Shown: positions 1 to 64,000 of the stretch, piece after piece
Numbering within the stretch: the first letter of the stretch is position 1
Layout of the letters: every line of letters starts with the position of its first letter
Sequence record: NZ_CP092111.1
Length of the DNA: 64,000 bases
Reading direction: 5' to 3' (one strand)
Source: a plasmid
The notes under the pieces: generated by a model
Told to the model about the DNA's origin: nothing
Database searches by the model: none
What the model saw: only the letters and a program-made list of their open reading frames with translations
Made by a program: the position numbers and the translations under genes

Positions 1-151
1 CATCAGTACCTTTTAATCCATTTAAAATTTTTAAAAAGCGAAAATAAGATAACAAAACATCTTCTATTTCTTCCACATTGTCCAAGGTCAGTTTTTGAAT
101 TATTTTTCCCATCTCCGAAACGGCTTCTTGAGCCATAGCTTGTTTGTTCAT
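1..151 (-). CDS. N-terminal 50 codons of a paralog-family protein; gene runs off the left edge (partial)
   Basis: Reverse complement gives ATG at 149-151 then MNKQAMAQEAVSEMGKIIQKLTLDNVEEIEDVLLSYFRF..., near-identical to the N-terminus of the 13255-14283 protein (MNRQNIAQEAVCEMGKIIQKLTLDNVEEIEGEL...). RBS-like AGAGGGGA lies upstream on the - strand. Confidence 0.6.
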   Translation of the reverse strand, partial: MNKQAMAQEAVSEMGKIIQKLTLDNVEEIEDVLLSYFRFLKILNGLKGTD

Positions 152-261
152 AAACATCCCCTCTAATCTAATTGATTTATCTATTATATTAAGAATACCG
201 TATTGGTTATTAGGTGCGGTACCTTATTCAGGAATGAACAGAAAAGAAAGTTTTTAAAAAC

Positions 262-369
262 ATTTAATTATTAGTTCCTAAATGTTATAATTAATGACGA
301 AAGGAGGGAAACAGCCGGCATAAATGCGCAGCAATCAAAATTTCACACAAAGGAGAGAAGGAATATCTC
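262..369 (+). promoter_or_regulatory. Repeated promoter+leader cassette, copy 1 (extended -10 TGTTATAAT, GAAAGGAGG box, conserved leader ...CCGGCATAAATGCGCAGCAATCAAAATTTCACACAAAGGAGA) ahead of the methyltransferase gene
   Basis: Near-identical cassette also at 2051-2189 and 4777-4909. Contains TTAGTTCCTAAATGTTATAAT and a conserved ~45-nt 3' leader that ends at the RBS. Confidence 0.55.
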
Positions 370-2025
370 ATGGAGATAAAATATAAAGTTTTACACCTTT
401 TTTGCGGGATTGGCGGTGGCGCATTAGGATTTGACAATGCAAAAGGGGAATATAGAGGGGTTAAGGGCAAATTTGAAACTATTTGTGGCATTGATGTAGA
501 TCCTGAAGCATGCGAAGATTTTCGAAATTTAACCGGGCGAAGAATTGAAAAAATGGATCTCTTCGATAGAGAACAATATATACAATTTCATGGACAGGAG
601 CCCCCAGCTGGGTGGAAAGAGGTTACTCCAAAAATGTTAAGGGATACGGTGCATGAGATACCGGACGTTGTGTTTACAAGTCCGCCGTGTAAAGGATTTA
701 GTGGCCTGCTTCCTGAGAAGTCCGCAAAAACACAAAAATACCAGGCGTTAAACAAATTAACAGTCAGAAGTATCAAGCTAACGCTAGAGGCTTTTCAGGA
801 CGATTTGCCGGCGCTTATCCTACTTGAAAATGTTCCCCGTATTGTGAGCCGCGGAAGAGCATTGCTGCGTGAAATTAAACAGCAACTAGAGTTTTTTGGC
901 TATGTAATTAATGAAGACAAAGATAATTACCATGATTGCGGGGAAATAGGTGGGCTGGCGCAACACAGAAAAAGATTCTTATTGATTGCCAGAAATCCAA
1001 ATAAATTAGATTCATTTGTTTATCAGCCTCCCAAACAACCAATGAAAACAATAGGTGATGTAATTGGTCCGTTGCCTTTGCCTGGAGACAAACGATTTGG
1101 CAAGATTCATGCTTTGCCAAATTTGCAATGGAAAACATGGGTGCGTCTTGCCCTTATTCCGGCTGGCGGCGACTGGCGGGATTTAGAAAAAATAGATTGG
1201 AAAAAGTACCGAATTGGATATTTACCAAGAGCCGGCTGTGGTAAAGTAGCTGAATGGGATAAACCATGTGGAACTATAACCGGGGCCGCAGGTGTAAGTC
1301 AAAGTAATAGCACAACTGCAATATCAGATCCGCGGACAGGGTTTAAGTTATCGACTCATCAGGCAATATACAGGGTTCAAAAATGGGAAGATGCTGGCCG
1401 CACTGTTACCGGGGCTATGAGGCCCAATAATGGCGCTTTATGTGTAAATGATCCGCGGTTGCCTATAAGAAAAAATCGGCATGCTGCCGTTTATCAAGTG
1501 GTTAAATGGGAGCAAACGGGGCCTTGTGTGACGGGAACAAGATTTGGGAGTGGAGCTCCCGCAATTTCCGATCCGCGGTTGGATTGTAAGCCCCGAGCTG
1601 GTACGATGGGGGTTCAACGGTGGGATAAACCTTCAAAAACCGTTACCGGGGCAAACGATGTTCATGCAGGAACTTCAGCCGTCGCAGATCCGCGCATTCC
1701 GGAAGATAATGAGACGGGTGTATTTATTATCATATCTGAAGATGGAACGTGGCACAGGCCACTAACAACCTTAGAACTTGCTGTTTTACAAGGACTCCCT
1801 ACGACCTTACCAGACGGAAGACCTCTTATTCTTGCAGGGAAAAGTGATGCAAGATGGAGGGAAAGGATCGGGAATATGGTTCCGGTAGCTGCCGCACAAG
1901 CAATCGCAGAAACCATGCTTAGAACCATGCTTGCTCAAGAAGTAGGCGAATGGCTTATGTCAGCTGAAGATATTTGGGTTGTTCCTCTGAAAAGAGAAAA
2001 TGAAGTTTCTTTTCGGCAATCTTAG
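370..2025 (+). CDS. DNA (cytosine-5)-methyltransferase, orphan, with four tandem ~40-aa repeats in the target-recognition region
   Basis: Motif I FCGIGGG, PC motif SPPCKGFS, ENV motif LLENVP, motif VIII QHRKRF, motif IX RPLTTLELAVLQGLP, motif X IGNMVPV. Between VIII and IX there are four periodic units (W[ED]K/xxxTVTG...DPR; the nt repeat GATCCGCGG recurs at ~120-nt spacing, 1250-1700). No restriction-endonuclease partner is adjacent. Confidence 0.85.
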   Translation: MEIKYKVLHLFCGIGGGALGFDNAKGEYRGVKGKFETICGIDVDPEACEDFRNLTGRRIEKMDLFDREQYIQFHGQEPPAGWKEVTPKMLRDTVHEIPDVVFTSPPCKGFSGLLPEKSAKTQKYQALNKLTVRSIKLTLEAFQDDLPALILLENVPRIVSRGRALLREIKQQLEFFGYVINEDKDNYHDCGEIGGLAQHRKRFLLIARNPNKLDSFVYQPPKQPMKTIGDVIGPLPLPGDKRFGKIHALPNLQWKTWVRLALIPAGGDWRDLEKIDWKKYRIGYLPRAGCGKVAEWDKPCGTITGAAGVSQSNSTTAISDPRTGFKLSTHQAIYRVQKWEDAGRTVTGAMRPNNGALCVNDPRLPIRKNRHAAVYQVVKWEQTGPCVTGTRFGSGAPAISDPRLDCKPRAGTMGVQRWDKPSKTVTGANDVHAGTSAVADPRIPEDNETGVFIIISEDGTWHRPLTTLELAVLQGLPTTLPDGRPLILAGKSDARWRERIGNMVPVAAAQAIAETMLRTMLAQEVGEWLMSAEDIWVVPLKRENEVSFRQS

Positions 2026-2050
2026 AGGGTAGTCAAATCGAAATTTTCAA

Positions 2051-2189
2051 AAAAAATATATTGAATTATTAGTTTTCAATTGTTATAATAAAAACGAAAG
2101 GAGGAAAGAAAAAACTGGATCAGCTGGTAAATAAAAATCAGCCGGCATAAAGCGTAGCAATCAAAATTTCATACAAAAGGAGATTTAAA
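2051..2189 (+). promoter_or_regulatory. Repeated promoter+leader cassette, copy 2
   Basis: TTGAAT-N17-TGTTATAAT, then AAACGAAAGGAGG and the leader ...CAGCCGGCATAAAGCGTAGCAATCAAAATTTCATACAAAAGGAGA directly before the ATG at 2190. Confidence 0.55.
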
Positions 2190-2537
2190 ATGGAAAAGGT
2201 CAAGGTGACAGAAATCCAGTTAACAAGGCTAGAAGGTAGGTTTGTTACGGAGGAAGATAAGGTGGCCGTAGATACTTGGGAAAAGGCAGAACGAGTTCTA
2301 AGAGCGTGGGCTCTTACGGCTCCGAGAAATGGCGCTTATGACAAGGTGAATTTTCATATTAAGTGGGAAGATGGCCATGAATACTCAGGACGTTTTAATT
2401 TGAAAGCGCAGCATTACAATTTGCGTAAGATCCCGCATTTAGCCAACCATGTAAGACGGGATCTCTGGTATTTATTTGAACAATTAGAGCTAGAAGAAGC
2501 GAAGGAAATGCTGGATAAAAGCCAAATTGGAGCATAA
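2190..2537 (+). CDS. hypothetical protein (115 aa)
   Basis: ORF directly downstream of cassette copy 2, with RBS AAAAGGAGA. No recognisable motif. Confidence 0.5.
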   Translation: MEKVKVTEIQLTRLEGRFVTEEDKVAVDTWEKAERVLRAWALTAPRNGAYDKVNFHIKWEDGHEYSGRFNLKAQHYNLRKIPHLANHVRRDLWYLFEQLELEEAKEMLDKSQIGA

Positions 2538-2601
2538 GAGGGATACCCCTCTTTGCTCTCCTCAATCTTTAAAAAGGTTAAAAATAATTGGAGGGATTAA
2601 G

Positions 2602-2979
2602 ATGGAAATGACAAACCAAGAAAAACTTGATTTAATTAACAGCCTGGAGATCGTTGACGTTGATATGGACTGTGAAGGACTTATATATGCTCATGTTGAA
2701 TATTCTCCTGAAAACCTTGCTATATTGGGAAAAGTAGTTCCCAATGTAGAGGATTATTTGGACGATTATGGAGACCCAGAACATGAAGGGGAAGTATTTG
2801 ATATTTCATGGGCCGCGTTTGAATATGCAAAAGCTGATACTTTTCAACGTGAGCAAGGAAAATTCGCGATTTTTTCAAAAGAGGAAGTCATGGATATGTA
2901 TGTGGAAGAACGAGAGAAGCGCCTAAATTTAGAAAGTCGATATCAAAAATTGAAGCGTCAAATTGAGGCTGTTGGGTAA
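2602..2979 (+). CDS. small highly acidic protein (125 aa); possible DNA-mimic/anti-restriction type (speculative)
   Basis: RBS GGAGGG 6 nt before the ATG at 2602. Very D/E-rich sequence (DVDMDCEGL..., EDYLDDYGDPEHEGE). Sits in the leading-region-like block next to the orphan MTase. Confidence 0.45.
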   Translation: MEMTNQEKLDLINSLEIVDVDMDCEGLIYAHVEYSPENLAILGKVVPNVEDYLDDYGDPEHEGEVFDISWAAFEYAKADTFQREQGKFAIFSKEEVMDMYVEEREKRLNLESRYQKLKRQIEAVG

Positions 2980-3064
2980 AAGTTTACCAGCCGCGGATTA
3001 TGGAGTTTTAACCTCATGTAAGGAGGAGAATGAGTGACGATTTACCGTTCTGAGAGGTGTCAGG

Positions 3065-3523
3065 ATGAAGCACATCATAAAGTCATTGGAGAAGGCCTAT
3101 AGGCTATACAAACAGCCGCATAAGATTGGCGATCTCATAGAATTTCAACAAAAACAATGGATTATTATAGGCATTGAAGCTGTTTCGATTGACTTAAATA
3201 AACTGAGGGTTATTTACACAGTTCAAAACGCCGAAGAGGTATACGCGTATCAGCCACCTATTTCAGACAGCGGGAAAACAGTCGAGATAATAGCTCGAGT
3301 TAGAACCGGAAAAGAGGCTATTTTAGAAAAAATACAGGTTGGTCGCTTAGTTTGGATTGATAATAAGCCATATCAATCGGTTGGGTTTATAGATATAGAT
3401 ATTGAATTCACTGATGTTGTCATTACGTTTCTAGGGCGACCAGTTCGCCCTATTCCGATAAAGGAAGTAAGGGCAAAGGTGCTAAACGAGCGAAAGAAAA
3501 AGCTGAATTTACAAGTCTTGTAG
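3065..3523 (+). CDS. hypothetical protein (152 aa)
   Basis: ORF with AGGTG RBS region. No recognisable motif. Confidence 0.45.
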   Translation: MKHIIKSLEKAYRLYKQPHKIGDLIEFQQKQWIIIGIEAVSIDLNKLRVIYTVQNAEEVYAYQPPISDSGKTVEIIARVRTGKEAILEKIQVGRLVWIDNKPYQSVGFIDIDIEFTDVVITFLGRPVRPIPIKEVRAKVLNERKKKLNLQVL

Positions 3524-3607
3524 GGATGGTCGGTCGAAACGTAGGGGACTTCAGGTGGTTGATCATTTGAAATATGAGAATTACTATGTCATATCAGGAG
3601 GAAATTT

Positions 3608-4288
3608 ATGGCCAGGTTTGCTTTACATCCTAAAACAAATGAAAAAATATCTATAGAGGATTGGGAGTTATATCATAAAGAGGAAACACCCATATGCATT
3701 ATTTGTGGACATAATTTATATGTTAGAGCAAACAGTTCCCCTGGTTCTTCAGCTCACTTTGCTCACTATCCTGGATCTAATTGTCCATCAATTCAATATA
3801 ATCGAGAAAAATATGATAGTCTCCAGCCGGTTGAAAAAGACTATCAGAATGCTAAAAAGTTAAAAAAGCATTTGATCAATAACATGTGGCCAGTTTATCA
3901 AAAATGCAAAAGCATATTTGGTCAAGGGTTTAGACAAAAAGATTTTCAAAAAATGATTTTAAAAGCGTCTGAAAGAAGTATTTGGTTCTATAAAGGTATG
4001 ACACTAAAATATTTACCGTATGTTCTGTTAGTAAACTATGGTGTTTTTCAAAAAGAGGACCATCGAAAAAATAAAGTTTATTTTGTATTTGATTCTAAAC
4101 TATCAAACTATGAAGATCTGTGGATTAAGCCAAAAATAAAACAAAAAATGTGGAAGGTATACCCAGAGGAAGGTCAAATTGAGGAAGTCGAGATTGATTT
4201 CGATACTTCTTCTTTGTCACCTGAATATTTTTTGTTTTGGGCCACAGGTTTACAAGGAAAAAAAGAAAATGAATTCTTAGATTGGTAG
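3608..4288 (+). CDS. CoiA-like (competence protein CoiA N-terminal zinc-finger type) family protein
   Basis: N-terminal CIICGHNLYVRANSSPGSSAHFAHYPGSNC matches the CoiA-like CxxC...HFAH...C signature. RBS AGGAGG upstream. Confidence 0.5.
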   Translation: MARFALHPKTNEKISIEDWELYHKEETPICIICGHNLYVRANSSPGSSAHFAHYPGSNCPSIQYNREKYDSLQPVEKDYQNAKKLKKHLINNMWPVYQKCKSIFGQGFRQKDFQKMILKASERSIWFYKGMTLKYLPYVLLVNYGVFQKEDHRKNKVYFVFDSKLSNYEDLWIKPKIKQKMWKVYPEEGQIEEVEIDFDTSSLSPEYFLFWATGLQGKKENEFLDW

Positions 4289-4303
4289 CTAAGGAGGTGA
4301 AAA

Positions 4304-4495
4304 ATGTTAGTGGATGAATATATCAGCTTTTTAGAAAAAGCCAAAGAAAATGCACATGGAATGAGTGCTTATCGGATATTCAGCGATTTAAAAATGGCCA
4401 AAGAACTTCAATCCAAAGGACAAAAGGAGCTTCTAGTGATTGATCCAAAAAAAGAAATCGCGGCGGTCTTTTCTCCGATTAACAAAAATCGATAA
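4304..4495 (+). CDS. hypothetical small protein (63 aa)
   Basis: RBS AAGGAGGTG 7 nt upstream of the ATG. Confidence 0.4.
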   Translation: MLVDEYISFLEKAKENAHGMSAYRIFSDLKMAKELQSKGQKELLVIDPKKEIAAVFSPINKNR

Positions 4496-4499
4496 CACT

Positions 4500-4770
4500 T
4501 TGCATTTACGGCCGACTATAAGAGCGTAATAGAAGATGGATTGAAACCGGCCCCGCCGCGTGCGTCAGCAGCAGGAACAATCTGGCGGGATCCCGGCGAT
4601 CGCTGAAAAAACGCGAGGCGTTCATGGCCGTATACAGAAGCGTGGTAGCTGAAGATGAACGGAAACCGGTGCTGATCGGAGAGGAGCCGGTTTTTTATGG
4701 CCAGGAATGCTCTGCCGCGGTCGTCAGCAGCAGGGTGTTCCCCGCCGTTTCAGAGAAAAGATTTTTAAAA
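4500..4770. repeat. GC-rich composite hairpin repeat locus (B-type subfamily), ~1.2 units
   Basis: ~65 % GC block in AT-rich surroundings. Shares GATCGCTGAAAAAACGCGAGGCGTTCATGG...GAAGCGTGGTAGCTGAAGATGAACGG...GCCGGTTTTTTATGGCCAGGAA with the loci at 11105-11450 and 11935-12300. Confidence 0.7.
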
Positions 4771-4776
4771 AAACCT

Positions 4777-4909
4777 ATTGAAATATTAGTTTCTAATTGT
4801 TATAATGTAATCAAGGAAGGGAGGTAAGAACAAAAACGGTTAGCTTGGTAAATCAAACTACCGGCATACGCGTAGCGATCAAAATTTCACACAAAAGGAG
4901 ACATGTCGA
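4777..4909 (+). promoter_or_regulatory. Repeated promoter+leader cassette, copy 3 (ahead of radC-like)
   Basis: ATTGAAATATTAGTTTCTAATTGTTATAAT, then GGAAGGGAGG and the leader ...CCGGCATACGCGTAGCGATCAAAATTTCACACAAAAGGAGA before the ATG at 4910. Confidence 0.55.
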
Positions 4910-5359
4910 ATGGAACCTATTTTCGAAATTATCAGCCTCAAACAAGAAAAAAAAGAATCAGATTTGATAGGAGCTTTTGAACAGGTTGTAGATGCTGAAG
5001 CCCTTGCGAACGTGGTTAAATACTACATCCAGAATGAAGATCGTGAGGTTTTCTTAGTTATCATTTATAACAACAAGTTGAGAATAACAGCAATTCATCG
5101 ATGCAGCATTGGGGCGCTAAATGCGGCGATTGTTACTCCGAGAGAAGTGTTTAAAGCAGCGATATTGAACAATGCGGCAGCGATTGCAGTAGCTCACAAC
5201 CACCCCAGTTCTGATCCTACAGCAAGCAAGGAGGATATCGAAGTAACAAAGCGGCTTCACCAAGCCGGGGACATCCTCGGCATTGAATTGCTGGATCATA
5301 TCATTGTAGCTGCACACACTGACCGATACGTAAGCCTTAGAGAAAAAGGGATAATATAA
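4910..5359 (+). CDS. radC: RadC-like JAB-domain protein (copy 1)
   Basis: JAB/MPN signature HNHPSSDPTASKEDIEVTKRL...ELLDHIIV. Paralog at 42208-42663. Confidence 0.8.
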   Translation: MEPIFEIISLKQEKKESDLIGAFEQVVDAEALANVVKYYIQNEDREVFLVIIYNNKLRITAIHRCSIGALNAAIVTPREVFKAAILNNAAAIAVAHNHPSSDPTASKEDIEVTKRLHQAGDILGIELLDHIIVAAHTDRYVSLREKGII

Positions 5360-5361
5360 AA

Positions 5362-5384
5362 GAAGGGGGGCTCCCCCCCCTTCT
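5362..5384. terminator. G/C-perfect hairpin immediately after radC-like stop
   Basis: GAAGGGGGGCTCCCCCCCCTTC. No T-tract on + strand but TTTT follows on the - strand reading; possibly bidirectional or a stabiliser hairpin. Confidence 0.35.
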
Positions 5385-5525
5385 GCAAAAGAAAAAAATG
5401 ATAAAGAGCAGCAAAATTGAATTTCGTTTCCTGAATTCGAATAAGAAAACCTTTTGAATAGGGGCTACTTCCTGTATAATTGATATGCACCTTCGTTTTG
5501 TGTGAACGATGGTTGCTACGCGAAG

Positions 5526-5557
5526 GCCCCGACTGATCCTCGGGGCTGTTTTTTTGT
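5526..5557 (+). terminator. rho-independent terminator
   Basis: GCCCCGA-ctgatcc-TCGGGGC followed by TGTTTTTTT. Confidence 0.65.
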
Positions 5558-5609
5558 CCTCATATTGAAAAATGTGCTTTTTAAAACAAAAAAAGGGAGA
5601 TGTTTTTAA

Positions 5610-5996
5610 ATGGAATTTCAATATTTGAGTCGAGAGCATAAGCAGGATTTTCTTGAAATGAGGCGGAATATTCCTGAATATTACCGTTTTAATAAGGAGT
5701 TTCTATCGGTGCTTTATTTAATCTCAGGAAATGAGGAATTAAAACAGAAAGTTGAGCCTTATTTTAATGGGAACAGCGGTATGTTTGATACGGAAAAAAT
5801 GTTTGAAGAGCAAGATTTTTCAGCGGGATTAAGCATATTGGCAAAACTGGCCGTCAATCTATTCAATGCAAATGAAAAAATTAATCCGTTGCAGCTTATG
5901 ATTCTGGATGATGAAAATTTTGAGTTAGCTATGAATGCGATTATATTAAGAAGACAAGGAATTTCAACAGAATATAAATTAAGTCAAAAAAATTAG
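5610..5996 (+). CDS. hypothetical protein (128 aa)
   Basis: ORF with RBS AAAGGGAGA. Confidence 0.45.
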   Translation: MEFQYLSREHKQDFLEMRRNIPEYYRFNKEFLSVLYLISGNEELKQKVEPYFNGNSGMFDTEKMFEEQDFSAGLSILAKLAVNLFNANEKINPLQLMILDDENFELAMNAIILRRQGISTEYKLSQKN

Positions 5997-6001
5997 TGTA
6001 G

Positions 6002-6781
6002 GTGAATGATTTGAAAGGCATCTTTTTATTATCCGTTTCTTTATTTGAAGGGCAGCTTCAGGAGGCCCAAAATGTAGCACAATCATCCGGAGGTCTGGGC
6101 GCAGATCTTAGCCACTTCATCATGTTTGAATACAAGTTACCTAGTTCATTGGAGCCGATCCTTTCAAAATCGGATAATGATGTGTTATCAGCTGAACAAC
6201 TTAGAATCAGTATAGAAGCGAGGGATCACCTTGACTCTATAATTGATAAACTCAAAAAGGAATATCCAAGATCGAGGGAAAGCTATGGTTTGAATCGCTC
6301 TTCTCTTATGAGGGATATTCTCAAGCAATTTATTTTAAAGCGACAAGATCTCGAAAAGAGGGAGGTTCACCATTCGTCTTTTTCGTTCGAAGCAGATAAG
6401 ATTTCGTTTTTGCAAAGTGTTCTCCCATTCAAGGAGAGAGATCGGACTATTGAGCACTTTATTCTTAATTCTTATGCCCCCTCTGAAACAGAACCTCCAG
6501 AGTCTCACAAGCCAAAGAACATGAGCCAGATAAGAATAAAAATGGATGTGAGAGCATTTGAAAAGCTGGATAATATTGTTGACCAGTTTAAAGGAAAAGG
6601 TCTGACGAGAGCAGATGTAATGCGTCATGTTGTTGATCAACTTATAAAAGAATTATCTACTACGGACAATGTTAAAGCCTTTACGGAGGAAAAATTAGAT
6701 GAGGCTGTCCGGAACTTCAGAGAGGTACACGGGGCAGATAGACTAAAGGAAAAATTAACTGAATATGACAGACGGCAATAA
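6002..6781 (+). CDS. hypothetical protein (259 aa) with two ribbon-helix-helix-like segments
   Basis: GTG start. Segments RSRESYGLNRSSLMRDILKQFI and GLTRADVMRHVVDQLIKEL resemble RHH/CopG-type DNA-binding motifs (weak). Confidence 0.4.
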   Translation: MNDLKGIFLLSVSLFEGQLQEAQNVAQSSGGLGADLSHFIMFEYKLPSSLEPILSKSDNDVLSAEQLRISIEARDHLDSIIDKLKKEYPRSRESYGLNRSSLMRDILKQFILKRQDLEKREVHHSSFSFEADKISFLQSVLPFKERDRTIEHFILNSYAPSETEPPESHKPKNMSQIRIKMDVRAFEKLDNIVDQFKGKGLTRADVMRHVVDQLIKELSTTDNVKAFTEEKLDEAVRNFREVHGADRLKEKLTEYDRRQ

Positions 6782-6822
6782 GTAAGCAGCTTTCCGGATC
6801 CAGCTATGGAAAGGAGCCTTTT

Positions 6823-7035
6823 ATGAATATGTGTGGAATAACTGACTGGGGAAGTGCATTTTATGCTTTCGTTGAGACGACTCAAAAGCATAATTTACCC
6901 TTCCCGGAGGATGCAGCTGATTGGAGTACGGCCAAGTTGATAGCCGAAATAGAGAGGATAAACAAGGGGGAGATGGGGTTGTTAAAGAGATCCAGGCGAC
7001 TGAGGCAATCCAACAGGAAGGAGAGAAAAGCATAA
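6823..7035 (+). CDS. hypothetical small protein (70 aa)
   Basis: RBS GGAAAGGAG upstream. Confidence 0.4.
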
Positions 7036-7036
7036 A

Positions 7037-7492
7037 ATGAAAAAGTTACTTACTGCTGTATGCACTCTTCTTCTAATTTCAATTGGAGCTTATGTAACTG
7101 GAAATTCGCCAATAGATTTACTATCGCATCACCAAAACACAACTGCAGCTGAAGAAAATTCAACCTCATATGATCAAAAGATCTATTTTCCTGCTGATAA
7201 GTACCCTGAAACCGCTAAACACATAAAAACGGCCATTAAAGAAGGCCATTCGAAAATCTGTACAATTGATCGAGATGGTGCCGATGAAAACCGCGAGGAA
7301 TCTTTGAAGGATGTCCCAACCAAAAAAGGGTATGATCGTGATGAATGGCCAATGGCAATGTGTCAGGAGGGCGGAGCCGGTGCCGATATTGAATACATAG
7401 AGCCATCAGATAACCGCGGGGCGGGATCCTGGGTTTCTCATCAGTTAGATGATTTTCCAGACGGAACTAGAGTATTATTTGTTGTGAAATAG
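7037..7492 (+). CDS. secreted NucA/NucB-family DNase (copy 1)
   Basis: Signal peptide, then [101 protein letters not shown]. The B. subtilis NucA/NucB sequence as I recall it has the same pattern. Confidence 0.8.
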
Positions 7493-7611
7493 ATGGAAGA
7501 GCAGCTGCTGGCATTTTATTTCGTTCGTGAGTGATCAAAGATCGGAAGATGGCCATAATTTCTTGTTCGTGTTTGTTGAATCCAGAATCACTAAAAACAA
7601 AGGAGATGCTT

Positions 7612-8778
7612 ATGGAATTTATAAAGAGCCTCTTATTCATCGTCTATGCGATCTTGCTACATGTGTATTCAAAAGATTCAGCCAGCAAACTTCAACGGCA
7701 TGTCTATAATTTTTTCATCCTTGTCGCTATTGTATGGTTGATTACCTTTAGTTTTTTTCCGTATTGGAAAATGGTTATTACTTTTAGTTTTTTGGTCGTT
7801 AATATCTATGCAGTCAAGACAATATTAACAAAAATCAAAACTGGGAAATTTGTTGCCCCACCGGCTTGGATTCCCTTGATGACAGTCGCTGGCATTTGTA
7901 CAGCAGGCATCATTATTCCAAGTTGGGAATCAACGCTAGTCACTGTGGCGTTTGGTGTTTTTCTATTCAGCATTCTTATCGTTTTAGAAAAGGTGCAGCA
8001 GCAGAATGAGATTTACGAAAATCGAAAATCCACTTCCGAGCTAAATGACCGGGAAAAAATAGTAGAACGGATTAAAAAAGAAAACATCATCCTTGAGCAA
8101 AAAAATTCTCATTCACCTAATCTTTATACTTTTGTTCATGAAATAAATGTGGCTGACAACAGTGTACTTCGCAACTATATTATTGAGCCCCTTCATCCAG
8201 AAACCAGCATCAATAGACAAGCACATTCCTTAGCGCATGAGTTAGGGCATTATTATAACTCCATCGAGAGAAAACGTTCCTTCCATAGTTTTATTTTAGA
8301 TTGTCGTAAAGCGAAAAGACTGAAACCGATTTGCGGATTATTTGTTTTATACGATGAATGGAGTGCCTGGAATCGCGCAAAGCAAATCTGCCTTGAAGAA
8401 GGTGTAGACATTAGCTTTTTTCATTTTTCGAGAAAAACAGCTTTTTCAACTTATGTTAAAGCATACTGGGAGTCCATCATAAGGCCATTTAAAACATTGA
8501 TAGGTACGTATATTTTTAGCGTGGCAATCGTGCTGTTTTCTGTGTTGCTAACTGACGCAGACATTCACCTTCCTTTTAAATTAGATGCTTTGACAAATTC
8601 TATTGCAATTACAACTGATAGGACAGGAGCAGTAAATTTCATTTTCTTCATCATCATGCAGATTCGCTTTTTGAGATGGGTGTTTGGACTGTTTTTTAAA
8701 AAATCTGTTACAGACTATCAATATGCACCAGAAGATGGTTTTGTAACAACGGGAAATGCAAAAAAGATTAAGGACTAA
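7612..8778 (+). CDS. polytopic membrane protein (~388 aa), unknown function
   Basis: RBS AAAGGAG 6 nt before the ATG at 7612. At least 6 hydrophobic helices. Contains an HELGH stretch. Confidence 0.5.
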   Translation: MEFIKSLLFIVYAILLHVYSKDSASKLQRHVYNFFILVAIVWLITFSFFPYWKMVITFSFLVVNIYAVKTILTKIKTGKFVAPPAWIPLMTVAGICTAGIIIPSWESTLVTVAFGVFLFSILIVLEKVQQQNEIYENRKSTSELNDREKIVERIKKENIILEQKNSHSPNLYTFVHEINVADNSVLRNYIIEPLHPETSINRQAHSLAHELGHYYNSIERKRSFHSFILDCRKAKRLKPICGLFVLYDEWSAWNRAKQICLEEGVDISFFHFSRKTAFSTYVKAYWESIIRPFKTLIGTYIFSVAIVLFSVLLTDADIHLPFKLDALTNSIAITTDRTGAVNFIFFIIMQIRFLRWVFGLFFKKSVTDYQYAPEDGFVTTGNAKKIKD

Positions 8779-8970
8779 GAGCAATTCCTCATGATAACAT
8801 AAAGGAGAATCGGACAGTCGAAAGGCAGCCGTTTTTCTTAGCCATAGGTCGCTTGCTGCGGGCGCCAGTTAAATGATTGAGAAACCTGGACATAATTAGA
8901 GGAGTTTGCACTTAGCAAGGCCTAAGATTGAATGACAGCCTTTGGGCTGGACCTTGAAAGGAGGTGGTTA

Positions 8971-9355
8971 TTTGCGTATCTCCAGTGAAATTTATGTAGG
9001 TGAACCTAAAATACCGATATGGGTTAAATTCGTTATTATTTGGAATATCATTATGATTACAGTTGGCGTGATTGTATATCAGATTGCACCTTTTAATCTT
9101 GGCCGATATATTCTGATCTATATTCTTCTTTGGTGGTTTACTGGGTTCCCATTTGTCGCTGAAAAATTTATGCATGGTTTCTCTAAAGAAGAAACACGCA
9201 TTGACTCGATGTATAAGAAGAAGCTGATTAAACGTCATATCGGTGGTGAAGTTCTTTCATATGATCGGAAAGAAAAAACATATAAGGTACTAGACAGAGG
9301 GAAATTTCTGAAGGTGAAATATTATAAAGGACACTTGCTTGTGGAAGAAGATTAA
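8971..9355 (+). CDS. small membrane protein (~128 aa)
   Basis: TTG start after GAAAGGAGGTGG. Three predicted TM helices. Confidence 0.45.
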
Positions 9356-9412
9356 GTAAGGGTGATCCGTCGTCTTTCTTTGAATCAATTACTAATAACA
9401 AAGGAGAATATC

Positions 9413-9988
9413 ATGGAATTCACAATTTCAGAGCGTCCAAATAATATCTTTTACGGCGATATATGTAAGATTAACGGACAAGGTTGCCTGATCTTTGGTT
9501 TTGGCAAGTCAAAGGCTGCCCAAATAGCTTCCTCCGACAATATGATTGCTTATGATATGGCATGTCTTACAAAAGATGATGAGGGAACTTTATATGGTCA
9601 CTTTGAAACCGAAATTCGAGCCAAAGGAATTAGTGATCCAATAAAAGAAAGAATTGAGATTAAACACTTTTTAAGAATGCTTGATCAGGAAGAAACAAAC
9701 AAATTGCTTTGGATCAACCCTCATTTAAAGGAACTTGATAGACTAATTGAAATACCTTATGAGAACTTCATTGAAATTTCTCAATTCAATATTACTTTTA
9801 CAGCCCCAGCTGATTTTCCATTTAGACCCGAAGGATTGCCTGAAATTGAAAGAGATCCTCAAAAGAGAATAGAACACTTTATCAAGCTGTCAAAGGATTC
9901 AAATGTCCGTACTTTTGTGGTACCGTGGAGAGAAACTGTTGAGGAAAAAGCTGTAATGATTAAAGAGGCTTTTGGTTTGCAGCCTTAA
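9413..9988 (+). CDS. hypothetical protein (191 aa)
   Basis: RBS AAAGGAGAA 6 nt upstream of the ATG at 9413. Confidence 0.45.
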   Translation: MEFTISERPNNIFYGDICKINGQGCLIFGFGKSKAAQIASSDNMIAYDMACLTKDDEGTLYGHFETEIRAKGISDPIKERIEIKHFLRMLDQEETNKLLWINPHLKELDRLIEIPYENFIEISQFNITFTAPADFPFRPEGLPEIERDPQKRIEHFIKLSKDSNVRTFVVPWRETVEEKAVMIKEAFGLQP

Positions 9989-10074
9989 AGGATTGGAGGG
10001 ATTCTGTCGCTTGTCCAAAAAAAGTAAGAACGCCCCAGACTCCGACATCTAGGCGTTCCTACCGTTGATTGGAA

Positions 10075-10190
10075 TAAAAGCCGACTCCCTTACAGGAGCT
10101 ATTCTATTGCCGATCGGAGATGTTAGCAGCATCTTCGATCTTTTTGTATTACAGTATACTCTTATTGTATCAACGAACCTTTAAGCATGT
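10075..10190. repeat. Left arm of long inverted repeat bounding the hfq cassette
   Basis: AAAGCCGACTCCCTTACAGGAGCTATTCTATTGCCGATCGGAGATGTTAGCAGCATCTTCGATCTTTTT...TTGTATCAACGAA is the reverse complement (≈90 % identity) of 11575-11745. Confidence 0.7.
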
Positions 10191-10318
10191 CTATATTTAT
10201 TACAGGTGTTTTCTGCTGATTGATGAGAAAATGCTGTACGTTCATAGCCGTCTATGGAAGCGTGGTAGGAGTTGATTTCCTTAGAAATGTGTTACTATCT
10301 TGGGTGAAGGTGAGGATT

Positions 10319-10753
10319 ATGAAACAAGTAAATTTATATATAAGGACTCATCAAGTAAGGAATTTAGAAAATGTAAGAATAAAATACATAGGCTGTCTGT
10401 TACTAGAATATAAGGGGAAACGTAAGTACGTGTTCATTGATAATGTGGGGGAACGTGATCAAAGGGCTTCAATGTTGAGGTTGGTATGTAGTGGACTGAA
10501 AATGTTGAAAGAACCTTGTGAGATACTGGTTTTGACGCTAAATGATATTGAAAAGAAGTGGAAGAAATATAGTGACTTATGGAATGAAGTAAATGAGCGT
10601 GTAGTTGCTGGAGGGCATGATTTAAGTTTTAAGGTCTGTAAAAATTCTGATGAGGATACAGGAGAAGTATTCAAAATATTTAAGAGTAAGTTAGATCGTT
10701 ATAAGAGGTCATATAAAAACAGGCTCAAGCTTCATTTGATGCATAGCAAATAA
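10319..10753 (+). CDS. hypothetical protein (~144 aa)
   Basis: ATG at 10319 (MKQVNLY...) after GGTGAAGGTGAGG. Lies inside the IR-bounded cassette. Confidence 0.4.
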   Translation: MKQVNLYIRTHQVRNLENVRIKYIGCLLLEYKGKRKYVFIDNVGERDQRASMLRLVCSGLKMLKEPCEILVLTLNDIEKKWKKYSDLWNEVNERVVAGGHDLSFKVCKNSDEDTGEVFKIFKSKLDRYKRSYKNRLKLHLMHSK

Positions 10754-10852
10754 ATTCTATGTTAAGATAAAAAAAACAAAAGAGTTAAGTTTTCCATGGA
10801 AGAAGAGATGTTTTTTCATCTTGCCGATTCTATTTTTTTGTGAGGTGATTTT

Positions 10853-11104
10853 ATGGCGACTGCAGAAAGGCAAGCAAAGCAATCAGAAGTAAAAAAGAAA
10901 CCTTCTCAACATAGTGTTCAGAATCAATATTTACAAAGGCATGTGGGTCATACGCTTGTATGCTTGTTAAATTCTAAAACTAAAGTGAAAGGAAAGCTTC
11001 TGGAATATGATACATACACACTGTTACTGGAAACGCCAGAAGGTGAAGAGTTTTTAGTGTTTAAACACCATATTGAGCTTATTAAAAAGATCAAGGCGGA
11101 ATAA
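10853..11104 (+). CDS. hfq: Hfq-like Sm-fold RNA chaperone paralog (83 aa, with ~25-aa N-terminal extension)
   Basis: QNQYLQRHVGHTLVCLLNSKTKVKGKLLEYDTYTLLLETPEGEEFLVFKHHIELIK matches the Hfq Sm1/Sm2 pattern (N..L......V.vfLlNG..l.G.i..fD.ft.lLe.....q.lvyKHaIs). Confidence 0.7.
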   Translation: MATAERQAKQSEVKKKPSQHSVQNQYLQRHVGHTLVCLLNSKTKVKGKLLEYDTYTLLLETPEGEEFLVFKHHIELIKKIKAE

Positions 11105-11450
11105 AAGCCGTTTTTTTATAGTTAGTAAATGGCTCTCCGCGGGCGACAGCTCCAGGAGTCTGCCGGTGGCCACCGGCCATCGATGAAAAAACGCCAGGCG
11201 TTCACGGTCCGCCTTGTGGAAGCGTGGCAGCTGAATATGAAGAACAGCCGGCTTTTTTTGTGGCCAGGAAGGGCTCTCTTCGGGCGACAGTTGCAGGAAT
11301 TCCGCCGGTGCCCCCGGTGATCGATGAGAAAACGCGGGGCGTTTACGGTTGCCTGCGAAGTTCAGCAGCTGAAGGTGAAAGGAAGACGGGAATACCCCGC
11401 TAGAGGCCGCCGCCAGTAAGGAAAGACCCCTGCCTCACATGAGACAGGGG
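11105..11450. repeat. GC-rich composite hairpin repeat locus (B-type), ~1.5 units
   Basis: GATGAAAAAACGCCAGGCGTTCACGG...GCCGGCTTTTTTTGTGGCCAGGAAGG..., ~65 % GC. Confidence 0.7.
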
Positions 11451-11574
11451 TCTTAAATTTCCTCAGCCGGCTGGTTTTTAGGTTCCTCGTTTTGTTCTTC
11501 TATTGGTACACTTTTTGGGGTGATTTTTGGAACATCAAATACGTCTAGCTTCTGGACATGCTGTGATTTTGTTG

Positions 11575-11745
11575 ATACAATCAATGTGTAAATGAATACA
11601 ATGTATGTAAATGAATACAATGTATGTAAATGAGTATAATGTATACAAAAGAGACTATAATAAAGAAAAAGATCGAAGATGCGGCTAACATCTCCGATCG
11701 GCAATAGGAGGCTCCGGTAAGGGAGTTCGGCTTTTTCCAAAGTTT
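11575..11745. repeat. Right arm of long inverted repeat, including a 3x tandem 20-bp repeat (AATGAATACAATGTATGTAA)
   Basis: The reverse complement matches 10075-10190. The internal 20-mer x3 lies at 11583-11645. Confidence 0.7.
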
Positions 11746-11934
11746 AATTTAAAGTGAGAACGTCATGATTGGTAGTCGGGGCGTCTTACTTTTTTTGTTC
11801 GAGAAACTATGGGCAAGCGTCAAAATCCCAACAATCAGGATTCCAAATTGAAACATCAATCCAAGTGCGCTTTCTACTGCCATATTCTCACTTCCCCTCT
11901 TTCTGGAGGTGACTCCTATCCTTTTAGGTGGGGG

Positions 11935-12300
11935 TTATCAATGCTCGCCAGATGAAGGAACTGACGGCGCCCTTGGCGATTGATGAGAAAACACTAGGCG
12001 TTCAGGGCCTGCCTGCAGAAGAGAACAGCTGAATGTGAACGAGAGCCGGTGCCCGTTGAAGGGCAGCCGGCTTTTTTATGGCCAAGAACGCCCTGCCGCG
12101 GTCGCCTGCTGAAGGAATCTGCCGGTGCCCCCGGTGATCGATGAGAAAACGCGGGGGGGTCAAAGTCCGTCTGTAGAAGCGAATAGCTGAATATGAACGA
12201 GAGCCGGTGCCCGCTGGAGGGCAGCCGGCTTTTTTGTGGCCAGGAACGCCTCGCCGTGGTCGCCAGCAGCCAGAAATCTGCTCGGTATATGCGTGTCAAT
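11935..12300. repeat. GC-rich composite hairpin repeat locus (B-type), ~1.7 units
   Basis: GATGAGAAAACACTAGGCGTTCAGGG...GCCGGCTTTTTTATGGCCAAGAACG... repeated twice. Confidence 0.7.
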
Positions 12301-12458
12301 AGGTGCGGGGGTGACTCACATCGCTTGCCCCGTATCTATTGGATAAGTCGACTAATCATAATGTTTGTAAAAAAAGAGCGAATGACGGGGATTCACCTTT
12401 GATAATGTCAACTGAAAATAAAAGGTAAAGTGTCTTTACCATTGAATTATAAAATGAG

Positions 12459-13025
12459 GTGATGAACGCAATGATAAACGATAAGGAACATATGAATGAG
12501 TACGGCTATTTTGCTAAGGATGTTGCAGCCGATTTGAGTGTGACATCTTCAACACTAAGGCGGTGGTCCCTGGAGTTAGAGAAGCATGGATATGTATTTG
12601 AAAGAAATGAAAAGGAGCAGAGGATTTATTTTGAACGCGATTTTAAAACGTTCAGAGAACTTAAAAGACTTTTATCAAACTCTGTCCCGTTTGTAGACGC
12701 AATAAAAGCTGTTGCAGTAACCAAAACTGACGAGACAAACGCGTCAAGAACGCAAGGCGTTTTTTTCGATAGGCGTTTATCAGAGCAACAATTTAGAGAG
12801 ATTATAAACGAAGAAGTAAAGGCAGCTATGGCGGAAGAGAGAGAAATGATGTTTCGAGCATTTGAAAAGAAGTTAGATAACATTATCGAACGTCGGGACC
12901 GTTCCCTAATGCATGAGATTCGAAAAAATAGAGAAAGGCAGCTTCTTGAAACGGCAGCTACTGTGGAGACTCCAAGTAAGTCTGCAGAGAAAAAGTCTTT
13001 TTGGAGGCGTATATTTTACAAATAA
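12459..13025 (+). CDS. MerR-like N-terminal HTH protein with coiled-coil C-terminus (paralog A)
   Basis: YGYFAKDVAADLSVTSSTLRRWSLELEKHGYVFERN resembles a MerR-family HTH. Paralog at 15139-15699 (~55 % identity). Confidence 0.55.
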   Translation: MMNAMINDKEHMNEYGYFAKDVAADLSVTSSTLRRWSLELEKHGYVFERNEKEQRIYFERDFKTFRELKRLLSNSVPFVDAIKAVAVTKTDETNASRTQGVFFDRRLSEQQFREIINEEVKAAMAEEREMMFRAFEKKLDNIIERRDRSLMHEIRKNRERQLLETAATVETPSKSAEKKSFWRRIFYK

Positions 13026-13044
13026 GAGTATGGTCAAGAAAAAA

Positions 13045-13066
13045 AGCCCCAGAGGGCTTTTAATCT
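13045..13066. terminator. bidirectional terminator between convergent genes
   Basis: AAAAAAAGCCC-CAGA-GGGCTTTT. Confidence 0.45.
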
Positions 13067-13254
13067 TCAGTGAAATTTTTAGATGAGAATGCTTGCCCGA
13101 ATTGTGGCAACTTCTTTTTGGGTGATTTCTTTTGATTCTTTGTTGTTTTTGATGATTTTTTATTTACTTGGTTATCAGTTGTTTTAGTTTTTGGAGAGGA
13201 AGACTCCATACCAGCATTTTTTACGTATTCATGCAGTACGTGGCGTACAAAGCC

Positions 13255-14283
13255 TCATTCAAATACTAAAGACTTTGCGGTTTGAACGAGGCTGCTTATC
13301 CCTCTACTATCTGTCAAAGTGAATGGTTTTTCATACTTTTTTGCAAATTCTTTTGCTTTTTCTGCTGTGGGATGATTGATGTTTAATTTCATAGTGATTA
13401 ACATGTCACAACTTTTAACCATACTTTCAAGCCGTTTGGTATTTTCATTGCCGTAAGCATGGATAAGCACTCCTCCGACACTCGTTATTGCTTTTTCAAA
13501 TTCACTCGTTCTGGTACCACCTAACACTAGTACCTTTTTTCCGTTCAATTCATTTGTTATTGTGGTATCTAATTTAGGATTTTTAGTTTTATAATGGGAA
13601 GAAGGAGAAGGTGGAGCATGTTTGATTTCATCCGTATTATGTTTCCATATCACTTTGAACACATCTACATTGTCACTGTAATAAGCTATATCAACAACTG
13701 AACCGATCTCAAGATCCTCCCTTGTTCTTGTATCGTCATTGATAAGAAAAGTATGTGGTGCATCATTATATTTTATGGATTTGATTTTTCCATCGTTATC
13801 TAAGTATTCAGAGGCAACTAGCATAGAATCGCGATTTGATAGAACACAATAATTTAATTGAATTCGGTTTGTTTGCTTGCGTTTTTTGGCCTTTTCTATT
13901 AACTCAAAATAAAATTTTTCGTTTCCTAAATGGACTGCTGAAATTAAATCTCCATCTTCAAATTGTTGTTTTCGTATAATGTTTTCGGGAACATATAAAT
14001 TAATCTCTTCTATAATTCCTCCTTTTAAAAGTCTTTTAAATTCATAACAATTTATCTGTTTTGCTTTTTCGTCTGTCTCTTCTAGTTGAATATGTTCCAC
14101 ATCATTTTTTGAGCATGGTTCTAATTCATGTGAAACCGATACTTTTAAAGCAGCTAAGCTCTTAATAAAATGAAAATAGGTGGATAATTCACCTTCAATT
14201 TCTTCCACGTTGTCCAGTGTCAGTTTTTGAATTATCTTTCCCATCTCACAAACGGCTTCCTGAGCTATATTTTGTCTGTTCAT
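13255..14283 (-). CDS. paralog-family protein (342 aa) with conserved C-terminal ~100-aa domain (GG..T..FEKAI..GG.LIHAYGNE...LESM...CDMLITMKLNINHPT); unknown function
   Basis: Full-length copy. Two further copies are cut by the window edges (1-151 and 63482-64000). RBS on the - strand. Confidence 0.6.
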   Translation of the reverse strand: MNRQNIAQEAVCEMGKIIQKLTLDNVEEIEGELSTYFHFIKSLAALKVSVSHELEPCSKNDVEHIQLEETDEKAKQINCYEFKRLLKGGIIEEINLYVPENIIRKQQFEDGDLISAVHLGNEKFYFELIEKAKKRKQTNRIQLNYCVLSNRDSMLVASEYLDNDGKIKSIKYNDAPHTFLINDDTRTREDLEIGSVVDIAYYSDNVDVFKVIWKHNTDEIKHAPPSPSSHYKTKNPKLDTTITNELNGKKVLVLGGTRTSEFEKAITSVGGVLIHAYGNENTKRLESMVKSCDMLITMKLNINHPTAEKAKEFAKKYEKPFTLTDSRGISSLVQTAKSLVFE

Positions 14284-14491
14284 GGCTATCCCCTCTCTTT
14301 AATTTAATAACTTCACTTTAAGAATACAGTATCTACATGAGATATGATACTTCATAAATGAAGAGAAGCCCTTGATAAAGGGCAATGAATCTTTAATGAA
14401 TAAGGTCGTGATAAATGATAAAAATAATTATATAATTGAACTGCACACAATCATGGCCAATGGTGGTCAGACCTTTGGCCATATAGAATAC

Positions 14492-14686
14492 TTATCTTTT
14501 TTTAAAGGAAAAACTGATTTTGAACTCAGTTTCTCCTTTTTTTATTTGTTTTAATGTCTGTGCTAAGTATAAAAGCATTACTAAAAACAAAAGGATAAAC
14601 ACAGCCCACCAGGGCATATCTGATACTCTAGATAACAGCGATTCTATGAAAATTTGAAAACCATTGAACATTTCTTCACCTCCCAT
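14492..14686 (-). CDS. small membrane protein (64 aa)
   Basis: Strong RBS GGGAGGTGAAG 5 nt before the ATG (- strand). One TM segment WWAVFILLFLVMLLYLA. Confidence 0.4.
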   Translation of the reverse strand: MGGEEMFNGFQIFIESLLSRVSDMPWWAVFILLFLVMLLYLAQTLKQIKKGETEFKISFSFKKR

Positions 14687-15138
14687 AATATTATTATATT
14701 GGTTTTTGAGAAATTCAAAAAAAGAAACCGTTTACTTCCGGATGGGGAAATGTATTTATTTTGAAATAGTCAACTGGTAGTATATATTACAGGGGGGGTG
14801 ATTTGGGGGTGACGAAAGGGGCCTCGAAAGATAAGAATAGATTTACTGAATGGAAAAGCTCTTTTTGCCTATTTATTTTCCTTTTAGACTTAAAGAAGCT
14901 TCCTCTTCCTTCAGAAGCTTTAAATTGGGAGTTGAATAAGCTGAGAACTGAAATCCGTTTGATGCTTGAAAAACATAACGAAATATCAAATGAAAATTAA
15001 GGTGTTTGGTGTGATTAATTTAAAAAAGGGCCATACAGCCGAAGTTAAGATATTTAGTCTTTGGCCCGCTCTTATTTTGGTAAGGAAAGGGTCAAGAAGG
15101 GTTTTATAAGGTGTGAGTGTTCTGAAGAAAAGGGTGAA

Positions 15139-15699
15139 CTAAGTTTTTGAAAATAAACGTTTCCAAAAACCGGATCTTTTTTTAGAATCGACGGCAGCTG
15201 CTATTTCAGGTTTTTTCTGTGCTCTATTTTCTTGGATTGCCTTTAATAATTGGCGATCTCTTCTTTCAATTTCATTATTCATTTTGGATTCTAAGATCGT
15301 AAGAAATGTTTCTCTTTCCTCTTCTAATGCTGTTTTCAACTGTTCGCTAATCAGTTGTCTTAGCTCATTGCTAGAAAGGACAATATGTTTTTCATTGCTA
15401 TCATGTAACTCAGTGGAGTTATAGTGTTGCTCCTTTTTGGCGACTGTACTCCTAACAGCATTATTAAGTGGCACTGACGATGATAGGAGTTGCTGAAGTG
15501 ATTTTAAACAGTTAATATCATTTTGAAAATATATTCGTTGATCCTGGTCGTTCCGTGTAAAAGTGTAGCCGGCCTTTTCCATTTCAATGGACCATCTTCT
15601 AAGTGTAGAGGGTGTTATTTTTAATTTATGTGCCACGTCTTTTGAAAAAAAGCCATATTCTCCTCTATGATTAGTTTCACTTGACATAAAATAAATCAC
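15139..15699 (-). CDS. MerR-like N-terminal HTH protein (paralog B)
   Basis: YGFFSKDVAHKLKITPSTLRRWSIEMEKAGYTFTRN. Paralog of 12459-13025. Confidence 0.55.
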   Translation of the reverse strand: MIYFMSSETNHRGEYGFFSKDVAHKLKITPSTLRRWSIEMEKAGYTFTRNDQDQRIYFQNDINCLKSLQQLLSSSVPLNNAVRSTVAKKEQHYNSTELHDSNEKHIVLSSNELRQLISEQLKTALEEERETFLTILESKMNNEIERRDRQLLKAIQENRAQKKPEIAAAVDSKKRSGFWKRLFSKT

Positions 15700-15764
15700 C
15701 TCATTTATCTATTCAACCTTATTTTTACTATCCCTTTAAATCCTAATAAAATAGACATATTTGA

Positions 15765-16565
15765 GTGGTACTCCAAAAGAAAACGCCCCCCGTTTACGGG
15801 GCGATCGGGAAAGCACTGGCAGCGCCGCGCCATGAAATCTCTGCGGCTCATTGAAGCTGCGGGGCAGCCGGATTCCGGAGCCGGCCAGGCGCTGGCTTTT
15901 TTGTGGGCAGGGCAGGCAACGGGCTGCCCTGGCTGCAGCTGAAGGAGATCCGCGGCTGTCGGTTCCGATGTGGCGCCGGCAGGAGAGCATCTAAGGCGAG
16001 AACGCCCCGCGTTTACGAAGCGATCGGGAATGTACCGGCAGCGCCGCGCCGTGAAATCTCCGCGGCTCATTGAAGCTGCGGGGCAACCGGATTCCGGAGC
16101 CGGCCAGGCGCTGGCTTTTTTGTGGGCAGGGCAGGCAACGGGCCGCTCTGGCTGCAGCTGAAGGAGATCCGCGGCTGTCGGTTCCGATGTGGCGCCGGCA
16201 GGAGAGCATCTAAGGCGAGAACGCCCCGCGTTTACGAAGCGATCGGGAATGTACCGGCAGCGCCGCGTCGTGAAATCTCCGCGGCTCATCAAAGCTGCGG
16301 GCAACCGGATTCGGGAACCGCCCAGGCGCCGACAGGAGAGCATCTGAAGGCGAAAACACCCCGCGTTTACGGAGCGATCAGGGCTGCATCAGAGCGCGCC
16401 GCGCCGTAAAATCTCCGCGGCTCATTGAAGCTGCGGGGCAGCCGGATTCCGGAGCCGGCCAGGCACTGGCTTTTTTGTGGGCAGGGCAGGCAACGGGCTG
16501 CCCTGGCTGCGGCTGAAGGAGATCCGCGGCCGTCGGTCCTGATACGGCGCCGGCAGGACGGGATT
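15765..16565. repeat. GC-rich composite hairpin repeat locus (A-type), ~3.7 tandem units of ~215 bp
   Basis: Unit = GAAAACGCCCCGCGTTTACGGGGCGATCGGGAA...CCGGAGCCGGCCAGGCGCTGGCTTTTTTGTGGGCAGGGCAGGCAACGGGC(C/T)GCCCTGGCTGCAGCTGAAGGAGATCCGCGG. Unit starts at ~15781, 16001, 16216, 16349. Confidence 0.8.
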
Positions 16566-16675
16566 AGCCGTCAATTGCATAAAATAAAATATAGACCAGC
16601 AGAAAAAGAGCATATTTAAACCCAATATGCTCTAGTGCTGAACGGAATATAAGTCATCTATAAAGGAGGGATGTA

Positions 16676-17431
16676 TTACCGTTTAACTAAGGTTTCATTA
16701 CAGTCTCCGCACACAATGTTGACATTTTCCTTATATGAAATAACTCTTATTTCGCAATTAGGACACAACCATTTATGGGATTTAGATTTTGTTTTCAAAA
16801 GAGCCGGTTGCTGCTCTGATGATTCGCAGATCTGTGCTGCTTGTTCAGGCGTTTTTCCATCTGCTAATAACTGAAAATACATATAGCCGCGTTTTGATAT
16901 AGAAAAGATTTTTTGATTGATATCCATTTTTGATATACACTCTTTCAAAGCCGGGCCTATACGTGCGAAGGTCCAACCCATTCTTGGATGCGGCCTGTTG
17001 TCTGAATATTCGAACCCTAATTCAAGTACCTTATCTCTAAATATTTTGTTGTGATATTCCCCTTTTCGGCTAGTGTCTTTAATGCCTTTTACTTTGTGGT
17101 ATAAGTGAACCATTTCATGAAGCAAGGTATCCATGGTTTCAAAGAAATCTAAGTCTAGAAATTCAGCAGCCAAATTCAATTCATACATTTGGTGTTTTCC
17201 ATCTTTTGTTCCCCAGTTAGGTACCGTGGAACACCATCCCATTGCATTTCTGTTATTCTTGTTTGTTTGGATTGTAATAGCTGGAACAGGAAGTATTCCA
17301 GCAAAAAAATGATTGTTGAATATATCAAAGGCTTTATGTAGTTCAGAGGTGACGTCTTCAATTGTTATTAGCTGATCTGAGGGCGATACTTCGTTCATAA
17401 AGAAAACTTCTCCCCTTTCTTTTGAGAGCAA
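16676..17431 (-). CDS. SprT-like zinc metalloprotease-domain protein with C-terminal Zn-ribbon
   Basis: HEMVHLYH (HExxH) plus C-terminal CPNCEIRV...CGDCNETL. The true start may be the internal ATG at 17398. Confidence 0.6.
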   Translation of the reverse strand: MLSKERGEVFFMNEVSPSDQLITIEDVTSELHKAFDIFNNHFFAGILPVPAITIQTNKNNRNAMGWCSTVPNWGTKDGKHQMYELNLAAEFLDLDFFETMDTLLHEMVHLYHKVKGIKDTSRKGEYHNKIFRDKVLELGFEYSDNRPHPRMGWTFARIGPALKECISKMDINQKIFSISKRGYMYFQLLADGKTPEQAAQICESSEQQPALLKTKSKSHKWLCPNCEIRVISYKENVNIVCGDCNETLVKR

Positions 17432-17537
17432 GGTCTCAAAATTTTGGAATAAAATAGGGTGTTACTGAGGGCGATTGTAGTGCAATTATCTTTTCCTTTT
17501 ACGTATATCCAGTTTAGAGTGGCTTATTTCTTTTGTA

Positions 17538-17566
17538 TAAAAAGCCTCTTCCATAGAGGCTTTTTA
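17538..17566 (-). terminator. rho-independent terminator downstream of the actin-like partition operon
   Basis: AAAAAGCCTCT-tccat-AGAGGCTTTTT. Confidence 0.6.
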
Positions 17567-17574
17567 TACATTGA

Positions 17575-17964
17575 TTAAAAATCATTAGGATCTACTGCAT
17601 TATCATAATCTAGTTCTGGAACGTCATCTTCATCAATATTGAGGTTAGATACAGTTTTCTTCGGTGTTTCCATTTCTTGTGTTCCAGTCGGTGTTTCTTC
17701 AGCTTGCGATCCGATGTTGGAATTAAAATTCAAGCTTGGTAAATCTCCATGTAGTAAGCGTTCTGTATCTAGCGTGATTTTTTTTCTGATTTCATAAGAT
17801 GTAATATCAGCTTCAGAACCGAAGCGATCAATGAAAGCCCTTATCATTAAAGTCAAGGATTCGGCGATATTGGATTGACTCTCTAACCACTCATTTACAG
17901 GTTCTCGATCCTCTTCTTTTATTCGATACAGATAACTTTTCCGCGGCTCTTTCTCTTTTCCCAT
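17575..17964 (-). CDS. small DNA-binding adaptor of the actin-like partition system (Alp7R/ParR-like)
   Basis: 129-aa charged protein directly downstream of the actin-like ATPase in the same operon. Call is by position. Confidence 0.5.
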   Translation of the reverse strand: MGKEKEPRKSYLYRIKEEDREPVNEWLESQSNIAESLTLMIRAFIDRFGSEADITSYEIRKKITLDTERLLHGDLPSLNFNSNIGSQAEETPTGTQEMETPKKTVSNLNIDEDDVPELDYDNAVDPNDF

Positions 17965-17968
17965 AGGA

Positions 17969-19243
17969 TTATACCTCTAGTTTTTTAGTTTCTTCTTTAG
18001 TCTCTGGTTTGAATTTCTTCTTTGTTTTTAAGAAGATACGCTTATTCATTATGTTAAGACCAAGGACATTCATATCTGCGGCATATTCTTCGGGAATCCA
18101 TAGTAATTGTGCCTTCACTTCATCAGCAAATTCCTTCAATTCTTTATAAAGCTCGTCTTTAAAAGTAACGCTGCCGCCGCCATAAACAGCAAATATCTCA
18201 GCTTGCGAAGATGTGTTTCTGATATATGTCTCTTGAATATCTTCAAGGATTAGCGTTGCTTGTGAAATAATTGCTTCATCCATACAATTTCTTGCCTCGG
18301 CATAATACTTATCCATCTTATTACGTAGTGTTTCCGCAAGCTGTTGTCTATTCAATTCTACATTTCCATTGAATTGATCTTTTAACAGCTCAGAGGCTTC
18401 TTCGAGTGCGTGTCCTACCCCTCTCCTTGCCCCAGTACATGCATCTGAAATAGGTTGCATGCCTTCCGTATAAATGTATTCACTTGTTCCATCTCCAATA
18501 TCAGCATGGAGAATCTTTTTTTTCGCGAAGAATTTCCCACCTATGTTCTTTTCGCTTTCTTTATGATATGTCTTATTGAATTCTTCAAAATATTCATTAG
18601 GGCCTTCCAATATAGCATATAACGATGGAACTCCTTCTCTTGTTACTTTTACAAATTTGAAGAAGATTTGCACTGTTACTTGTTTATCACCAATATAAAG
18701 CACTACAGTGTGGCCATCTTTTTTGAAACGTCCTTCAAGTATCCCCGCTTTTTCAGCTGAGTATTCGGAGGCCGGTATCGCTGTTGATAGATCACATTGG
18801 ACATGTAAAGCACTTGGAATAACTGAATTTGCATCGTAATGATCCTTGGTTGCTTTAGCAGCAATATATGTGAGCAAGTTTATGATGGGGAGGTCTTCTT
18901 TATACTTTTTGCCAAGATTTATATTCATGTTTTGAAGAGTTCCGCCTGTTGAGGTTAATGCCCTCTTTCCGACCATGAAAGAGCCGGCTCTTTTTATAGA
19001 AGGACTAGAAACGTTTGCGAACAATTGATCAAAGATATTGGCCATAAGTTTTTTTTCATTTGTTTCGGTAATTTCCGGTTGTTTAATGATTCTTCTCATA
19101 ACAGATGGTTCTCGGAGAATAAACTTTTCATCTCGATCAAAAATCATTTTCATTTTGGAGTTGCCCAAGTCTGCAGCTACCTCAAGCTCTACGTTTGGCA
19201 CGCTTACAATATTATTATCTTTTTCCGTAATTAGGTTATTCAT
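17969..19243 (-). CDS. actin-like plasmid segregation ATPase (ParM/Alp7A family)
   Basis: Phosphate-1 motif DLGNSKMK, phosphate-2 motif DIGDGTSEY, adenosine motif VYGGGSV. Preferred ATG at 19243 preceded by AAAGGTGG (the listed ORF extends to 19270 with a TTG). Confidence 0.75.
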   Translation of the reverse strand: MNNLITEKDNNIVSVPNVELEVAADLGNSKMKMIFDRDEKFILREPSVMRRIIKQPEITETNEKKLMANIFDQLFANVSSPSIKRAGSFMVGKRALTSTGGTLQNMNINLGKKYKEDLPIINLLTYIAAKATKDHYDANSVIPSALHVQCDLSTAIPASEYSAEKAGILEGRFKKDGHTVVLYIGDKQVTVQIFFKFVKVTREGVPSLYAILEGPNEYFEEFNKTYHKESEKNIGGKFFAKKKILHADIGDGTSEYIYTEGMQPISDACTGARRGVGHALEEASELLKDQFNGNVELNRQQLAETLRNKMDKYYAEARNCMDEAIISQATLILEDIQETYIRNTSSQAEIFAVYGGGSVTFKDELYKELKEFADEVKAQLLWIPEEYAADMNVLGLNIMNKRIFLKTKKKFKPETKEETKKLEV

Positions 19244-19326
19244 TGAAAAATACAACCACCTTTCGACCAATTTTTAATTTTGTTTAGGAATTTTTTTAAC
19301 TTTTTTCGACTTTTTTTTATTGCTTT

Positions 19327-19540
19327 AAATGATATCAAGGTGATATCAACTCAACAAAATTTTAAAACAACTTGTCTAAAAATGCAAGAATTAATGAAAG
19401 AAATGATATCAATTTGATATCAAATTGATATCGAATTTAAAAATGTATTTGAAGAGCTTTTTTTATTTGATGAAATGATATCAAAATGATATCATGTTGT
19501 TAATGGTTTTGATATCATTTTGATCAATATTATTGACTGG
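19327..19540. repeat. Array of ~9 TGATATCA (GATATC palindrome) iterons in three clusters; centromere-like site and/or replication-origin iterons
   Basis: TGATATCAAGGTGATATCAAC; GATATCAATTTGATATCAAATTGATATCGAA; GATATCAAAATGATATCATG...TTTTGATATCATTTTGATCAA. Lies between the start of the actin-like operon and the primase/Rep gene. Confidence 0.7.
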
Positions 19541-20001
19541 TATAAAATTCACTGGTCGGTTCTAGGGTAGACGTAGGAAAAAAAATCTTGTATAGTCATT
19601 ATTAACATATCGAAATTATCTGAGATTAAGAGACATAAACAAACAAAAAATATGATCATCATTAAATTTGAATATTCTGAAAACAGAACAAACAAGAAAA
19701 AAGATCAGTGCTACCAACACTGACCTTTTGGATTCAAGCTCCCAAGGCGTCCAAACCAATGAGCTTGAAGATACATATTGATTTATTGGTATTACTCATG
19801 TACTTATAATATCAGTATGTAGGAAAAGTTGCAAGGTATTTAGACTTCAAAATATCTGCAAATTTTTTCGCGCATTTCGAGAAACCCTCATGTGCGTGTG
19901 CCTACCTGTATCTTCATAATTGTTGGTTTAATATGGGCCGTTGGTGAGCGAATCCGCTTATTAACGGCTCTTTTTGTGCTGGAAAAATGGAGGTATAGAC
20001 C

Positions 20002-22116
20002 GTGGCCACTTCACTGTTAACCGATTATACGTTGAACATGTACAAAGATGATACGAAACAATATAAAGCTACCGAAAAAAAGGCCAAGCTATTGTCAATT
20101 CCAACACCCGTGGAAGCGATCTTCAGAGGGCAAATGACAGAGAAACCAAAAGGTACTGCTCAATCTCGTAAAAATGACTATCAAAATAAATTCTCAAAGG
20201 ATTATGGGTTTGCTTTTCTTGTGCCGGAGGGGAATTTCTCTCAAGAATTTGGTGTTCGTACATATGAAACTTTGAAAAAACACTTAAAAAAGAGCAATAT
20301 AACGCACATTACATATAACACATTTTATAGGAATGACAGGAAAACAAGGAAAAATCTTCGTTGGTTGAATGCTATGTGTGTTGAAATTGATGTAAAAGGT
20401 AAAGAGAATGCTGATAATGCCGGTCTGATACTTCCAGATGTTCTCGACCGTGTTTCCGTTGCCGGATTGCCGTATCCAACAACAATCCTACAAAGTCCTA
20501 GTGGCGGTTTTCACTTGCTATGGATCTATAAAACTCCATTTAGAGCAACCAGGAAGGCTGTAAAAGTTTATGGACGTATTCAAAAATGTATTGCTGAAGC
20601 TGTAGGAGGCGATTTGGACGCAATCGGTGCGGAGCACTACTTTAGAGCGCCTAATCCGGAGAATGTTGTATATGAAGGTAATAGCGTGCATTCTAGCAGT
20701 CTTACAGATTGGTATGCCCTTGAATGTGAGCGTAAATTTGCGGAGAGGGGAGAACAATTTAAAGGAGTAATCAATTTTTCTACATACAATGGTGCTTTAA
20801 TGCAGTCAAAAGCCTTTAGAGACGTACAAAATGGCGGTTTTGATGACATGAGAGATCGGGTGTCATTTAGTTTGGCATGTGCTTATAAAATCGCAGGTAT
20901 GACACAGAGGGAGGCACGTGTACGCCTTTTAAGCTGGAATGAAAATAATAAGAAGAAGATGAGCCGAAGAGAGCTATTAGGTAAGATTAAATCTGTTTAT
21001 CGCTCTGAGAATCGTTATGTAAGCTATAGTTTCATCAGAAAGGCAGCTGAATACCTCACAGGTGAGGAATATCCAGAGAAGATATATTGGAACAGCCGTG
21101 TTGCAAAGCCTCGCTCTGAACGAGTTAGAAGCCATTTTAGTGAACATGAGCAAGACATTATTGATTATTTAAAGGAAAACGAGGCGCTTATAGGCTCACA
21201 AAGATCAATTGCTGCTGCGCTAAAAAAACCATTCAGTACATTCTGCAAAGTCCTTAAAGACATGATTTTAAAGGGCTTATTGATTGTGGAAACAAAAAAA
21301 GGGCGTGGAGGTTTCACACTCATTACATTAGCTTCTGACGACAGTGCACCTACAAAAACACCTGATCAGGATGCAAGAAGCTCTGAGAGCCATTTAAAAG
21401 ATTCTGAGTCGGCTAAACAACAATCTAATACGACCAGACAAAAAAAAGCTGCTGAATCCCTCTGCGGCCAAATAAATGTCCCACTCTCTAATAACAGTGG
21501 GAAGGGTGTGGGTGGGCAGGCTCGTCTCTCTCCTATCCCGTCCGTTCCCAGGACTGTGTCACCTACGATTTCCTTCTCCGGCCGCGCTCCTGTCCCGGCT
21601 AATGTTCCGGGACGATTTATTAGCGCTTTATTTAATCGCGGTTTTATCGATGGGCGTTTCGTCTTTGCCGCTTGGGGTCGCGTGCAACTGGCCTTTAATC
21701 AGTTTCATATTAGGTCTTCGTCTATTCCTGTTGTTCAAGACTATATGAACCTAGTGGTTGAGGCAGTCTCTTTAACTGTAGGCAAGAAGGGTTCCCCCAC
21801 TGTAGGAGAATATTCTGGTCAAGACTCATTCCTAAAGTATCTTTTTGGAACTGTGAAAGGTCTGTTGTCTAATTACCGTGCTTCGGAGATTACTGAATTT
21901 GTATTGGATATCGGCAAGGTGAGCGAGATCAAATTGCTCTGTTTGAGACAAAAATATCTCGATGAGTTACGTGAAAATGACTGTCATGACATAGAGAAAA
22001 TAAAGGAATTTCTGGAAGAAATTGAACTAGAGATAAGTGCGAGAGTGCGAAAAAAATCGAGTGGGAAGTTAGGATTGTTTAAGCGTTTTTCTTCTCATTT
22101 TAAACATGATTTTTGA
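20002..22116 (+). CDS. plasmid replication/primase protein with N-terminal AEP (archaeo-eukaryotic primase/PrimPol) domain
   Basis: AEP motif I VEIDVK, motif II SPSGGFHLLWIY, motif III GGDLDAIGAEHYFRAPNPEN. GTG start after GGAGGT. Directly downstream of the iteron array. Confidence 0.6.
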   Translation: MATSLLTDYTLNMYKDDTKQYKATEKKAKLLSIPTPVEAIFRGQMTEKPKGTAQSRKNDYQNKFSKDYGFAFLVPEGNFSQEFGVRTYETLKKHLKKSNITHITYNTFYRNDRKTRKNLRWLNAMCVEIDVKGKENADNAGLILPDVLDRVSVAGLPYPTTILQSPSGGFHLLWIYKTPFRATRKAVKVYGRIQKCIAEAVGGDLDAIGAEHYFRAPNPENVVYEGNSVHSSSLTDWYALECERKFAERGEQFKGVINFSTYNGALMQSKAFRDVQNGGFDDMRDRVSFSLACAYKIAGMTQREARVRLLSWNENNKKKMSRRELLGKIKSVYRSENRYVSYSFIRKAAEYLTGEEYPEKIYWNSRVAKPRSERVRSHFSEHEQDIIDYLKENEALIGSQRSIAAALKKPFSTFCKVLKDMILKGLLIVETKKGRGGFTLITLASDDSAPTKTPDQDARSSESHLKDSESAKQQSNTTRQKKAAESLCGQINVPLSNNSGKGVGGQARLSPIPSVPRTVSPTISFSGRAPVPANVPGRFISALFNRGFIDGRFVFAAWGRVQLAFNQFHIRSSSIPVVQDYMNLVVEAVSLTVGKKGSPTVGEYSGQDSFLKYLFGTVKGLLSNYRASEITEFVLDIGKVSEIKLLCLRQKYLDELRENDCHDIEKIKEFLEEIELEISARVRKKSSGKLGLFKRFSSHFKHDF

Positions 22117-22734
22117 TTAAAACGGCCAAAATCCCACAAGAGAATTTTGGCCAACTACACAACCTGATCGCCCTGATAAAACGATCAAAATATATAATAC
22201 AACACTTGAAGATTAATGTGAGTTTTATACTATGTTTTTGCGAAGGATATAAGAAGGTCATGGTAAGAAAGTACCCTTTTGAATAGAATACCATAAACAT
22301 AGGATAAAAATAGGCTTGAGACGTTGATACAAAAGTGTTTTGGGTGTAACATATAGTTACAGCTATTTTTAAAGATTCTCTTCCTGCAGAGTACATATTA
22401 AAACCCTTTTTAATATGTACAGCTGCTGGAAGTGAAAAAAGAACTTCTGCAATTCGGATTTTAATCAATATATGAGCAGGACGACCGGGCAATCAAACCC
22501 CTACCTCCTTCTTTTTGAAATCCACTGAATTGTATGCTGATCTTTACTCCATATAGAGCTGCAAACACCAAGACCTAACTACCCAAAATCAAGACAGCAA
22601 CATCAAGACTTACACCTATCCAGTCTTAAATCGGGACATCAAGACAGAGCTATTTTATATGGATCTGATCTTTGATAATTGAATATCTCTCTTTTGCTTT
22701 TGTTTCTTCTGATGTAAGGAGGCAATGTTTTTTG

Positions 22735-25560
22735 ATGCCTAATCAGCAGAAAAGACAAAGGAATATATTGGATGATGTTTTGGACCATTTTTTAGATCAC
22801 CCTTTACGATTAATCTCTGTAGTAATTTTGATTGGGATTTTCTTTGGATATTGGAAGTGGGATGTTTTATTAACATCGCTTTCAATTTCAGAGGATGTTT
22901 TACATTACTGGTTGAAGACAATCCAACGTTTTGTTTTTTACTTTTTGATTCTTGCCGCGGTACTTATGGTTTTGAGGAAAATTTTCTATGTGTTAAGGAT
23001 TCAAAAAAGTTATGAATATGTTCATATACTCCCGCATGCTGATGATGGAGTCTCCGCAGAAGACTTATCAAATTTAATGAGACGTATTCACGGTTCGAAA
23101 CGAAAAATTCTTGAGCGGTTATTTTTAGGTCGTGAGTGGTACTCATTTGTTATTTATCGCAGTTCTCCAGAAGAGGGTGCGGGATACAACTTTTATCTTG
23201 GTGCTGAGAGTTCGCAATTAGAGACTTTGAAAGCAAACTTTAAAAGTGTTTATGGTAGAATGCAATTTTTTGACGTAGAGGATTTGCCAATACCGAGTAA
23301 AAAAGCGGTAGGAGGAAGATTGAAACTACGGAATAACTCTTTGAAGAAATCTCTCCCATTAAGGCGGTATCGTTCTGATCAGCTATCTGGAATTCTGTCT
23401 ACAATGGAAAATGAGACTTGGGTACAAGTCGCTTTTAGCCCGAATGACGGATGGCGTTTAAGAAAAGGCATTCTAAAATTAGAAGAGGAAATCAAAGGGG
23501 ATCGTAAGGCAAGTGATCAAAGCAGTTTTGAAAAAGAAGAACTAAATAGTTTAAAACATCGTTTCTCAGGTAATGAGGTTGCTTTTGATTGCACTGTTTC
23601 TATGGCAACAGAACATTATCCAGGAGTTCGAATCATCAAAAATGTTGGAAACACTATAAGTTCTATTGCTAATGACACGAACGAATTACGTTATAAAAAG
23701 CTAAAACGATCAGTACAATGGTTTCCTACAAATAAGCCGTATCGTATGGTGTGGACAGGCAGCGAGTTGGCTAACCTCATTCATATGCCGAATTTTAAAA
23801 GTGATCATATGAAGAGTTTGTCGAAACTTATTGCGCATGCGGGGAAAGGAACTGAACTTCTCCCTGCTAATGTGTTAAGCAGTCCTGAAGGAATTACGTT
23901 TGGTTATCAATACCATCCTTTTGTGAAAAATCGAGAGGTGAAGGTTTCGCCGGATGTATTGGGGAAACATTGGCTTTTAACTGGTTTAAACGGATCTGGG
24001 AAGTCAACATTAATTAATGCTGTTTTGAAAAGTTTTATTGATGGATTTATTGCTAACGGGAAGGGGCCAGGTTTTTCTTTTGTTGATCCGGCCATAGAAA
24101 CTGCTCTTGTTTTACTTAACCAAATTTGCAAAGCGGAGCTGGATGGAAAAGAAATTGATTGGAGTAAGGTGCATTGGGTTTCATTCAAAAATACTGATTA
24201 TCCTCCTGCAATGAATCTGCTTCATCGCATGGAAGGAGAATCAGCTGAGTTTGTCACTGATATTGTTATGCGGATCATTAGAGAAAACTTTTCTGTTGCT
24301 CCTCAAGCTGAAAGGCTGCTTCGAAATTGTATAAAAACCCTTGTGATTGATCCAGATGAAACACATACCATCTTAGGTGTGAAACAGCTGATTAATGACG
24401 AGGTGTTCCGGATGCGTGTTGTATCTAGGCTTTCGAAAGTTCCAGAAGCATATGATTTAGTTGATTTTTGGAATTTTGAAGCCCCTGACTTAATTGAGTT
24501 AAGTCGGATTCCTCTTTTTAATCGTTTGGATATTTTCACTTCAAATGACCTATTTAGACGGATGTTTGGTCAAAAAGAGTTTGCTTTTCCAGTCCGTAAG
24601 TGGATGGATGAAGGACATTTTATTTTCTTTGATTTTAGTGGTATGGGGGAGCAAGAAATCAGCTTAATTGGAAGTAATTTAACATATCTATTCTATCGGG
24701 TAGCAGAACAAAGACCTGGACGACCTTTGTTGCATCAATTAACTGTTGATGAAGCAGCAAAGGTTAAAGCTTCAATATTTCCTTATATTGTGCGAGAAAT
24801 GAGGAAGAAAGGACTTTCAGCCGGAATTGCAACCCAATCTATTAAAGACCTTCCCGATGATTTGCAAAAAGCAATGACAAATGTTCAAGGTAATTTCTTT
24901 GTTTGTCGACAAGGACAAGATGATGCAAAGGTAACTACACCGTTTTTCAGGACAAAAGAGTCCAATCAACCTATCTACTCAGAAAGTTTTTTACAATCAC
25001 TTCCCGATCGAGTTGCTGTAGTTCGCACTCAAGATAACATAGATGGTGTCGATCAAACAGTGACCTGCTTAGTGGAAGTACCTCCTTTGGATCGTTATTT
25101 ACCTGATGGAACGGTTGCTAACTATAGAAGAGAGGACGAGGTTGCCGCAGCCAATGCGTGGACATTAGAAAAGGCAAAGGAGCTTTCTTCACAAAATGGT
25201 TTCCATTACTCGGAAATTGATTTGATTATAAAAGCTTATCTGAAGGGTGAAGAGTATGTTCCGCAAAAAAGAAAAGAAAGTCCGCGGAAATTGAAGGCTC
25301 CTATTACTAAACAACCAGAAACCCCTTTGCATCTTATGAGAACAAAAAAAATTCATGAGGAACAGATGGAAACTGAGGCAGAAACGATTCCTCTTACACT
25401 TCAAAAGAAGGAAGATACTAAACAATTAAATAATCAGAAAGAGCATAAGACAGAAGAGAGAAGACCCAAAATCGAAGGTGAAACAGAGAATCAAAATTTC
25501 TCTACTGGATCAATATTACAAAGGATGAAGGCAAAAGCCGATGATCAAAAGGAGGAATAA
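22735..25560 (+). CDS. T4SS coupling protein (VirD4/TcpA/ConQ-like FtsK-SpoIIIE-type ATPase)
   Basis: N-terminal TM helices. Walker A LTGLNGSGKST, Walker B LHQLTVDEAAK. K/E-rich C-terminal tail. Confidence 0.75.
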   Translation: MPNQQKRQRNILDDVLDHFLDHPLRLISVVILIGIFFGYWKWDVLLTSLSISEDVLHYWLKTIQRFVFYFLILAAVLMVLRKIFYVLRIQKSYEYVHILPHADDGVSAEDLSNLMRRIHGSKRKILERLFLGREWYSFVIYRSSPEEGAGYNFYLGAESSQLETLKANFKSVYGRMQFFDVEDLPIPSKKAVGGRLKLRNNSLKKSLPLRRYRSDQLSGILSTMENETWVQVAFSPNDGWRLRKGILKLEEEIKGDRKASDQSSFEKEELNSLKHRFSGNEVAFDCTVSMATEHYPGVRIIKNVGNTISSIANDTNELRYKKLKRSVQWFPTNKPYRMVWTGSELANLIHMPNFKSDHMKSLSKLIAHAGKGTELLPANVLSSPEGITFGYQYHPFVKNREVKVSPDVLGKHWLLTGLNGSGKSTLINAVLKSFIDGFIANGKGPGFSFVDPAIETALVLLNQICKAELDGKEIDWSKVHWVSFKNTDYPPAMNLLHRMEGESAEFVTDIVMRIIRENFSVAPQAERLLRNCIKTLVIDPDETHTILGVKQLINDEVFRMRVVSRLSKVPEAYDLVDFWNFEAPDLIELSRIPLFNRLDIFTSNDLFRRMFGQKEFAFPVRKWMDEGHFIFFDFSGMGEQEISLIGSNLTYLFYRVAEQRPGRPLLHQLTVDEAAKVKASIFPYIVREMRKKGLSAGIATQSIKDLPDDLQKAMTNVQGNFFVCRQGQDDAKVTTPFFRTKESNQPIYSESFLQSLPDRVAVVRTQDNIDGVDQTVTCLVEVPPLDRYLPDGTVANYRREDEVAAANAWTLEKAKELSSQNGFHYSEIDLIIKAYLKGEEYVPQKRKESPRKLKAPITKQPETPLHLMRTKKIHEEQMETEAETIPLTLQKKEDTKQLNNQKEHKTEERRPKIEGETENQNFSTGSILQRMKAKADDQKEE

Positions 25561-25580
25561 AGAAGAAAAGGTGATTTGAG

Positions 25581-26483
25581 TTGGACATTATTACTACACA
25601 ACCTGATACAATCCCTGAAAAAAAGAAAAAGGGGAAAAAAATGAAGCAAAAAAGATATGCCGTTTTATCGGAAAGTGACAAAAACTTGCTTCTGTCCCTT
25701 CATCAATTCATATATATGGACACTGATTTTATACATCAATATATCATGACAGACTACCCTACAAAAAAAACCCTAACTCAAAGGTTATTAAGGTTAAAAG
25801 ATGTGGGATATTTAGTAAGTTTCACCGTCCCGATTGATGGGATGTCCAGGCCGGCTAACATCTACACTCTTACTGATTTTGGTTTGCAAAATGTTGAGCA
25901 ATTGCAAGGTGTTGTTAAATGGAATCCGAGGTGGTCCCAAAGGGTGCCACCTTGGTATCAACATCAATTAATGCTGAACCGAATTGTTATGAAATACACT
26001 AAACAAGCTGAACAAATTGGATTAGAAGTTAAAGAGTGGATACCAGAGGCTAGAGCAACCTGGCAATATACAAATGATAAAACGGATGTAATAAAGCCTG
26101 ATGGAATATTGGTTTTTGGCGGGAAAGGGTCTAATGATAACATTGGGCTTTTTATGGAGCTGGAACGTAGTGTTGCAAAAAGGCAAAATACAATAAAAAA
26201 AGTGATCCGATATAATGATTTTTTGAATAGAGACAAGAAGATTTTAAAAGACTATGATATGCATGTGGGGTTTGAAGCTCCTATTTCAGACTGGAGAGTC
26301 CTGTTTATTGGTGGGAATGAACCTAATACTAGGAAAACAATAAATGATATTTTGAGTATTCATAACATGGACATTAAAGCCCCAATATTAGTCGCAAGTA
26401 AAGCAGATGTTGAAAGGCATGCATTTGATCCGATATATCATCACATTTTGAGTGATGATCCAATGATAAAAAAAGAATTATAG
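25581..26483 (+). CDS. hypothetical protein (300 aa); possibly a replication-relaxation-type wHTH accessory protein
   Basis: Sits directly after the coupling-protein gene. N-terminal region LLSLHQFIYMDTDFIHQYIM...TQRLLRLKDVGYLV is wHTH-like. No HUH relaxase motif was seen. The start may be the ATG at 25641. Confidence 0.35.
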   Translation: MDIITTQPDTIPEKKKKGKKMKQKRYAVLSESDKNLLLSLHQFIYMDTDFIHQYIMTDYPTKKTLTQRLLRLKDVGYLVSFTVPIDGMSRPANIYTLTDFGLQNVEQLQGVVKWNPRWSQRVPPWYQHQLMLNRIVMKYTKQAEQIGLEVKEWIPEARATWQYTNDKTDVIKPDGILVFGGKGSNDNIGLFMELERSVAKRQNTIKKVIRYNDFLNRDKKILKDYDMHVGFEAPISDWRVLFIGGNEPNTRKTINDILSIHNMDIKAPILVASKADVERHAFDPIYHHILSDDPMIKKEL

Positions 26484-26493
26484 GGAGGTCTCA

Positions 26494-26718
26494 GTGTATA
26501 TGTTTCGCGGAATTTTTAAAGCGCTCATATATATTGCAGGAATTTGTTTTGTGGGAAGTTTCATTCTCACTCAATTTCCAGGGACCAGAGATGTTTGGGA
26601 GACTGTCAAAGTACAGGGCTCCCATTTTTATTCTCAATTGGTCGCAAAATATGGCTTGCTTGGAGCTTTAATTATAATCGCTTGCGCAATATTTATATTT
26701 TCAGGAAAGAAGAGGTGA
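26494..26718 (+). CDS. small T4SS membrane protein (74 aa, 2 TM)
   Basis: GGGAGG RBS. Two hydrophobic helices. Confidence 0.5.
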   Translation: MYMFRGIFKALIYIAGICFVGSFILTQFPGTRDVWETVKVQGSHFYSQLVAKYGLLGALIIIACAIFIFSGKKR

Positions 26719-26724
26719 AGTAAT

Positions 26725-27909
26725 TTGAATAAATGGGGCAAAAAGAAAAGCTCTTCTTCAGAAAAACCAAAAAAGGACAAAAAAAGTTTCAAAAATCTAG
26801 TGAGTGAATGGAAAACGAAAAAAGCTGAAAAAAAAATATATGATCCGGCTGCCTTAAAAAAAGACCAAAAAGAAAAAGCATACCAAGTAAAAAGGGCACG
26901 AAGGGTAGCTCTAAAGCCGTCCACTTTTCAGCGCGCAATGAATATAGGTTTGATTTTATTACTTGTGATTGTGCTCTTAGGGTCTTTTAATGCATTTCGG
27001 CATAATGGAGTCATTCACAGTATGGAAGAAAAAGTAAATGCTGCAACTGCTGAAGAAAATAAAGTGAAAGATGATTATGCTGAAAGACCTGGTATTACTT
27101 ATTTCGTTCAGAATTTTCTTAATGATTACTTTGATATCCAACCAGGAGAAGACAATCAGAAAAAACGTCAAGACAGATTGAAAAAATATTTAGCTAATGG
27201 TTTGGACCCGGATGGAGGGATAGATTATACCTCCGTGCAAGGAGAACAAACTTTAACAGGAAGTAGGATCATGGAAGTGAAAGGGATTACTAAAACAACG
27301 GCTGACGTTTATGTAGACGCAGATATTAAGTCTGTAATTAAAACAGAACGAATTGAAAAAGTAAAGGAGAAAAAGAAAGATAAAAAAGGAAAGAAAAAAG
27401 AAGTAGAGGTCGAGAAAAAGGTAACTGATACAGATGAAAAATCAGGAAAACTATATTATGTGATACGTGTTCACGCAGATGATACTGGATATACAGTAAT
27501 TGATCTGCCGCAACCGTATGTTCCAAAGGAATCTGAGAAGAAAACGGTTGATAACTATTATGCTGATCTTACAGAAGATAAAGCTGCTACGAATAATGTA
27601 AGAACATTTTTAGAATCGTTTTTTAACTCTTATGTCAATAAAGATAGAGCAGATGATATGAAATTTTTCTTTAAAAATTCCAATGATGCGCAGTCACTAG
27701 AGGGCTCTTATGAGTTTGTGAGAATCGAAGATTTGAAAGTATATCCTGGAGAAAAGAAAAAACAATATATTGTCCGTAGCGATGTAAAATTAAAACAATC
27801 TGTTTCAGGTATTCAAAGTCTTTATGGATATGAATTTATTTTAAATCATGAGGGGGCGGATAAATATGAAATTGTAGAGATGAGAAACCTATCTGCCAAA
27901 GTTGAATAA
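26725..27909 (+). CDS. T4SS bitopic membrane protein (ConB/TcpC-like)
   Basis: K-rich N-terminus, a single TM helix (IGLILLLVIVLLGSF), then a large extracytoplasmic domain. Position matches ConB/TcpC in ICEBs1-type operons. Confidence 0.5.
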   Translation: MNKWGKKKSSSSEKPKKDKKSFKNLVSEWKTKKAEKKIYDPAALKKDQKEKAYQVKRARRVALKPSTFQRAMNIGLILLLVIVLLGSFNAFRHNGVIHSMEEKVNAATAEENKVKDDYAERPGITYFVQNFLNDYFDIQPGEDNQKKRQDRLKKYLANGLDPDGGIDYTSVQGEQTLTGSRIMEVKGITKTTADVYVDADIKSVIKTERIEKVKEKKKDKKGKKKEVEVEKKVTDTDEKSGKLYYVIRVHADDTGYTVIDLPQPYVPKESEKKTVDNYYADLTEDKAATNNVRTFLESFFNSYVNKDRADDMKFFFKNSNDAQSLEGSYEFVRIEDLKVYPGEKKKQYIVRSDVKLKQSVSGIQSLYGYEFILNHEGADKYEIVEMRNLSAKVE

Positions 27910-27941
27910 AAGAAAATCTTAATATATTAGGAGGAATTTAT

Positions 27942-28235
27942 ATGCTTTCAGTATTTTTTGATTATGTTCAAAACTCAGGTCATTTAGATTTTATATTGGG
28001 CGCTGTTAATATTGATGGAATTCAAAGTAAGGGGGATAGCAATGTACAAGGGACTATTCAAACCATTTACGGATGGGTAGCGCTTGCAATTCTAGTTATG
28101 TTGCTTGCCTTTAAAAAATTTAGAGCTGCATTCGGTGCTTTGGTAGTGTTAGCTATACTATCGGTTTTTGTTTACGGTGTTAGCAATATTAAGAGCTTAG
28201 GGGAGTCCATTCTTCGATTCTTGGGTCTAATGTAA
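27942..28235 (+). CDS. small T4SS membrane protein (97 aa)
   Basis: RBS AGGAGG. Two TM helices. Confidence 0.5.
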   Translation: MLSVFFDYVQNSGHLDFILGAVNIDGIQSKGDSNVQGTIQTIYGWVALAILVMLLAFKKFRAAFGALVVLAILSVFVYGVSNIKSLGESILRFLGLM

Positions 28236-28255
28236 TGTGGGAGGTGTCTATCACC

Positions 28256-28702
28256 ATGATAAGAGGAAGATGTACCACAGCTGTGTTCAAAATTCCAAAT
28301 GTGATTCGTGGGCTAGCAGGATCGAGTGACGGAGGGATATCTCTTCCGTTCTCTGCCACGACTACGCAGGCAATTTTAGCGTTTGTCTTTCTATTAATGG
28401 GTATTCCAGCGTATTTAATTTCTAATTGGCTTTTTCCGTTTGTTCCAGCGATTGCCCGTTTCTTGATATTAATTATTATTGTCCCACTTGCATTAGGCTA
28501 TAAATTGGGAATGCAACAGAGGGAAAGCATGAGCATGATTCGTTACTGGATCATCAAATGGAAAACCAAATATGAGCCTAATGAAATGATAAGATTTGAA
28601 GAGGTTGAACAAGATAAAGAAATTCGATTCGAACAAAAAATCAGAATGAAGCGACATTTCAAATATCCGAAAGAGGTGAAAAATATTGAAATACGAGAGT
28701 GA
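28256..28702 (+). CDS. small T4SS membrane protein (ConD-like, ~148 aa)
   Basis: ATG at 28256 after GGGAGGTG. Two or three TM helices. Precedes the VirB4-like gene, as ConD does. Confidence 0.5.
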   Translation: MIRGRCTTAVFKIPNVIRGLAGSSDGGISLPFSATTTQAILAFVFLLMGIPAYLISNWLFPFVPAIARFLILIIIVPLALGYKLGMQQRESMSMIRYWIIKWKTKYEPNEMIRFEEVEQDKEIRFEQKIRMKRHFKYPKEVKNIEIRE

Positions 28703-31232
28703 TATTCTAGCCGTGTGCGAAAACGTCATCTATACAAAAGATAAGAGGCAACAATTATGGGTAGAATTCAAAGGATTTCATACCAGCTTTGATTCTGAAG
28801 CTCAATTGATAGGACGTTTCAACCAATTGAAACGTCTTTTTAAAGAAATGAAAAGAGAGCTTCATTGCCTTGTGGTTCCCGTCCGTCAATCTTTAAACGA
28901 TGTTTATGAAAGATACACACGGGAGTTTCGAGGGAATTTAAAATCAGTTGGAATTGAGCATACAAAAGCTATTTTTGACTACTTGCAGGACAGTGACGAA
29001 TTAGGTTCAGAAGAAAATAAAATGAAATTTTATGTAGGCATAGAGCTCGGCCAAGATACCATGAATGATCAAAATGTAGAAGATATGAGTTATAGTGAGA
29101 TATTTGCAAATATTAAAGAGTATCTGTCAAATATAACTGATCGGTTAAGGGGGCAACACTCAGTTTATTTAGGGCAGGAACTTTTAGAAAAAACAAGAAG
29201 GAGTGCTAGAAAAGTACAGAGCATTTTAGATAGCTTTGAAATGTCATATAAAAAGCTTTCTACAGAGGAAATGTCTGAACTGTTGCCTTGGATTTTTAAT
29301 ATAGGTATTAGACATCTGCCTGATAATAAAGGGTGGGCGGAGAAGTATACACCGGTTTATGGAAAAGGTGGCGAAGTAGTTGCACGTGTTCAAACAGAAG
29401 AAGAAGTTATGAAATTGCAAATGACCGGTATTGAAAATTCCAAAGATCGTCTCCACCTTGTACTTAATCAAACGGATGCTTACGGAAATAATCAAAAAAC
29501 CTATATTTCTTTTCTGCATATGACAACAATGGACGATATTGTATATTTTCCTGAAACGAGATGGCTTGAACCATTAAGACATTTAGAGTTTAGTGTTGGT
29601 GTTAGTCTGAAAATGAGCTATCAAAATGTTGATAAAAGGATCAGTAAGTTGCGTTTGAAAAAATCGAATTTGGAGGACCAGGCTAATCATTTAGCTCAAT
29701 TTGGAGAAGATGCTGGTTCTAATGTATATGATGGAATTGCAACAGCGAATCAGACTATTGCAGAGGAAGAAAAGCAGAGAGAAGGCAGCTTTTTAATGAG
29801 CGCTATCTTTGTGGTAAGCGCAAGCAGTAGAGAACAACTAGATGTTAATGTGACAAGCTTAATAGAAGAATATAGCTCAGTAGGCGGGATACAGCTTCAA
29901 AATACATTTGGTTTACAGTTGAGAAGTCTTATGGAGTGCCTTCCTGGATCACGTAGGTACGTTACGGAATTTATACAGGATGTGGATGTTAACGCTGTTA
30001 CATCAAGCTTTTTTGGGAATCGTCAAGAATTAGGTGATGATTACGGAAGTTACATCGGTAGGACTGCCAGCGGCACTTCTGTGTTTATGCGGCCTGGTCG
30101 AGCAGCATCAGCACAAACATCAACCCAATCTTTAGTTAGGGTTCTATCAGGTAAGACTGGTGCTGGAAAATCAATGGCTGGGAACTCTTTAATTTATGAA
30201 GGTGCATTGTACGGAACAAAAGTGTTGCTCATAGATCCGAAGAGTGAAAGGAAAGACATTTTGCACTGGGATGAAAAATTGACTGAGCTTGGTACGGAGT
30301 TAAATTTTATTTCATTTACAACAAAAGATGAAGATGCCGGGAAGCTTGACCCGTGGCTTATTTTTGAAAACCGACAGGATGCTTCAGATGTTGCTAGGGA
30401 AATTATTAACTATTTATTAAACATCAGTATTAGAAAAGATGTTAAGAAAAGTACGTTGGTAGCCAAGGCATGCACACGAGTTTCACAAAGAAAACAGCCT
30501 GCCATTCGATTTGTTAAAACAGAGCTTAGAGAAGCAGTGAAAAGTGATCCAGAGTTGACTGAGGATGATAGAGAAATTGCAAAAGACTTGGCCAATATTT
30601 TGGAACAGTTTGAATCTATTTCACTGGCTCGGCTCTTCTTTGCAGAAAGGACCAATTCAGAAAATCACTTGGATGCTACGAAACAGTTCAACATTTTACA
30701 AGTAGCAGATCTTGCACTTCCACCTAAAGGCTTGCCAGAGGAAGAATACTCAGAACAAAATATTATTTCAGTTGCTGTTTTGTTTGGGCTTTCAAGTTAT
30801 ATGATTAAGTTTTTGCGCATGTTCCCAAATGATTTAACAGAAATCGTTATAGAAGAAGCCTGGAATTTCTTCAATAATGCAGCAGGAACACGTTTGATTG
30901 ATAAAATATTTAGAGAAGGACGCAGTTTGTTATCTCCCGTCACATTGATGACACAAAACATTAAAGATATACCGAAAGAACTTAGGGGACAAATTGGTGC
31001 TGCTTATTGCTTCAAGGCTGATAATAAAGATGAAATAAAAGCTATCCAAGAATTTTTGCAACTTGATGATTCTGCGGGCATTGAACAATTGCTCCCATCA
31101 CTCCCTTCCGGTTGGTGTCTCCATCGCGATTTAGACAATAGGGTTGGATTAATGCAATTCAGAGTATTGCAGGATCATCTATATAATGCGTTTGACACAT
31201 CAAAAGACCTTAGCGAAATGGTGAACGCTTAA
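28686..31232 (+). CDS. T4SS ATPase VirB4/ConE/TrsE-like
   Basis: Walker A SGKTGAGKSM, Walker B-like IVIEEAWNF. TTG start after GAGGTG. Confidence 0.8.
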   Translation: MKYESDILAVCENVIYTKDKRQQLWVEFKGFHTSFDSEAQLIGRFNQLKRLFKEMKRELHCLVVPVRQSLNDVYERYTREFRGNLKSVGIEHTKAIFDYLQDSDELGSEENKMKFYVGIELGQDTMNDQNVEDMSYSEIFANIKEYLSNITDRLRGQHSVYLGQELLEKTRRSARKVQSILDSFEMSYKKLSTEEMSELLPWIFNIGIRHLPDNKGWAEKYTPVYGKGGEVVARVQTEEEVMKLQMTGIENSKDRLHLVLNQTDAYGNNQKTYISFLHMTTMDDIVYFPETRWLEPLRHLEFSVGVSLKMSYQNVDKRISKLRLKKSNLEDQANHLAQFGEDAGSNVYDGIATANQTIAEEEKQREGSFLMSAIFVVSASSREQLDVNVTSLIEEYSSVGGIQLQNTFGLQLRSLMECLPGSRRYVTEFIQDVDVNAVTSSFFGNRQELGDDYGSYIGRTASGTSVFMRPGRAASAQTSTQSLVRVLSGKTGAGKSMAGNSLIYEGALYGTKVLLIDPKSERKDILHWDEKLTELGTELNFISFTTKDEDAGKLDPWLIFENRQDASDVAREIINYLLNISIRKDVKKSTLVAKACTRVSQRKQPAIRFVKTELREAVKSDPELTEDDREIAKDLANILEQFESISLARLFFAERTNSENHLDATKQFNILQVADLALPPKGLPEEEYSEQNIISVAVLFGLSSYMIKFLRMFPNDLTEIVIEEAWNFFNNAAGTRLIDKIFREGRSLLSPVTLMTQNIKDIPKELRGQIGAAYCFKADNKDEIKAIQEFLQLDDSAGIEQLLPSLPSGWCLHRDLDNRVGLMQFRVLQDHLYNAFDTSKDLSEMVNA

Positions 31233-31273
31233 AGGGGAGAATATCTCTCCCTCTATTAGAAAGGAGATACAAC

Positions 31274-31804
31274 ATGAAAAGGATTATTACTTCTGTAATG
31301 TTGCTAGGGGTTCTTCTATTGTCTGGATGCGGAAAAGAAAAATGTGAAGATACAGAATCGTGTAAAAGGGCTTTAGAATACGTCACATATGATAATCAAA
31401 ATGCTTATGACAAGATGTATTCAATGGAGATAGGGGGCAACGGTGGTAAAACATCAAGTAGCTTAGAGGACGCAAAGAGTAAGCTCCCAGATGACTATGA
31501 AAACGTGAAAGAAAAATCTGTTGAAAAGTATGCTGCTATCGAATATGAAATTAAGCCAGGCAGTGAATATATTTATAAGTTTGTGTTTTTTGATTTGAGA
31601 AGCAATGAAAAAAAAGTTACTTCTGTGAAGATGGAAAAAGTTAAGAATCAATATTTAGCAAAACAAATTTTTGGATCTATAAAAGCTGGCAGTATAGAAA
31701 AAGAGAATGAAGAGCTAATCACTCCTAAATATTATTTCTCCGACAGTTTGACTGAGAAGGAGAAAGACGAATTAAAACCGACACCTGTCAAAAAAGATGA
31801 ATAA
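31274..31804 (+). CDS. lipoprotein (176 aa)
   Basis: Signal peptide with lipobox LLSGC. Confidence 0.55.
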   Translation: MKRIITSVMLLGVLLLSGCGKEKCEDTESCKRALEYVTYDNQNAYDKMYSMEIGGNGGKTSSSLEDAKSKLPDDYENVKEKSVEKYAAIEYEIKPGSEYIYKFVFFDLRSNEKKVTSVKMEKVKNQYLAKQIFGSIKAGSIEKENEELITPKYYFSDSLTEKEKDELKPTPVKKDE

Positions 31805-31818
31805 GGGAGAAGGTATAA

Positions 31819-34065
31819 ATGAGAAAAAAGAGGCGGCTTCTTATCCGCTGCGGTTTATTAATGTTCTGTATACTGATGCTTATTCCTTGTTCTGCTGCAT
31901 CAGCTAAACCTAATGTTATGGATGATTTATCACCAGAATCGGACTTGCCAGATACTTCTGCGCCGGTAGTTAAATATAATGAGTATCCGATCGAAAATTA
32001 TGATTTAGATATCTATGCTGAGGATGAGGATGAGGATGAGGGAGGAATTTTAGATGCTATTAAGTCATTAAACCCCTTTAATATCAAGGATGAAGTAATA
32101 GAGAGTATTCTGGCGTTTCAACAAACCATTCTTTCGGGTCTTTGGTATGGATATACTGTAGTCGTGAACTCAGGATTATATTTTATAGAGCAAGCTTTTA
32201 CTTTTGATCTGATAGGTTCTATGATTGGCTACATCGCTGACCTTATTGCAGAGATTGGCGGTCCATATGGGATTGGCCAATTTATGGGTTTTATGCTCAT
32301 TTTGACTTCAGCTTGGCTAGTGTATACAACTGCAAAAAAACAATTTAGACATGCTATTGGTGGACTTCTAATTGCTGCGCTATTATCAGGTTTTTTCACC
32401 TTGTATGTTCAGAATAGTGAATCAGTTCTTGGTTTTATGAATGACAAACGATTGGCAGTATCAAACGCTGTTTTAAGTTCTTCAACATACTCATTAGATA
32501 GTCAGGATTCTGATGGGCAAGTTAAAGGCAAAGATACACCAAGATACACAGACGCTGCGTCATCGCGTTATGGTTTGTCAAGAATTCGAAACTTACTGCA
32601 TGATTTGCTGATTGTTAAGCCTTATATGTTAATGGAATTTGGATCAACTAATTTAGCAGTTGTTGGGGGAGCAAAAAGTAAAAATGACTTTACACAGAAG
32701 GATATAGATGCTGGTAAAGAAAAGTTGCGAACGCTTTTAAAAGCTAAACCAGGAAGTGACGAACGGAAGAAATTTATTAAAGAAAATTTGGATGAAACTA
32801 TGTTTTCAGCTGAGTATACCAATCAAAGAACTGTATTATCATTCCTCATTTGGGTTCCGGCCGTATTAATTTTGGCTTTTGCTGGGCTAGTGTCTTTTCT
32901 AGTTCAAATATACAGTGCTGGTTTCTTAATACAAGCTTCAATAGGTGTTTTCATTATAATGGCTGCGATTATGCCTACTTTTCGATCGTTTGCAAGTCAA
33001 TGGGCGCTTAAATTGTTAAATTTTCTTGCGATGTCAGTAGCATTTACTTTTTCACTCATATTGATGTTCAGCCTTGTAAATATAGTTTATAAAGTAGCAG
33101 AGGATAAAAACTGGAATTACTTATCTATCGTTACAGGAGTGGCCATAGTTGTTATTACAATGATTGTACTTTCATCTAAACTTTGGGGATATCAAATTGT
33201 TAAACAAAACTTAGAAAAAGCACGAGAATTTACGCAAAAGATGGTCCAAAATTCAAAAGAACAACAAATGGCAAAAGATCGTATTCAAGAAGCTGGTGGT
33301 GGGAGTGGATGGTATTCCCCTGGAAGAACTGCATCATCAGGAAGTCCGAATAGACTTCAAAAAAACATTAACAGGTTGAATAAATCAGATAAAGCCCCAA
33401 TAAAAGGTTCTGAGGATACAGGTAACAATATAGCTGCTGCTGATCTAAACAAGAAAGCTGATAATAAAGCAGCAGATAAACTTTTGAAAAATGTTAATAG
33501 TAAGAAAAACAAAAAAGATAATCGTATTAAGAAACAACCAGGTCATAAGGATTTGGAACAACTGTCAGCAGGAAAACTGTCTAATGATCAGAATGGTAAT
33601 GGCCAAAACGGAGATGAAAAACAGTCTGGCAACAAGAATCAGCATTTAATCAATCATATGCAGAAAAAACAGGCTGATGGAGAACGAATCAAGCAGCAGC
33701 CAGGACAGAAGGAGAATGAAAATGTTGCTGTGCAAAAGAGACCCCAAGGAGAAGAAGCTTTACAAAGAATACGCAGGCAAGAAGCACAAGAAAAACGGAG
33801 AATCCATAAACAGCCGCAAACTCCTGAAAACTTAAAACCAGAAAATGAACGTGGGCAAACAGGAGAATATCAAACCGTAGCTCGTGAGAAAGCTAAAATG
33901 AAAGCGATGGAGCAAAGAACGCGCGAAAACAATTCTGCTGATAATATTGTTCAGCTGCCTAGAAGAGATGAAACAGCCGCTTCTAGTGAAACTAATCAAC
34001 AAAATTCTCATTCAAGAGAGTTGGACCAAATGAGAAAAAGGATGAATGAAAATAAAGGAGAGTGA
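31819..34065 (+). CDS. T4SS polytopic channel protein (VirB6/ConG-like) with long low-complexity K/Q/N-rich C-terminal tail
   Basis: Signal/TM, at least 6 TM helices in the middle, and a disordered C-terminus of ~250 aa. Position matches ConG in ICEBs1-type operons. Confidence 0.6.
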   Translation: MRKKRRLLIRCGLLMFCILMLIPCSAASAKPNVMDDLSPESDLPDTSAPVVKYNEYPIENYDLDIYAEDEDEDEGGILDAIKSLNPFNIKDEVIESILAFQQTILSGLWYGYTVVVNSGLYFIEQAFTFDLIGSMIGYIADLIAEIGGPYGIGQFMGFMLILTSAWLVYTTAKKQFRHAIGGLLIAALLSGFFTLYVQNSESVLGFMNDKRLAVSNAVLSSSTYSLDSQDSDGQVKGKDTPRYTDAASSRYGLSRIRNLLHDLLIVKPYMLMEFGSTNLAVVGGAKSKNDFTQKDIDAGKEKLRTLLKAKPGSDERKKFIKENLDETMFSAEYTNQRTVLSFLIWVPAVLILAFAGLVSFLVQIYSAGFLIQASIGVFIIMAAIMPTFRSFASQWALKLLNFLAMSVAFTFSLILMFSLVNIVYKVAEDKNWNYLSIVTGVAIVVITMIVLSSKLWGYQIVKQNLEKAREFTQKMVQNSKEQQMAKDRIQEAGGGSGWYSPGRTASSGSPNRLQKNINRLNKSDKAPIKGSEDTGNNIAAADLNKKADNKAADKLLKNVNSKKNKKDNRIKKQPGHKDLEQLSAGKLSNDQNGNGQNGDEKQSGNKNQHLINHMQKKQADGERIKQQPGQKENENVAVQKRPQGEEALQRIRRQEAQEKRRIHKQPQTPENLKPENERGQTGEYQTVAREKAKMKAMEQRTRENNSADNIVQLPRRDETAASSETNQQNSHSRELDQMRKRMNENKGE

Positions 34066-34070
34066 GGCGG

Positions 34071-34670
34071 GTGAGTGTTCGTCATAAAAAGTTGGTTACT
34101 CTTGCTGTCGGTGTCGCTCTGTTTTTAGTATCTGGACTGGCTATTTTCTTTAGCTCAAATGAATCTGTGTCCAAAGATGATGGCGCATCAGCCAAGCAGA
34201 ATAACATTAATAAGCCCGCTGAAGATGATTTATCCTCAGAAGGAGCTATGAGTCTTGAAGAGGATAAATCATCCTTAGATCAAGCTGAAAGACTTTCTGA
34301 AGAGGAAAAAAAAGAAACGAAAAAAACAGCTGAAGAATTTGTGAAACGGTATGCTGCTTTTAATGCTGAAAATCCTATTGATAACATAGAAAATGCAAAA
34401 GATTATATGACCGAAGAGCTTTATAATGCTTTGAAAAAACATCCAACTAGAGGGACGTTGACCCATTATAAAGTTAAACCCGAAAAAATATATATTACTG
34501 ACGTTTCTAATGATAATAAAGATCTTGTCCGATGGAACGTAGTTATGCAAGGGAAGGTTTTTGATAAAGAGGGTAAATCAAAGTCAGAAGAAGATTGGTA
34601 CCTTGTTACAATAAAGGATGTTTCAGGAGAAAAAAAGGTGAGTGATGTTAGTGTCAACCTTCCAAGTTAA
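34071..34670 (+). CDS. membrane-anchored acidic protein (~199 aa)
   Basis: N-terminal TM helix ([20 protein letters not shown]), then E/K-rich region. GTG start after AAAGGAG. Confidence 0.45.
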
Positions 34671-35790
34671 GGCTCTAAACACTCTATATAATTATAAAAA
34701 AAAGAAAATCAAGATCTACATTGGTTTAGGGATCAGCGCAGCTATATTAGTAATTTCGGGAATTGTTATGGCGGTCATTTTGGTAATGGGTGCTTTTGGA
34801 GTTTTAACAAATCAAAAAGAATTAGTTCCCACCAGTGATTATTCTGATATCAATATATCAGAAATTGGTGAGAATCAAATACCAGCAGAATATATCCCAC
34901 TATATAAAAAGGCAGCTGAAAAATATAAGTTACCTTGGACATTACTTGCTTCTATCCATAGAATTGAAACAAGATTTTCATCAATTAAAAAGATGGAATC
35001 AAATGTGGGGGCTCAAGGCCCTGCTCAGTTTATGCCATGTACTTGGGTGGGATGGGGACATCCTTCTTGTAGTGGACTTGGGAAAGGTAATATTCCAAAA
35101 AGTCAAATGTCTGATTTGAAAACGATTAAAAAATATGGCGGTTATGGAGTCGATGCTAATGGTGATGGCAAGGCTGATATATGGGACTTAGAAGATTCTA
35201 TTTATTCCGCGGCAAACTATCTTGCTGCTAGTGGGGCAGCAAAGGGTGACTTTCAAAAAGCCATTTTTGCTTACAATAACGCTGACTGGTATGTCCAAGA
35301 AGTAATTCAATATATGGATTTGTATGGATCAGGGAAAGCTGAAGAAGTTAATTTTGGCAATATGAATCCTGGAAAAGATAAAGGTCCTGAAGCAGCTGAA
35401 AAGGCCATTAAAGCAGGATTAGAGCTTGTTGGGAAAAGCCCTTACAATTGGGGGGGAGGAAGAAATCAATTTGATATCAACAGAAGGTCGTTTGATTGTT
35501 CTTCTTTTGTCCATTGGATGTATGCTCAAGGCGGCGTAAATCTTGGTGACGTTTCATCAGTTGTTACTGATTCACTTGTGAAATTCGGGAAAAAAGTTGA
35601 CGCTAAAGACATGAAACGCGGTGATCTTGTCTTTTTTGATACTTATAAGACTAATGGCCACGTGGGTATTTACTTGGGGGATGGGAAGTTTTTAAATGAT
35701 AATAGTTCACATGGTGTCCAGGTAGATAAGATGAACAATACCTATTGGCGTGCTCATTTTAGTGGTGTTGTACGGCGTGTGGTGAACTAG
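34642..35790 (+). CDS. bifunctional cell-wall hydrolase CwlT-like (lytic transglycosylase/muramidase + NlpC/P60 endopeptidase), VirB1 analogue
   Basis: N-terminal TM helix. SLT-like domain [14 protein letters not shown]-terminal NlpC/P60 domain with [11 protein letters not shown] (Cys) ... GHVGIYLG (His). Confidence 0.75.
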
Positions 35791-35802
35791 GAAGGAGAAG
35801 GT

Positions 35803-36300
35803 GTGAATATTAAGTTATTTTTAAATGATGTGAAAACTCTATCTAAAGATTTTTTAAATAAGCATTGGATCACGATACTAGCAGTAGTAACCTTGATCTT
35901 TTCGTGCTACATGTATCTCTATACCTTCAGTGCAATGTTACTGCCTTTTATGTTTGTGCCAATGTGGTATATTTCTGCAATTGCATTTAGTAATCATAAA
36001 ATGCATAAATCAATTAATGGGTTATTTCGAAAGGATAAAACGAAAAAATTCACTATTTTAAGAGTTTATACTAACGATCACAATTTTGTTGAACGAATGA
36101 CAGATGCCGATTATTTAGCAACGCAATCTATAGATTCCGAAAAAGGTATGGTGAATATATCAAAAGATATTCCATCTCAGATACCATATTATGTTGATGA
36201 AGAATTTCGTTATTGCTACCATATATTGATTGATGATAATAATAATATGTACATTGCAGGACAATATGAAAACCAAGAAGTTGATCAAATTGACGACTAA
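35803..36300 (+). CDS. T4SS-associated membrane protein (165 aa)
   Basis: Two TM helices. Follows the cwlT-like gene, as yddI does in ICEBs1. Confidence 0.45.
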   Translation: MNIKLFLNDVKTLSKDFLNKHWITILAVVTLIFSCYMYLYTFSAMLLPFMFVPMWYISAIAFSNHKMHKSINGLFRKDKTKKFTILRVYTNDHNFVERMTDADYLATQSIDSEKGMVNISKDIPSQIPYYVDEEFRYCYHILIDDNNNMYIAGQYENQEVDQIDD

Positions 36301-36469
36301 ATTAATTATAATGGTTGTATGCTTAATATTGGTTCCTTCTTGCTGGTATAGTGCTGATCGGAGATTTAGAATTTTGAGCGTGGTAGCTGGAATTGTTGTG
36401 CTTTACTGTTTTGGCAGTTTACTTGATAGTTTTTTCCATAATCTTTTTTCACCTTTTAAATGATAGTAG

Positions 36470-37200
36470 AGACAGAGCCGGCTGAAAGGAACCGGCTCTT
36501 TTTTGCAGCCAGAGAGACAACGGGCCGCCCTGGCAGCTGAAGGAGATCCGCGGCCGTCGGTTCCGATGCAGCGCCGGCTTTTTTTTGTGTCCTGGCCAAG
36601 CCGGGCCGCCCTGATAGCTGAAGGAGATCCGTGGCCGTCGGTTCCGTGCGGTTCCAGAAGGAGAGCATCTGAAGGAGAAAACGCCCCGCGTTTACGGGGC
36701 GATTGGGAAAGCACCGGCAGCGCCGCGCCATGAAATCTCTGCGTCTCATCGAAGCTGCGGGGCAGCCGGATTCCGGAGCCGATCAGGCGCCGGCTTTTTT
36801 TGTGTCCTGGCCAAGCCGGGCCGCTCTGGTAGCTGAAGGAGATCCGCGGCCGTCGGTTCCGTGCGGTTCCAGAAGGAGAGCATCTGAAGGAGAAAACGCC
36901 CCGCGTTTACGGGGCGATTGGGAAAGCACCGGCAGCGCGCCGCGTCGTGAAATCTCCGCGTCTCATCGAAGCTGCGGGGCAGCCGGATTCCGGAGCCGAC
37001 CAGGCGCCGGCTTTTTTTGTGTCCTGGCCAAGCCGGGCCGCCCTGGCTGCTGAAGGAGCTCCGCTCAGACCTTGCAGCTGCATCAGCACATGACGAGTTG
37101 CTTAGAGCGAAGAGAGAAAGAGCGCGCCGCGCTTACCATGGTGCTTAGGAGCCGCTGTAGCTGCAGGTGATCCAGAGCCGATAGAAAGGAACCGGCTCTT
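36470..37200. repeat. GC-rich composite hairpin repeat locus (A-type), ~3 units
   Basis: Units beginning GAAAACGCCCCGCGTTTACGGGGCGATTGGGAAAGCACCGGCAGCG at ~36680 and ~36895. Confidence 0.8.
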
Positions 37201-37310
37201 TTCACCAAATAAGAAAAGACGGCTGCTTCAGCAATCCGTCTTTTTCGTTATTATTTATTTTAGTGAAGTCTAATAGCATATTTACATCAAAGTCGAAATG
37301 TAAACTTAAA

Positions 37311-37526
37311 TTATTCGTAATGTTTTAAGCTTGCTTCAATAGATTTAATGTTACTGGTTAATTTTCGAATTTGTCTTCGGAGAGTATCATTAACAACAGT
37401 AGGAATATTACCTTCTTGTTTATTTATGAAGCTTTGAACAACCTCTTTTTCTTCAACTGATTGTTTCAATTCAGACTTTAGTTCGTTTATTCTTTCTTTC
37501 ATGAGTTCTTTTGTTTGTTCATCCAT
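37311..37526 (-). CDS. small coiled-coil protein (71 aa)
   Basis: Last gene of the - strand operon that starts at 39187. Confidence 0.4.
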   Translation of the reverse strand: MDEQTKELMKERINELKSELKQSVEEKEVVQSFINKQEGNIPTVVNDTLRRQIRKLTSNIKSIEASLKHYE

Positions 37527-37610
37527 TTTAAAATGCTTCTTCTGTAAATAATTGATTTAACAATCAAACTTTTTAAAGCTACACCGCCTTTTTTGTTCAT
37601 CCATTTTTGA

Positions 37611-38114
37611 TTACTCTATTGTAAATAAGACTCTAGTTCCGTCTGGGTAATCAGAAAGCTTATGTGATACCCAGGAACCTGCCCCGCGGTTATCAGAAGG
37701 GGTTATGTATTCGATGTCTGCTCCGCTTCCTCCTTCAGCGCAAAAAGCCATTGGCCATTCATCACGATCATATCCTTTTTTTGTTGGGATATCTTTCAAT
37801 GATTGAGATCGATTATTTTCCGCTCCATCACGGTCGATAGTACACACAGCTGATTTGCCCTTGGAAATTGCATTTTCTATATGTTTGGCAGTCTCAGGGT
37901 ATTTATCAGCCGGAAAATAAATTACCTTGTCGGCTTTCTTATTTGAATTGTTGTTTTTGTCTGAAGAAACATCGATAGCTTTATCATGGGTGAATTCAGA
38001 AATAAGACGGTTTATATCCTTTATGATTGGACGAATAGGTGTATTTGGGACAAAGTTGCCCAAGGCATAAAGGCTAATTATAACGGCTCCTAATAACCCT
38101 AGAAATTTTTTCAT
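37611..38114 (-). CDS. secreted NucA/NucB-family DNase (copy 2)
   Basis: Signal peptide. [101 protein letters not shown]. Confidence 0.8.
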
Positions 38115-38168
38115 CTTTCCCGCTCCTCATAAGGGATTTTTATAAGCATGAAAGCTGCTTTGCTAATC

Positions 38169-38414
38169 TCACTCAGGTTTCTTGTAATAAAACTTGGAGC
38201 TATCAGAGATTAAGGTGTTACTTACTCTACGGATTGTTTCCGAATTTCTTTGAAATTTATTAAAAGGGGTATTGTCGATTTTATACTTTTTTCTCAATTC
38301 TTTAATCTTACCGGCGATTATAAAAAGGTCATCTTCCTTCAAATTTGCAATATCACATAATATTTCGAGATATAGTTTTTCGGTCATTTTTAATTTCACC
38401 ATCCTGCTCGTCAT
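38169..38414 (-). CDS. hypothetical protein (81 aa)
   Basis: Start codon overlaps the stop of the upstream gene (ATGA) in the operon. Confidence 0.45.
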   Translation of the reverse strand: MTSRMVKLKMTEKLYLEILCDIANLKEDDLFIIAGKIKELRKKYKIDNTPFNKFQRNSETIRRVSNTLISDSSKFYYKKPE

Positions 38415-39187
38415 TTTGTTTTATCAACAAAATCAAAAATGCTTTGATCAAGAGGCTTTTCCCCTTGCCCTTGAAACAGCCAATTTTTTGTTTCGCGGTT
38501 ATATTCCCAACCAGCTTTTTTTAAAGCCGCGCTTAATTGCTCTAAGTTAATGCTTGGTATCTTTTTAGCAATGCTTGCTAATGTTATACCTGGTTGTCTG
38601 GTTGCGGAGAGAACTTCACGTAAGGTTGGGTTTTCACCTATATTGATTGAATTTAGTTCACTCAACTCTTTATGCCATTTCTTTATATCCGATCTGTCGA
38701 ACCCTTCCTGGGTTAGAGTAGAAGGGATTTCATTAGGGGTATCCAAATAATATTGCAACTGTTTTAACGCTTCGGGTAGGGGACCGAAACTGTGTATTGT
38801 TTTGTGTCTTTGCCCTTTCCCTGGGACTGTCACGCCTTTTTTAATGTACACATAAATTTTCCCTTGTTTTTTTAATTTGACTAAGAAGCCGCTCTTTTTA
38901 AAGTCTGTCGGAGTGGCGTTACTCTTCGAAGCATATCTATGATTTACTTTGTTTCTGTCAATTTTGTCTTTCTGTAAATAAGCTTCTAAATCAGACTTTA
39001 GGTAACGATCAGCAATAGCTTGGATTTCTCCCTTATGCACTCTGTTATAAAATGTCACATGAGAAATGTTCATGTATGCCGCAGCCGCTTTGGGATCAAG
39101 GAGTTGCTCGGAGAGGTAATTTCTTATTTTCTGTTCTTTTTCCTTATCAGAAATGGGTTCATTTGCGATTTTTATTATCTCGTACAT
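38411..39187 (-). CDS. HTH DNA-binding protein (~258 aa)
   Basis: N-terminal LLDPKAAAAYMNISHVTFYNRVHKGEI is HTH-like. ATG at 39187 after GGAGG. First gene behind operator copy a. Confidence 0.5.
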   Translation of the reverse strand: MYEIIKIANEPISDKEKEQKIRNYLSEQLLDPKAAAAYMNISHVTFYNRVHKGEIQAIADRYLKSDLEAYLQKDKIDRNKVNHRYASKSNATPTDFKKSGFLVKLKKQGKIYVYIKKGVTVPGKGQRHKTIHSFGPLPEALKQLQYYLDTPNEIPSTLTQEGFDRSDIKKWHKELSELNSINIGENPTLREVLSATRQPGITLASIAKKIPSINLEQLSAALKKAGWEYNRETKNWLFQGQGEKPLDQSIFDFVDKTK

Positions 39188-39323
39188 AGTAAACCTCCAC
39201 ATTGTTTGGGTATTGTTTCTCTAATTTTCCGTCCTAAACCCTAATAATATCCTCTTATTCTGAATGTTGAAAGTTCCAAAGGGAGGATGCGGGCAAGACA
39301 TAAGAGAGAACTTTCCCTTGTGT

Positions 39324-39370
39324 TAAGTATAACATATGCTATAGTAATTGTATAGCATATGTTATACAAA
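39324..39370. promoter_or_regulatory. Palindromic operator/promoter element, copy a (TATAACATATGCTATA-n7-TATAGCATATGTTATA)
   Basis: Perfect 16-bp inverted repeat. Upstream of the - strand operon 39187..37311. Confidence 0.7.
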
Positions 39371-39371
39371 A

Positions 39372-40058
39372 TTAGTGAAGGTTCGACATTGCTTTTGAAA
39401 TTTCCTTATCAGTTGCACGTATAACGGATTCAACAAACTTTTCACAATGTCTTTCGTCCGAAAAAGAACGGCTATCGAAGTTTATATTTAACGTATATGA
39501 AAACTGTTTTTGATTTACCTTGTAAATCAGAGTTGTTACACATTCATAATTACAAATATCTTCGGTCTTATCATATTCCAGCTCCATATCATCGTACTGA
39601 GATTTAATACATTCGTCCGCAGTGTGAATCTGCCGCTCCTTTATATACTCACAAGCAATAGCTTCTATGACATGATGTATAGTCCGTTTGACAGCTGAAA
39701 GATAAAGGTCACAGTGAACGGATGGGTTTTTAACGGTTGTTATAAAAGTTGGGTGAGCATGCGTTTGAGCCGCTATTTCTGAGTGGATGATATCCTTGAA
39801 TTCAGTTTCTGCTATACCTGCAACTTCATCCAATGTCAGGAAATCAAGCGTTTGAGAATGGTCACTATTGTTTAAAAACATATTCTTATTTTTTCTCACC
39901 TCGATGCTGAGTGAAGCTAACGCATAATAGCGCATCTGCTGCTGAACACGATCACCTAGACATGCCATAATTTTTTCTTTGTTTTCTTGAGTGGCAGGCA
40001 AACCATTGCTTTCTAATACTGCCGAAAGGTCTTCTGCTTTAAGTTTTGTTAATAACAT
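39372..40058 (-). CDS. hypothetical protein (228 aa)
   Basis: Second gene of the operon driven from operator copy b. A 10-bp-stem hairpin (40093-40124) lies in the intercistronic gap. Confidence 0.5.
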   Translation of the reverse strand: MLLTKLKAEDLSAVLESNGLPATQENKEKIMACLGDRVQQQMRYYALASLSIEVRKNKNMFLNNSDHSQTLDFLTLDEVAGIAETEFKDIIHSEIAAQTHAHPTFITTVKNPSVHCDLYLSAVKRTIHHVIEAIACEYIKERQIHTADECIKSQYDDMELEYDKTEDICNYECVTTLIYKVNQKQFSYTLNINFDSRSFSDERHCEKFVESVIRATDKEISKAMSNLH

Positions 40059-40132
40059 AAGAACAGCTCCTTATTTTCGATTATGGAGAGCATTCACGCG
40101 GGGAATGAACCACGCGTGAATGCAACTAAGCA

Positions 40133-40333
40133 TTAATCATTAATAATGGTGCCGCAAAATATATGAATTCGATTATTGGTGTGCTGGATCATTCTGACTT
40201 GGACATCCTCTTGTTTAGAGATCGAAAGGTTTTTAGCTTTCTTAAAGACGCTTGCAATGCTAATTGGGCTTTCGATTGTTTCCTCCAATTGATCTTTTAC
40301 AAACAAATTTGCTTCGAAAACTCTTGTTTTCAT
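40133..40333 (-). CDS. hypothetical small protein (66 aa)
   Basis: First gene behind operator copy b. RBS GGAGCGG. Confidence 0.45.
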   Translation of the reverse strand: MKTRVFEANLFVKDQLEETIESPISIASVFKKAKNLSISKQEDVQVRMIQHTNNRIHIFCGTIIND

Positions 40334-40388
40334 CTGAACCGCTCCTTTTCAAATTTATTGTGTGAATGTCACCATCATCTGATGACAA

Positions 40389-40436
40389 TTCAAGTATAAC
40401 ATATGCTTTACTGATATTAAAGCATATGTTAGAAAT
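40389..40436. promoter_or_regulatory. Palindromic operator/promoter element, copy b
   Basis: TATAACATATGCTTTA-ctgatat-TAAAGCATATGTTAGA. Followed on the - strand by the conserved leader TGTCATCAGATGATGGTGACATTCACACAATAAATTT. Confidence 0.7.
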
Positions 40437-40438
40437 GT

Positions 40439-40762
40439 TTATTTATCTTTTTGATATAACGTGTAACCGCATTTGCAAAACTCAGCTATTTGTACAGGTG
40501 ACAACCCGATTGTTTCGCCCTGATCGTTGACTGATGCGACAAAAAATGGGCCGTGGATACAATGTGTCTTACCGTTTTCAGTAATTTTGCAATAGTATTG
40601 GGAATTGTAGAAGCCCTCTTCGTCGAACCAAATGTCAATGTTATTATTGAGTCTCAAACATTCGAGGTTATCGGCTCCTACAAGATTTTGCCGTTCTTCA
40701 AGGGTTTGCGGCAGTTCAACAAATCTGTTGTTCTGATGATCAAACAAAATGATTTTTTCCAT
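40439..40762 (-). CDS. hypothetical protein (~107 aa)
   Basis: ATG at 40762 (MEKIILF...) after AAAGGAAG. Cys-rich C-terminus (CKCGY). Confidence 0.5.
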   Translation of the reverse strand: MEKIILFDHQNNRFVELPQTLEERQNLVGADNLECLRLNNNIDIWFDEEGFYNSQYYCKITENGKTHCIHGPFFVASVNDQGETIGLSPVQIAEFCKCGYTLYQKDK

Positions 40763-40818
40763 AAAACTACTTCCTTTCAAATTTTATTGTGTGAATGTCA
40801 CCATCACCTGATGATAAT

Positions 40819-40866
40819 TTAAGTATAACATATTCTTTACCGATAGTAAAGCATATGTTATAAATT
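40819..40866. promoter_or_regulatory. Palindromic operator/promoter element, copy c
   Basis: TATAACATATTCTTTAC-cgata-GTAAAGCATATGTTATA plus conserved leader. Confidence 0.7.
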
Positions 40867-41530
40867 ATTTTTTGAAATTTCCATCCGGCACTCTCAGCTG
40901 ACAGATAACATGGTTTACGAATTCTTGGAAAGTACCTTCGCTACTTAGATCATGACCTTTTATGTTAGTCATAACGGCGTACCATTTTCCGCTCTTAGGG
41001 AAATAAACATTGTTAATCATATTAAAAGGATCGTCATTCTTTTCAAAGTTTTTTCCTAACATTTGAGAAGGTTTTACAAAGGATACATTACATTCTTCGT
41101 CCACATACTTATTGATCGAGTTAAAGTATCTTTTTGCAATGACTTTAATCAGGTAACAAATAGTTTCTGCCGTTTCAAAAAAAGGGGGTTCCGTTATGGA
41201 ATCGAATTGCATCTCAGAAAGAAATTCTATAGTTGCAGTGAAAGAAAAACTGCCTTTAGTTCTCTCTTCCGCTATTTCAGTGAACTCATTAAGAGTAATC
41301 AACTTCGCTCTCTTCCGATACACATCATCAGAAGTAAAAACTATTTTGTTATCCTCGATGTGATTCAGCAAAGTTTCAAAGGCATCGTGCCGAATCGTTT
41401 CTTGAATTTCTGCTGTGTCCAACTCTTGAAAGATCAATCTTATGTTTTCCTTAGTTGCCGGTATGTTGTTTCTTCGAAGAGCTTCAATAAAATCCGCTTG
41501 TGCCAGTGTGACCTGAAACGTAAAATTCAT
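40865..41530 (-). CDS. hypothetical protein (221 aa)
   Basis: Behind operator copy d and its leader. Confidence 0.5.
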   Translation of the reverse strand: MNFTFQVTLAQADFIEALRRNNIPATKENIRLIFQELDTAEIQETIRHDAFETLLNHIEDNKIVFTSDDVYRKRAKLITLNEFTEIAEERTKGSFSFTATIEFLSEMQFDSITEPPFFETAETICYLIKVIAKRYFNSINKYVDEECNVSFVKPSQMLGKNFEKNDDPFNMINNVYFPKSGKWYAVMTNIKGHDLSSEGTFQEFVNHVICQLRVPDGNFKK

Positions 41531-41586
41531 TTTAATTCTCCTTTACAAAATTTATTGTGTGAATGCCGCCATCACCTGATGACAAT

Positions 41587-41635
41587 TTAAGTATAACATA
41601 TGCTTTATATAAGGTAAAGCATATGTTATACATTT
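41587..41635. promoter_or_regulatory. Palindromic operator/promoter element, copy d
   Basis: TATAACATATGCTTTA-tataag-GTAAAGCATATGTTATA. Confidence 0.7.
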
Positions 41636-41677
41636 TTTTGTTTTGATAAAATCATTCCTTTTCTTTATAATGAAATT

Positions 41678-41762
41678 AATGATTTGTAAGGACTTTACCT
41701 CCTTAACAAATTTATTGTGTGAATAGGTTGCGGTGTGCGGAAACATGCCGCAACTCTTTTCT
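41678..41762 (+). ncRNA. Candidate ~85-nt small RNA (or degenerate leader remnant): consensus sigma-A promoter, leader-complementary core, intrinsic terminator
   Basis: TTGATA (41643-41648) - 17 nt - TATAAT (41666-41671). Transcript would contain AAATTTATTGTGTGAA, which is perfectly complementary to the TTCACACAATAAATTT leader shared by the copy b-f mRNAs, plus a CCUCCUU anti-SD-like stretch. Ends with hairpin GTTGCGG-n14-CCGCAAC + TCTTTTCT (41727-41762). Confidence 0.35.
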
Positions 41763-41802
41763 ATTATATGCTTTACTATAATTAAAGAATATGTTAGAAT
41801 TT
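41757..41802. promoter_or_regulatory. Palindromic operator/promoter element, copy e (degenerate)
   Basis: TTCTATTATATGCTTTAC-n7-TAAAGAATATGTTAGAAT, followed on the + strand by the leader variant ...GATGGTTTTCACACAATAAATC. Confidence 0.55.
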
Positions 41803-41854
41803 AATTACCGTCAGTTGATGGTTTTCACACAATAAATCTTTTGGAGGGGTTAAA

Positions 41855-42100
41855 TTGTTACCACATATCAGGAAAATGAGTCTTGTTCATGATTATCTTT
41901 ATAATAATCGTGAAGTAGCTGAAAGATCGAATGATGGGAAGGATCAAGTGAGAGACCGTTTTATCATTGTTACTACAGCAGAGGATCTCTTTGCTGAAGA
42001 AATACCCGCTGAAGAACATTATCTATATTCAGATTTTAATGAAGTGGTAAGTGAACTGCGAAACACGGTAAATGATATGAAAGCTTTAAGGGAATTTTAG
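41855..42100 (+). CDS. hypothetical protein (81 aa)
   Basis: TTG start after GGAGGGG. Behind operator copy e. Confidence 0.45.
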   Translation: MLPHIRKMSLVHDYLYNNREVAERSNDGKDQVRDRFIIVTTAEDLFAEEIPAEEHYLYSDFNEVVSELRNTVNDMKALREF

Positions 42101-42107
42101 AATATTT

Positions 42108-42155
42108 TTTCTAACATATGCTTTACTATCAGTAAAGCATATGTTATACTTAAAT
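42108..42155. promoter_or_regulatory. Palindromic operator/promoter element, copy f
   Basis: TCTAACATATGCTTTACT-atc-AGTAAAGCATATGTTATA, then leader TGTCATCAGGTGATGGTGGCATTCACACAATAAATTTGAAGGG. Confidence 0.7.
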
Positions 42156-42207
42156 TGTCATCAGGTGATGGTGGCATTCACACAATAAATTTGAAGGGAT
42201 GAAGAAA

Positions 42208-42663
42208 ATGGAGAAAGTGATTGAAGTTCTTACTCTGAAACAGGTAAAACATGAGGTTGACTGTCCAGTATCAGTCATAAGAAAGCCAGACGACGCTTTT
42301 AAGGTCTATGAATACTTTATAGCAGATGAAGCAAGAGAGGTGCCATTGGCTATCTATCTTGACGTTAAAAACAACATTCTTGCCATATATAAAGTATCGA
42401 TAGGGGATGTTCGCAGTGCTATCCTCTCTCCAAGACAAATTTATCAGGCGGCACTTTTAAATAATGCTTCGTCAGTAATCATTGGACATAATCATCCAGG
42501 CGGTGATGTTGCTCCTTCAAGGCAAGATATTGAAACCACTCAGAGGATATATGAAGCAGGAAAGCTACTAGGGATAGAACTTTTAGATCACATTATAGTG
42601 AGCATTGAAAATGGAGAAAAGAAACATCTTTCTTTGAAAGAGGCAGGATACATTAGGAATTAA
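42208..42663 (+). CDS. radC: RadC-like JAB-domain protein (copy 2)
   Basis: HNHPGGDVAPSRQDIETTQRI...ELLDHIIV. ATG at 42208 after GAAGGGATGAAGAAA. Confidence 0.8.
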   Translation: MEKVIEVLTLKQVKHEVDCPVSVIRKPDDAFKVYEYFIADEAREVPLAIYLDVKNNILAIYKVSIGDVRSAILSPRQIYQAALLNNASSVIIGHNHPGGDVAPSRQDIETTQRIYEAGKLLGIELLDHIIVSIENGEKKHLSLKEAGYIRN

Positions 42664-42760
42664 AAGAAAAAAATTTAACCAATAGGTTCACAAAGTAAAC
42701 CAAATTGTTTACTTTGTGAACTGAATGGTGTAAAATTAAGGTAAAGAAGGAGGTAGTAAT

Positions 42761-43228
42761 ATGAAAAAATCTCAACAATTTCTGAAAGGAACTTTTCCTT
42801 ACTTGGGTCATCCTGATTATGATGGGAAGCCAACTAATGATACGCTCGAAACCTTTGATCAGTTGTTTTCTCATTTCCAAGACCATCACAAGAACGGCTT
42901 TGACCTCAGACGGCTGGGCAACCTGGAGCCATCGCTTATGTTACTTGCAGTGGAAGCCATTGCGATTTTCTACAAAGAGGATCTGTACAGAGAAAAGGAA
43001 CCTGATACGGAATATATCAACCTTACAGATACCGCTAAGTTGCTTGGCATTTCAAAACAAACTTTACGTAAGCGAATGGAAAAACAAAGTCCGCCAGTAC
43101 CAAAACCAGATCACTATGTGAGCGGTGTACCGGCGTGGGAAAAGAAAGCTGTAGAACAGTTCATATGGGACAACGGCCTTTATGATAATGATGGAGAATT
43201 CACTTATCCTATTCGAGAAGAAGACTAA
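42761..43228 (+). CDS. DNA-binding protein with C-terminal excisionase/AlpA-type HTH
   Basis: INLTDTAKLLGISKQTLRKRMEK. RBS AAGGAGG. Confidence 0.5.
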   Translation: MKKSQQFLKGTFPYLGHPDYDGKPTNDTLETFDQLFSHFQDHHKNGFDLRRLGNLEPSLMLLAVEAIAIFYKEDLYREKEPDTEYINLTDTAKLLGISKQTLRKRMEKQSPPVPKPDHYVSGVPAWEKKAVEQFIWDNGLYDNDGEFTYPIREED

Positions 43229-43246
43229 AAAAGGAGAGAAATAATT

Positions 43247-43495
43247 ATGAAAAAAAACCTTGCCACATTATTGGAAGAGCGGAAGCGATCACAGTCTCAG
43301 TTGGATAAAAACGAAGTGATACTAATTAAGGATGCGATAGAAGAGTTTTCTCACAGAGAAGAGTTTGAACCAGCTTTCTATTTACAGCGATTTTTGAGCT
43401 ACCATGAACTATCCTCACGGTGGGGGTGGCTGCTTGTTGAGAAATTTCTTGTATATGTGAGAAGGGAAGAAAAAAAGCTGTCTGCTTTCCGTTAA
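43247..43495 (+). CDS. hypothetical protein (82 aa)
   Basis: RBS AAAGGAGAG. Confidence 0.4.
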   Translation: MKKNLATLLEERKRSQSQLDKNEVILIKDAIEEFSHREEFEPAFYLQRFLSYHELSSRWGWLLVEKFLVYVRREEKKLSAFR

Positions 43496-43532
43496 TTTAA
43501 TGATGCCGACACAATTGAAGGAGGATTTGACA

Positions 43533-43904
43533 ATGAAAATGTTCGGCTATGTAAGAGGTCTGTATGATTTAGAAAGAATGGCGGAATTGTATGGGTGGCA
43601 GATCAATTCAAAGGATCATTGTAATAAGGGGTCAGACTTTGTTTATCTTTTTCATGAGGAACGGGATTTTTTGGTAGCGGTAAATACGATTAATGGTCGG
43701 TTCTTTGTTACACATCGATTAACGAAAAACCTTGTGGCTACGGATCAAAGTGTCAAATTAAAAAGTGAAAAATGGTATGAGGATTTGCTTGAAATCCTTT
43801 ATAAAGAGATTCCATGCCGTTTCTTAAATAAAAAAGAGTTCAGCCGCCAGCTGAACCCTCTTGAAACCTTAAAAGCTTCTCACGCTAAAGAAGATTTCAT
43901 GTAA
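43533..43904 (+). CDS. hypothetical protein (~123 aa), paralog of 44363-44665
   Basis: ATG at 43533 after AAGGAGG. Shares DFVYLFHEERDFLVAVNTINGRFFV / DYVFLYGKTKDDIMVAINTFNGHFFV with the paralog. Confidence 0.5.
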   Translation: MKMFGYVRGLYDLERMAELYGWQINSKDHCNKGSDFVYLFHEERDFLVAVNTINGRFFVTHRLTKNLVATDQSVKLKSEKWYEDLLEILYKEIPCRFLNKKEFSRQLNPLETLKASHAKEDFM

Positions 43905-44137
43905 TTATAGCACAGATCCGTTTATTCCTGTATGGGAGGTGCACGAATGACAGCCGCTGAAGTCGCGGTGATATTAGGAATTTTCCTGACATCTCTGCAC
44001 ATCTGTGAAAAGCTTCTCACGCTAGAAAAGATGTTAATAGAAAGAAAGTCACCAAAGAAAAAAAGTCCTCGGAAAGCAAGCCGCAACAGTAAGCGTAAGT
44101 TTGGATAGAGGGAGAGGGTTCGCCTCTCCCCGCCTAT

Positions 44138-44329
44138 ATGGGTTGTCAAAATGATATGAAATTACTCAAAACTATAAAAGAGATTGTTTTCTGGCTATTC
44201 ATCTTCACTTATGTCTTTGGTGTCCGCACAGCGGTTAGCGGCGGTATTCAAGAAGCTTTAGACATATTGATCATTATTTCTGTTGTTTGTTCGTTAATTG
44301 TATTTTGGATAAAAAGTAGACAAGCCTAA
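44138..44329 (+). CDS. small membrane protein (63 aa)
   Basis: Two TM helices. Confidence 0.35.
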   Translation: MGCQNDMKLLKTIKEIVFWLFIFTYVFGVRTAVSGGIQEALDILIIISVVCSLIVFWIKSRQA

Positions 44330-44362
44330 GCAGGCTTGTCTTGAATTAAAGGAGCAGATAAT

Positions 44363-44665
44363 GTGAAAAAATTTGCCGGTGTAAGATCATTGGACGATAT
44401 GAGAACACAAGCGATTGAAGCAGGGTGGAAATTTGATGAGAAGGCTTACCATAAGGAGAACAGTGACTATGTATTCCTTTATGGTAAAACAAAAGATGAC
44501 ATTATGGTTGCTATCAATACATTCAATGGCCATTTCTTTGTTTATAATAATGCAACTGATGAAAGTATAGCTACGCATTTAAGTGAGCGATTTGATCAAG
44601 AATCTTGGTACGTTGAAATTCTGAATATTGTTAATAAGCCATATGTGAAAAAAGAGCGGCTTTAA
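44363..44665 (+). CDS. hypothetical protein (100 aa), paralog of 43533-43904
   Basis: GTG start after AAAGGAG. Confidence 0.5.
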   Translation: MKKFAGVRSLDDMRTQAIEAGWKFDEKAYHKENSDYVFLYGKTKDDIMVAINTFNGHFFVYNNATDESIATHLSERFDQESWYVEILNIVNKPYVKKERL

Positions 44666-44780
44666 TCACTCAGCACATACAGCAGGCGCAGCAGGTCTGC
44701 GCTCTCTTCACAAATGATACAACATTGAACATTTTTCGTTTTGAACCGGTTTAAATTTTATCGGTGAGAGGTGTTTTGAA

Positions 44781-45056
44781 TTGCAGTATCCAGGAGATTA
44801 CGTAACGATTGTAAAAAAGCCTTCTAATAGGTATGACCAAGGTCTTTTCGAGATCCGTGGTATACCCAATACCTTCTTTGAATTTTCATATCTTGGAGAC
44901 AGAGGTTTTATAGAGATTAAAGAAAGCGGTACAGCGATATACTGTGTCAACCGGAATGTTAAAGAGGGGAAACCTGTTTCATATAACTTTAGCAAGAAAA
45001 ATATTGCATATCTCAGAGAGCAGATAAGATATCTGCTGGACAGACGACTATACTAA
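44781..45056 (+). CDS. hypothetical protein (91 aa)
   Basis: TTG start after GAGAGGTG. Confidence 0.4.
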   Translation: MQYPGDYVTIVKKPSNRYDQGLFEIRGIPNTFFEFSYLGDRGFIEIKESGTAIYCVNRNVKEGKPVSYNFSKKNIAYLREQIRYLLDRRLY

Positions 45057-45085
45057 AATATGTGGTTTATAATTGATGAATAGGA

Positions 45086-45610
45086 GTGTTAAATGTGTAT
45101 GGCGGTAGCCTAAACGATATAGAAGCGAATTTAGAGCGGCTTTTAGAAGCTGAAGAGAAATCATTGTCTTGGAGCATTTCGTTTATGTGTGAGGAAGGAA
45201 TAGAATTAGAATCAGTAGGAAGTGTGTATTATAGCGGGAACAGCTTTTATAATGCCGAGGATGCTTATCAATATTTAAAAGAAAAAAACCTTCTTTCAGA
45301 GTTTTCGCTTAGCCAGCAAGAAAAAATCATAGATCAGGTTAAAGCATTTGTGAATTTGCAGATTTTTGAAAACCCAAATTACTGCAGCCATTCAGGGTAC
45401 AAAGCTTCTCCTGAATGTTATCGGGAAACGGAAAATAAAATAATGGTAGCTTTTATAGATGATTCAGACCAACTCTATTTTGATGCTATTATAGACAAAA
45501 TCTGTGGCAATGTGAGGTTTGAGTATCTGGGGCAATACGAGACAGAGGGAAGCCGCCCTTTTGAAAACAGATCGTTTAAGATAAGTGTAGAAAGTATTAG
45601 GGGGAAATAA
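45086..45610 (+). CDS. hypothetical protein (~174 aa)
   Basis: RBS AGGAG. Start codon uncertain (GTG at 45086 or 45095). Confidence 0.4.
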   Translation: MLNVYGGSLNDIEANLERLLEAEEKSLSWSISFMCEEGIELESVGSVYYSGNSFYNAEDAYQYLKEKNLLSEFSLSQQEKIIDQVKAFVNLQIFENPNYCSHSGYKASPECYRETENKIMVAFIDDSDQLYFDAIIDKICGNVRFEYLGQYETEGSRPFENRSFKISVESIRGK

Positions 45611-45611
45611 T

Positions 45612-45887
45612 ATGAAAAGTACAGGTGTTGTTCGCAAAGTTGACGAATTAGGGCGCGTTGTTTTACCGATTGAGATTAGAAGGATATTTGATATGAAACA
45701 TAAAGATCCGATAGAAATTTTCACCGAGAATGATACGATAATTCTTAGAAAATACCAACCGCAGAAACAGTGTGCGATCACGGGCACAGTGTCAGATGAA
45801 AATATGACCTTTAGCGGAGGGATTGTTCTGAGTCCAGAAGGATGCGAGAGGTTAGTGTCTGAATTAATAGAATTAGGGCGCCGATAG
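45612..45887 (+). CDS. abrB: AbrB-family transition-state regulator paralog
   Basis: MKSTGVVRKVDELGRVVLPIEIRRIFDMKHKDPIEIFTENDTIILRKYQP...CAITGTVSDEN is nearly collinear with the B. subtilis AbrB sequence as I recall it (MKSTGIVRKVDELGRVVIPIELRR...). Confidence 0.8.
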   Translation: MKSTGVVRKVDELGRVVLPIEIRRIFDMKHKDPIEIFTENDTIILRKYQPQKQCAITGTVSDENMTFSGGIVLSPEGCERLVSELIELGRR

Positions 45888-45938
45888 GGGTATCAAAACT
45901 CTTCTGTGTAAAGGGTTAATTAAGGAGATGCGGGTATT

Positions 45939-46127
45939 ATGACAATGGAACGTTACTTAAAATTAAGATATAAAGGAACTACCGTGCAAGAAATTCAAAA
46001 TGAATATGAATTAAGCGAAAGCACCGTTTGGACCCTTGAATTAGGTTATACTTGTTTTCTCAAAGGGATTCCGCTGGATGAAGCGATTAAAGCTATTTTT
46101 AGCATTGAGGGCCCACAAGTTCATTAA
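45939..46127 (+). CDS. hypothetical small protein (62 aa)
   Basis: RBS AAGGAGATG. Confidence 0.35.
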   Translation: MTMERYLKLRYKGTTVQEIQNEYELSESTVWTLELGYTCFLKGIPLDEAIKAIFSIEGPQVH

Positions 46128-46129
46128 TA

Positions 46130-47800
46130 CGGCGTCAGCTAGCAATCTGAAGGCGAAAAACGCTTCGCGTTTACGGAGCGATCGGGAGAGTGCTGGATGC
46201 GCCTCTCCTATAAAATCTCCGCGACTCATCACAAGTTCGGGAGCAACCGGATTCCGGAGCCGGCCAGGCGCCGGCTTTTTTGTGGCCAGGTCAGGCAACG
46301 GATCGCCCTGGCTGTTGAAGGAGATACGCGGCCGCCGGTCCCGATATGGCGCCTGCAGGAGAGCATAGAAGGCGAAAACGCTTCGCGTTTACGGGGCGAT
46401 CTGGTCTGCATGGGCAGCACCGCGCCATGAAATCTCTGTGTCACATCGAAGCTGCGGGGCAGCCGGATTCCGGAGCCGATCAGGCGCCGGCTTTTTTTGT
46501 GTCCTGGCCAGACGGGCCGCCCTGGTAGCTGAAGGAGCTCCGCGGCCGTCGGTTCCGATGCGGCGCCAGCAGGAGAGCGTCTGAAGGTGAAAACACACCG
46601 CGTTTACGGGGCGATCTGGTCTGCACCGGCAGCGCCGCGTCGTGAAATCTCCGCGGCTCATCGAAGCTGCGGAGGAAACCGGATTCCGGAGCCGGCCAGG
46701 TGCCGGCTTTTTTTGTGTCCAGAGCAGGAAACGGGCCGCCCTGGTAGCTGAAGGAGCTCCGCGGCCGTCGGTTCCGATGCGGCGCCAGCAGGAGAGCGTC
46801 TGAAGGTGAAAACACACCGCGTTTACGGGGCGATCTGGTCTGCACCGGCAGCGCCGCGTCGTGAAATCTCCGCGGCTCATCGAAGCTGCGGAGGAAACCG
46901 GATTCCGGAGCCGGCCAGGTGCCGGCTTTTTTTGTGTCCAGAGCAGGAAACGGGCCGCCCTGGCTGCTGAAGGAGATCCGCGGCCGTCGGTCCCGATATG
47001 GCGCCAGCAGGAGAGCATAGAAGGCGAAAACGCCCCGCGTTTACGAAGCGATCGGGAGTATACCGGCAGCGCCGCATCGTGAAATCTCCGCGGCTCATCG
47101 AAGCTGCGGGCAACCGAATTTGGGAACCGGCCAGGCGCAGGCTTTTTTGTGGCCAGGTCAGGCAACGGATCGCCCTGGCTGCTGAAGGAGATCCGCGGCC
47201 GCCGGTCCCGATATGGCGCCAGCAGGAGAGCATCTGAAGGCGAAAACGCCCCGCGTTTACGGGGCGATCGGGAGAGCATCTGCAGCGCGCCGCGCCATGA
47301 AATCTCTGCGGCTCATCGAAGCTGCGGGGGCTGCCAGATTCCGGAGCCGACCAGGCGCCGGCTTTTTGTGTTCTGGCCAGGACGGAACGCCCTGGCTGCA
47401 GCTGAAGGATATCCGCATCCGACGGCCCTAATACGGCGCCAGCAGGAGAGCGTCTGAAGGCAAAACGCCCCGCGTTTACGGGGCGATCGGGAGAGCATCT
47501 GCAGCGCGCCGCGCCATGAAATCTCTGCGGCTCATCGAAGCTGCGGGGGCTGCCAGATTCCGGAGCCGACCAGGCGCTGGTTTTTTGTGTCCAGGGCAAG
47601 CTACGGGACGCCCTGGTTGCAGCTGAAGGATATCCGCATCCGACGGCCCTAATACGGCGCCAGCAGGAGAGCGTTGAAGGCAAAACGCCCCGCGTTTACG
47701 GGGCGATCAGGGATGCACCGGCAGCGCCGCCTCATGAAATCTCTGCGGCTCATCGAAGCTGCGGGGCATCCGGATTCCGGAACCGGCCGGTCGCCTGCAA
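46130..47800. repeat. GC-rich composite hairpin repeat locus (A-type), ~7.5 tandem units of ~218 bp; largest array
   Basis: GAAAACGC(C/T)(C/T)CGCGTTTACGG unit starts at ~46155, 46375, 46590, 46810, 47030, 47243, 47463, 47688. Each unit carries three hairpins, including the terminator-like AGCCGGC-CAGGC-GCCGGCT+T6. Confidence 0.85.
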
Positions 47801-48416
47801 GTTTCTAAAAGCAAAGGTAACTGGTGTCGTTAGCAAGCATGCTTTCATCGTCTGGGGTTATGAATAGAAGTTGAGAGGATACTGCACAGTGATAAAAAGT
47901 ATCAAATACCATTTAATTAATTTGAAATCATTTCTCAGGGGTTTACAGGGTAATTGGAGTGTTGAGCCTGGTATTGCGGTGAAGTTCGGAGGAACATCCT
48001 GGGGAGCTGTATTAAGTACCATTTGAGTTTTTGATAAAAAAGCGAATTTATGTTATAATAACAGAACAATTAGTTAAACGAAAAAACAGAGAGACGTTCA
48101 AGTAACTTGGCTGCAGCTTTTACCCTACATTAAACGGTCAGGTTTAATGTTAGCCAGTTCTTGAAAGACCCTCTATTCCTATCTTGCTATTTTTATAATT
48201 CTTTAAGGAAGCAGAAAATTAATAAGAAGAGTCTGCCTAGAACGACAAACCATTCTAAGGTCTTCTTGATTTTCTCGCTTCTTTTTTTTATGTATGAAAA
48301 GAATTTTTTCACTGGCCTCCCCCCTTTACTGCTTGATCAGCTGCGGGATTTAGAGCAGTTTTAATTAGCCTCTCTACCGTCTGCTTTATTTCTCATAAAT
48401 AAACGAGGTGGAATCA

Positions 48417-48620
48417 ATGAATGGTATCGAATTTTTAGAATCTGTGGCGCACCTTGGCCAATTAGTTTTAGTGTTCTCTGGCTACGTCCTCTATTGGAAA
48501 CTAGGTAAAACGAAAAGGGAGCGAAGGCTTACAAAATTTGAAACCTCCATTAGGTTCTCTGTAATGTTCGGTATATCTACATGGGCGCTTTCGTCTATTG
48601 CTTTGAATTTGTGGTCATAA
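48417..48620 (+). CDS. small membrane protein (~67 aa)
   Basis: ATG at 48417 after GAGGTGG. Two TM helices. Confidence 0.35.
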   Translation: MNGIEFLESVAHLGQLVLVFSGYVLYWKLGKTKRERRLTKFETSIRFSVMFGISTWALSSIALNLWS

Positions 48621-48643
48621 TCTTCCATTGATATTTGAATTAA

Positions 48644-48680
48644 TAAAGAAAAGGCATCTCTATAATGAGATGCTTTTTCT
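48644..48680 (+). terminator. rho-independent terminator (hairpin with TATAAT loop)
   Basis: AAAAGGCATCTC-TATAAT-GAGATGCTTTTTCTTTATT. Confidence 0.55.
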
Positions 48681-48693
48681 TTATTCAAAGGAA

Positions 48694-48806
48694 ATTTCAT
48701 AATGTATGCTTTTACATAAAAGCATACATTATAATTGTTGAAAACACTGATTTTTTTTCGTTAGTGTGTTATAATCTATATAATAGAAAAAAGCATACAT
48801 TTTTTT
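48694..48806 (+). promoter_or_regulatory. Operator/promoter region related to the island palindrome, upstream of the recombinase operon
   Basis: Palindrome CATAATGTATGCTTTT-ACAT-AAAAGCATACATTATAAT (13-bp arms; half-site similar to ATAACATATGCTTTA of copies a-f). Additional half-site AAAAAGCATACATT at ~48790 and extended -10 TGTTATAAT at ~48765. Confidence 0.5.
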
Positions 48807-48957
48807 CGTTGATTTTAAAGGGTTTAGATCAAGTGGAAGAAAGAAATGGATGCAGTCAATATCACTGGTTGGGAAAATGAAATAATTACATTATAAGGAA
48901 ATTGGGGAGGGGATAATCAATTGAACCGATAAGGATTTAAATATGGGAGTTGATTAG

Positions 48958-49254
48958 ATGCTAAAGTGTAAAAATGCTCGAATTCATGAATTTAGGCTTC
49001 AAGCCGTTCATACAACGCCAGTCCTGTATGTCATAGAAGATTTCATGCAAGAATTTACTCTTATTGCTATCCCACAGTGGGATTGGTCCTTTCAGATGAC
49101 GCATACAGTTCCACGTGATCTGAATATAAAACAGTTACAGCAGTCATTATCAGTTGCCGGCTTTATAAATTACGATGAATCTGGTTTCGCTGCAAATACA
49201 ATAGCTGATATCGTATTTAATGAAATACCGGTAAAAGCCGAATATATTGAATAG
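48958..49254 (+). CDS. hypothetical protein (98 aa)
   Basis: RBS GGGAG. Immediately precedes the recombinase gene. Confidence 0.45.
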   Translation: MLKCKNARIHEFRLQAVHTTPVLYVIEDFMQEFTLIAIPQWDWSFQMTHTVPRDLNIKQLQQSLSVAGFINYDESGFAANTIADIVFNEIPVKAEYIE

Positions 49255-49266
49255 AAGGAATTTGGA

Positions 49267-49809
49267 ATGAATCAGTTACAAGATGTTCAGCCAATACGCA
49301 GTTTAGAAAAAATAGAAGACATGAAGTGGGCCTTGAAGAGATTTTGTTCTGAAAGAGACTACATGTATTTTTTGATTGGGATTAACTGTGGTCTTCGTGG
49401 CGGTGATTTAGTTCAGTTGAAACAGTCTCAGTGTAGGAGAAAGAAGTTTCCTGTAAAGGAAGGGAAAACTAAGAAAAAAAGAAATATTAACCTGTCAGCA
49501 ATATACGATGAAGTAGCTGCTTATATTGACAAGTATCCGAATGAGTGGATGTTCCCATCTCAAAAGGGAGGACATATTACAAGGATTCAGGCTTACCGAA
49601 TCTTACGGAAAGCTGCTGACATGGCTGGAATAGAAGGAATGGGCACTCACACCCTTAGAAAAAGCTTTGGTTATTGGCATTACAAGCAATTTAGGGATGT
49701 AGCCAAACTCCAAAGTATCTTTAATCATAATAATCCAGAAACGACATTGAGATATATAGGAATAACAGAAGAAGAAATTGATCAGGATCTTGAAAATTTC
49801 AAATTGTGA
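49267..49809 (+). CDS. short tyrosine recombinase (catalytic domain only, 180 aa; FimB/FimE-like size)
   Basis: Catalytic residues fit: GLRGGDL (Arg), HTLRKSF (His-x-x-Arg), LRYIGIT (Tyr). No N-terminal core-binding domain. Confidence 0.65.
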   Translation: MNQLQDVQPIRSLEKIEDMKWALKRFCSERDYMYFLIGINCGLRGGDLVQLKQSQCRRKKFPVKEGKTKKKRNINLSAIYDEVAAYIDKYPNEWMFPSQKGGHITRIQAYRILRKAADMAGIEGMGTHTLRKSFGYWHYKQFRDVAKLQSIFNHNNPETTLRYIGITEEEIDQDLENFKL

Positions 49810-49947
49810 TCTGATCAAAAGAGTTAAAAAAACAGCCCTCTTGGGTTTTATGGCAGGCAATGGGCGATTTCATTCGGCCCCGCATGACATTGGCTGACTT
49901 GTCCGTCAACGGGTAGAATGGATACAAAAAGGAAAGGCGGAGAATAC

Positions 49948-50127
49948 ATGGCATATCGTATTGTGGGCGAGTTAGAAGGGACGGAAATTACGTTCACGAG
50001 TACACATCCAGACAGAGAGAAACGAGAGGAGACATTCGAGACGATTGAGGAAGCTGAGGAAGCTATGAAGACCTTTAAAATGTCTCTGCCTGAAGGAACA
50101 AAATTGACGATTGAACCTGCGGTGTAG
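49948..50127 (+). CDS. small acidic protein (~60 aa)
   Basis: ATG at 49948 after AAAGGAAAGGCGGAG. Confidence 0.35.
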   Translation: MAYRIVGELEGTEITFTSTHPDREKREETFETIEEAEEAMKTFKMSLPEGTKLTIEPAV

Positions 50128-50135
50128 AGGCAAAT

Positions 50136-50303
50136 GATTGATTTTGAAACGGCTATGAGACACGTGAGAGCAACTCTTGGCTTTGAAGGTTTAGTGCTGA
50201 CGGAAGAAGAGGAAGAGCTTTTAGAAAGACGGTTTCATGGAGAAATCACAGAGGAAGAATACATACGAAAAGCATTGGAACTGTCTTACTCCGGTGACTA
50301 ATA
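50136..50303 (+). CDS. VbhA-like (Fic-inhibitor antitoxin family) small protein, orphan
   Basis: 55-aa ORF MIDFETAMRHVRATLGFEGLVLTEEEEELLERRFHGEITEEEYIRKALELSYSGD with the (S/T)xxxE(G/N) inhibitory motif (TLGFEG). No HPFx(D/E)GNGR Fic gene was seen in the window. Confidence 0.4.
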
Positions 50304-50426
50304 AATAGGGCAGCGAGCAATTTTGGTGTGAGTCAACGGTTACTGGACCGTAGAGAGGATTGAGGGTAGAAGAAGAAAATGGAAAATCAGATCGTGAAAT
50401 TTGTTTATTGGGAGTTGGTGTAGTCG

Positions 50427-51329
50427 GTGGAAGTTCTACAAGGTCGAGAAATGCCGGATGCTAAGTATTGGGATGAAAAAGAACAAGTTTACAAACCAGT
50501 ATTAGCTGTTGATTTTACTCCGGAATTAAGAAAAGTAAAAACTGTATGTAAATACTGTGAGCAAAGTGTTATCTTCGTACAGGGTAATAAGAAAGAGGAT
50601 TCTAAACCATTTTTTAGGAGATCTCCAGGTGTATATCACGTTGAGGGCTGCCCGTATGGACAGAAGAAAACCCTAAAGGATGAATTGAGGGAAGTGGGTA
50701 CTTTGGAAGGGCTACTGTATGGTGTAAAGCCGCCCCTTGCTGTTCAAAGGGTGAAAAATTCATCTGTCCAAGAAGGCGAAAAAAGCCAATCTGAAGAAAG
50801 ACCAAGATCATTGGAGAAACAGCCTCGTCAGCAGGTGCCGAATAAAGATAAACCGCATCAGAGGAATTTATTTGGTGTAGATGATTTATTTCATGAATTA
50901 AAGGATATAAGAAGTCAAGAGCCTTCATTAATGAGGAAACTATATGAAAGAATCATTGGGAATGTATATTACCCTTATAAAGAGTATTCTCTCCTGTTGG
51001 AACATAGCAAGAAAGGAAAGCTAAGGAAATACTTTTACACCGCTGGAATATTCAAAGCAAAACTGGAATACGACATGATTGAGAATAAAGGATACATCTT
51101 TTTGTATGGAAAGGGTAATGGCTCAATTAAACTACGCCTTTATCCTGGAGATGAAAAGGTAATGACACAATTAAAAAGGTTCAGATACAAGGTAGCGAGG
51201 AAAGAAAAAAAGAAAACTGAATTTATTGGAGTCTTAGTTCAATTAAGGCAGATAAGTAATGAAGAAGGAGTTACATATATAGATCTTGATTTATACGACT
51301 TCTCTATAAATCACTATATGAATAGTTAG
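50427..51329 (+). CDS. CoiA-like family protein (second copy, divergent)
   Basis: N-terminal CKYCEQSVIFVQGNKKEDSKPFFRRSPGVYHVEGCPYG is a zinc-finger pattern like that in 3608-4288. GTG start. Confidence 0.35.
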   Translation: MEVLQGREMPDAKYWDEKEQVYKPVLAVDFTPELRKVKTVCKYCEQSVIFVQGNKKEDSKPFFRRSPGVYHVEGCPYGQKKTLKDELREVGTLEGLLYGVKPPLAVQRVKNSSVQEGEKSQSEERPRSLEKQPRQQVPNKDKPHQRNLFGVDDLFHELKDIRSQEPSLMRKLYERIIGNVYYPYKEYSLLLEHSKKGKLRKYFYTAGIFKAKLEYDMIENKGYIFLYGKGNGSIKLRLYPGDEKVMTQLKRFRYKVARKEKKKTEFIGVLVQLRQISNEEGVTYIDLDLYDFSINHYMNS

Positions 51330-51453
51330 AAACTTTTACGGCGGGAAAATGCGCCGTTTTTTGTTTGGATTCCAAAATTTTCTTCGTTTTTCATTGGGTT
51401 TTTAATACTTTTGGAATAAAATTAGACTAAGTAATTAGCAGGAGGAACAATGG

Positions 51454-51939
51454 ATGTTACGAAATGACCTCGTTTTTAAAGAGCTAACGATTTTGCGACT
51501 CCAAGAATTTTACGAGAAAACCGGTAGATCACCAAAAAAGAAAGATATTGAAGGCATAACAAGAATTGAGTCTGCTTTTGGGAGTTGGACTGAAGCTCTC
51601 ATTGAAGCTGGTTTTTTCCGGAGGAGAAGAATAACTGAACAGCAAAAATTAGATATTAAAAGAATGGTTAATGAAATTAATGAATCTCATAAAATACGAT
51701 TAAAAAAGAACATAACGCCCCCACCTGAACTGGACACCATGGTATTAGCCTTGGCTACAGTTAAGATATTGAAGGCGTCACCTAACGAATTATTCACGAG
51801 AAAGAAGATAAATTCCCTCTTAATTGATTGCGTTGGTTCAGGCCCCAGCCAGATTACTCACATCTTTCCGGTTATGAACGAAATTGATTATAGGGTACTG
51901 AATCCAAGGAAGGGTGTTATGTCTTTTATCCAGCTGTAA
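51454..51939 (+). CDS. hypothetical protein (161 aa)
   Basis: RBS AGGAGG. Confidence 0.4.
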   Translation: MLRNDLVFKELTILRLQEFYEKTGRSPKKKDIEGITRIESAFGSWTEALIEAGFFRRRRITEQQKLDIKRMVNEINESHKIRLKKNITPPPELDTMVLALATVKILKASPNELFTRKKINSLLIDCVGSGPSQITHIFPVMNEIDYRVLNPRKGVMSFIQL

Positions 51940-51954
51940 AAGGAGGGGATGGAA

Positions 51955-52419
51955 GTGTTTAATGAAAGAACAGCATTGAAAATGCGAATGGAGCAGCTTA
52001 ATGAGAGAGAGCATATAATTATACGTGAATTTCAGGCTGAGCGAGACACTATTTATAAACGGCTCCGCGAACTTGATAATGGTAAGCATGCATTGCCATG
52101 CCTACGTGAGTTAGCAAAACAAGAAAAATTTATAAATGATGCATATAAAAGTGGAGAAATTATCGTTCCTCATGTCAGCGCCGCCCGATCAGAAAATTCT
52201 GTTGTAAAAAAAATAGATCAGCGAAAACTTGCGATACAGTTTCTTGCTTCTCAAATTGGTAAAGAAGTGAAAAGCGTTGACATAAAAAGGTATGTTGAAA
52301 GGATTCACGGTGAACCAATTCAAAACATGACCATGTTTATGGAAAGCTTGATGAGAAAGAATCCAAGACTGAAAAAGATTGGTCGAGGATTATATACGTA
52401 CGCCGGGATTGGAGAATAG
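51955..52419 (+). CDS. hypothetical protein (~154 aa)
   Basis: Start codon ambiguous (ATG 51949, GTG 51955 or ATG 51961) after AAAGGAGGGG. Confidence 0.4.
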   Translation: MFNERTALKMRMEQLNEREHIIIREFQAERDTIYKRLRELDNGKHALPCLRELAKQEKFINDAYKSGEIIVPHVSAARSENSVVKKIDQRKLAIQFLASQIGKEVKSVDIKRYVERIHGEPIQNMTMFMESLMRKNPRLKKIGRGLYTYAGIGE

Positions 52420-52658
52420 GCAGAGAGCGAAATCCAATTCTGGCTTCAGGGAGATTGCCCGATATTGAAGGAGCGCAAGGTGACTGATGTTATCATCACT
52501 CCACACAACCAATAAATTTGGCATTACAGTAAGGATCGCGAGCACTAAAAATTTTTCAACAGAGACCGCTTCAAGAAATTAAGTAGTTACACCCTTGTAT
52601 GGAATTTCCACCTGATTTATTGTTGGTATGAGTTAATTTACTCTATAGGGGGTAGTGC

Positions 52659-53099
52659 ATGGTACGCAGAGGAATCGTGTTCCTTTTCATGATAATGGTA
52701 CTTTTAATAACAGCATGTAGTTCTCAATCCAGTTCGAATGTGGGGTATTGGGTTTTAGAAAAGAATAGAGTTAATGAAGATCACGATGTTAAAGAGTATG
52801 TTTCATATCTTCAAGAGCATAAAGACATTAGGGGATATAAAGAATTCACCATAGCAGAAGGAATGCAGATGGTAGTGGTTTCTTTAGGGAACAGCGATAA
52901 GGAAAAGCGACTTGATGTTGCTCATGTCAAAAATTCAAATGGAGACATAAAATTAACTGTTGATGTACAAAAGAATGAATCAAATAAAACAAATGAGAAA
53001 AACCCTTATGTCATGATTGGCCTAAATAATAAGGAAGATCATAAATTAAGCCTGACCGATCAAAAAGGGAATAAGTTTAAAGAGGTTGATTACAAATAA
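52659..53099 (+). CDS. lipoprotein (146 aa)
   Basis: Signal peptide with lipobox LITAC. Confidence 0.5.
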   Translation: MVRRGIVFLFMIMVLLITACSSQSSSNVGYWVLEKNRVNEDHDVKEYVSYLQEHKDIRGYKEFTIAEGMQMVVVSLGNSDKEKRLDVAHVKNSNGDIKLTVDVQKNESNKTNEKNPYVMIGLNNKEDHKLSLTDQKGNKFKEVDYK

Positions 53100-53104
53100 A
53101 AAAA

Positions 53105-53500
53105 TCTGGCGAGAAGCAGTTTTTTCACTGTTTCCAGCTTTTATGACCAGTGGCCAGGTAATGGGTGTCTTGGCAAAGAACCTGTGACCGTCGGCTCCGA
53201 TGCGGCGCCGGCAGGAAGATCATCAGCGCAGAAGGCGGAAACGCCCTGTGTCTACGGAGCGATCAGGAATGCGTCGGCTACGCCTCTTCCATGAATTCTC
53301 CCCGGACTATCGCAGACTGCGGGTAGCAGGATTCCGGAACCGGCTAAGTGCCGGTTTTTTTGTGGCCAGGGCAGGCAACGGGCCGCCCTGGCTGCAGCCA
53401 AAGGAATTGTGCGGCCATTAGCCCCGATAGGGAGCCGATATGAGAGTGTCCATGCTGAGGCGAAAAAGCTCTGAGTTTAGGGAGCCAATCAGGAGTGCAC
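53105..53500. repeat. GC-rich composite hairpin repeat locus (degenerate A-type), ~1.5 units
   Basis: Contains GGCGGAAACGCCCTGTGTCTACGGAGCGATCAGG...CCGGAACCGGCTAAGTGCCGGTTTTTTTGTGGCCAGGGCAGGCAACGGGCCGCCCTGGC. Confidence 0.7.
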
Positions 53501-53506
53501 CAGCTC

Positions 53507-53908
53507 CTACGACTTCCGTAAATCATTTTTAGAATCACTATTTTTTATTTTCTCTAATTCTTCTATAGTGTATGTAGTAACAGGAGCAGCTTGATCACCA
53601 TCTTTATCCCTCCATCCTTTCCACACTCGTTGATTGTAATTATCTTTTCTTTTTTGTTCCCATTTTTTTTGTTCCTTGCTAGTACCCGTTGTATACTTAC
53701 CCTTTTGTGCGAATCTTTTTCTTGCTTTTTCGCTACTCGTGCTAAGTGTTGGTCTTACATTATTCATCGAATTCAGTTCTTCCTGTCTAAATCTCATCTT
53801 TTTCTCTATAGCTTCAGGAGACTTCGCTCTGGCCCGTTGTTTTTCTCTAATCTCTCTCCTTTTTCTTTGACTCGGCGTTTCATTTTTTATTTGATTTTCT
53901 TCTTTCAT
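53507..53908 (-). CDS. highly basic protein (~133 aa)
   Basis: K/R-rich sequence. ATG at 53908 after GAAGGGG. Function unknown. Confidence 0.4.
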   Translation of the reverse strand: MKEENQIKNETPSQRKRREIREKQRARAKSPEAIEKKMRFRQEELNSMNNVRPTLSTSSEKARKRFAQKGKYTTGTSKEQKKWEQKRKDNYNQRVWKGWRDKDGDQAAPVTTYTIEELEKIKNSDSKNDLRKS

Positions 53909-53994
53909 TTTAAACCAGCCCCTTCTACCAGGATATTTATGCAAAACTTCAATCATTTTTATTATAAACAAATGATATATTTCTCTCACTTATA

Positions 53995-55245
53995 TCTTGC
54001 CGTTGGTCCTGATATGGTGCCAGCAGGAAGAACTTCTGCACAGAAAGCCAAAACACCCCCGCGTTTACGGGGGGTGATCATGAGTGAACTGGCTGTGGCT
54101 TCATCGCAGGCTGCTGAAGGAGCTCCGCGGCCGTTGGCCCTGATATAGCGTCGACAGGAGAGCGTCTGAAGCACAAAACGCCCCGCGTTTACGGAGCGAT
54201 CGGGAGAGCACCGGCAGCGCCTCCGCCGTGAAATCTCCGCGGCTCATCGAAACTGCGAGGCAGCAGGATTCCGGAACCGGCCGGGTGCCGGCTTTTTGTG
54301 TCCAGGGCAGGTAACGGGGCGCCCTGGCTGCTGAAGGAGCTCCGCGGCCGTCGGTTCCGATGCGGCGCCGGCAGGAGAACGTCTGAAGGAGAAAATGCTC
54401 CGCGTTTACGCAGCGATCAGGGCTGCACCGGCAGCGCCGCGTCGTGAAATTTCCGCGCTCATCGAAGTTTCGGGGCAGCAGGATTCCGGCCGGCTAGGTG
54501 CCGGCTTTTTGTGTCCAGGCAGGCAACGGGGCGCCCTGGCTGCTGAAGGAGCTCCGCGGCCGTCGGTTCCGATGCGGCGCCGGCAGGAGAACGTCTGAAG
54601 GAGAAAATGCTCCGCGTTTACGCAGCGATCAGGGCTGCACCGGCAGCGCCTCCGCCGTGAAATCTCCGCGGCTCATCGAAACTGCGAGGCAGCAGGATTC
54701 CGGAACCGGCCGGGTGCCGGCTTTTTGTGTCCAGGGCAGGTAACGGGGCGCCCTGGCTGCTGAAGGAGCTCCGCGGCCGTCGGTTCCGATGCGGCGCCGG
54801 TAGGAGAACGTCTGAAGGAGAAAATGCTCCGCGTTTACGCAGCGATCAGGGCTGCACCGGCAGCGCCGCGTCGTGAAATTTCCGCGCTCATCGAAGTTTC
54901 GGGGAAACAGGCTTCCGGAACCGGCCAGGTGCCGGCTTTTTGTGTCCAGGCAGGCAACGGGGCGCCCTGGCTGCTGCGGCCGTCGGCCCGTCAGGAGAGT
55001 GTCTGATGTCAAAACGCCCCGCGTTTACGGAGCGATCGGGAGAGCACCGGCAGCGCCTCCGCCGTGAAATCTCCGCGGCTCATCGAAGTTTCGGGGAAAC
55101 AGGCTTCCGGAACCGGCCAGGTGCCGGCTTTTTTGTGTCCTGGTCAGGCAACGGGCCGCCCAGGCTGCAGCTGAAGGAGCTCCGCGGCCGATCGCCTCGA
55201 TACAATGCCGACAGTACTCCGGAGCCGGTGGTCGGTTAATTTTCA
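53995..55245. repeat. GC-rich composite hairpin repeat locus (A-type), ~6 units
   Basis: Unit starts at ~54056, 54180, 54398, 54618, 54820, 55018. Immediately upstream of rap. Confidence 0.85.
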
Positions 55246-55387
55246 TTGAGAGCCACTTAAATATTTCTTTGATATTTGAATCTTGAGAAAATACCCAAAA
55301 AGGGGAATATTCTATTGATTTTTTAAACCCATTAAATAGAAATATGATAAAATATTAGGGGGTATCATATAAGGGAGGGAAAACGAT

Positions 55388-56539
55388 TTGGTGAGTAAAA
55401 CGCTGGCATCTTCAGAGGTGGGACACCTTATAAATCAATGGTATGGTTATATTCGTTCTTTTAGTATTCCAGATTCAGAGTATTTAAAGAAAGAAATTGA
55501 GAATAAACTTGATCAAATGGAAGAAGACCAAGATCTGCTTTTGTACTATTCACTTATGGAGTTTCGACATCGCTTAATGTTGGAATCCCTTGAACCATTA
55601 GAAAAATTAAGAATTGATCAGCAGCCGAACCTTTCAGATTTATTATCAGAAATTGAGAATAATCAGTCTCGTATCAAAGGAATGCTGGACTACTATTTTA
55701 ATTTCTTTAAAGGACAATTTGAATTTTCTAGGAAGAATTATATTCAAGCGATACAATATTATAAACGAGCAGAATTGAAGCTAGATCTAATTCCTGAAGA
55801 AGAGAAAATTGAAAAAGCAGAATTTCATTATAAAGTGGCAGCTGCTTATTATAGAATCAAGCAGAATATGTTTTCGCTACATCATGCAGAGATCGCTTTA
55901 AATATGTTCGAAGCCAATAAACTCTATAGTACAAGTACCATAAGTTGTGAAATGATGTTAGGCGCAAATAAGCTTGATCTTCTTCGATTTGATGAAGCAG
56001 AGGCCCATTATACAAATGCCATGAAGTTTGCTGAATTGACAAAGGATAATTATTCAAGAGGATTGGCTTGTCATAATATTGGGTTAAGCTATGCGCTTCA
56101 AAACAAAAGTGACTTAGCTGAAGAATATTTCCGAAAAGTCCTTGAAATACCAGAATATTATGAAACTGAACGTGGGTTAAGGACTGATTTTGAATTGACT
56201 TTTGTCTTGTATAAGAATGGTAAAATAGAAGAGGCACAAAAGCTTTTAGTAAAGGGCATCAAGAAAGCTGAAAAAGAAGGTGAAGCAGAGTATTTGGCGA
56301 AATTTAATATTGTCCATGCTCTTTACGGTGGCTTAGAGGCACAAAAGCGTGACGATCTTATTCAGAGAGCATTCAAATATCTTGAAGAAAAGCAGCTATG
56401 GACAGATATTGAAGAATTGAGCCAAGATATCGCGGAACATTTTCGCATAATCAAGGATTATGCGAATACTGTATTATATCTGGATAAGGTGATCTACGCG
56501 AAGAACAAAATTCTCAGCGTATCGGAGGAATTAATGTGA
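55388..56539 (+). CDS. rap: Rap-family TPR response-regulator aspartate phosphatase/quorum receptor
   Basis: 383 aa, TPR-rich, with typical Rap architecture. The downstream overlapping phr (ATGTGA overlap) confirms the module. Confidence 0.85.
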   Translation: MVSKTLASSEVGHLINQWYGYIRSFSIPDSEYLKKEIENKLDQMEEDQDLLLYYSLMEFRHRLMLESLEPLEKLRIDQQPNLSDLLSEIENNQSRIKGMLDYYFNFFKGQFEFSRKNYIQAIQYYKRAELKLDLIPEEEKIEKAEFHYKVAAAYYRIKQNMFSLHHAEIALNMFEANKLYSTSTISCEMMLGANKLDLLRFDEAEAHYTNAMKFAELTKDNYSRGLACHNIGLSYALQNKSDLAEEYFRKVLEIPEYYETERGLRTDFELTFVLYKNGKIEEAQKLLVKGIKKAEKEGEAEYLAKFNIVHALYGGLEAQKRDDLIQRAFKYLEEKQLWTDIEELSQDIAEHFRIIKDYANTVLYLDKVIYAKNKILSVSEELM

Positions 56540-56718
56540 AGAAAATAGTGGCTGTCGCAGTTCTCATCTCAATTATGGCTTTATTTTTCTCTGTATTTCA
56601 TAATAAGCATGATGAGAAACGGTTGGCTGGCAGGGCCGAATATGCAATACAGGGAACACATTATACGGCTTTAGCCGATGGACAGTTTGAAACCCAAGGT
56701 AGAGCTGAATTTGCATGA
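56536..56718 (+). CDS. phr: Phr signalling-peptide precursor
   Basis: 60 aa, N-terminal signal peptide (VAVAVLISIMALFFSVF). Start overlaps the rap stop. Confidence 0.75.
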   Translation: MKKIVAVAVLISIMALFFSVFHNKHDEKRLAGRAEYAIQGTHYTALADGQFETQGRAEFA

Positions 56719-56826
56719 TCCTTTCCCTCCGACGAATGTTCGGAGGGTTTTACGTATGACAAATTTTATATTTATCATCAAAAAATGATTCTAACGCAAA
56801 AACAAATTCAAAGGGAGAATGCCTGT

Positions 56827-57760
56827 ATGAATTTTAGAAGAGGCGTCTTTATCATTGTATCGACTATCGTATTAATGTCAGGGATCGGTCTAACTGCATC
56901 GGCCGTTTCATTAGATGGATCATATCAAGTTTCGTCTGATCGTAATCAAACCTAAGAAGGATCCTGCTCTCCAGGGAAGAGATGAATATCATACAACGCA
57001 ACCAGATATAAATTTGGTTAAAGATAGTGACAAAATCAAGCCTAGTAAGAGTGGAACCCCTGGATCGCCAGCTTATTATGAAAAAGGTGAAGCGAAGACT
57101 GGTTTTATTCAATATGAATTATCGGCTTCAGAATACAAAGAGTTTAAAAATGAAAAGACAAAACTAGTGATTTCCCCTCCTTCAAAAGATTCTATGTTCC
57201 GCGAGCATATCGGTGAAAAGCAAACCAGGGATCTCCCGCTGTCTGGAAATTCTTTAGAAATACAAAAGAGCGATAAAAAATTTTATGAGGATCAGATTAT
57301 TCGCAAAGGTATTGCCGAAAAAACCATGATAGAACTCAAAGACGGTTTGGCTGACAAGAAAAGTGAAAATAAAGTTGAATTGACACTGGAAGGCTTTCAA
57401 TTTACTAAGTTAGCTCCTTCAGTTAGTTTCAAAAAATCTTTTACTGGTTTTGGGAATGAGGATATTGTTGCAGCTACCTTTAAGTTACATATAAAAAACA
57501 ATCAAGGTGACACCCTGCCATTAGGACAGTTCAGCTCTTTTTTAGACACTGACAAGCGACATTATTTAAATCAAGGATCATTAGAGTATGATTCAGGAGA
57601 CCTCCGGCCAGGACAGTCAGGCACAAAATATTTAGTGTTCTTGATGAAAAAGTCAGAACTTAACGAAAACCCAAAATTCAAATTGCGCATTAGACATATT
57701 GAAGGAAATAGTGGTGACGCGTTAAATGATCGAGAGGTTGACTTTAATCTGGTTCGTTAA
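56827..57760 (+). pseudogene. Secreted protein gene (DUF4352-like Ig-fold type) apparently split by a frameshift
   Basis: A signal-peptide ORF (MNFRRGVFIIVSTIVLMSGIGLTASAVS...) in frame 1 stops at 56955. The mature-domain ORF (56915-57760) continues in another frame. Confidence 0.4.
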
Positions 57761-58013
57761 TCGAAACTGAAGAGCTCTCTATTAACTACAAAATCATGAT
57801 TGTTCTCATTAGACAAACATGATAAAGTAGAAAAGTAGAAAAGTAGAGAAATTTAAAAGTTGTTGTTTCTAAGGGATCAACTGATCCTTTAAGGAGGTGA
57901 TTAAATCGATTCTGAAATACGGACAACTTAATACTTCGGTTTCTTTTATTGATACGAGTTAGAATTTTCCCTCTTTTCAAAAACCACTTATCTTAAAAAG
58001 AGGAGAAATGTAT

Positions 58014-59930
58014 ATGTCAATAAAGAAACTATCGGTGCTGTTTAGTATTTTTTTGATTGCTTTGAGCTCGATCTTCTCGTTTGCAGGGAACAAAGCTTTT
58101 GCAGATTCATTTGCGGGAGACCCTAATACTAAAGTTACTGGATGGGCGTTTGATGAGAGTATCGGCGGATACCTGCCTACCGAGCAAATCAAGTCAGTAA
58201 GTGATCCGACCAGATTTGCCTATTGCCTGGAGCCTGGAAAACACTCTCCTGACCATGTAGATATGCCATCTGCAGGACAAATGAATGACAAGGTATATCG
58301 GGTTCTGTCATATGGATATCCAAACGCTACAGCGAGCGAATTAGGAGTTAGTAGCAATGCCAAGGCTCATTATGCCACGCAAATTGCAATTTGGCTTACA
58401 ATCGGTGAGGTGAAAGCTTCCAATCTTACCTACAGTGACAATAGCATCGAAAAGGCGGTTCAGCACCTTTTAAATAAAGCTGCAAGCGAAAAAGATACAC
58501 AGAATGTCAGTGTTACAGTAACTCCGGACAATGCGAAAGCATCTGTGAAAGGAGACTATCTCGTAACTGAGCCGTATACAGTAAAAAGCTCTGCAACAGG
58601 TACATACACTGTTTCTTTGTCTGGTGCTCCAAAGAATGCAGTTGTAACAGATGTAAATGGGAAAGTAAAATCAACATTTTCAGCAAACGAGCAGTTTAAA
58701 ATCCAGTTGCCAAAAAATACTCCGACAGACAAAGTCAAAGTTACTGTTAATACTGAAATGAACAAGCTTGTATCAATGCAATACAATTCAGATGGGACCT
58801 ATCAAAACATTGTGTCTTTAAAAGAGGTTAAAAAGAATGTTGAGGTCGGTGTCTCTGCTTCATGGGAAACAACTGGTGCCCTTCAAATATTAAAAGTGAC
58901 AGAGGACAATGCACCGTTAACGGGAGTTATCTTTGACATTTTTGATCAAAGTGGTGAGAAAGTAACTTCAGTTCAAACAGATAAAAACGGTAAAGCTACT
59001 GCTTCCAAATTGCCGATTGGTAAATATACAGCGGTGGAAACGAAAACTGCTGAGGGTTTCATTTTAGATCAAGAGCCCAAAACAGTTACCGTAAATGCAG
59101 ATGAAACAACTACACTTTCCATCATAAACAAAAAAATTCGTGGAAATGTTGAATTGAAAAAAATTGATACTGATAGCAAGAATTCATTAGAAGGTGCTGT
59201 TTTCGAGCTCTTCAATAATAAAGGAAAAGCAATTGGCCAATACACAACTGATAAAGAAGGAAAAATCCTGATTAAGAATTTAGAATATGGATCATATTCA
59301 TTTGTTGAAAAGAGCGCACCTAATGGCTATGTTTTAAACACTGAGCCAATTAATTTTGAAGTCAAAGAAAATAAAAAAACTGTGCAAATTCAAGCAGATA
59401 ACAAAATGATTACCGGCTCGCTAGAAATTACGAAAACCGATGTGGCAGACGGTAATACTCGCTTAAAAGGTGCAGAATTTACTATCTTTAATGAAAATGG
59501 TGAAGAGGTTGCCAAGGGGAAAACAGATAAAGATGGTATAGCTCGTTTTGATAATTTACCATTTGGCCAATACACTTATAAAGAGACATTTGCGCCAAAA
59601 GGATATTTAATCAATGAGGAAACATTTTCTTTTGAGATCAAAGAAAATGGCCAAATCATTAAACACATGGTGGCTGATAAGAAAAAAGCTGTTGCCGCAG
59701 CTCCAGTTTTCGAAAAAGCTTCACCTGTCGTGAAAACAGAAAAAGTGCAAACTGTTATTAAACCGGTTCAGAATACTGTCAAAGAAGAACAGCCGGTTAA
59801 AGAAAACACATTGCCGAACACTGGAAATCCTAATCAGTACCGAGCTGTAATGATTGGCCTTTTCTTAATCATTATCGGTGCCGCATGGTATTTGTTAAAG
59901 CGTAAAAAGACACAATCTGATAGTGAGTAA
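58014..59930 (+). CDS. LPXTG-anchored surface adhesin with N-terminal thioester domain (TED) and tandem CnaB/SpaA-type domains
   Basis: Signal peptide. TED Cys motif AYCLEP and Gln motif TQIAIW. Three or four Ig-like CnaB repeats (e.g. GAEFTIFNENGEEVAKGKTDKDGIARFDNLPFGQYTYKETFAPKGY). C-terminal LPNTG + TM + KRKK. Confidence 0.75.
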   Translation: MSIKKLSVLFSIFLIALSSIFSFAGNKAFADSFAGDPNTKVTGWAFDESIGGYLPTEQIKSVSDPTRFAYCLEPGKHSPDHVDMPSAGQMNDKVYRVLSYGYPNATASELGVSSNAKAHYATQIAIWLTIGEVKASNLTYSDNSIEKAVQHLLNKAASEKDTQNVSVTVTPDNAKASVKGDYLVTEPYTVKSSATGTYTVSLSGAPKNAVVTDVNGKVKSTFSANEQFKIQLPKNTPTDKVKVTVNTEMNKLVSMQYNSDGTYQNIVSLKEVKKNVEVGVSASWETTGALQILKVTEDNAPLTGVIFDIFDQSGEKVTSVQTDKNGKATASKLPIGKYTAVETKTAEGFILDQEPKTVTVNADETTTLSIINKKIRGNVELKKIDTDSKNSLEGAVFELFNNKGKAIGQYTTDKEGKILIKNLEYGSYSFVEKSAPNGYVLNTEPINFEVKENKKTVQIQADNKMITGSLEITKTDVADGNTRLKGAEFTIFNENGEEVAKGKTDKDGIARFDNLPFGQYTYKETFAPKGYLINEETFSFEIKENGQIIKHMVADKKKAVAAAPVFEKASPVVKTEKVQTVIKPVQNTVKEEQPVKENTLPNTGNPNQYRAVMIGLFLIIIGAAWYLLKRKKTQSDSE

Positions 59931-59988
59931 GATGACATAGAGAGACAGCTGTTTGCTGTCTCTTTCTTATACGGAGGTTTTTTAAGAC

Positions 59989-60585
59989 ATGAAGTCTAAA
60001 CTTTTTCCTGTTTTTTTGTTAATTGTTGGACTGTTGGTAGCTTGGTTTGGGGGCGGAAAAGACATAATATCGAGCAAGCAGAAAACAAACACATCTCTTG
60101 CTGAAGCGAAAGAAATCATAAAAGAAAGCAAGACAGAGAAAGCTTCTGAAAACAATAAGCAAGAAGGAAAAAACGAATCATTCCAAGTGAAAAATGGTGA
60201 AACGGTTGGGATTCTCTCTATTCCCAAAATTGATGCTGAACTACCGATTGTGGAAGGTACTGCAGCAGAAGACCTGAGTAAAGGCGTTGGTCATTATAAA
60301 GGCAGCAGCTATCCGAATGAGAATGGGCAAATTGTTCTTTCGGGCCATCGGGATACAGTTTTTCGGCGCACTGGTGAGCTAAAGCATGGCGATACTCTTA
60401 AACTAAGTTTGTCTTACGGAGAATTTGAATATAAGATTACAGATACTAAAATTGTTGATGAGAATGACACTTCTGTTATTACTCTGCAGCATAAAGAAGA
60501 AGAATTGATACTGACGACATGTTATCCATTTTCATACATAGGAGACGCACCAGAGCGTTATATCATATATGCTGCTCCTATTTAA
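59989..60585 (+). CDS. sortase (dedicated to the adjacent LPNTG adhesin)
   Basis: N-terminal TM. His in LSGHRD. Active-site TLxTC as LILTTCYPF. Conserved Arg near the C-terminus. Confidence 0.75.
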   Translation: MKSKLFPVFLLIVGLLVAWFGGGKDIISSKQKTNTSLAEAKEIIKESKTEKASENNKQEGKNESFQVKNGETVGILSIPKIDAELPIVEGTAAEDLSKGVGHYKGSSYPNENGQIVLSGHRDTVFRRTGELKHGDTLKLSLSYGEFEYKITDTKIVDENDTSVITLQHKEEELILTTCYPFSYIGDAPERYIIYAAPI

Positions 60586-60684
60586 TTAGGCGCTTATGAA
60601 ATGTTTATTTGTATTGACAGACAGGTAGTGGAAAGATAAGATTTACACAATGATAAGTCAATTTCCACAAGGAAGGTAAGTTTT

Positions 60685-60846
60685 ATGTCTGCAAATAATG
60701 AAGTGACTGCAAAGATTTCGAAAAAAACGGACGATATGCTGGATGAGTTAAAATTGGAATCGAAAAAAAATGGTGAAAAAAAATACAAAAAAGAACTTAT
60801 GGAGACTGCAGTTACTGAATATTACAATAAAATTTTTAAAAAATAG
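60685..60846 (+). CDS. hypothetical small charged protein (53 aa)
   Basis: ATG at 60685 after AAGGAAGG. Not in the supplied ORF track (<60 aa). Confidence 0.3.
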   Translation: MSANNEVTAKISKKTDDMLDELKLESKKNGEKKYKKELMETAVTEYYNKIFKK

Positions 60847-60879
60847 ATACTGTATTAAAAGGAAGCTGTCACCAAGATA

Positions 60880-61620
60880 GCTTCTTTTTTTACCTTTAGT
60901 AGCCAGGACGGTCCATTGCCTGCCCTGGACAAAAAAAGCCGGTGCTGGTCGGCTCCGGAATCCTGGTGCCCCGCAGCTTCGATGAGCCGCAGAGACTTCA
61001 TGGCGCGGCGCTGCCGGTGCGGCCCTGATCGGCCCCGTAAACGCGGGGCGTTTTCTCCTTCAGATGCTCTCCTGCTGGCGCCGGATCGGGGCCGACGGCC
61101 GCGGAGCTCCTTCAGCAGCCAGGGTGTCCCGTTGCCTGCCCTGGACACAAAAAAGCCGGCGCCTGGCTGGTTCCGGAATCTGGTGCCCCGCAGCTTCGAT
61201 GAGCCGCAGAGACTTCATGGCGCGGCGCTGCCGGTGCGGCCCTGATCGGCCCCGTAAACGCGGGGCGTTTTCTCCTTCAGATGCTCTCCTGCTGGCGCCG
61301 GATCGGGGCCGACGGCCGCGGAGCTCCTTCAGCGGTAAAGGGCGTCCCGTTGCCGGCCACAAAAAAGCCGGCGCCCGGCCGGTTCCGGAATCCGGTTGCC
61401 CGCAGCTTCGATGAGCCGCAGAGACTTCATGGCGCGGCGCTGCCCGTGTGGCCCTGATCGCCCCGTAAACGCGGGGCGTTTTCTCCTTCAGATGTTGCCC
61501 TGCCGACGCCGATCGGACCGACGGCCGCGGATCTCCTTCAGCAGCCAGGGTGTCCCGTTGCCTGCCCTGGACACAAAAAAGCCGGCGCCTGGCCTGATCT
61601 GGAGTCTTGCTGCTCCTGCC
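60880..61620. repeat. GC-rich composite hairpin repeat locus (A-type, inverted orientation), ~3 units; abuts truncated rap
   Basis: Reverse-orientation units: ...CGGCCCCGTAAACGCGGGGCGTTTTCTCCTTCAGATGCTCTCC.... Confidence 0.8.
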
Positions 61621-61953
61621 GCAAGGTCTACGATCTTTCCAAGAGGAACCATCCCCCTATGCATTCTTGAACGCCCTGTAAACGTGGTGTGTCTTTCGTC
61701 ATCAGCGTGTACACTCCTTATTGTCGCGCTGTTCCTGTGCTGATGGTTCCTGAAATAAGGATATTCCTTACTAAAAAAGAAAAGTAATGATAAAGTTATT
61801 CATACAAAGAGTGAAAAGAGGGATTTGAATTGGCAGATTTTATTGTGAATAAGGCAGGAGCAAAGGTTTATAGTAATAGGCCTCAATTCCGGCTTCCGAT
61901 ATACCGAAGGTCTGTCACTTTTCAACCTCGGAATCTGTTTTGAACGACAAAAA

Positions 61954-62376
61954 ATGTTCATCGAAGCTTCAAATTGCTTTAAACAAGCGATAAGGATTCC
62001 AGAGCACTTAGCATCTTATGTTGGTACACGCTCCACTTATATGTTGAGTAAAGTTCTATTTCAACTGGGAGCTTATGAAGCCGCCCAATCATGGTATGAA
62101 AAAGCTCTGAAAAGAGCCACGGATGAAGGAGAACAGGAGTATCTGGCGAAATTAAAACTTGTATACTCTTTGTATGCGGAGCAAAATGACCAAGAAGTGA
62201 GAAAAAATCTTCATGTCCTTGATGATATGAAACTTTGGACAGAAACAGCCGATCTTTCACTCGAAATTGCTGAATACTATAAGAGTAAGGCTGATCTTGA
62301 AAAAGCCGCGTATTACTTTGAACACGGTCATTTTGCCAAGGACAAAATCATTAAAATATCGGAGGCGTTATTATGA
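61954..62376 (+). pseudogene. rap: Truncated rap (C-terminal ~140 aa only)
   Basis: Aligns to the C-terminal third of the 55388-56539 Rap (EGEQEYLAKLKLVYSLYA... vs EGEAEYLAKFNIVHALYG...). The N-terminal ~240 codons are missing and GC-rich repeats lie immediately upstream. Confidence 0.65.
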
Positions 62377-62501
62377 AGAAAAAAACACTTCTGCTCACTC
62401 TGCTAACTGTGTCAGCTTTGTTGCTGGTCTCTCCTACCTTTGCGAACGATACAACCCTTTCAAGTAAACCCATTCAAATTGCAGAAAAAGCAGTATTTAT
62501 T
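62373..62501 (+). CDS. phr: Phr-like secreted peptide precursor (42 aa)
   Basis: MKKKTLLLTLLTVSALLLVSPTFANDTTLSSKPIQIAEKAVFI: signal peptide plus short pro-region, overlapping the stop of the truncated rap. Confidence 0.5.
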
Positions 62502-62519
62502 TGAGGTCTGACATTCAAC

Positions 62520-63480
62520 AAAAAAGGCGGACTCTTGAAAAAAGAGCCTGTCTTTTTTGTTTTTTCCTCGCTTCTACGCTTCAGCAAACAATCGTGAATG
62601 CCTGGCATTTTCGTTCCGATCGGCCGGACCGCCCCCCGAACCTGCAAAATGCAGGTTCGTATCTGCAATGCGCTCGCCTTTCGGCTGGAGCCGTTTTCTC
62701 TCATCTTCAGCTGTACGCTTCCGCAGGTGGACTGTGAACGCCTGGCGGTTTCTCATCAATCGCCAGGGGGGCTGCCAAGGTATTCCTGAGTTGACACCCA
62801 CCGCAACCTACGACACATGGCCATGAAAAAAACGGACGTCTTCCCGCTGATCTGTGAAAAAATAGGATTGAACACTGACCGTTTAATTTTTGAAACGGTC
62901 GGAATGCTTTCGAAAGGATGGCACTTGGTCACGAAGAAGTGTTCTGGTATCCGAATGCCACCGGCTCCAGTTTATCTTCAGCTACCAACTTCTGCAGGCG
63001 GGCCGTGATCGCCCATGTTTTACTTATCGATCACCGGGGACGCCGGTGGATTTCCTGAATTGATACCGTGTGGGGCGTTCCTGACCATGAAAAAGCCGGT
63101 TGCTCTCCGATCGGCCAAATCGGGTTGCTGAGACGCGATCCCCGAATCTGCAAAATGAAGGTTCGTAACTGCAATGCGCCCGCTTTTCGGTCGTTTCCGG
63201 ATTCTGTTCATCTCCAGCTGTCGGCAGCCGCAGCCTACGACACATGGCCATGAAAAAAACGGACGCCTTTCCGATGATCTGGACTGAAAAAATAGAATTG
63301 AACACTGACCGTTTAATTTTTGAAACGGTCGGAATGCTTTCACAGGAGGGCTGCTATCGGATGTTCTACAGCTGTTGTCAGGCTGGCGCTTGGTCACGAA
63401 AAAGTGTTTTGGGCTCCGAATGCTACCAGATCCAGCCTATCTTCAGCTGCCGCGTCTCCACAGACGGTCACAAAGTGAAT
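62520..63480. repeat. Second repeat family: two tandem ~460-bp units with several hairpins
   Basis: Unit 1 ~62560-63010, unit 2 ~63060-63480. Shared blocks: CTGCAAAATGCAGGTTCGTA(T/A)CTGCAATGCGC, ACGACACATGGCCATGAAAAAAACGGACG, GAACACTGACCGTTTAATTTTTGAAACGGTCGGAATGCTTTC. Confidence 0.75.
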
Positions 63481-63481
63481 T

Positions 63482-64000
63482 TTATGCCTCTACACATAAT
63501 GATTTTGCGGTTTGAACGAGGCTGCTTATACCCCTGCTGTCCATTAGACGAAAAGGTTTTTCGTACTTCTTAGCAAATTCTTTGGCTTTTTCAGCTGTGG
63601 GATGATTAATATTTAACTTCATCGTAATTAACATATCACAGCCTTTTATCATGCTTTCAAGCCGTTTCGTATCTTCATTTCCGTAAGCATGGATAAGCTC
63701 TCCTCCAATACTTACTATCGCTTTTTCAAATTCTGCTGTTCTTCCCTCTCCACCTAATAATAAGACCTTTTTACCTTTCAATTCATTTGTTTCCTTGGTA
63801 TCCGATTTAGGATTTTTGATTTTATAGTTAGAAGAAGGCAAAGGGGGCACGTGAGGCGATCCTTCTGTATTATGCTTCCATATCACTTTGAACACATCTA
63901 TATTGTTACTATAATAAGCAATATCAACAATTGAGCCTACTTCAAGGTCTTCCTTAATGCGCGCCTCGTTGTTGATAAGGAAAGTATGTGGAACATCATT
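63482..64000 (-). CDS. paralog-family protein, C-terminal part (gene continues past the right edge)
   Basis: C-terminal domain KKVLLLGGEGRTAEFEKAIVSIGGELIHAYGNEDTKRLESMIKGCDMLITMKLNINHPTAEKAKEFAKKYEKPF. DNA ~85 % identical to 13255-13770. Confidence 0.6.
   Translation of the reverse strand, partial: NDVPHTFLINNEARIKEDLEVGSIVDIAYYSNNIDVFKVIWKHNTEGSPHVPPLPSSNYKIKNPKSDTKETNELKGKKVLLLGGEGRTAEFEKAIVSIGGELIHAYGNEDTKRLESMIKGCDMLITMKLNINHPTAEKAKEFAKKYEKPFRLMDSRGISSLVQTAKSLCVEA

Follow-up and report, generated by a model that had tools for sequence, protein, structure and literature searches.

Tandem promoter-operator cassettes with a common leader in a lineage of Bacillus conjugative plasmids: a candidate autoregulated establishment-gene regulon

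The window analysed here is a plasmid stretch of 64,000 nucleotides (NZ_CP092111.1). It contains an island with six copies of a long palindrome which, judging from anatomy and comparison with related plasmids, are likely to be promoters with a shared protein operator that together form a regulon. Our best reading, with a probability of about 0.6, is that a repressor which also controls its own gene would keep this regulon silent, so that expression surges once the plasmid arrives in a cell lacking the repressor; this reading draws on the sequences and on analogy with known plasmids.

Palindromes and promoters

All six palindromes reported in the first-pass annotation were located again, across positions 39328-42148. 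They are 39 bp long with 17-nt arms and a constant 5-nt centre; the centre had been given as 3-7 nt, but is always 5 nt once the arms are taken as 17 nt. Their number is far above chance: the island has 14 half-site matches, where 0.36 would be expected across the entire window (0/100 shuffles reach 15), and 5 occurrences of the inner core CTTTAC-n5-GTAAAG compare with an expectation of 0.14. The palindromes and their predicted promoters are as follows.

39328..39366, minus strand: palindrome a, variant operator TATAACATATGCTATAC-n5-, overlapping the TG-extended promoter of the HTH_17 operon (39354..39326)
40395..40433, minus strand: palindrome b, operator and TG-extended promoter (40420..40393) for the 66-aa and 228-aa genes
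40824..40862, minus strand: palindrome c, operator and TG-extended promoter (40850..40822, TTTACT-17-TATACT) for the DUF3846 gene
41592..41630, minus strand: palindrome d, operator and TG-extended promoter (41618..41590) for the 221-aa gene
41760..41798, both strands: palindrome e, bidirectional unit
42110..42148, plus strand: palindrome f, operator and TG-extended promoter (42122..42150) for the RadC/JAB gene, with the downstream operon reached by read-through

Each palindrome contains a predicted sigma-A-type promoter, TTTACT-17-TGtTATACT, pointing at the adjacent gene. The palindromes with a promoter on the strand of their gene (6/6) represent six of the eight TG-extended sites among 30 promoter-like sites in 9.5 kb, which supports the proposal that the repeats are promoter-plus-operator units of co-regulated transcription units. 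In palindrome a, the half-site GCTATAC replaces GCTTTAC, the conserved leader is absent and a 125-nt non-conserved leader follows. From palindrome e, a plus-strand promoter (41772..41800, TTTACT-17-TAGAAT) leads to the 81-aa gene, and a minus-strand promoter (-10 TATAAT at 41768..41763) leads to a leader with a different, GC-rich hairpin, behind which no clear ORF was found. The distance from the stop codon of an upstream gene to the palindrome that follows is 2-9 nt, so the units form tandem cassettes.

Genes of the island

The genes behind the cassettes, and those further along the same operons, are listed below.

38411..39187, minus strand: HTH_17 gene, 258 aa (PF12728, 28.1 bits, cut-off 27 bits)
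37311..38390, minus strand: rest of the operon behind palindrome a, three ORFs
38169-38390, minus strand: 73-aa ORF of this operon
37611-38114, minus strand: NucA/NucB-like DNase of this operon, N-terminus signal-peptide-like
37311-37526, minus strand: 71-aa ORF of this operon, coiled-coil-like
39372..40333, minus strand: cargo of unit b, a 66-aa gene (40133-40333) and a 228-aa gene (39372-40058)
40439..40762, minus strand: cargo of unit c, DUF3846 protein, 107 aa (E 5e-14)
40865..41530, minus strand: cargo of unit d, 221-aa protein of no known family
41855..42100, plus strand: plus-strand cargo of unit e, 81-aa protein of no known family, with orthologues in plasmids L002 and L005
42208..42663, plus strand: cargo of unit f, RadC-like JAB-domain protein, 151 aa (E 1.9e-36)
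42761..43228, plus strand: HTH155 gene, 155 aa, excisionase/MerR-like HTH
43247..46127, plus strand: rest of the plus-strand operon, nine small ORFs of 53-171 aa without known family
45612-45887, plus strand: AbrB/MazE-type DNA-binding protein in the plus-strand operon

The gene inventory thus agrees with the earlier one: RadC/JAB, NucA/NucB, HTH_17 and DUF3846 proteins were found, as were family-less proteins of 66, 71, 73, 81, 221 and 228 aa. The genes downstream of HTH_17 in the palindrome-a operon have orthologues in L002 and L005, and the DUF3846 gene is duplicated in L002 and L007. Unit b has an intercistronic hairpin at 40090-40125. Its 228-aa protein is distantly paralogous to the 221-aa protein of unit d (23% identity), and a search for homologues beyond its own cluster found none. 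The nine small ORFs of the plus-strand operon include two paralogues, of 123 and 100 aa. Overall, the cargo is mostly without known relatives, and the cargo proteins gave no match to models of defence and anti-defence proteins.

Conserved leaders

Behind five of the palindromes comes a leader in which a hairpin marks the predicted 5' end; a TTCACACAATAAAT box is next, and then the RBS.

40334..40387, minus strand: leader b, 5' hairpin UGUCAUCA..UGGUGACA, TTCACACAATAAAT box, RBS
40763..40816, minus strand: leader c, design as leader b
41531..41584, minus strand: leader d, design as leader b
41695..41754, minus strand: leader e-, unrelated GC-rich 5' hairpin GUUGCGG..CCGCAAC, TTCACACAATAAAT box, RBS-like AAGGAGG
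41806..41854, plus strand: leader e+, variant hairpin ACCGUC-AGUU-GAUGGU, box as in leader b
42156..42207, plus strand: leader f, design as leader b; predicted transcription start near 42157, placed by its distance to the -10 element

Five leader copies had been counted before. Five palindromes are indeed followed by the leader, but the box occurs six times; since the sixth copy (41710-41723, minus strand) lies behind palindrome e on its other strand, palindrome e is a bidirectional unit, as it is in all relatives.

All leaders are predicted to form the 5'-terminal stem-loop suggested earlier (7-8 bp, total -7 to -9.6 kcal/mol); its folding, however, is unexceptional when compared with shuffles (z -0.5 to -1.6). 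Across 24 units, 97.5% of the cells of the main hairpin are paired, and the covariation in its stem is no better than that of shuffled alignments, 47/500 of which reach the observed score. Because covariation resembles that of shuffles and the folding signal is weak, the leader may be conserved for sequence and not for structure. Unrelated hairpins are present at the position of the main hairpin in L009 (UCACC-AAUU-GGUGA) and in leader e-, where a comparison of 4 lineages gives 3 compensatory pairs in the hairpin.

A second regulon in the window has a GAAAGGAGG element at the place of the leader hairpin. This element resembles STAB-SD, a stabiliser that blocks RNase J1 (PMC4113751). Bacillus 5' stabilisers include 5'-terminal stem-loops (aprE, ermC) as well as the STAB-SD of cry3A (PMC4113751, PMC7509114), and like these the hairpin of the main regulon, or the SD-like GAAAGGAGG element of the other island, sits a few nt at most from the predicted 5' end and apart from the real RBS. 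The copying of one putative stabiliser in front of a whole regulon, here at starts that are predicted only, is unusual by comparison.

Operator classes in related plasmids

The same architecture is repeated in four related Bacillus plasmids (L002, L003, L005, L007), with three operator classes (..CATATGCTTTAC, ..CATATGCTGTAC and ..CACACACTTTAC). The operator is AACATATGCTTTAC in the window and L003, AACATATGCTGTAC in L002 and L007, and ATCACACACTTTAC in L005. Operator changes are mirrored in both arms and in the 6-7 copies of each of the five plasmids, while all classes preserve the 17-bp spacing and the TG-extended -10. Such a concerted change is expected for a co-evolving dimeric or tetrameric reader and supports the earlier idea that a dimeric DNA-binding protein acts at the palindrome. 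Selection on the operator and leader units, also proposed before, is apparent from the comparison of the window with L002: the cassettes are 75-87% identical, against 66-77% (DNA) and 42-69% (protein) for the genes behind them. A tract of at least 90% identity shared by L002 and L005 begins exactly at the operator-leader junction, the operator itself being only 42-58% identical, which indicates that the operator class belongs to the resident plasmid and does not follow the cargo.

The palindrome might instead serve mainly as a nucleic-acid hairpin, either as a 3' end-protecting, processing or terminator-like element for the upstream gene, or as a single-stranded DNA promoter or priming site in the transferred strand. 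Folded as RNA, the palindromes reach -16 to -21 kcal/mol (z -4.3 to -6.9); their start just past an upstream stop codon and the T-run that follows copy d on the plus strand also fit such a role, and mirrored arm changes would preserve a hairpin as well as an operator. Nevertheless, we regard it as improbable, since it leaves unexplained why each plasmid has one sequence class that changes together in all copies, why every class retains the -35, the 17-bp spacing and the TG-extended -10, and why the HTH gene has a distinct palindrome variant. On the transcribed strand, the hairpin is not followed by a U-tract (CUUAAAUUG). Furthermore, the hairpin form pairs the -35 arm with the -10 arm and therefore contains no linear promoter, unlike the single-stranded DNA promoters of F-type plasmids.

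That the repeats are MITE or IS ends or remnants, or recombinase sites merely resembling promoters, is very improbable. They are palindromic, multi-copy and about 100 bp long, and cassette content varies among plasmids, L003 having one more unit and two genes between e and f, and L002 a duplicated DUF3846 unit; homologous recombination between units suffices for these differences. All copies lie in one island, each directly upstream of an RBS and oriented with its gene. No copies were found elsewhere in the window, nor in 185,579 species genomes, IMG/VR, JGI metagenomes and phage records, and no target-site duplications were seen at the repeats. The terminal-repeat alternative raised in the first-pass annotation is thus not supported, and promoters with a shared operator remain the preferred reading.

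Candidate operator-binding proteins

The HTH_17 protein (38411-39187) is the best candidate for binding the main palindromes, and on comparative evidence we favour it at somewhat better than even odds. It belongs to a tiny family. A structure model of moderate quality (pLDDT 69, pTM 0.37) gives an N-terminal HTH, a linker, a central beta3-alpha3 domain, for which comparison of the model matched nothing significant, and a C-terminal extension confined to this plasmid lineage. The recognition helix is SHVTFYNRVHKG, SRTTFYSKVEEG or SRPTFNIKVKSK, one per operator class, and does not differ between L002 and L007, whose operators belong to one class; this covariation covers three operator classes in five plasmids, effectively three lineages. 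The match of operators with HTH_17 variants is observed alongside promoter-like anatomy, conservation and concerted operator change. Every plasmid compared also has the leaderless variant palindrome upstream of its HTH_17 gene (L002, L003, L005 and L007 besides the window). Any island protein diverging along the same tree would also track operator class as HTH_17 does.

The HTH155 gene has a palindrome of its own.

42686-42721, plus strand: second palindrome GTTCACAAAGTAAAC-n6-GTTTACTTTGTGAAC, overlapping the -35 of the HTH155 promoter
42708..42736, plus strand: HTH155 promoter TTTACT-17-TAAAAT, within an element spanning 42686..42736

L002 and L005 have this palindrome at the matching place, and its changes there affect the two arms as mirror images. 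HTH155 co-varies with it and not with the main palindrome. Although the element scan classed it as terminator-like, this second palindrome is probably a separate autoregulatory operator. As repressor of the main palindromes HTH155 is disfavoured: the protein is 98% identical in L002 and L005 despite their differing main operators, and its gene is deleted in L007, where 7 main palindromes remain.

Binding of the operator by a different protein, whether the AbrB/MazE-type one (45612-45887), some other small protein of the island or a host factor, is in our view unlikely. The AbrB-like gene is found in the window, L002, L005, L007 and L009, and the N-terminal domain of its product differs among all three operator classes. 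AbrB-type proteins form tetramers, and such a tetramer could span two half-sites 22 bp apart; because its gene lies in the unit f operon, the protein would also be autoregulated. On the other hand, there is no palindrome directly upstream of this gene, whereas the HTH_17 gene has one in every plasmid. By eye, the DNA-contacting arginines known from AbrB appear unchanged across operator classes, and perfect 17-nt half-sites are unlike the usually poorly defined binding sites of AbrB-type proteins. A host factor in particular is unlikely, given that plasmids of closely related hosts differ in the operator core. Among the three HTH candidates named earlier, comparative evidence speaks for 38411-39187 and against 42761-43228, and points neither way for the AbrB-like protein.

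HTH_17 falls in the MerR/excisionase-like HTH group, and MerR-type activators bind palindromes between -35 and -10, so the palindrome might be an activator site. MerR-type activation needs an overlong spacer of 19-20 bp, whereas the main promoters have an optimal 17-bp spacer and a TG-extended near-consensus -10. The main palindrome covers both promoter elements, which is typical of occlusion. Activation is therefore quite improbable, and repression by HTH_17 is preferred.

Comparison with known systems

The island had been called an undescribed system, which is overstated: the regulatory logic proposed for it was established experimentally for Reg576 of p576, an autoregulated repressor that is de-repressed after transfer (PMC6294495), and only parts are new here. 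The island would be a variant of the establishment-gene regulon known from conjugative plasmids, with operator, repressor and backbone non-homologous to those of p576. As in the Reg576/EGeRS2 system of Bacillus pumilus p576 (Val-Calvo et al., 2018, PMC6294495; 2021, PMC8708921), small operons of mostly uncharacterised genes lie beside the conjugation operon, each with a sigma-A promoter of equal form (TTtACt-n14-TGnTATAAT); in p576, several of these promoters are strong and share Reg576 operators (PMC6294495). One plasmid repressor with operators at all promoters and a deviant set at its own is predicted here, too. Leader inverted repeats, which raise expression in p576 (PMC6294495), and a proposed transient burst after transfer complete the likeness.

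The operator is different: one 39-bp inverted repeat from -35 to -10 here, whereas p576 has direct dual heptamers (TTATCCC-n2-TTATCCC) placed ahead of the -35 and in some cases past the start. No p576-type TTATCCC heptamers occur here. An HTH_17 protein of 173-258 aa carrying an additional domain is the candidate repressor here, whereas that of p576 is a small ribbon-helix-helix protein. The leader is common to nearly all units here and special to one promoter in p576, where regulation was established experimentally rather than read from sequence.

The EGeRS1 repeat of pLS20-family clades I, III and IV (PMC8708921) likewise precedes several putative establishment operons within a single island. 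It measures 420-750 bp, is GC-rich (51%), has many inverted repeats and no detectable sigma-A promoter, and blocks read-through (PMC8708921); the units here are about 100 bp, AT-rich and contain a near-consensus promoter. The plasmid backbone is unrelated to the pLS20 family at the DNA level. GC-rich tandem arrays of 217-219 bp flank the island; blastn found no similarity between these arrays and other plasmid families, a comparison that covered families apart from pLS20 itself.

In Gram-negative plasmids, global repressors such as KorA/KorB (IncP RK2) and ArdK/StbA/KorA (IncW R388) show transcriptional overshoot on entry: one repressor acts at a palindromic operator in many promoters, and negative feedback produces a burst in the new host. 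To our knowledge, their proteins, operators and hosts are unrelated to those described here, and the cassette of promoter, 5' stabiliser and box is not theirs. Phage Aca repressors (cited in PMC8708921) are similar in that an HTH repressor acts at an inverted repeat over a strong promoter and shuts early anti-defence genes after a burst. Usually, they serve a single acr operon that also encodes Aca, in contrast to the six or seven promoters here, and no sequence relation to Aca repressors was found.

Proposed mechanism

We infer repressor identity, binding, repression, transcription starts, stabilisation, expression timing and purpose as follows. Each unit of about 100 bp would be a self-contained expression cassette with four parts. 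The first is a putative sigma-A promoter, with the -35 TTTACT in the distal arm and the TG-extended -10 TGtTATACT at the end of the proximal arm; its direction would depend solely on the two bases beyond the palindrome, from which the -10 obtains its essential last T. The second is the palindrome as operator of a plasmid-encoded repressor, most probably HTH_17 (38411-39187), which may bind as a dimer or pair of dimers to half-sites with centres 22 bp apart and would thereby exclude RNA polymerase. As third part, the hairpin at 0-2 nt from the predicted mRNA 5' end may guard against 5'-end-dependent decay (RNase J1), and the fourth is the invariant TTCACAC box directly upstream of the RBS. Since the HTH_17 gene has its own slightly different operator and no stabilising leader, we propose that it is autoregulated and expressed at a low level.

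In an established plasmid every unit would be shut. Upon entry into a repressor-free recipient, all units would fire until the repressor builds up, giving a transient burst of RadC, DNase, DUF3846 and small uncharacterised proteins. The analogy with p576 and pLS20 and the gene content (RadC, NucB, DUF3846) suggest that these may be establishment or anti-defence genes; an entry-burst or establishment role is tentative, at slightly below even odds. As far as their sequences indicate, a small lineage of Bacillus conjugative plasmids uses near-identical promoter cassettes of about 100 bp for mostly uncharacterised small genes.

Six putative palindromic operators with predicted promoters

All six palindromes proposed in the first-pass annotation were found, each with 17-nt arms. 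The centre, which had been described as variable (n3-7), is a constant 5 nt.

39328-39366, palindrome a (variant half-site GCTATAC, no leader)
40395-40433, palindrome b
40824-40862, palindrome c
41592-41630, palindrome d
41760-41798, palindrome e
42110-42148, palindrome f

The half-site has 14 matches in the island (37.3-46.1 kb), compared with 0.36 expected over the entire 64-kb window, and the inner core CTTTAC-n5-GTAAAG occurs five times (0.14 expected). In a consensus scan, each palindrome contained a sigma-A-type promoter that shares its strand with the adjacent gene, and these promoters make up six of the eight TG-extended sites in 9.5 kb. The -35 element (TTTACT) lies within the distal arm, the extended -10 element (TGtTATACT) reaches 2 bases past the proximal arm, and the spacer is 17 bp in all units, or 16 bp for copy b in an alternative scan reading. 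The units are about 100 bp long and lie in DNA of 31-36% GC. The 17-bp spacer is already optimal, which makes it very improbable that the palindrome serves as an activator site; MerR-type activators bind a palindrome in an overlong spacer of 19-20 bp.

Due to the palindrome symmetry, -35-like and TGTTATA sequences occur on both strands, and promoter direction is predicted to be decided by the two bases flanking the palindrome. On the gene side these bases complete TATACT, whereas the opposite hexamer (TATAAA, TATACA or TAGAAA) is missing the final T that a -10 needs. In copy e, both hexamers end in T (TAGAAT and TATAAT), so a divergent promoter pair on one shared operator is predicted. The stop codon of the upstream gene lies 2-9 nt from the next palindrome, and the island is thus a tandem array of cassettes diverging from the e/d intergenic region.

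Related plasmids and operator classes

The island is 100% identical to plasmid unnamed1 of Bacillus velezensis SRCM124633 (NZ_CP116015.1, 67 kb) and 98% identical to the B. amyloliquefaciens plasmid NZ_CP143959.1. The transfer region (27000-34000) is 98.3% identical to NZ_CP116015.1 and 100% identical to a 22-kb B. subtilis record (NZ_CP141999.1). These different best matches indicate that the window plasmid is a mosaic relative of NZ_CP116015.1. The unit is present in three PLSDB records. Exact-pattern scans for the palindrome and for the arm plus leader in one genome per species returned no copies, nor did searches for the palindrome and for the leader in IMG/VR, for the leader in JGI metagenomes, or for the unit in phage records. 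The unit is confined to a small, narrow lineage of Bacillus plasmids.

This distribution, together with the orientation of the copies, leaves hardly any probability for the units being remnants of a mobile element, which the first-pass annotation had named as a possible refutation. Terminal repeats of MITEs and IS elements are dispersed, independent of orientation and accompanied by target-site duplications, whereas all copies of the unit are clustered in one island and oriented with genes, with none in public collections outside the lineage.

Further loci were recovered via the 258-aa protein with an HTH_17 domain that is encoded behind palindrome a. This protein is rare, with only four clusters among 5.8 billion proteins. 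It led to a B. subtilis plasmid (L002, NZ_CP114900, also recovered directly via the DNA unit), B. subtilis SC09 (L007) and a B. atrophaeus contig (L005). A full HMM search also brought in L009, a partial locus that is more distant. The scan of related plasmids proposed earlier revealed three operator classes and, in each plasmid, the same island of 6-7 units, which borders the end of the transfer operon. Proteins of the window and L002 are 42-69% identical. The units of these two plasmids are 75-87% identical, more than the coding DNA behind them (66-77%).

Operator half-sites in the three classes
Window and L003 (B. amyloliquefaciens plasmid): AACATATGCTTTAC
L002 and L007: AACATATGCTGTAC
L005: ATCACACACTTTAC

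In short form, the three classes are CATATGCTTTAC, CATATGCTGTAC and CACACACTTTAC. Within a plasmid, every copy shows the same operator changes, and each arm mirrors the other. All classes retain the TG-extended -10, the 17-bp spacing and the leader. Such concerted change is what sites read by one co-evolving protein should show. That the palindrome instead acts as a hairpin, in RNA or in single-stranded DNA, seems improbable. The predicted hairpins are stable (-16 to -21 kcal/mol), but they lack a U-tract, and a hairpin function leaves both the concerted change of sequence class and the preserved promoter geometry unexplained. The units also differ from Frpo-type promoters of F and ColIb-P9, in which a long imperfect hairpin in the transferred strand recreates a duplex -35/-10 in its stem. 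Here, the -35 and -10 lie on opposite arms and would pair together in a hairpin, and the last T of the -10 and the predicted start fall outside the palindrome.

One extra cassette, comprising a unit and genes for 79-aa and 192-aa proteins, is located between e and f in L003 (9773-10802, compared with window 42100-42150), and it is also found in L002 and L005. Unit f of the window resembles a hybrid of the two units flanking this cassette. This hybrid appearance suggests that the window plasmid lost the cassette by recombination between repeated units.

Candidate repressors

The island encodes three DNA-binding candidates:

38411-39187 (-), HTH_17 protein, 258 aa
42761-43228 (+), HTH155, a 155-aa HTH protein
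45612-45887 (+), AbrB-like protein

Residues 29-73 of the HTH_17 protein match PF12728 with 28.1 bits (cut-off 27), and a relative, P0009, scores 34.7 bits. In every plasmid its gene is preceded by a variant palindrome without leader. Three variants of the recognition helix correspond one to one with the operator classes, and L002 and L007, which share a class, have the same helix. We consider the HTH_17 protein the most likely repressor of the main palindromes, with a probability of roughly 0.55-0.6. The binder could be another protein, such as the AbrB-like protein, which likewise differs in all three operator classes; we regard this as unlikely. HTH155, on the other hand, is 98% identical between L002 and L005 despite their different main operators, and it is lost in L007 while all seven main palindromes are kept. 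Among the 20 island proteins Pfam gave no match to the RHH family, but an RHH protein could still be hidden among the small ones (66-82 aa) that have no family.

In B. subtilis SC09, a 915-bp deletion at L007 position ~6398 (corresponding to L002 11288-12202) removes HTH155 and most of RadC.

In the structure model, the HTH_17 protein has an HTH at its N-terminus, then a disordered linker and a central beta3-alpha3 domain modelled with confidence. Sequence searches of the PDB gave no relatives, and Foldseek gave nothing significant (best E-value 0.015), only weak PC4-like and SoxR hints. The central domain is also found free-standing in proteins of about 80-100 aa (about 80 representative clusters, no Pfam family). 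A 96-aa ORF located directly behind the HTH_17 gene in L002 (16497-16787) and L005 (10639-10929) is a paralogue of this domain without HTH (31-34% identity), and its product might modulate the repressor. The window plasmid lacks this ORF, and its HTH_17 protein carries a C-terminal extension of about 75 aa.

HTH155 appears to have a site of its own. A second palindrome with 15-nt arms (42686-42721), just upstream of its gene, overlaps the -35 of a separate HTH155 promoter and co-varies with the protein; palindrome and promoter together span 42686-42736. In L002 and L005 it reads GTTCAAAAAGTGAAC-n6-GTTCACTTTTTGAA; each change in one arm has its counterpart in the other, and HTH155 differs accordingly. 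The arrangement probably forms another autoregulatory circuit, one that lies inside the unit-f operon. The leader box TTCACACAATAAAT was also considered as a half-site of the HTH155 palindrome (11/15 identical, by eye) and ruled out, since no parallel change occurs in L002.

In a sliding comparison of L002 and L005, a near-identical tract covering the leader, RadC, the second palindrome and HTH155 starts exactly at the operator-leader junction, with the operator only 42-58% identical. It follows that a plasmid's operator class goes with the plasmid in residence, not with the cargo.

Leader hairpins

The annotation had counted five leader copies, behind b, c, d, e and f on the gene strand. Those five were found, and the count rises to six with a further box behind e on the opposite strand: TTCACACAATAAAT occurs six times in the island. 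In all units the predicted start, 7 nt past the -10, falls 0-2 nt before a predicted hairpin of 6-8 bp, followed by an invariant TTCACAC box, an AT-rich stretch and the RBS. For unit f, the predicted start is near 42157. Over 24 distinct units, 97.5% of the cells of the main leader hairpin are paired, and covariation in its stem is not above that of shuffles; the stem sequence is simply conserved. Searching the Rfam 15 covariance models gave no match to the leader, with one chance-level hit (E 0.28) located elsewhere.

Indirect support for a structural role of the hairpin comes from unrelated elements that occupy its position. At that position, the leader on the minus strand of unit e carries a GC-rich hairpin unrelated to the main one, for which four lineages supply three compensatory pairs. 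The hairpin of L009 is UCACC-AAUU-GGUGA, compared with UCAUC-AGGU-GAUGG in the window, and a second regulon of the plasmid has a GAAAGGAGG element there. Known 5' stabilisers against RNase J1 in Bacillus include 5' stem-loops and the SD-like STAB-SD (PMC4113751, PMC7509114), and inverted repeats in the p576 leader increased apparent promoter strength (PMC6294495).

At 41631-41700, the minus-strand leader of e ends in a good RBS, AAGGAGG, with no ATG, GTG or TTG behind it at the usual distance. The start position holds TTG in L002 and L007, and ATG with a 9-codon ORF in L005. This leader would be either a decayed micro-ORF or a non-coding transcript reading into unit d.

In unit b, a hairpin with an 11-bp stem (GCATTCACGCG-n12-CGCGTGAATGC, 40090-40125) lies between the genes for the 66-aa and 228-aa proteins. 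It lacks a T-run and may act in processing or stabilisation between the two cistrons.

The sequence AACATATG resembles half of the B. subtilis SOS box. A LexA site was rejected, as the other half misfits and the B. atrophaeus class shows no resemblance at all.

A second regulon and the TTCACAC box

A second regulon of the same design is present in the other island, with three units:

247-357 (+), unit upstream of a C5 DNA methyltransferase ORF (370-2025)
2045-2183 (+), unit upstream of a 115-aa ORF (2190-2537)
4762-4901 (+), unit upstream of the first RadC (4910-5359)

Its promoters have the form TTGAAT/TTTAAT-17-TGTTATAAT, with their own small inverted repeat ATTGAA-n9-TTCAAT. A STAB-SD-like AACGAAAGGAGG element directly follows the -10, and the leader ends in AAATTTCACACAAAAGGAGA. 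Despite their unrelated operators and 5' elements, the two leader families share the box that shortly precedes the RBS. In the window, TTCA(C/T)ACAA boxes lie at 342, 2168, 4886, 40366, 40795, 41563, 41723, 41824 and 42177. The combination of box, RBS and start codon occurs nine times (1.4 expected), in eight cases behind the two promoter families. No trans-encoded antisense partner of the box was found within the window. An Hfq-like ORF of 83 aa (10853-11104) lies at the end of the other island; the matching record lists it as RNA chaperone Hfq.

The TTCACAC(A)A box could be the target of a separate RNA-level regulator, such as the plasmid Hfq, or a dedicated translational enhancer; if so, it would add a second control layer over entry-phase genes. 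The conserved leaders could be recombination joints. In that case, cargo cassettes would be swapped between plasmids while the operator class matching each plasmid's own repressor is kept, a process that would be integron-like but proceed through homologous recombination. Taken together, an exchangeable expression cassette of about 100 bp with both added roles is a tentative and rather doubtful reading.

Plasmid context and cargo

The plus strand carries a Tcp/ICEBs1-like transfer operon, with its end at about 36.5 kb. Among its products are TcpE, PrgI, a VirB4-like ATPase, a lytic transglycosylase/NlpC-P60 protein and a Replic_Relax protein. Further plasmid genes encode a RepB primase and ParM. 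PLSDB types these plasmids as non-mobilizable despite their T4SS-like and relaxase-like genes. The island is flanked on both sides by GC-rich tandem arrays with a 217-219-bp unit, two of which bound it:

15782-16464, GC-rich array
36571-37064, GC-rich array
46145-47795, GC-rich array
54109-54976, GC-rich array
60916-61594, GC-rich array

The arrays have 55-68% GC and hairpin-plus-T-run motifs, and blastn found them in this plasmid lineage only (28 and 37 places per plasmid). A pLS20-family plasmid had been suspected from ParM, a TPR/Rap-like protein and the Replic_Relax relaxase, and was rejected: in PLSDB, nothing in that family resembles the conjugation region at the DNA level, and the GC-rich repeats match this lineage alone. 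Outside the lineage, Priestia plasmids come closest (about 65%).

RadC/JAB, DUF3846, a NucB DNase of the secreted type and two paralogues of 221 and 228 aa belong to the cargo, as do many proteins that have no relatives; for the 228-aa protein, no homologues were found outside its own cluster. Homology searches had been proposed for the unknown proteins; Pfam, PHROGs and PADLOC gave them no function. From analogy and gene content, the cargo may act in establishment or anti-defence.

Proposed mechanism and comparison with known systems

The first-pass proposal of a co-regulated regulon gains in silico support from the shared operators and promoters and from the concerted operator change: as in the Reg576 regulon, several predicted sigma-A promoters share one operator, with that of the repressor candidate in a deviant configuration. 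We propose an autoregulated repressor regulon. In resident cells, the HTH_17 protein would sit on the palindromes and occlude RNA polymerase. Upon entry into a repressor-free cell the promoters would fire, and stabilised mRNAs would be translated. The repressor itself would come from a promoter whose operator differs slightly and which has no stabiliser, and its accumulation would shut the regulon down.

Such a mechanism has been demonstrated for Reg576 of p576 (PMC6294495), and PMC8708921 sets it against EGeRS1. The earlier naming of the island as a candidate for an undescribed system thus does not extend to the mechanism, although the parts are non-homologous to those of p576. Reg576 sites are dual heptamers, TTATCCC-n2-TTATCCC, for which the window has five matches with 3 mismatches (7.0 expected), none in the island. 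The p576 repressor is an RHH protein; Pfam detected none in the island, where small proteins of no family could still be of this type. The plasmid backbones differ. EGeRS1 elements of the pLS20 type are GC-rich, span 400-750 bp and have multiple inverted repeats without a sigma-A promoter, in contrast to the short, AT-rich units with a predicted promoter described here. As judged from sequence comparison, the operator, candidate repressor and backbone are new relative to p576, and the kind of regulation is already known. We infer both the repressor assignment and the biological role.

Implications

The timing of entry-phase genes in Gram-positive conjugative plasmids has been detailed for one system only, Reg576 of p576. 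The island would represent a third solution beside Reg576 and EGeRS1, in the form of a compact cassette of operator, promoter and stabiliser. The three natural specificity classes of operator and candidate repressor offer a ready-made swap experiment, and the cassette design looks easy to test. The cassette could also be of use in B. subtilis, as a module for strong expression under tight repression. Furthermore, about 20 small proteins without known relatives are candidates for establishment or anti-defence functions in Bacillus.

Follow-up and report, generated by a model that had tools for sequence, protein, structure and literature searches.

FinP is a constitutively produced plasmid RNA of about 80 nt that is found in F-like plasmids, where FinO serves as its chaperone, and it comprises two stem-loops joined by a single-stranded spacer. 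It is complementary to the 5′ UTR of traJ, including the ribosome-binding site, and silences transfer-related genes in established cells. To our knowledge, brief on/off control of establishment genes is known in few systems: the single-stranded DNA (ssDNA) promoters of F-like plasmids and Reg576 of plasmid p576. In p576 (Reg576, or EGeRS2), a repressor that controls its own gene acts with an operator at a strong sigma-A promoter, so that expression after transfer is transient (PMC6294495, PMC8708921), and the control of the establishment genes of pLS20 is still unresolved (PMC8708921). No RNA regulator is described in the papers on p576 and pLS20 (PMC6294495, PMC8708921), nor did a search of the literature yield a paper describing the RNA that is the subject of this work or any RNA regulator of establishment genes.

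The DNA analyzed here, referred to as the window (the whole stretch of 64,000 nucleotides), is a conjugative plasmid of ~65 kb of the B. velezensis/amyloliquefaciens type. The region at 39.2–42.7 kb shares 99.9% identity with the 67-kb plasmid NZ_CP116015.1 of B. velezensis and 98.4% with a B. amyloliquefaciens plasmid of 65 kb, and no phage match was found for it. The annotated neighbors are conjugation genes, including those for a VirB4-like ATPase and a lytic transglycosylase/C40 peptidase, followed by genes for NucA/NucB, HTH proteins, DUF3846 and RadC-like JAB proteins and many small genes of unknown function. This layout resembles the “establishment” regions of p576 and pLS20, as does the arrangement of several small operons that adjoin the conjugation operon and have one common upstream regulatory sequence (PMC6294495, PMC8708921). 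Within this region is a short plasmid gene, here called S, which on balance appears, from its sequence, to specify a non-coding RNA of ~85 nt that probably acts as a post-transcriptional repressor of the multi-operon regulon adjoining the conjugation genes.

Three plasmid lineages were compared. Lineage A comprises the window and all copies from the B. amyloliquefaciens group, among which S is identical; lineage B comprises B. subtilis plasmids (L002, L026 and L027), further variants of which were obtained with the 155-aa HTH protein as query; and lineage C comprises the 30–37-kb plasmids of B. altitudinis, B. safensis and JNUCC-24, which were reached by tblastn with the HTH_17 protein described below.

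Operators and Leaders of the Regulon

Six palindromic operators are located between 39.3 and 42.2 kb: a (about 39327–39367), b (about 40394–40431), c (about 40823–40862), d (41591–41631), e (about 41766–41799) and f (about 42109–42146). Their inverted arms are 17 bp in length (AACATATGCTTTA...TAAAGCATATGTT) and cover the stretch from −35 to −10 at six promoters (39323–42195). Five of the operators (b–f) are within full modules, the order of which is a palindrome over the promoter, a 5′ hairpin, a box, a Shine-Dalgarno sequence and the gene. The module promoters, exemplified by promoter d, read TTTACY-17-TATACT with an upstream TG, and the palindrome overlaps their −35 and −10 hexamers. The 5′ hairpin of the leader, GUCAUC-AGGU-GAUGGC, is at the predicted transcript start. 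The box, TTCACACAATAAAT(TT), is CA-rich, single-stranded (unpaired probability 0.50–0.73) and common to the five operon leaders b–f. Allowing up to two mismatches, TTCACACAATAAAT has six sites compared with 1.4 expected (five exact, and copy c with one mismatch); five are in leaders b–f, and the other is the complement inside S.

In leader b, the target box is at 40353–40366 (− strand) and belongs to a 66-aa gene (40133–40333), which is followed by a 228-aa gene. The box of leader c (40782–40795, −), which has the one mismatch, belongs to the DUF3846 gene and that of leader d (41550–41563, −) to a 221-aa gene (40865–41530). On the + strand, the box of leader e (41824–41837) belongs to an 81-aa gene (41855–42100) located directly 3′ of S on the same strand, and that of leader f (42177–42190) to the RadC-like JAB gene, which is followed by the 155-aa HTH gene. 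By analogy, operons b–f (RadC-like JAB, DUF3846 and small proteins) are probably establishment or anti-defence genes; the label “establishment regulon” rests on gene content and on the likeness to p576 and pLS20 (PMC6294495, PMC8708921). Between the JAB and 155-aa HTH genes, at 42678–42729, there is a 23-nt inverted repeat (87% complementary, 6-nt gap) that is terminator-like on the − strand only, where its tails are weak and poor in T (CTATTGGTTA); a promoter-like sequence, TTTACT-17-TAAAAT, overlaps this repeat.

Operator a lies upstream of the gene for a 263-aa HTH_17 protein (38411–39202, −), the leader of which has no target box for S. Judged from the sequence, this protein is the obvious candidate for an autoregulated repressor acting at the palindromes; in lineage B (59% identity) and lineage C (30%), a homologue of it likewise adjoins the regulon. 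Seemingly, the palindromic-operator regulon has not been described before. The dual heptamer operator of EGeRS2, TTATCCCnnTTATCCC, has no match in the window with up to two mismatches; the operators here are palindromes with 17-bp arms, whereas that of p576 is a dual TTATCCC heptamer, and the candidate repressor is of the HTH_17 type, whereas that of p576 is a ribbon-helix-helix protein. The regulon is neither EGeRS2 nor EGeRS1.

GC-rich tandem repeats with units of about 215–220 nt are also present, at 36499–37063 (roughly three copies) and 46145–47800 (roughly eight copies), in a plasmid that is otherwise 40% GC. Each unit has a terminator-like GGCGCCGGCTTTTTT at its + strand end and AAAACGCCCCGCGTTTACGGGGCG hairpins within it, and one unit folds at −102.8 kcal/mol (z −2.2). 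By blastn, the repeats matched two amyloliquefaciens-group plasmids alone, and the long ORFs across them (46389–47279 and 46877–47683) are probably spurious. In character only, i.e., being GC-rich, highly structured and adjacent to the conjugation operon, they recall EGeRS1 of pLS20 (PMC8708921).

Anatomy of the S Unit

The S unit, which comprises a promoter, a non-coding stretch of ~85 nt and a terminator, occupies 41643–41764 on the + strand, between the divergent modules d and e. The original prediction described a sigma-A promoter, TTGATA-17-TATAAT, preceding a transcript of ~85 nt with an intrinsic terminator, and both elements are present. The promoter, P_S, has its −35 hexamer (TTGATA) at 41643–41648 and, after a spacer of 17 nt, its −10 hexamer (TATAAT) at 41666–41671; with 11 of the 12 consensus positions, it is the top-scoring promoter within 39–43 kb. 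Sites of this quality number four in the 64-kb window (both strands), compared with 1.6 ± 1.2 in dinucleotide shuffles. No operator overlaps P_S: operator d ends 11 bp before its −35 hexamer. P_S is thus predicted to be an independent, near-consensus sigma-A promoter on the strand of S.

Control of P_S by the repressor was considered: the distance from the palindrome centre to the −35 hexamer shifts by 4 bp between lineages A and B, so that P_S does not seem to be phased to the operator and its phased activation is unlikely. An ssDNA promoter of the Frpo type was also considered, by inspection: there is no same-strand segment complementary to P_S, and in a hairpin formed by the operator the −35 and −10 hexamers would fall on opposite sides of one stem. 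A reading of the palindromes or of S as ssi was set aside on geometry, by inspection only.

The predicted S RNA extends from about 41678, i.e., 7 nt past the −10 hexamer, to about 41762, inside the U tract. The 83-nt stretch at 41680–41762 has a folding energy of −29.2 kcal/mol (z = −5.1 compared with shuffles) and forms two hairpins, one at the 5′ end and one at the terminator, which are joined by a single-stranded linker. The loop and 3′ arm of the 5′ hairpin (41681–41712) bear a run, ACCUCCUU (ACCTCCTT), at 41697–41704, which is complementary to the Shine-Dalgarno sequences of the leaders and corresponds to the CCUCCUU anti-Shine-Dalgarno-like run noted previously. The seed, AAAUUUAUUGUGUGAA (41708–41723), is complementary to the leader box, draws on both the linker and the 3′ arm of the 5′ hairpin, and is mostly single-stranded; its 11-nt core, the linker UAUUGUGUGAA (41713–41723), has a mean unpaired probability of 0.71 in lineage A, 0.80 in lineage B and 0.44 in lineage C. 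The terminator, GGTTGCGGTGTG-CGGAAA-CATGCCGCAACT (41726–41755), has 12 pairs and is followed by CTTTTCT; its U tract (41756–41764) is interrupted in lineage A (CUCUUUUCU). This intrinsic terminator is predicted to bound a short, non-coding S transcript, of which there is a single gene copy per plasmid.

On reading the S sequences, no ORF in S was found to be conserved between lineages. Two candidate peptides were rejected: a + strand ORF of 15 codons, which has no Shine-Dalgarno sequence and is missing from lineages B and C, and a − strand ORF of nine codons, which is present in lineage B alone. The ORF at 41552–41746 (−), previously suspected of being spurious, crosses operator d and leader d, and there is no RefSeq CDS at this position in the 99.9%-identical plasmid.

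A second promoter with 11 of 12 consensus positions and the same hexamers as P_S (TTGATA-17-TATAAT) was observed at 48031–48059 (+), just 3′ of the GC-rich repeats. The ORF list to 48000 has no + strand ORF of at least 50 aa just downstream of it, and there is no ORF of at least 100 aa around it, between 47683 and 49267. This promoter might drive another non-coding RNA or a long leader.

Predicted Pairing of S with the Leaders

S had been reported to carry the exact complement of the leader stretch of copies b–f. This is correct for leaders b, d and f, for which the complementarity is exact over 16 nt, but not for leaders e and c, for which it extends over 14 nt and 13 nt, respectively. When the core of S was scanned for duplex formation against 12,790 windows of 50 nt (both strands), leaders b–f occupied ranks 2–6, directly after the complement of S itself, and are thus the best five targets in the window. 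Their duplex energies ranged from −24.5 to −31.2 kcal/mol (b, −31.2; c, −24.5; d, −30.2; e, −26.0; f, −27.1), compared with −21.2 kcal/mol for the next window and a background of −7.8 ± 2.8 kcal/mol. Net binding by cofold of S with the leaders, which takes the cost of unfolding into account, was −12.6 to −21.0 kcal/mol, compared with −5 to −8.5 kcal/mol for shuffled S. In all of the predicted complexes, the S terminator and the 5′ hairpin of the mRNA remain folded, and the box and the Shine-Dalgarno sequence are paired with S.

Taking into consideration the top-ranked leader duplexes, the net binding, and the mostly unpaired state of both the seed and the boxes, the observation on S is confirmed: S is predicted to have an accessible seed complementary to several mRNAs that are encoded elsewhere. 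S (41678–41762) overlaps none of the five target leaders, as a cis-encoded antisense RNA would; what lies opposite S is only a leader-like remnant without an ORF.

Conservation of S among Plasmid Lineages

Homologues of S occupy the same intergenic position in both of the diverged lineages, B and C, despite flanking proteins that are only 56–63% identical between lineages A and B and 30–53% identical between lineages A and C. All three lineages retain the promoter on the S strand, the 5′ hairpin, the seed, and the terminator with its U run. The equivalent of P_S is TTGAAA-17-TATAAT in lineage B and TTGTAA-17-TATATT, with an extended −10 TG, in lineage C, the spacing being 17 nt in all three. 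Between lineages A and B, the −35 hexamers are identical at five of six positions (83%) and the −10 hexamers at all six (100%), while the spacer between them is 59% identical and constant in length. Identity is 92% in the seed but only 36% in the 5′ arm and loop of the first hairpin of S, which include a 6-nt indel and still pair. A 5′ hairpin is present in lineages B and C despite largely different sequence, and conservation between lineages A and B is the pattern expected of an RNA gene.

In the terminator helix, 33 of 33 aligned cells pair on the S strand. Two pairs have changed on both sides (three if one alignment gap is corrected) and three have changed via G·U, and lineage B holds a further G-C/G·U polymorphism in this helix. 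All of the wobbles are on the S strand; read from the other strand, each would become an A·C mismatch. For lineages A and B, respective hairpin energies are −17.3 and −16.1 kcal/mol on the S strand, compared with −12.8 and −12.3 kcal/mol on the opposite strand, a difference of about 4 kcal/mol in favor of the S strand. In a shuffle control with the five distinct S sequences from the three lineages, 67 of 500 shuffles reached the observed covariation score; given so few sequences and a control that is not significant, the covariation is suggestive only.

The seed changes together with its targets. In lineage B, all leaders read TTCACACAATACAT and S reads AUGUAUUGUGUGAA: the box carries an A to C change, and S carries the corresponding G. 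In lineage C, both the operator palindrome and the box differ, the latter being CACACACAUU in four leaders, and the S of this lineage bears AAUGUGUGUG (AAUGUGUGUGAAAU) as well as UUCCCC, which can pair with Shine-Dalgarno sequences of the GGGAGG type. The cognate S is the best partner, by net binding energy, for 14 of 15 leaders, and the complementarity spans four to six leaders per lineage. Lineage C is the weaker case, with a seed that is about 44% unpaired, contiguous complementarity of 10–13 nt, and a promoter with nine of 12 consensus positions. The suggestion that S could act in trans as an antisense regulator gains support both from a unit kept in three lineages with its promoter, U-tract terminator and G·U pairs all on the S strand, and from a seed that, in each lineage, follows the box of the leaders of that lineage.

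A fourth copy of the lineage C box, UCACACACAUUCC, was observed in a B. altitudinis plasmid (L022, about 6985–7000, −), where 13 nt are complementary to that plasmid's own S. It is located inside an operon, between two genes, and has neither a promoter nor a 5′ hairpin of its own; if S acts there, its target would be an internal cistron.

Lineages A and C have almost the same loop and upper stem in the terminator (GUGCGGAAA(A)CAUGCC), while the remaining intergenic DNA has diverged; the conserved loop is UGCGGAAACAUG. These sites are at 41734–41749 in the window, at about 8148–8163 in L002 and at about 8446–8462 in L022, and the lower stem has been fully replaced between lineages of which the proteins are 30–53% identical. 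A plain terminator role does not account for a near-identical loop, which hints at a further function; this part of the hairpin may serve to bind a protein or to form a kissing contact.

The block formed by S and gene e (41548–42192 in the window) is inverted relative to the backbone in a B. subtilis plasmid (L002, 7780–8370). It is flanked by two inverted copies of the promoter-leader module, which are 93% complementary in the window, so that recombination between module copies could explain the flip in lineage B. Such recombination among module copies seems to shuffle these operons; plasmids of lineage A differ in the genes between e and the JAB gene. Despite the inversion in lineage B, the position of S relative to its flanking operators has been kept.

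Searches for Further Homologues

The DNA pattern of operator plus leader had no match in genome contigs, and its five matches in metagenomes were dismissed as chance, being in marine contigs of 25–37% GC with one box each. Single matches to the operator-only pattern, in contigs of Flavobacterium, Acholeplasmataceae and Clostridia and in one viral contig, were likewise attributed to chance. Patterns of the S core gave no match in viral contigs in one search and two in another, both inside coding sequence. With the e protein as query, the same lineage alone was returned; e homologues on B. subtilis plasmids of 136–156 kb have a different promoter and no S, and relatives of the JAB protein at 46–51% identity have unrelated upstream DNA. 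Apart from chance matches in Acinetobacter, a short leader query returned no plasmids other than the Bacillus ones already known.

S is a member of no described RNA family. At gathering thresholds, Rfam 15 gave no match anywhere in the window; with permissive filters, the best match within 41500–41900 scored 21.7 bits against a threshold of 140 bits, and all E-values were at least 0.18. A role as a countertranscript in the control of plasmid replication was rejected, as no target is a rep leader; no Rep domain occurs among the products of the targets, which are RadC-like JAB, DUF3846, HTH and proteins without a named family. A role as a type I antitoxin was rejected as well, as the products of b–f have 66–221 aa and no obvious membrane-peptide character.

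Origin of S and Alternative Explanations

The opposite strand of S reads hairpin, TTCACACAATAAAT and AAGGAGG directly downstream of operator e, i.e., the layout of a leader that lacks a gene, and S probably originated as an inverted copy of a leader. The original prediction had offered a degenerate leader copy read backwards as an alternative to a regulatory RNA; it probably holds for the origin of S and is unlikely as its present function, since the opposite strand has no ORF and its promoter is only the weak back side of an operator. The same layout could mean that S is a non-functional relic, i.e., an inverted promoter-leader duplicate minus its gene, with + strand signals that arose by accident from AT-rich DNA and the leader hairpin. 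Promoter-like sites with at least nine of 12 positions are no commoner in the region than in shuffles, and gene conversion among the paralogous repeats could keep the box in S intact and matched without selection for pairing. However, the conserved antisense promoter, the U tract and the wobbles confined to one strand would find no explanation in gene conversion. A relic should decay, whereas S persists in three lineages with proteins that are 30–63% identical, keeping its hexamers, its 17-nt spacing, a same-strand U tract, a re-invented but paired 5′ hairpin, and wobbles on the S strand only; moreover, promoters with 11 of 12 positions are rare, shuffled sequence having about 1.6 of them in 128 kb. 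That S is a relic is therefore quite improbable. More improbable still is that the functional transcript is the − strand one, originating from the back side of operator e, with the leader-like sequence serving as a long 5′ UTR or as a decoy for whatever binds the box and the + promoter only interfering with this transcription. Palindromic operators are partly symmetric promoters, and the full layout of a leader is present on the − strand; but the −10 hexamer has no invariant final T in any of the three lineages (TAGAAA, TAAAAA and TATAAA), a lack that operators b, c, d and f also show on their silent back sides, and no start codon or ORF is consistently found 3′ of the Shine-Dalgarno sequence. 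Furthermore, the hairpin has A·C mismatches on the − strand, and the gene downstream on that strand varies between lineages as a result of the inversion.

It is somewhat less improbable, but still unlikely, that S is transcribed but has its main role in cis, or a role that is not repression: as a terminated leader or attenuator feeding the co-oriented gene e, as an insulator in front of the promoter of that gene, or as an activator or stabilizer of the leader mRNAs. An operator, a leader and a gene come after S on its strand in each of the three lineages, and the interrupted U tract of lineage A (CUCUUUUCU) could allow some read-through. Against a role in cis, the gene downstream of S is equipped with a complete promoter-operator module, and in lineage C it is from another family; a read-through RNA would silence itself, because it carries the anti-box and anti-Shine-Dalgarno sequences as well as the box and Shine-Dalgarno sequence; and the complementarity reaches four to six leaders, beyond the adjacent one. 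S covers the Shine-Dalgarno sequence itself, which argues for repression, and the leaders have no strong structure sequestering this sequence that an activator could relieve. None of these three rival explanations explains all of the conserved features. In its sequence features, S looks like a selected, trans-acting antisense RNA that operates alongside a palindrome-binding repressor.

A Possible Two-Layer Shut-Off

Because P_S lies outside the operator and its distance from the operator differs by 4 bp between lineages, S would be made constitutively. The open seed of S would nucleate pairing at the open leader box; the 5′ hairpin of S would then open and the duplex would extend, the anti-Shine-Dalgarno run covering the ribosome-binding site. 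Translation would be blocked by such a duplex, and the mRNA would probably become open to RNase III and decay. The palindrome-binding repressor, probably the HTH_17 protein, the own leader of which has no box, would shut off transcription. With one promoter for S against five target promoters, the burst of unrepressed mRNA after transfer would out-titrate S; once the repressor had brought transcription of the targets under the rate at which S is made, there would be a steep drop in expression, and established cells would be cleared of leaky expression. Repressor and S together would thus form a two-layer shut-off.

We tentatively propose that this may be a third kind of establishment control, in which a palindrome-binding repressor is combined with a leader-derived sRNA that has evolved together with four to six paralogous leaders and imposes a threshold on the post-transfer burst of anti-defence and establishment genes, the near-invariant terminator loop (UGCGGAAA(A)CAUG) hinting at a dedicated RNA-binding partner, which would be a Gram-positive functional analogue of FinO; we hold this broader scheme to be possible rather than probable. 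If true, an RNA that silences a whole regulon via its shared leader would add a post-transcriptional layer to establishment control. The system is easy to test, as one gene of 85 nt faces five near-identical targets, and such an RNA could provide a handle for preventing plasmids from becoming established, or a portable repressor of multiple targets for use in Bacillus.

Comparison with Known Systems

In analogy to FinP, S is plasmid-borne, has two stem-loops and a single-stranded spacer, and is complementary to a 5′ UTR including the ribosome-binding site; it would likewise be constitutive and hold transfer-related genes off in established cells. However, FinP is cis-encoded opposite a single target, whereas S is at a separate locus and matches five paralogous leaders; furthermore, the host of S is Gram-positive, and its targets are post-transfer genes rather than the activator of a transfer operon.

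There is also a likeness to the antitoxins of type I systems such as IstR-1/tisB, OhsC/shoB and Orz/zor, in that S adjoins its target, is separately transcribed, and would pair over a short stretch with a 5′ UTR that it does not overlap. In contrast to these, S has five targets instead of one, and they encode JAB, DUF3846 and soluble-looking proteins of 66–221 aa instead of hydrophobic toxins.

The trans-encoded, base-pairing sRNAs of Firmicutes that direct C/U-rich motifs at Shine-Dalgarno sequences, e.g., RoxS/RsaE and LhrC, share with S the possession of their own promoter, a Rho-independent terminator, and an accessible pyrimidine-rich or seed region, and they target multiple mRNAs at the ribosome-binding site. 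They are chromosomal and recognize unrelated genes by short, imperfect matches, whereas the targets of S are paralogous leaders to which it is complementary over 13–17 nt plus the Shine-Dalgarno sequence, and there is no relationship between them in sequence or in Rfam. Such long complementarity can be explained by the probable derivation of the sRNA from the leader that it targets. If this is true, S would show clearly how an sRNA can arise by duplication of a 5′ UTR.

Follow-up and report, generated by a model that had tools for sequence, protein, structure and literature searches.

What is a thioester adhesin with its own sortase gene doing on a Bacillus conjugative plasmid, and does it hold mating cells together, as the initial annotation of this locus had proposed? 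The window, i.e. the whole stretch of 64,000 nucleotides that was analysed (sequence record NZ_CP092111.1), is nearly the entire plasmid of B. velezensis. Its gene content includes a full Gram-positive T4SS gene set, with the T4SS genes at 22672-36300, and the element is a conjugative-type plasmid, as had been claimed. We are highly confident that the gene pair described below is a TIE adhesin with a class D sortase and hence a known kind of surface-adhesion module. A role of the adhesin in conjugation is plausible, but the evidence is mixed and leaves that role at or slightly below an even standing, and our best explanation as a whole, which combines the molecular module with a function as mating adhesin, is evenly balanced between right and wrong. 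The adhesin gene comprises the following parts:

58014-59930, plus strand: precursor of a BaTIE-type TIE adhesin, 638 aa (Pfam, 6FWV alignment, AF2, Foldseek)
58014-58103, plus strand: predicted Sec signal peptide, residues 1-30, cleavage after AFA (sequence reading)
58104-58868, plus strand: class II thioester domain, about residues 31-285 (Pfam TED, TQXA_dom, 6FWV alignment, Foldseek)
58224-58226, plus strand: codon of Cys71 in the motif YCLE, the predicted thioester Cys, aligning with BaTIE Cys71
58377-58394, plus strand: helper motif TQIAIW (PMC6194298), Thr122-Trp127, with T, Q and W invariant in the alignment
58803-58805, plus strand: codon of Gln264 in the motif YQNIV (TYQNIV), the predicted thioester Gln, aligning with BaTIE Gln266
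58869-59141, plus strand: CnaB/SpaA domain 1, triad Lys294/Glu342/Asn372 (Pfam SpaA; maps to BaTIE K297/E343/N373)
59142-59408, plus strand: CnaB/SpaA domain 2, triad Lys383/Glu432/Asn463 (Pfam, BaTIE alignment, homologue alignment)
59409-59684, plus strand: CnaB/SpaA domain 3, triad Lys474/Glu524/Asp555 (maps to BaTIE K475/E524/N555)
59811-59927, plus strand: cell-wall sorting signal with LPNTG (59811-59825), hydrophobic helix and KRKK tail (Pfam Gram_pos_anchor)

The originally assigned start, the ATG at 58014, agrees with a GAGGAG ribosome-binding site 8 nt upstream and with RefSeq, which lists the protein as WP_238810547.1, ‘SpaA isopeptide-forming pilin-related protein’. Pfam detects the TED (6.7e-16), three SpaA/CnaB stretches (9e-67) and Gram_pos_anchor (3.7e-4), and the comparison with solved structures leads to BaTIE (BasC/BA5258 of B. 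anthracis, 6FWV; E 5e-135, about 40% identity). The AF2 model, which has a mean pLDDT of 83.8 and a helix at residues 5-26 in the signal region, retrieved 6FWV as top match in Foldseek (E 4.5e-62, TM 0.75), followed by 6FWY, the class II TED of EfmTIE86 (TM about 0.8, rmsd about 3 Å). The structure prediction that had been recommended as a check of the TED fold thus yields a class II fold, i.e. a thioester fold with an inserted beta-sandwich, with 6FWV and 6FWY as nearest structures. Of the three to four CnaB domains initially counted, Pfam shows three stretches and a fourth is not found, whereas longer relatives (710-739 aa) possess four. In homologue alignments, each of the three Lys/Glu/Asn(Asp) triads is conserved, and the triads map onto the bonds in the BaTIE crystal. 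The LPNTG anchor could be confirmed by the Gram_pos_anchor match together with the helix and the KRKK tail; the motif is followed by N (LPNTGNP). Homologues from the B. subtilis group all keep LPNT, with G or S in the fifth position, and this LPNT[GS] motif occurs in sortase-linked as well as chromosomal homologues of that group, while LPATG or LPTTG is found in homologues from the B. cereus group. As far as can be read from sequence, the product is a thioester-domain, CnaB-stalked, LPXTG-type adhesin.

Which residues would form the thioester? The initial annotation had paired the Cys of AYCLEP with the Gln of TQIAIW, and half of this proposal holds. The Cys is Cys71, which aligns to BaTIE Cys71 and, like Gln264, is invariant in 36 homologues; a second alignment again has Cys71 invariant. 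The other half had to be abandoned, as in the BaTIE crystal the thioester bond is Cys71-Gln266 (PMC6194298) and Gln266 aligns to Gln264, so that the Gln of TQIAIW (Gln123) is not the bond-forming residue: the crystal data and the 6FWV alignment rule it out, and Gln264 is the predicted partner. In BaTIE, the Gln and Trp of TQxxΦW are indeed dispensable for bond formation (PMC6194298). All class II motifs, namely [YFL]CΦζ (YCLE), ΦQζΦΦ (YQNIV, near the domain end) and TQxxΦW (TQIAIW), are present, and the TQXA_dom profile TIGR03934 matches with 34.3 bits (cut-off 30.4). In the comparison with TIEpLS20, the thioester adhesin encoded by gene 34 of the B. subtilis plasmid pLS20, Cys71 aligns with its YC motif and Gln264 with its YQ motif, taken as the published Gln256.

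Downstream of the adhesin gene lies the second gene of the pair:

59989-60585, plus strand: class D sortase, 198 aa (Pfam, NCBIfam, 2LN7 alignment; RefSeq WP_121984800.1, ‘class D sortase’)

The protein has an N-terminal membrane anchor (hydrophobic stretch at residues 5-20) and the catalytic residues His120 (SGHRD), Cys178 (LTTC, codon 60520-60522) and Arg190 (PERY), in agreement with the earlier reading of LILTTCYPF as a sortase motif. The family assignment rests on a Pfam match (1.8e-31), on the NCBIfam class D profiles NF058671 (238 bits, cut-off 140) and NF033746 (200.1 bits, cut-off 165), and on the similarity to the class D sortase 2LN7 (E 5e-27), while the class C, E and F profiles all remain below their cut-offs. 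The NF058670 profile for LPxTATN signals reaches 19.6 bits (cut-off 32) in the case of the adhesin, whose signal is LPNTGNP. The characterized class D sortases of this family, SrtC of B. anthracis (2LN7) and YhcS of B. subtilis, likewise have the His/Cys/Arg set, but their substrate motif is LPNTA or LPDTS, compared with LPNTG/LPNTS here, although the initial LPNT resembles the LPNTA of B. anthracis; the sortase of the window differs from them also in being plasmid-encoded and paired with one fibrillar adhesin, and it is not known to be connected with sporulation. That the sortase is dedicated to this adhesin, as proposed early on, is supported at the sequence level because the adhesin is the sole sorting-signal ORF in the window, and because close homologues of adhesin and sortase occur on the same plasmids of the B. 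subtilis group (12/12). Moreover, no terminator-like site was found between the two genes.

From the computed domain identities, conserved residues, fold, sortase pairing and gene context, we infer bond formation, wall anchoring, target and mating effect as follows. The 638-aa precursor would be exported via Sec, its class II TED would fold with an internal Cys71-Gln264 thioester, and the three CnaB domains would form a rigid stalk, with a Lys-Asn/Asp isopeptide bond locking each of them. LPNTG, hydrophobic helix and KRKK tail would keep the precursor in the membrane until the membrane-anchored sortase, using His120/Cys178/Arg190, cuts after the Thr and joins the adhesin to peptidoglycan. The displayed thioester could then form a permanent amide bond by reaction with a surface amine of the target, and the adhesin may thereby hold the plasmid-bearing cell to other cells, which would favor transfer in liquid as TIEpLS20 does. 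As the plasmid supplies the sortase as well, such an adhesin would be independent of host sortases, and the pair would serve as an accessory module outside the T4SS operon.

How does this module compare to known systems? The closest likeness is to BaTIE, which shares the Sec signal, the class II TED, three CnaB domains, a disordered linker and an LPXTG-type signal, and whose thioester Cys/Gln and all three isopeptide triads align with those of the window adhesin. BaTIE is a chromosomal, monomeric wall-anchored protein with three CnaB domains as native layout (PMC6194298), and it has an LPATG motif and depends on the housekeeping class A sortase for anchoring, whereas the window adhesin is plasmid-borne, has LPNTG followed by N, and adjoins its own class D sortase. 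Functionally, TIEpLS20 is the more relevant case, as it is a class II thioester adhesin of a Bacillus conjugative plasmid that is required for liquid mating with an about 1000-fold effect, the C68S mutant being inactive (PMC8092201). The identity to the window adhesin is 25% and restricted to the thioester domain, and TIEpLS20 is encoded within the conjugation operon, lacks an LPXTG motif and needs neither a plasmid nor a host sortase, whereas the window adhesin lies outside the T4SS operon and is, as predicted from its sequence, sortase-dependent by design. The plasmid does not belong to the pLS20 family: a candidate for a tiepLS20 homologue in the transfer operon, ORF 20002-22116, is a primase, tblastn with TIEpLS20 detected no homologue in the window besides the adhesin, the gene layout differs, and the VirB4 comparison identifies Priestia and Staphylococcus plasmids as T4SS relatives, not pLS20. 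For sortases, there is a precedent in C. perfringens, where efficient transfer reportedly requires SrtD of pCW3 (Revitt-Mills et al. 2021, as cited in PMC8225981). SrtD resembles the sortase described here in being encoded on a conjugative plasmid, but it belongs to another genus and another conjugation system (Tcp). Plasmids of the pCW3 type also carry a collagen-adhesin gene. The aggregation substance PrgB of E. faecalis pCF10 is an LPXTG-anchored plasmid adhesin that promotes mating aggregates in liquid, but it binds lipoteichoic acid and extracellular DNA non-covalently by a polymer adhesin domain, its gene belongs to the pheromone-induced transfer operon, and its anchoring relies on the sortase of the host. 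In general, LPXTG adhesins are frequent in Gram-positive conjugation systems (PMC12857230).

The adhesin was initially placed directly after a rap-phr quorum module, which raises the question of the transcription unit. The relevant flanking features are:

56725-56747, plus strand: terminator-like hairpin after phr, 8-pair stem (6 GC pairs) then a T tract; upstream boundary of the unit
56749-56778, plus strand: promoter-like site TTTACG-18-TATCAT, a consensus match only
56915-57760, plus strand: 5'-truncated DUF5068 lipoprotein gene remnant (Pfam DUF5068 at 2e-4, a weak match)
60685-60846, plus strand: conserved 53-aa ORF that accompanies the module, with its own promoter-like site (60614-60642)
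60857-60889, plus strand: terminator-like hairpin that closes the unit, 14-pair stem then a T run

We regard the site at 56749-56778 as a candidate promoter for a unit of DUF5068 remnant, adhesin and sortase; no promoter match of 9/12 or better is present in the gap 57761-58007. NZ_CP143959.1 and NZ_CP114900.1 have intact DUF5068 genes, of 409 and 416 aa, respectively, in the corresponding place; homology of the remnant to these copies begins at 56961/56967, and a signal-peptide stub lies out of frame directly 5' of it (ORF 56785-56955). The gene evidently was truncated by the insertion of rap-phr. The physical order is thus as initially described, but a functional coupling to rap-phr is not supported, since the hairpin at 56725-56747 intervenes and neither NZ_CP143959.1 nor NZ_CP114900.1 has rap-phr next to the module. 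The intervening terminator and the truncating insertion make the link incidental, and the module would be a separate transcription unit with no obvious control by the neighboring rap-phr. The 53-aa ORF 3' of the sortase gene is retained in both other plasmids, with 67% aa identity in NZ_CP114900.1.

What then speaks for a function in mating, and what for a cargo adhesin that serves the host niche by binding a non-bacterial or matrix target (plant, food surface, biofilm matrix or animal tissue), without any role in transfer? The mating role is favored by the full T4SS gene set, by the adhesin being the sole sorting-signal protein and the only adhesin-like gene on the plasmid, by the 12/12 co-occurrence, by the precedents of TIEpLS20, which is a direct functional one, and pCW3 SrtD, and by the Cys/Gln alignment with TIEpLS20. 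Furthermore, the module is syntenic in three similarly laid-out plasmids (the one described here, NZ_CP143959.1 and NZ_CP114900.1) that have very different T4SS genes, and its position is thus kept across unrelated transfer systems. It also occurs on plasmids of 136-156 kb, one of which, NZ_CP032858.1, was examined and has T4SS-like genes, and all B. subtilis-group plasmid copies examined accompany T4SS-type genes, which disfavors a pure cargo function. On the other side, a region of more than 20 kb, with genes on the opposite strand and repeat arrays that contain terminator-like hairpins, separates the module from the T4SS genes, and terminator-like sites flank the unit at both ends. One 217-bp unit of these repeats folded no better than shuffled sequence (z = -0.79), and an Rfam scan of the whole window gave no match. 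A location in the transfer operon, as for mating adhesins of the TIEpLS20/PrgB type, is absent here, although a co-regulation in trans is possible. Nor is the module conserved among plasmids that share the transfer system, as no thioester adhesin or sortase was found in the nearest T4SS relatives pPMO031_2, whose VirB4 is 99.9% identical to that of the window plasmid, pBPL056 and one P. megaterium plasmid. The family also has close chromosomal members without a link to mobile elements or conjugation: orthologues with 53-58% identity are situated amid housekeeping genes of B. swezeyi, Bacillus sp. z60-18 and B. glycinifermentans, and at the two loci with listed flanks, the surrounding 10 kb contain neither a sortase gene nor a transfer gene. 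A search of species-representative genomes with the single adhesin protein found none, and with the B. subtilis-group homologue alignment two chromosomal loci only. The chromosomal nature of BaTIE, the low and locally restricted identity to TIEpLS20, the truncated DUF5068 gene and the CnaB repeat missing relative to other family members also count against the mating role, and the hosts that are known originate from fermented soybean foods and comparable matrices, which would suit a cargo adhesin. Weighing both sides, we consider the cargo function the most serious competitor, although it is the less probable of the two.

The mating-adhesin reading can be extended. The adhesin, its class D sortase and the 53-aa ORF, together with the DUF5068 lipoprotein where it is intact, might constitute a portable ‘covalent mating glue’ cassette that moves among Bacillus plasmids with unrelated T4SS and that would equip any host, irrespective of the sortases present there, with a wall-anchored thioester adhesin for the capture of recipient cells. 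This would explain why pPMO031_2, a T4SS twin that lacks the cassette, apparently shares its strain with a 155-kb plasmid that has one. We nevertheless consider this extension doubtful.

What other functions could be envisaged? The adhesin could be an envelope protein of stationary-phase or sporulating cells that is expressed late and displayed on sporulating cells or forespores rather than on growing donors. The characterized Bacillus class D sortases do act in sporulating or late-stationary cells, with BasH and BasI of B. anthracis and YhcR of B. subtilis as known substrates (PMC8225981), the sporulation sortase 2LN7 is the best structural match of the plasmid-encoded enzyme, and this enzyme scores above the NF058671 cut-off. 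However, a fibrillar adhesin as substrate is unlike BasH, BasI and YhcR, no sporulation-type promoter came to light in an analysis not directed at such sites, and a late timing of expression would be compatible with an adhesive or mating role as well. We consider this possibility improbable. Even less probable is a decaying remnant from which no functional adhesin is made: the DUF5068 truncation by rap-phr and the three instead of four CnaB domains might hint at decay, but neither ORF is disrupted, conservation extends to every bonding and catalytic residue, the adhesin shares 99% identity with the NZ_CP143959.1 copy, which has an intact DUF5068 neighbor, and three CnaB domains are native to BaTIE. 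A sortase-assembled pilus with the thioester protein as tip pilin, polymerized by the adjoining sortase, is suggested by the CnaB/SpaA domains, the RefSeq name and pilins among lower-ranked Foldseek matches, but can be rejected as next to inconceivable, since the sortase is of class D with a class C score of 99 bits (cut-off 160), the window has no second sorting-signal protein and therefore no shaft pilin, inspection of the adhesin sequence found no YPK pilin motif, and the structural twin BaTIE is monomeric.

The gene pair itself consists of ordinary, correctly annotated members of well-described families, and covalent capture in Bacillus conjugation is not new, as it was published already in 2021. 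If the mating role holds true, thioester-mediated covalent capture in conjugation would be represented by a second family of Bacillus plasmids, one not related to pLS20, and a natural comparison would be provided between the sortase-dependent and the sortase-independent display of thioester adhesins; in case of a portable cassette, this cassette would be the sortase-dependent counterpart of TIEpLS20. With a single adhesin and a single sortase, the module is a compact, self-contained unit and may therefore offer a convenient system for finding the target of class II TEDs on Bacillus cells.

The adhesin (WP_238810547.1, 638 aa) can with little reservation be regarded as a Sec-exported class II thioester adhesin with a three-domain isopeptide stalk and a dedicated class D sortase (WP_121984800.1, 198 aa) for its anchoring, and both proteins are already named correctly in RefSeq. 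The two reading frames are present as the initial annotation had described them, and that annotation and RefSeq share the start of the adhesin, the ATG at 58014, 8 nt past GAGGAG. The proposed combination of a thioester domain, SpaA/CnaB domains and an LPXTG anchor is borne out by Pfam matches to TED (6.7e-16), to SpaA/CnaB in three stretches (9e-67) and to the anchor model, and among solved structures by the Bacillus anthracis thioester protein BaTIE (6FWV, E 5e-135). An AlphaFold2 model, built from 36 homologues, has a mean pLDDT of 83.8, with disorder confined to the signal peptide and to the linker that precedes LPNTG. In a Foldseek search, the predicted fold again has 6FWV as its top match (E 4.5e-62, TM 0.75 on target), followed by the EfmTIE86 class II thioester domain (TM ~0.8).

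For the thioester itself, the Cys of AYCLEP and the Gln of TQIAIW had been suggested as partners. The Cys stands as Cys71, but the Gln has to be replaced. In thioester domains, the bond-forming Gln sits in a weak ΦQζΦΦ motif close to the domain end, whereas the Gln and Trp of TQxxΦW adjoin the bond yet are not essential for it, and the bond in the BaTIE crystal is formed by Cys71 and Gln266 (PMC6194298). In the HMMER alignment to 6FWV, Cys71 and Gln264 (in TYQNIV) of the adhesin fall on these two residues, and we therefore reject the Gln of TQIAIW in favor of Gln264 as predicted partner. Cys71 and Gln264 are invariant in the 36 homologues, and they also line up with two motifs, YC and YQ, in TIEpLS20, the thioester adhesin of plasmid pLS20; we take these to be Cys68 and Gln256 as numbered in the pLS20 paper. 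The number of CnaB domains, estimated at three to four, is three, as judged from the Pfam stretches and from the isopeptide triads that could be mapped from the three of BaTIE (K294/E342/N372, K383/E432/N463, K474/E524/D555), whereas most relatives in the B. subtilis group have four.

The sortase matches the Pfam Sortase family (1.8e-31), exceeds the NCBIfam cut-offs for class D (238 bits vs 140, 200 vs 165) but not the ones of classes C, E and F, and among solved structures matches 2LN7, a class D sortase from B. anthracis (E 5e-27). That it is dedicated to the adhesin holds up well: the adhesin alone among the ORFs of the window carries a cell-wall sorting signal, no terminator-like site is seen between the two genes, and the 12 B. 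subtilis-group plasmids in PLSDB with a close adhesin homologue (at least 57% identity) are the same 12 that have a close sortase homologue (at least 48% identity), the genes being adjacent in the plasmid records that were compared or annotated. Plasmid-borne adhesin homologues of the B. subtilis group that are paired with a sortase carry LPNTG or LPNTS, and in the B. cereus group, homologues that are not linked to a sortase have LPATG or LPTTG. The former motifs agree with what is reported for the class D enzyme of B. anthracis, a preference for LPNTA (PMC8225981), although the fifth residue differs, and the LPxTATN signal model scores under its cut-off on the adhesin.

The two genes belong to a conserved unit in the order DUF5068, adhesin, class D sortase, 53-aa ORF and terminator, with the following features in and around it:

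56725-56747, strong terminator-like hairpin after phr, followed by a promoter-like site
56785-57760, 5'-truncated DUF5068 lipoprotein gene, breakpoint ~56961; precedes the adhesin gene in related plasmids
58014-59930 (+), adhesin
59989-60585 (+), class D sortase
60685-60846, 53-aa ORF; separate promoter-like site, strong terminator
60857-60889, terminator-like hairpin, closes the unit
61954-62504, truncated second rap with phr, downstream of the unit

The 53-aa ORF lies directly 3' of the sortase gene in all three related plasmids (67% amino acid identity in NZ_CP114900.1) and has no family match; from its pattern, our guess is a small DNA-binding protein. On the other side, the rap-phr module is indeed a physical neighbor, as had been noted, but the implied link is not supported, as the hairpin at 56725-56747 intervenes and rap-phr is a local insertion. 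Homology to the plasmids of related layout, NZ_CP143959.1 and NZ_CP114900.1, begins only at 56961 and 56967, respectively, inside the DUF5068 gene that is intact in both (409 and 416 aa). Its missing 5' part is replaced by the rap-phr cassette and the terminator, which argues that the insertion destroyed the neighboring gene; an out-of-frame ORF upstream of the remnant ends in a signal-peptide-like stretch. NZ_CP143959.1 has bacteriocin genes in place of rap-phr. The second rap-phr sits where NZ_CP114900.1 has an intact one; its rap keeps only the C-terminal 140 aa, with 34% identity to the full rap (55388-56539) and 40% to the rap at the matching NZ_CP114900.1 position, and its phr is apparently intact. 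Repeated sequences at 62500-63450 yield near-duplicate ORFs, e.g. at 62817 and 63244.

Tandem arrays of a 217-219-bp unit occur at six sites, ~4.9 kb in total:

15778-16558 (+), tandem array
36532-37049 (+), tandem array
46146-47787 (+), tandem array
53188-53394 (+), tandem array
54109-55167 (+), tandem array
60901-61616 (-), tandem array

The unit has ~65% G+C in a plasmid of ~38% G+C, and terminator-like hairpins are present on each strand of every copy. Of the arrays, the two on either side of the block of rap-phr, adhesin and sortase are inverted relative to each other. Among PLSDB plasmids, only NZ_CP116015.1 and NZ_CP143959.1 contain the unit; it has no Rfam match, and the folding of a single copy does not surpass that of shuffled sequence. 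Long direct repeats that are left unexplained are mentioned for B. velezensis/amyloliquefaciens plasmids in a paper on the pLS20 family (PMC8557374).

The window covers nearly an entire plasmid. Its part from 55300 to 60900 is 100% identical to plasmid unnamed1 of B. velezensis SRCM124633 (NZ_CP116015.1, 67,341 bp), but it lacks a 2.7-kb stretch near 53481 that bears an ISBsu2 (IS256-like) transposase, has a ~440-bp indel at 61872 and is 95% identical beyond that point, and it thus derives from a close variant. Two DUF2325-domain genes are present, at 13255-14283 (-) and at 63482-64000 (-), the latter running off the window end. The assignment to a conjugative element is supported by the transfer genes:

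22672-36300, full Gram-positive transfer set: coupling protein, Replic_Relax relaxase, TcpC-like, PrgI-family, VirB4, VirB6-like, bifunctional cell-wall hydrolase
28686-31232, VirB4-like ATPase within this set

The closest relatives of the VirB4-like ATPase are found on a 22-kb B. subtilis plasmid (99.9% identity), on Priestia megaterium plasmids (~59%) and on Staphylococcus plasmids (~45%), which we take to be of the pWBG749 type. Membership in the pLS20 family was rejected on account of this kinship, of the ORF at 20002-22116, which encodes a RepB-type primase, and of the different gene layout of pLS20; a tblastn search of the window with TIEpLS20 found no homologue beyond the adhesin, which also counts against it. 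The 22-kb plasmid, pPMO031_2 (NZ_CP141999.1), is of rolling-circle type and has the same T4SS module as 22672-36300. Its accession comes right after that of a 155-kb plasmid with an adhesin-sortase pair, and because of these consecutive numbers both are probably from one strain. With NZ_CP114900.1, the window shares NucA, JAB, HTH, SprT, MerR, DUF5068, adhesin and sortase at 50-83% identity, whereas primase, ParM, VirB4, TcpC, coupling protein and relaxase have only 23-40% and the CwlT-like hydrolase 52%. This points to mosaic evolution, in which one accessory block has been joined to two different transfer/replication modules.

We tentatively favor, at somewhat below even probability, that the adhesin aids cell-cell contact for plasmid transfer. 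No other gene of the plasmid, which has a full T4SS, is adhesin-like, and wall-anchored adhesins are commonly relied on in Gram-positive conjugation (PMC12857230). Loss of the class II thioester adhesin TIEpLS20 cuts mating in liquid ~1000-fold, and its C68S variant is inactive (PMC8092201), but its similarity to the adhesin is 25% and confined to the thioester domain. For pCW3, efficient transfer reportedly needs a sortase that the plasmid itself encodes, SrtD (cited in PMC8225981). A diverged adhesin-sortase pair occurs on 136-156-kb B. subtilis plasmids, which look conjugative; NZ_CP032858.1, the one examined, has FtsK-, DUF87- and T4SS-ATPase-type genes.

A role as cargo for adhesion in the niche is somewhat less probable but a substantial alternative, and the points in its favor also speak against a part in mating. 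In B. swezeyi and Bacillus sp. z60-18, orthologues with 53-58% identity occupy a conserved chromosomal locus amid metabolic genes, where neither a sortase nor a transfer gene lies within 10 kb; another chromosomal copy exists in B. glycinifermentans, and BaTIE is chromosomal as well (PMC6194298). On the plasmid, the unit is >20 kb away from the T4SS genes and insulated at both sides, and adhesin and sortase are missing from the nearest T4SS relatives (pPMO031_2, pBPL056 and a P. megaterium plasmid). Display in the late or sporulation phase, decay of the module and a pilus role are each less probable still. The favored role in mating contact is not a new concept: a part for thioester adhesins in Bacillus conjugation was already published in 2021. 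Also in favor of it, the module in NZ_CP114900.1 is kept in position despite the diverged T4SS proteins (23-52% identity), which suggests that the cassette accompanies conjugative plasmids whatever their T4SS type.
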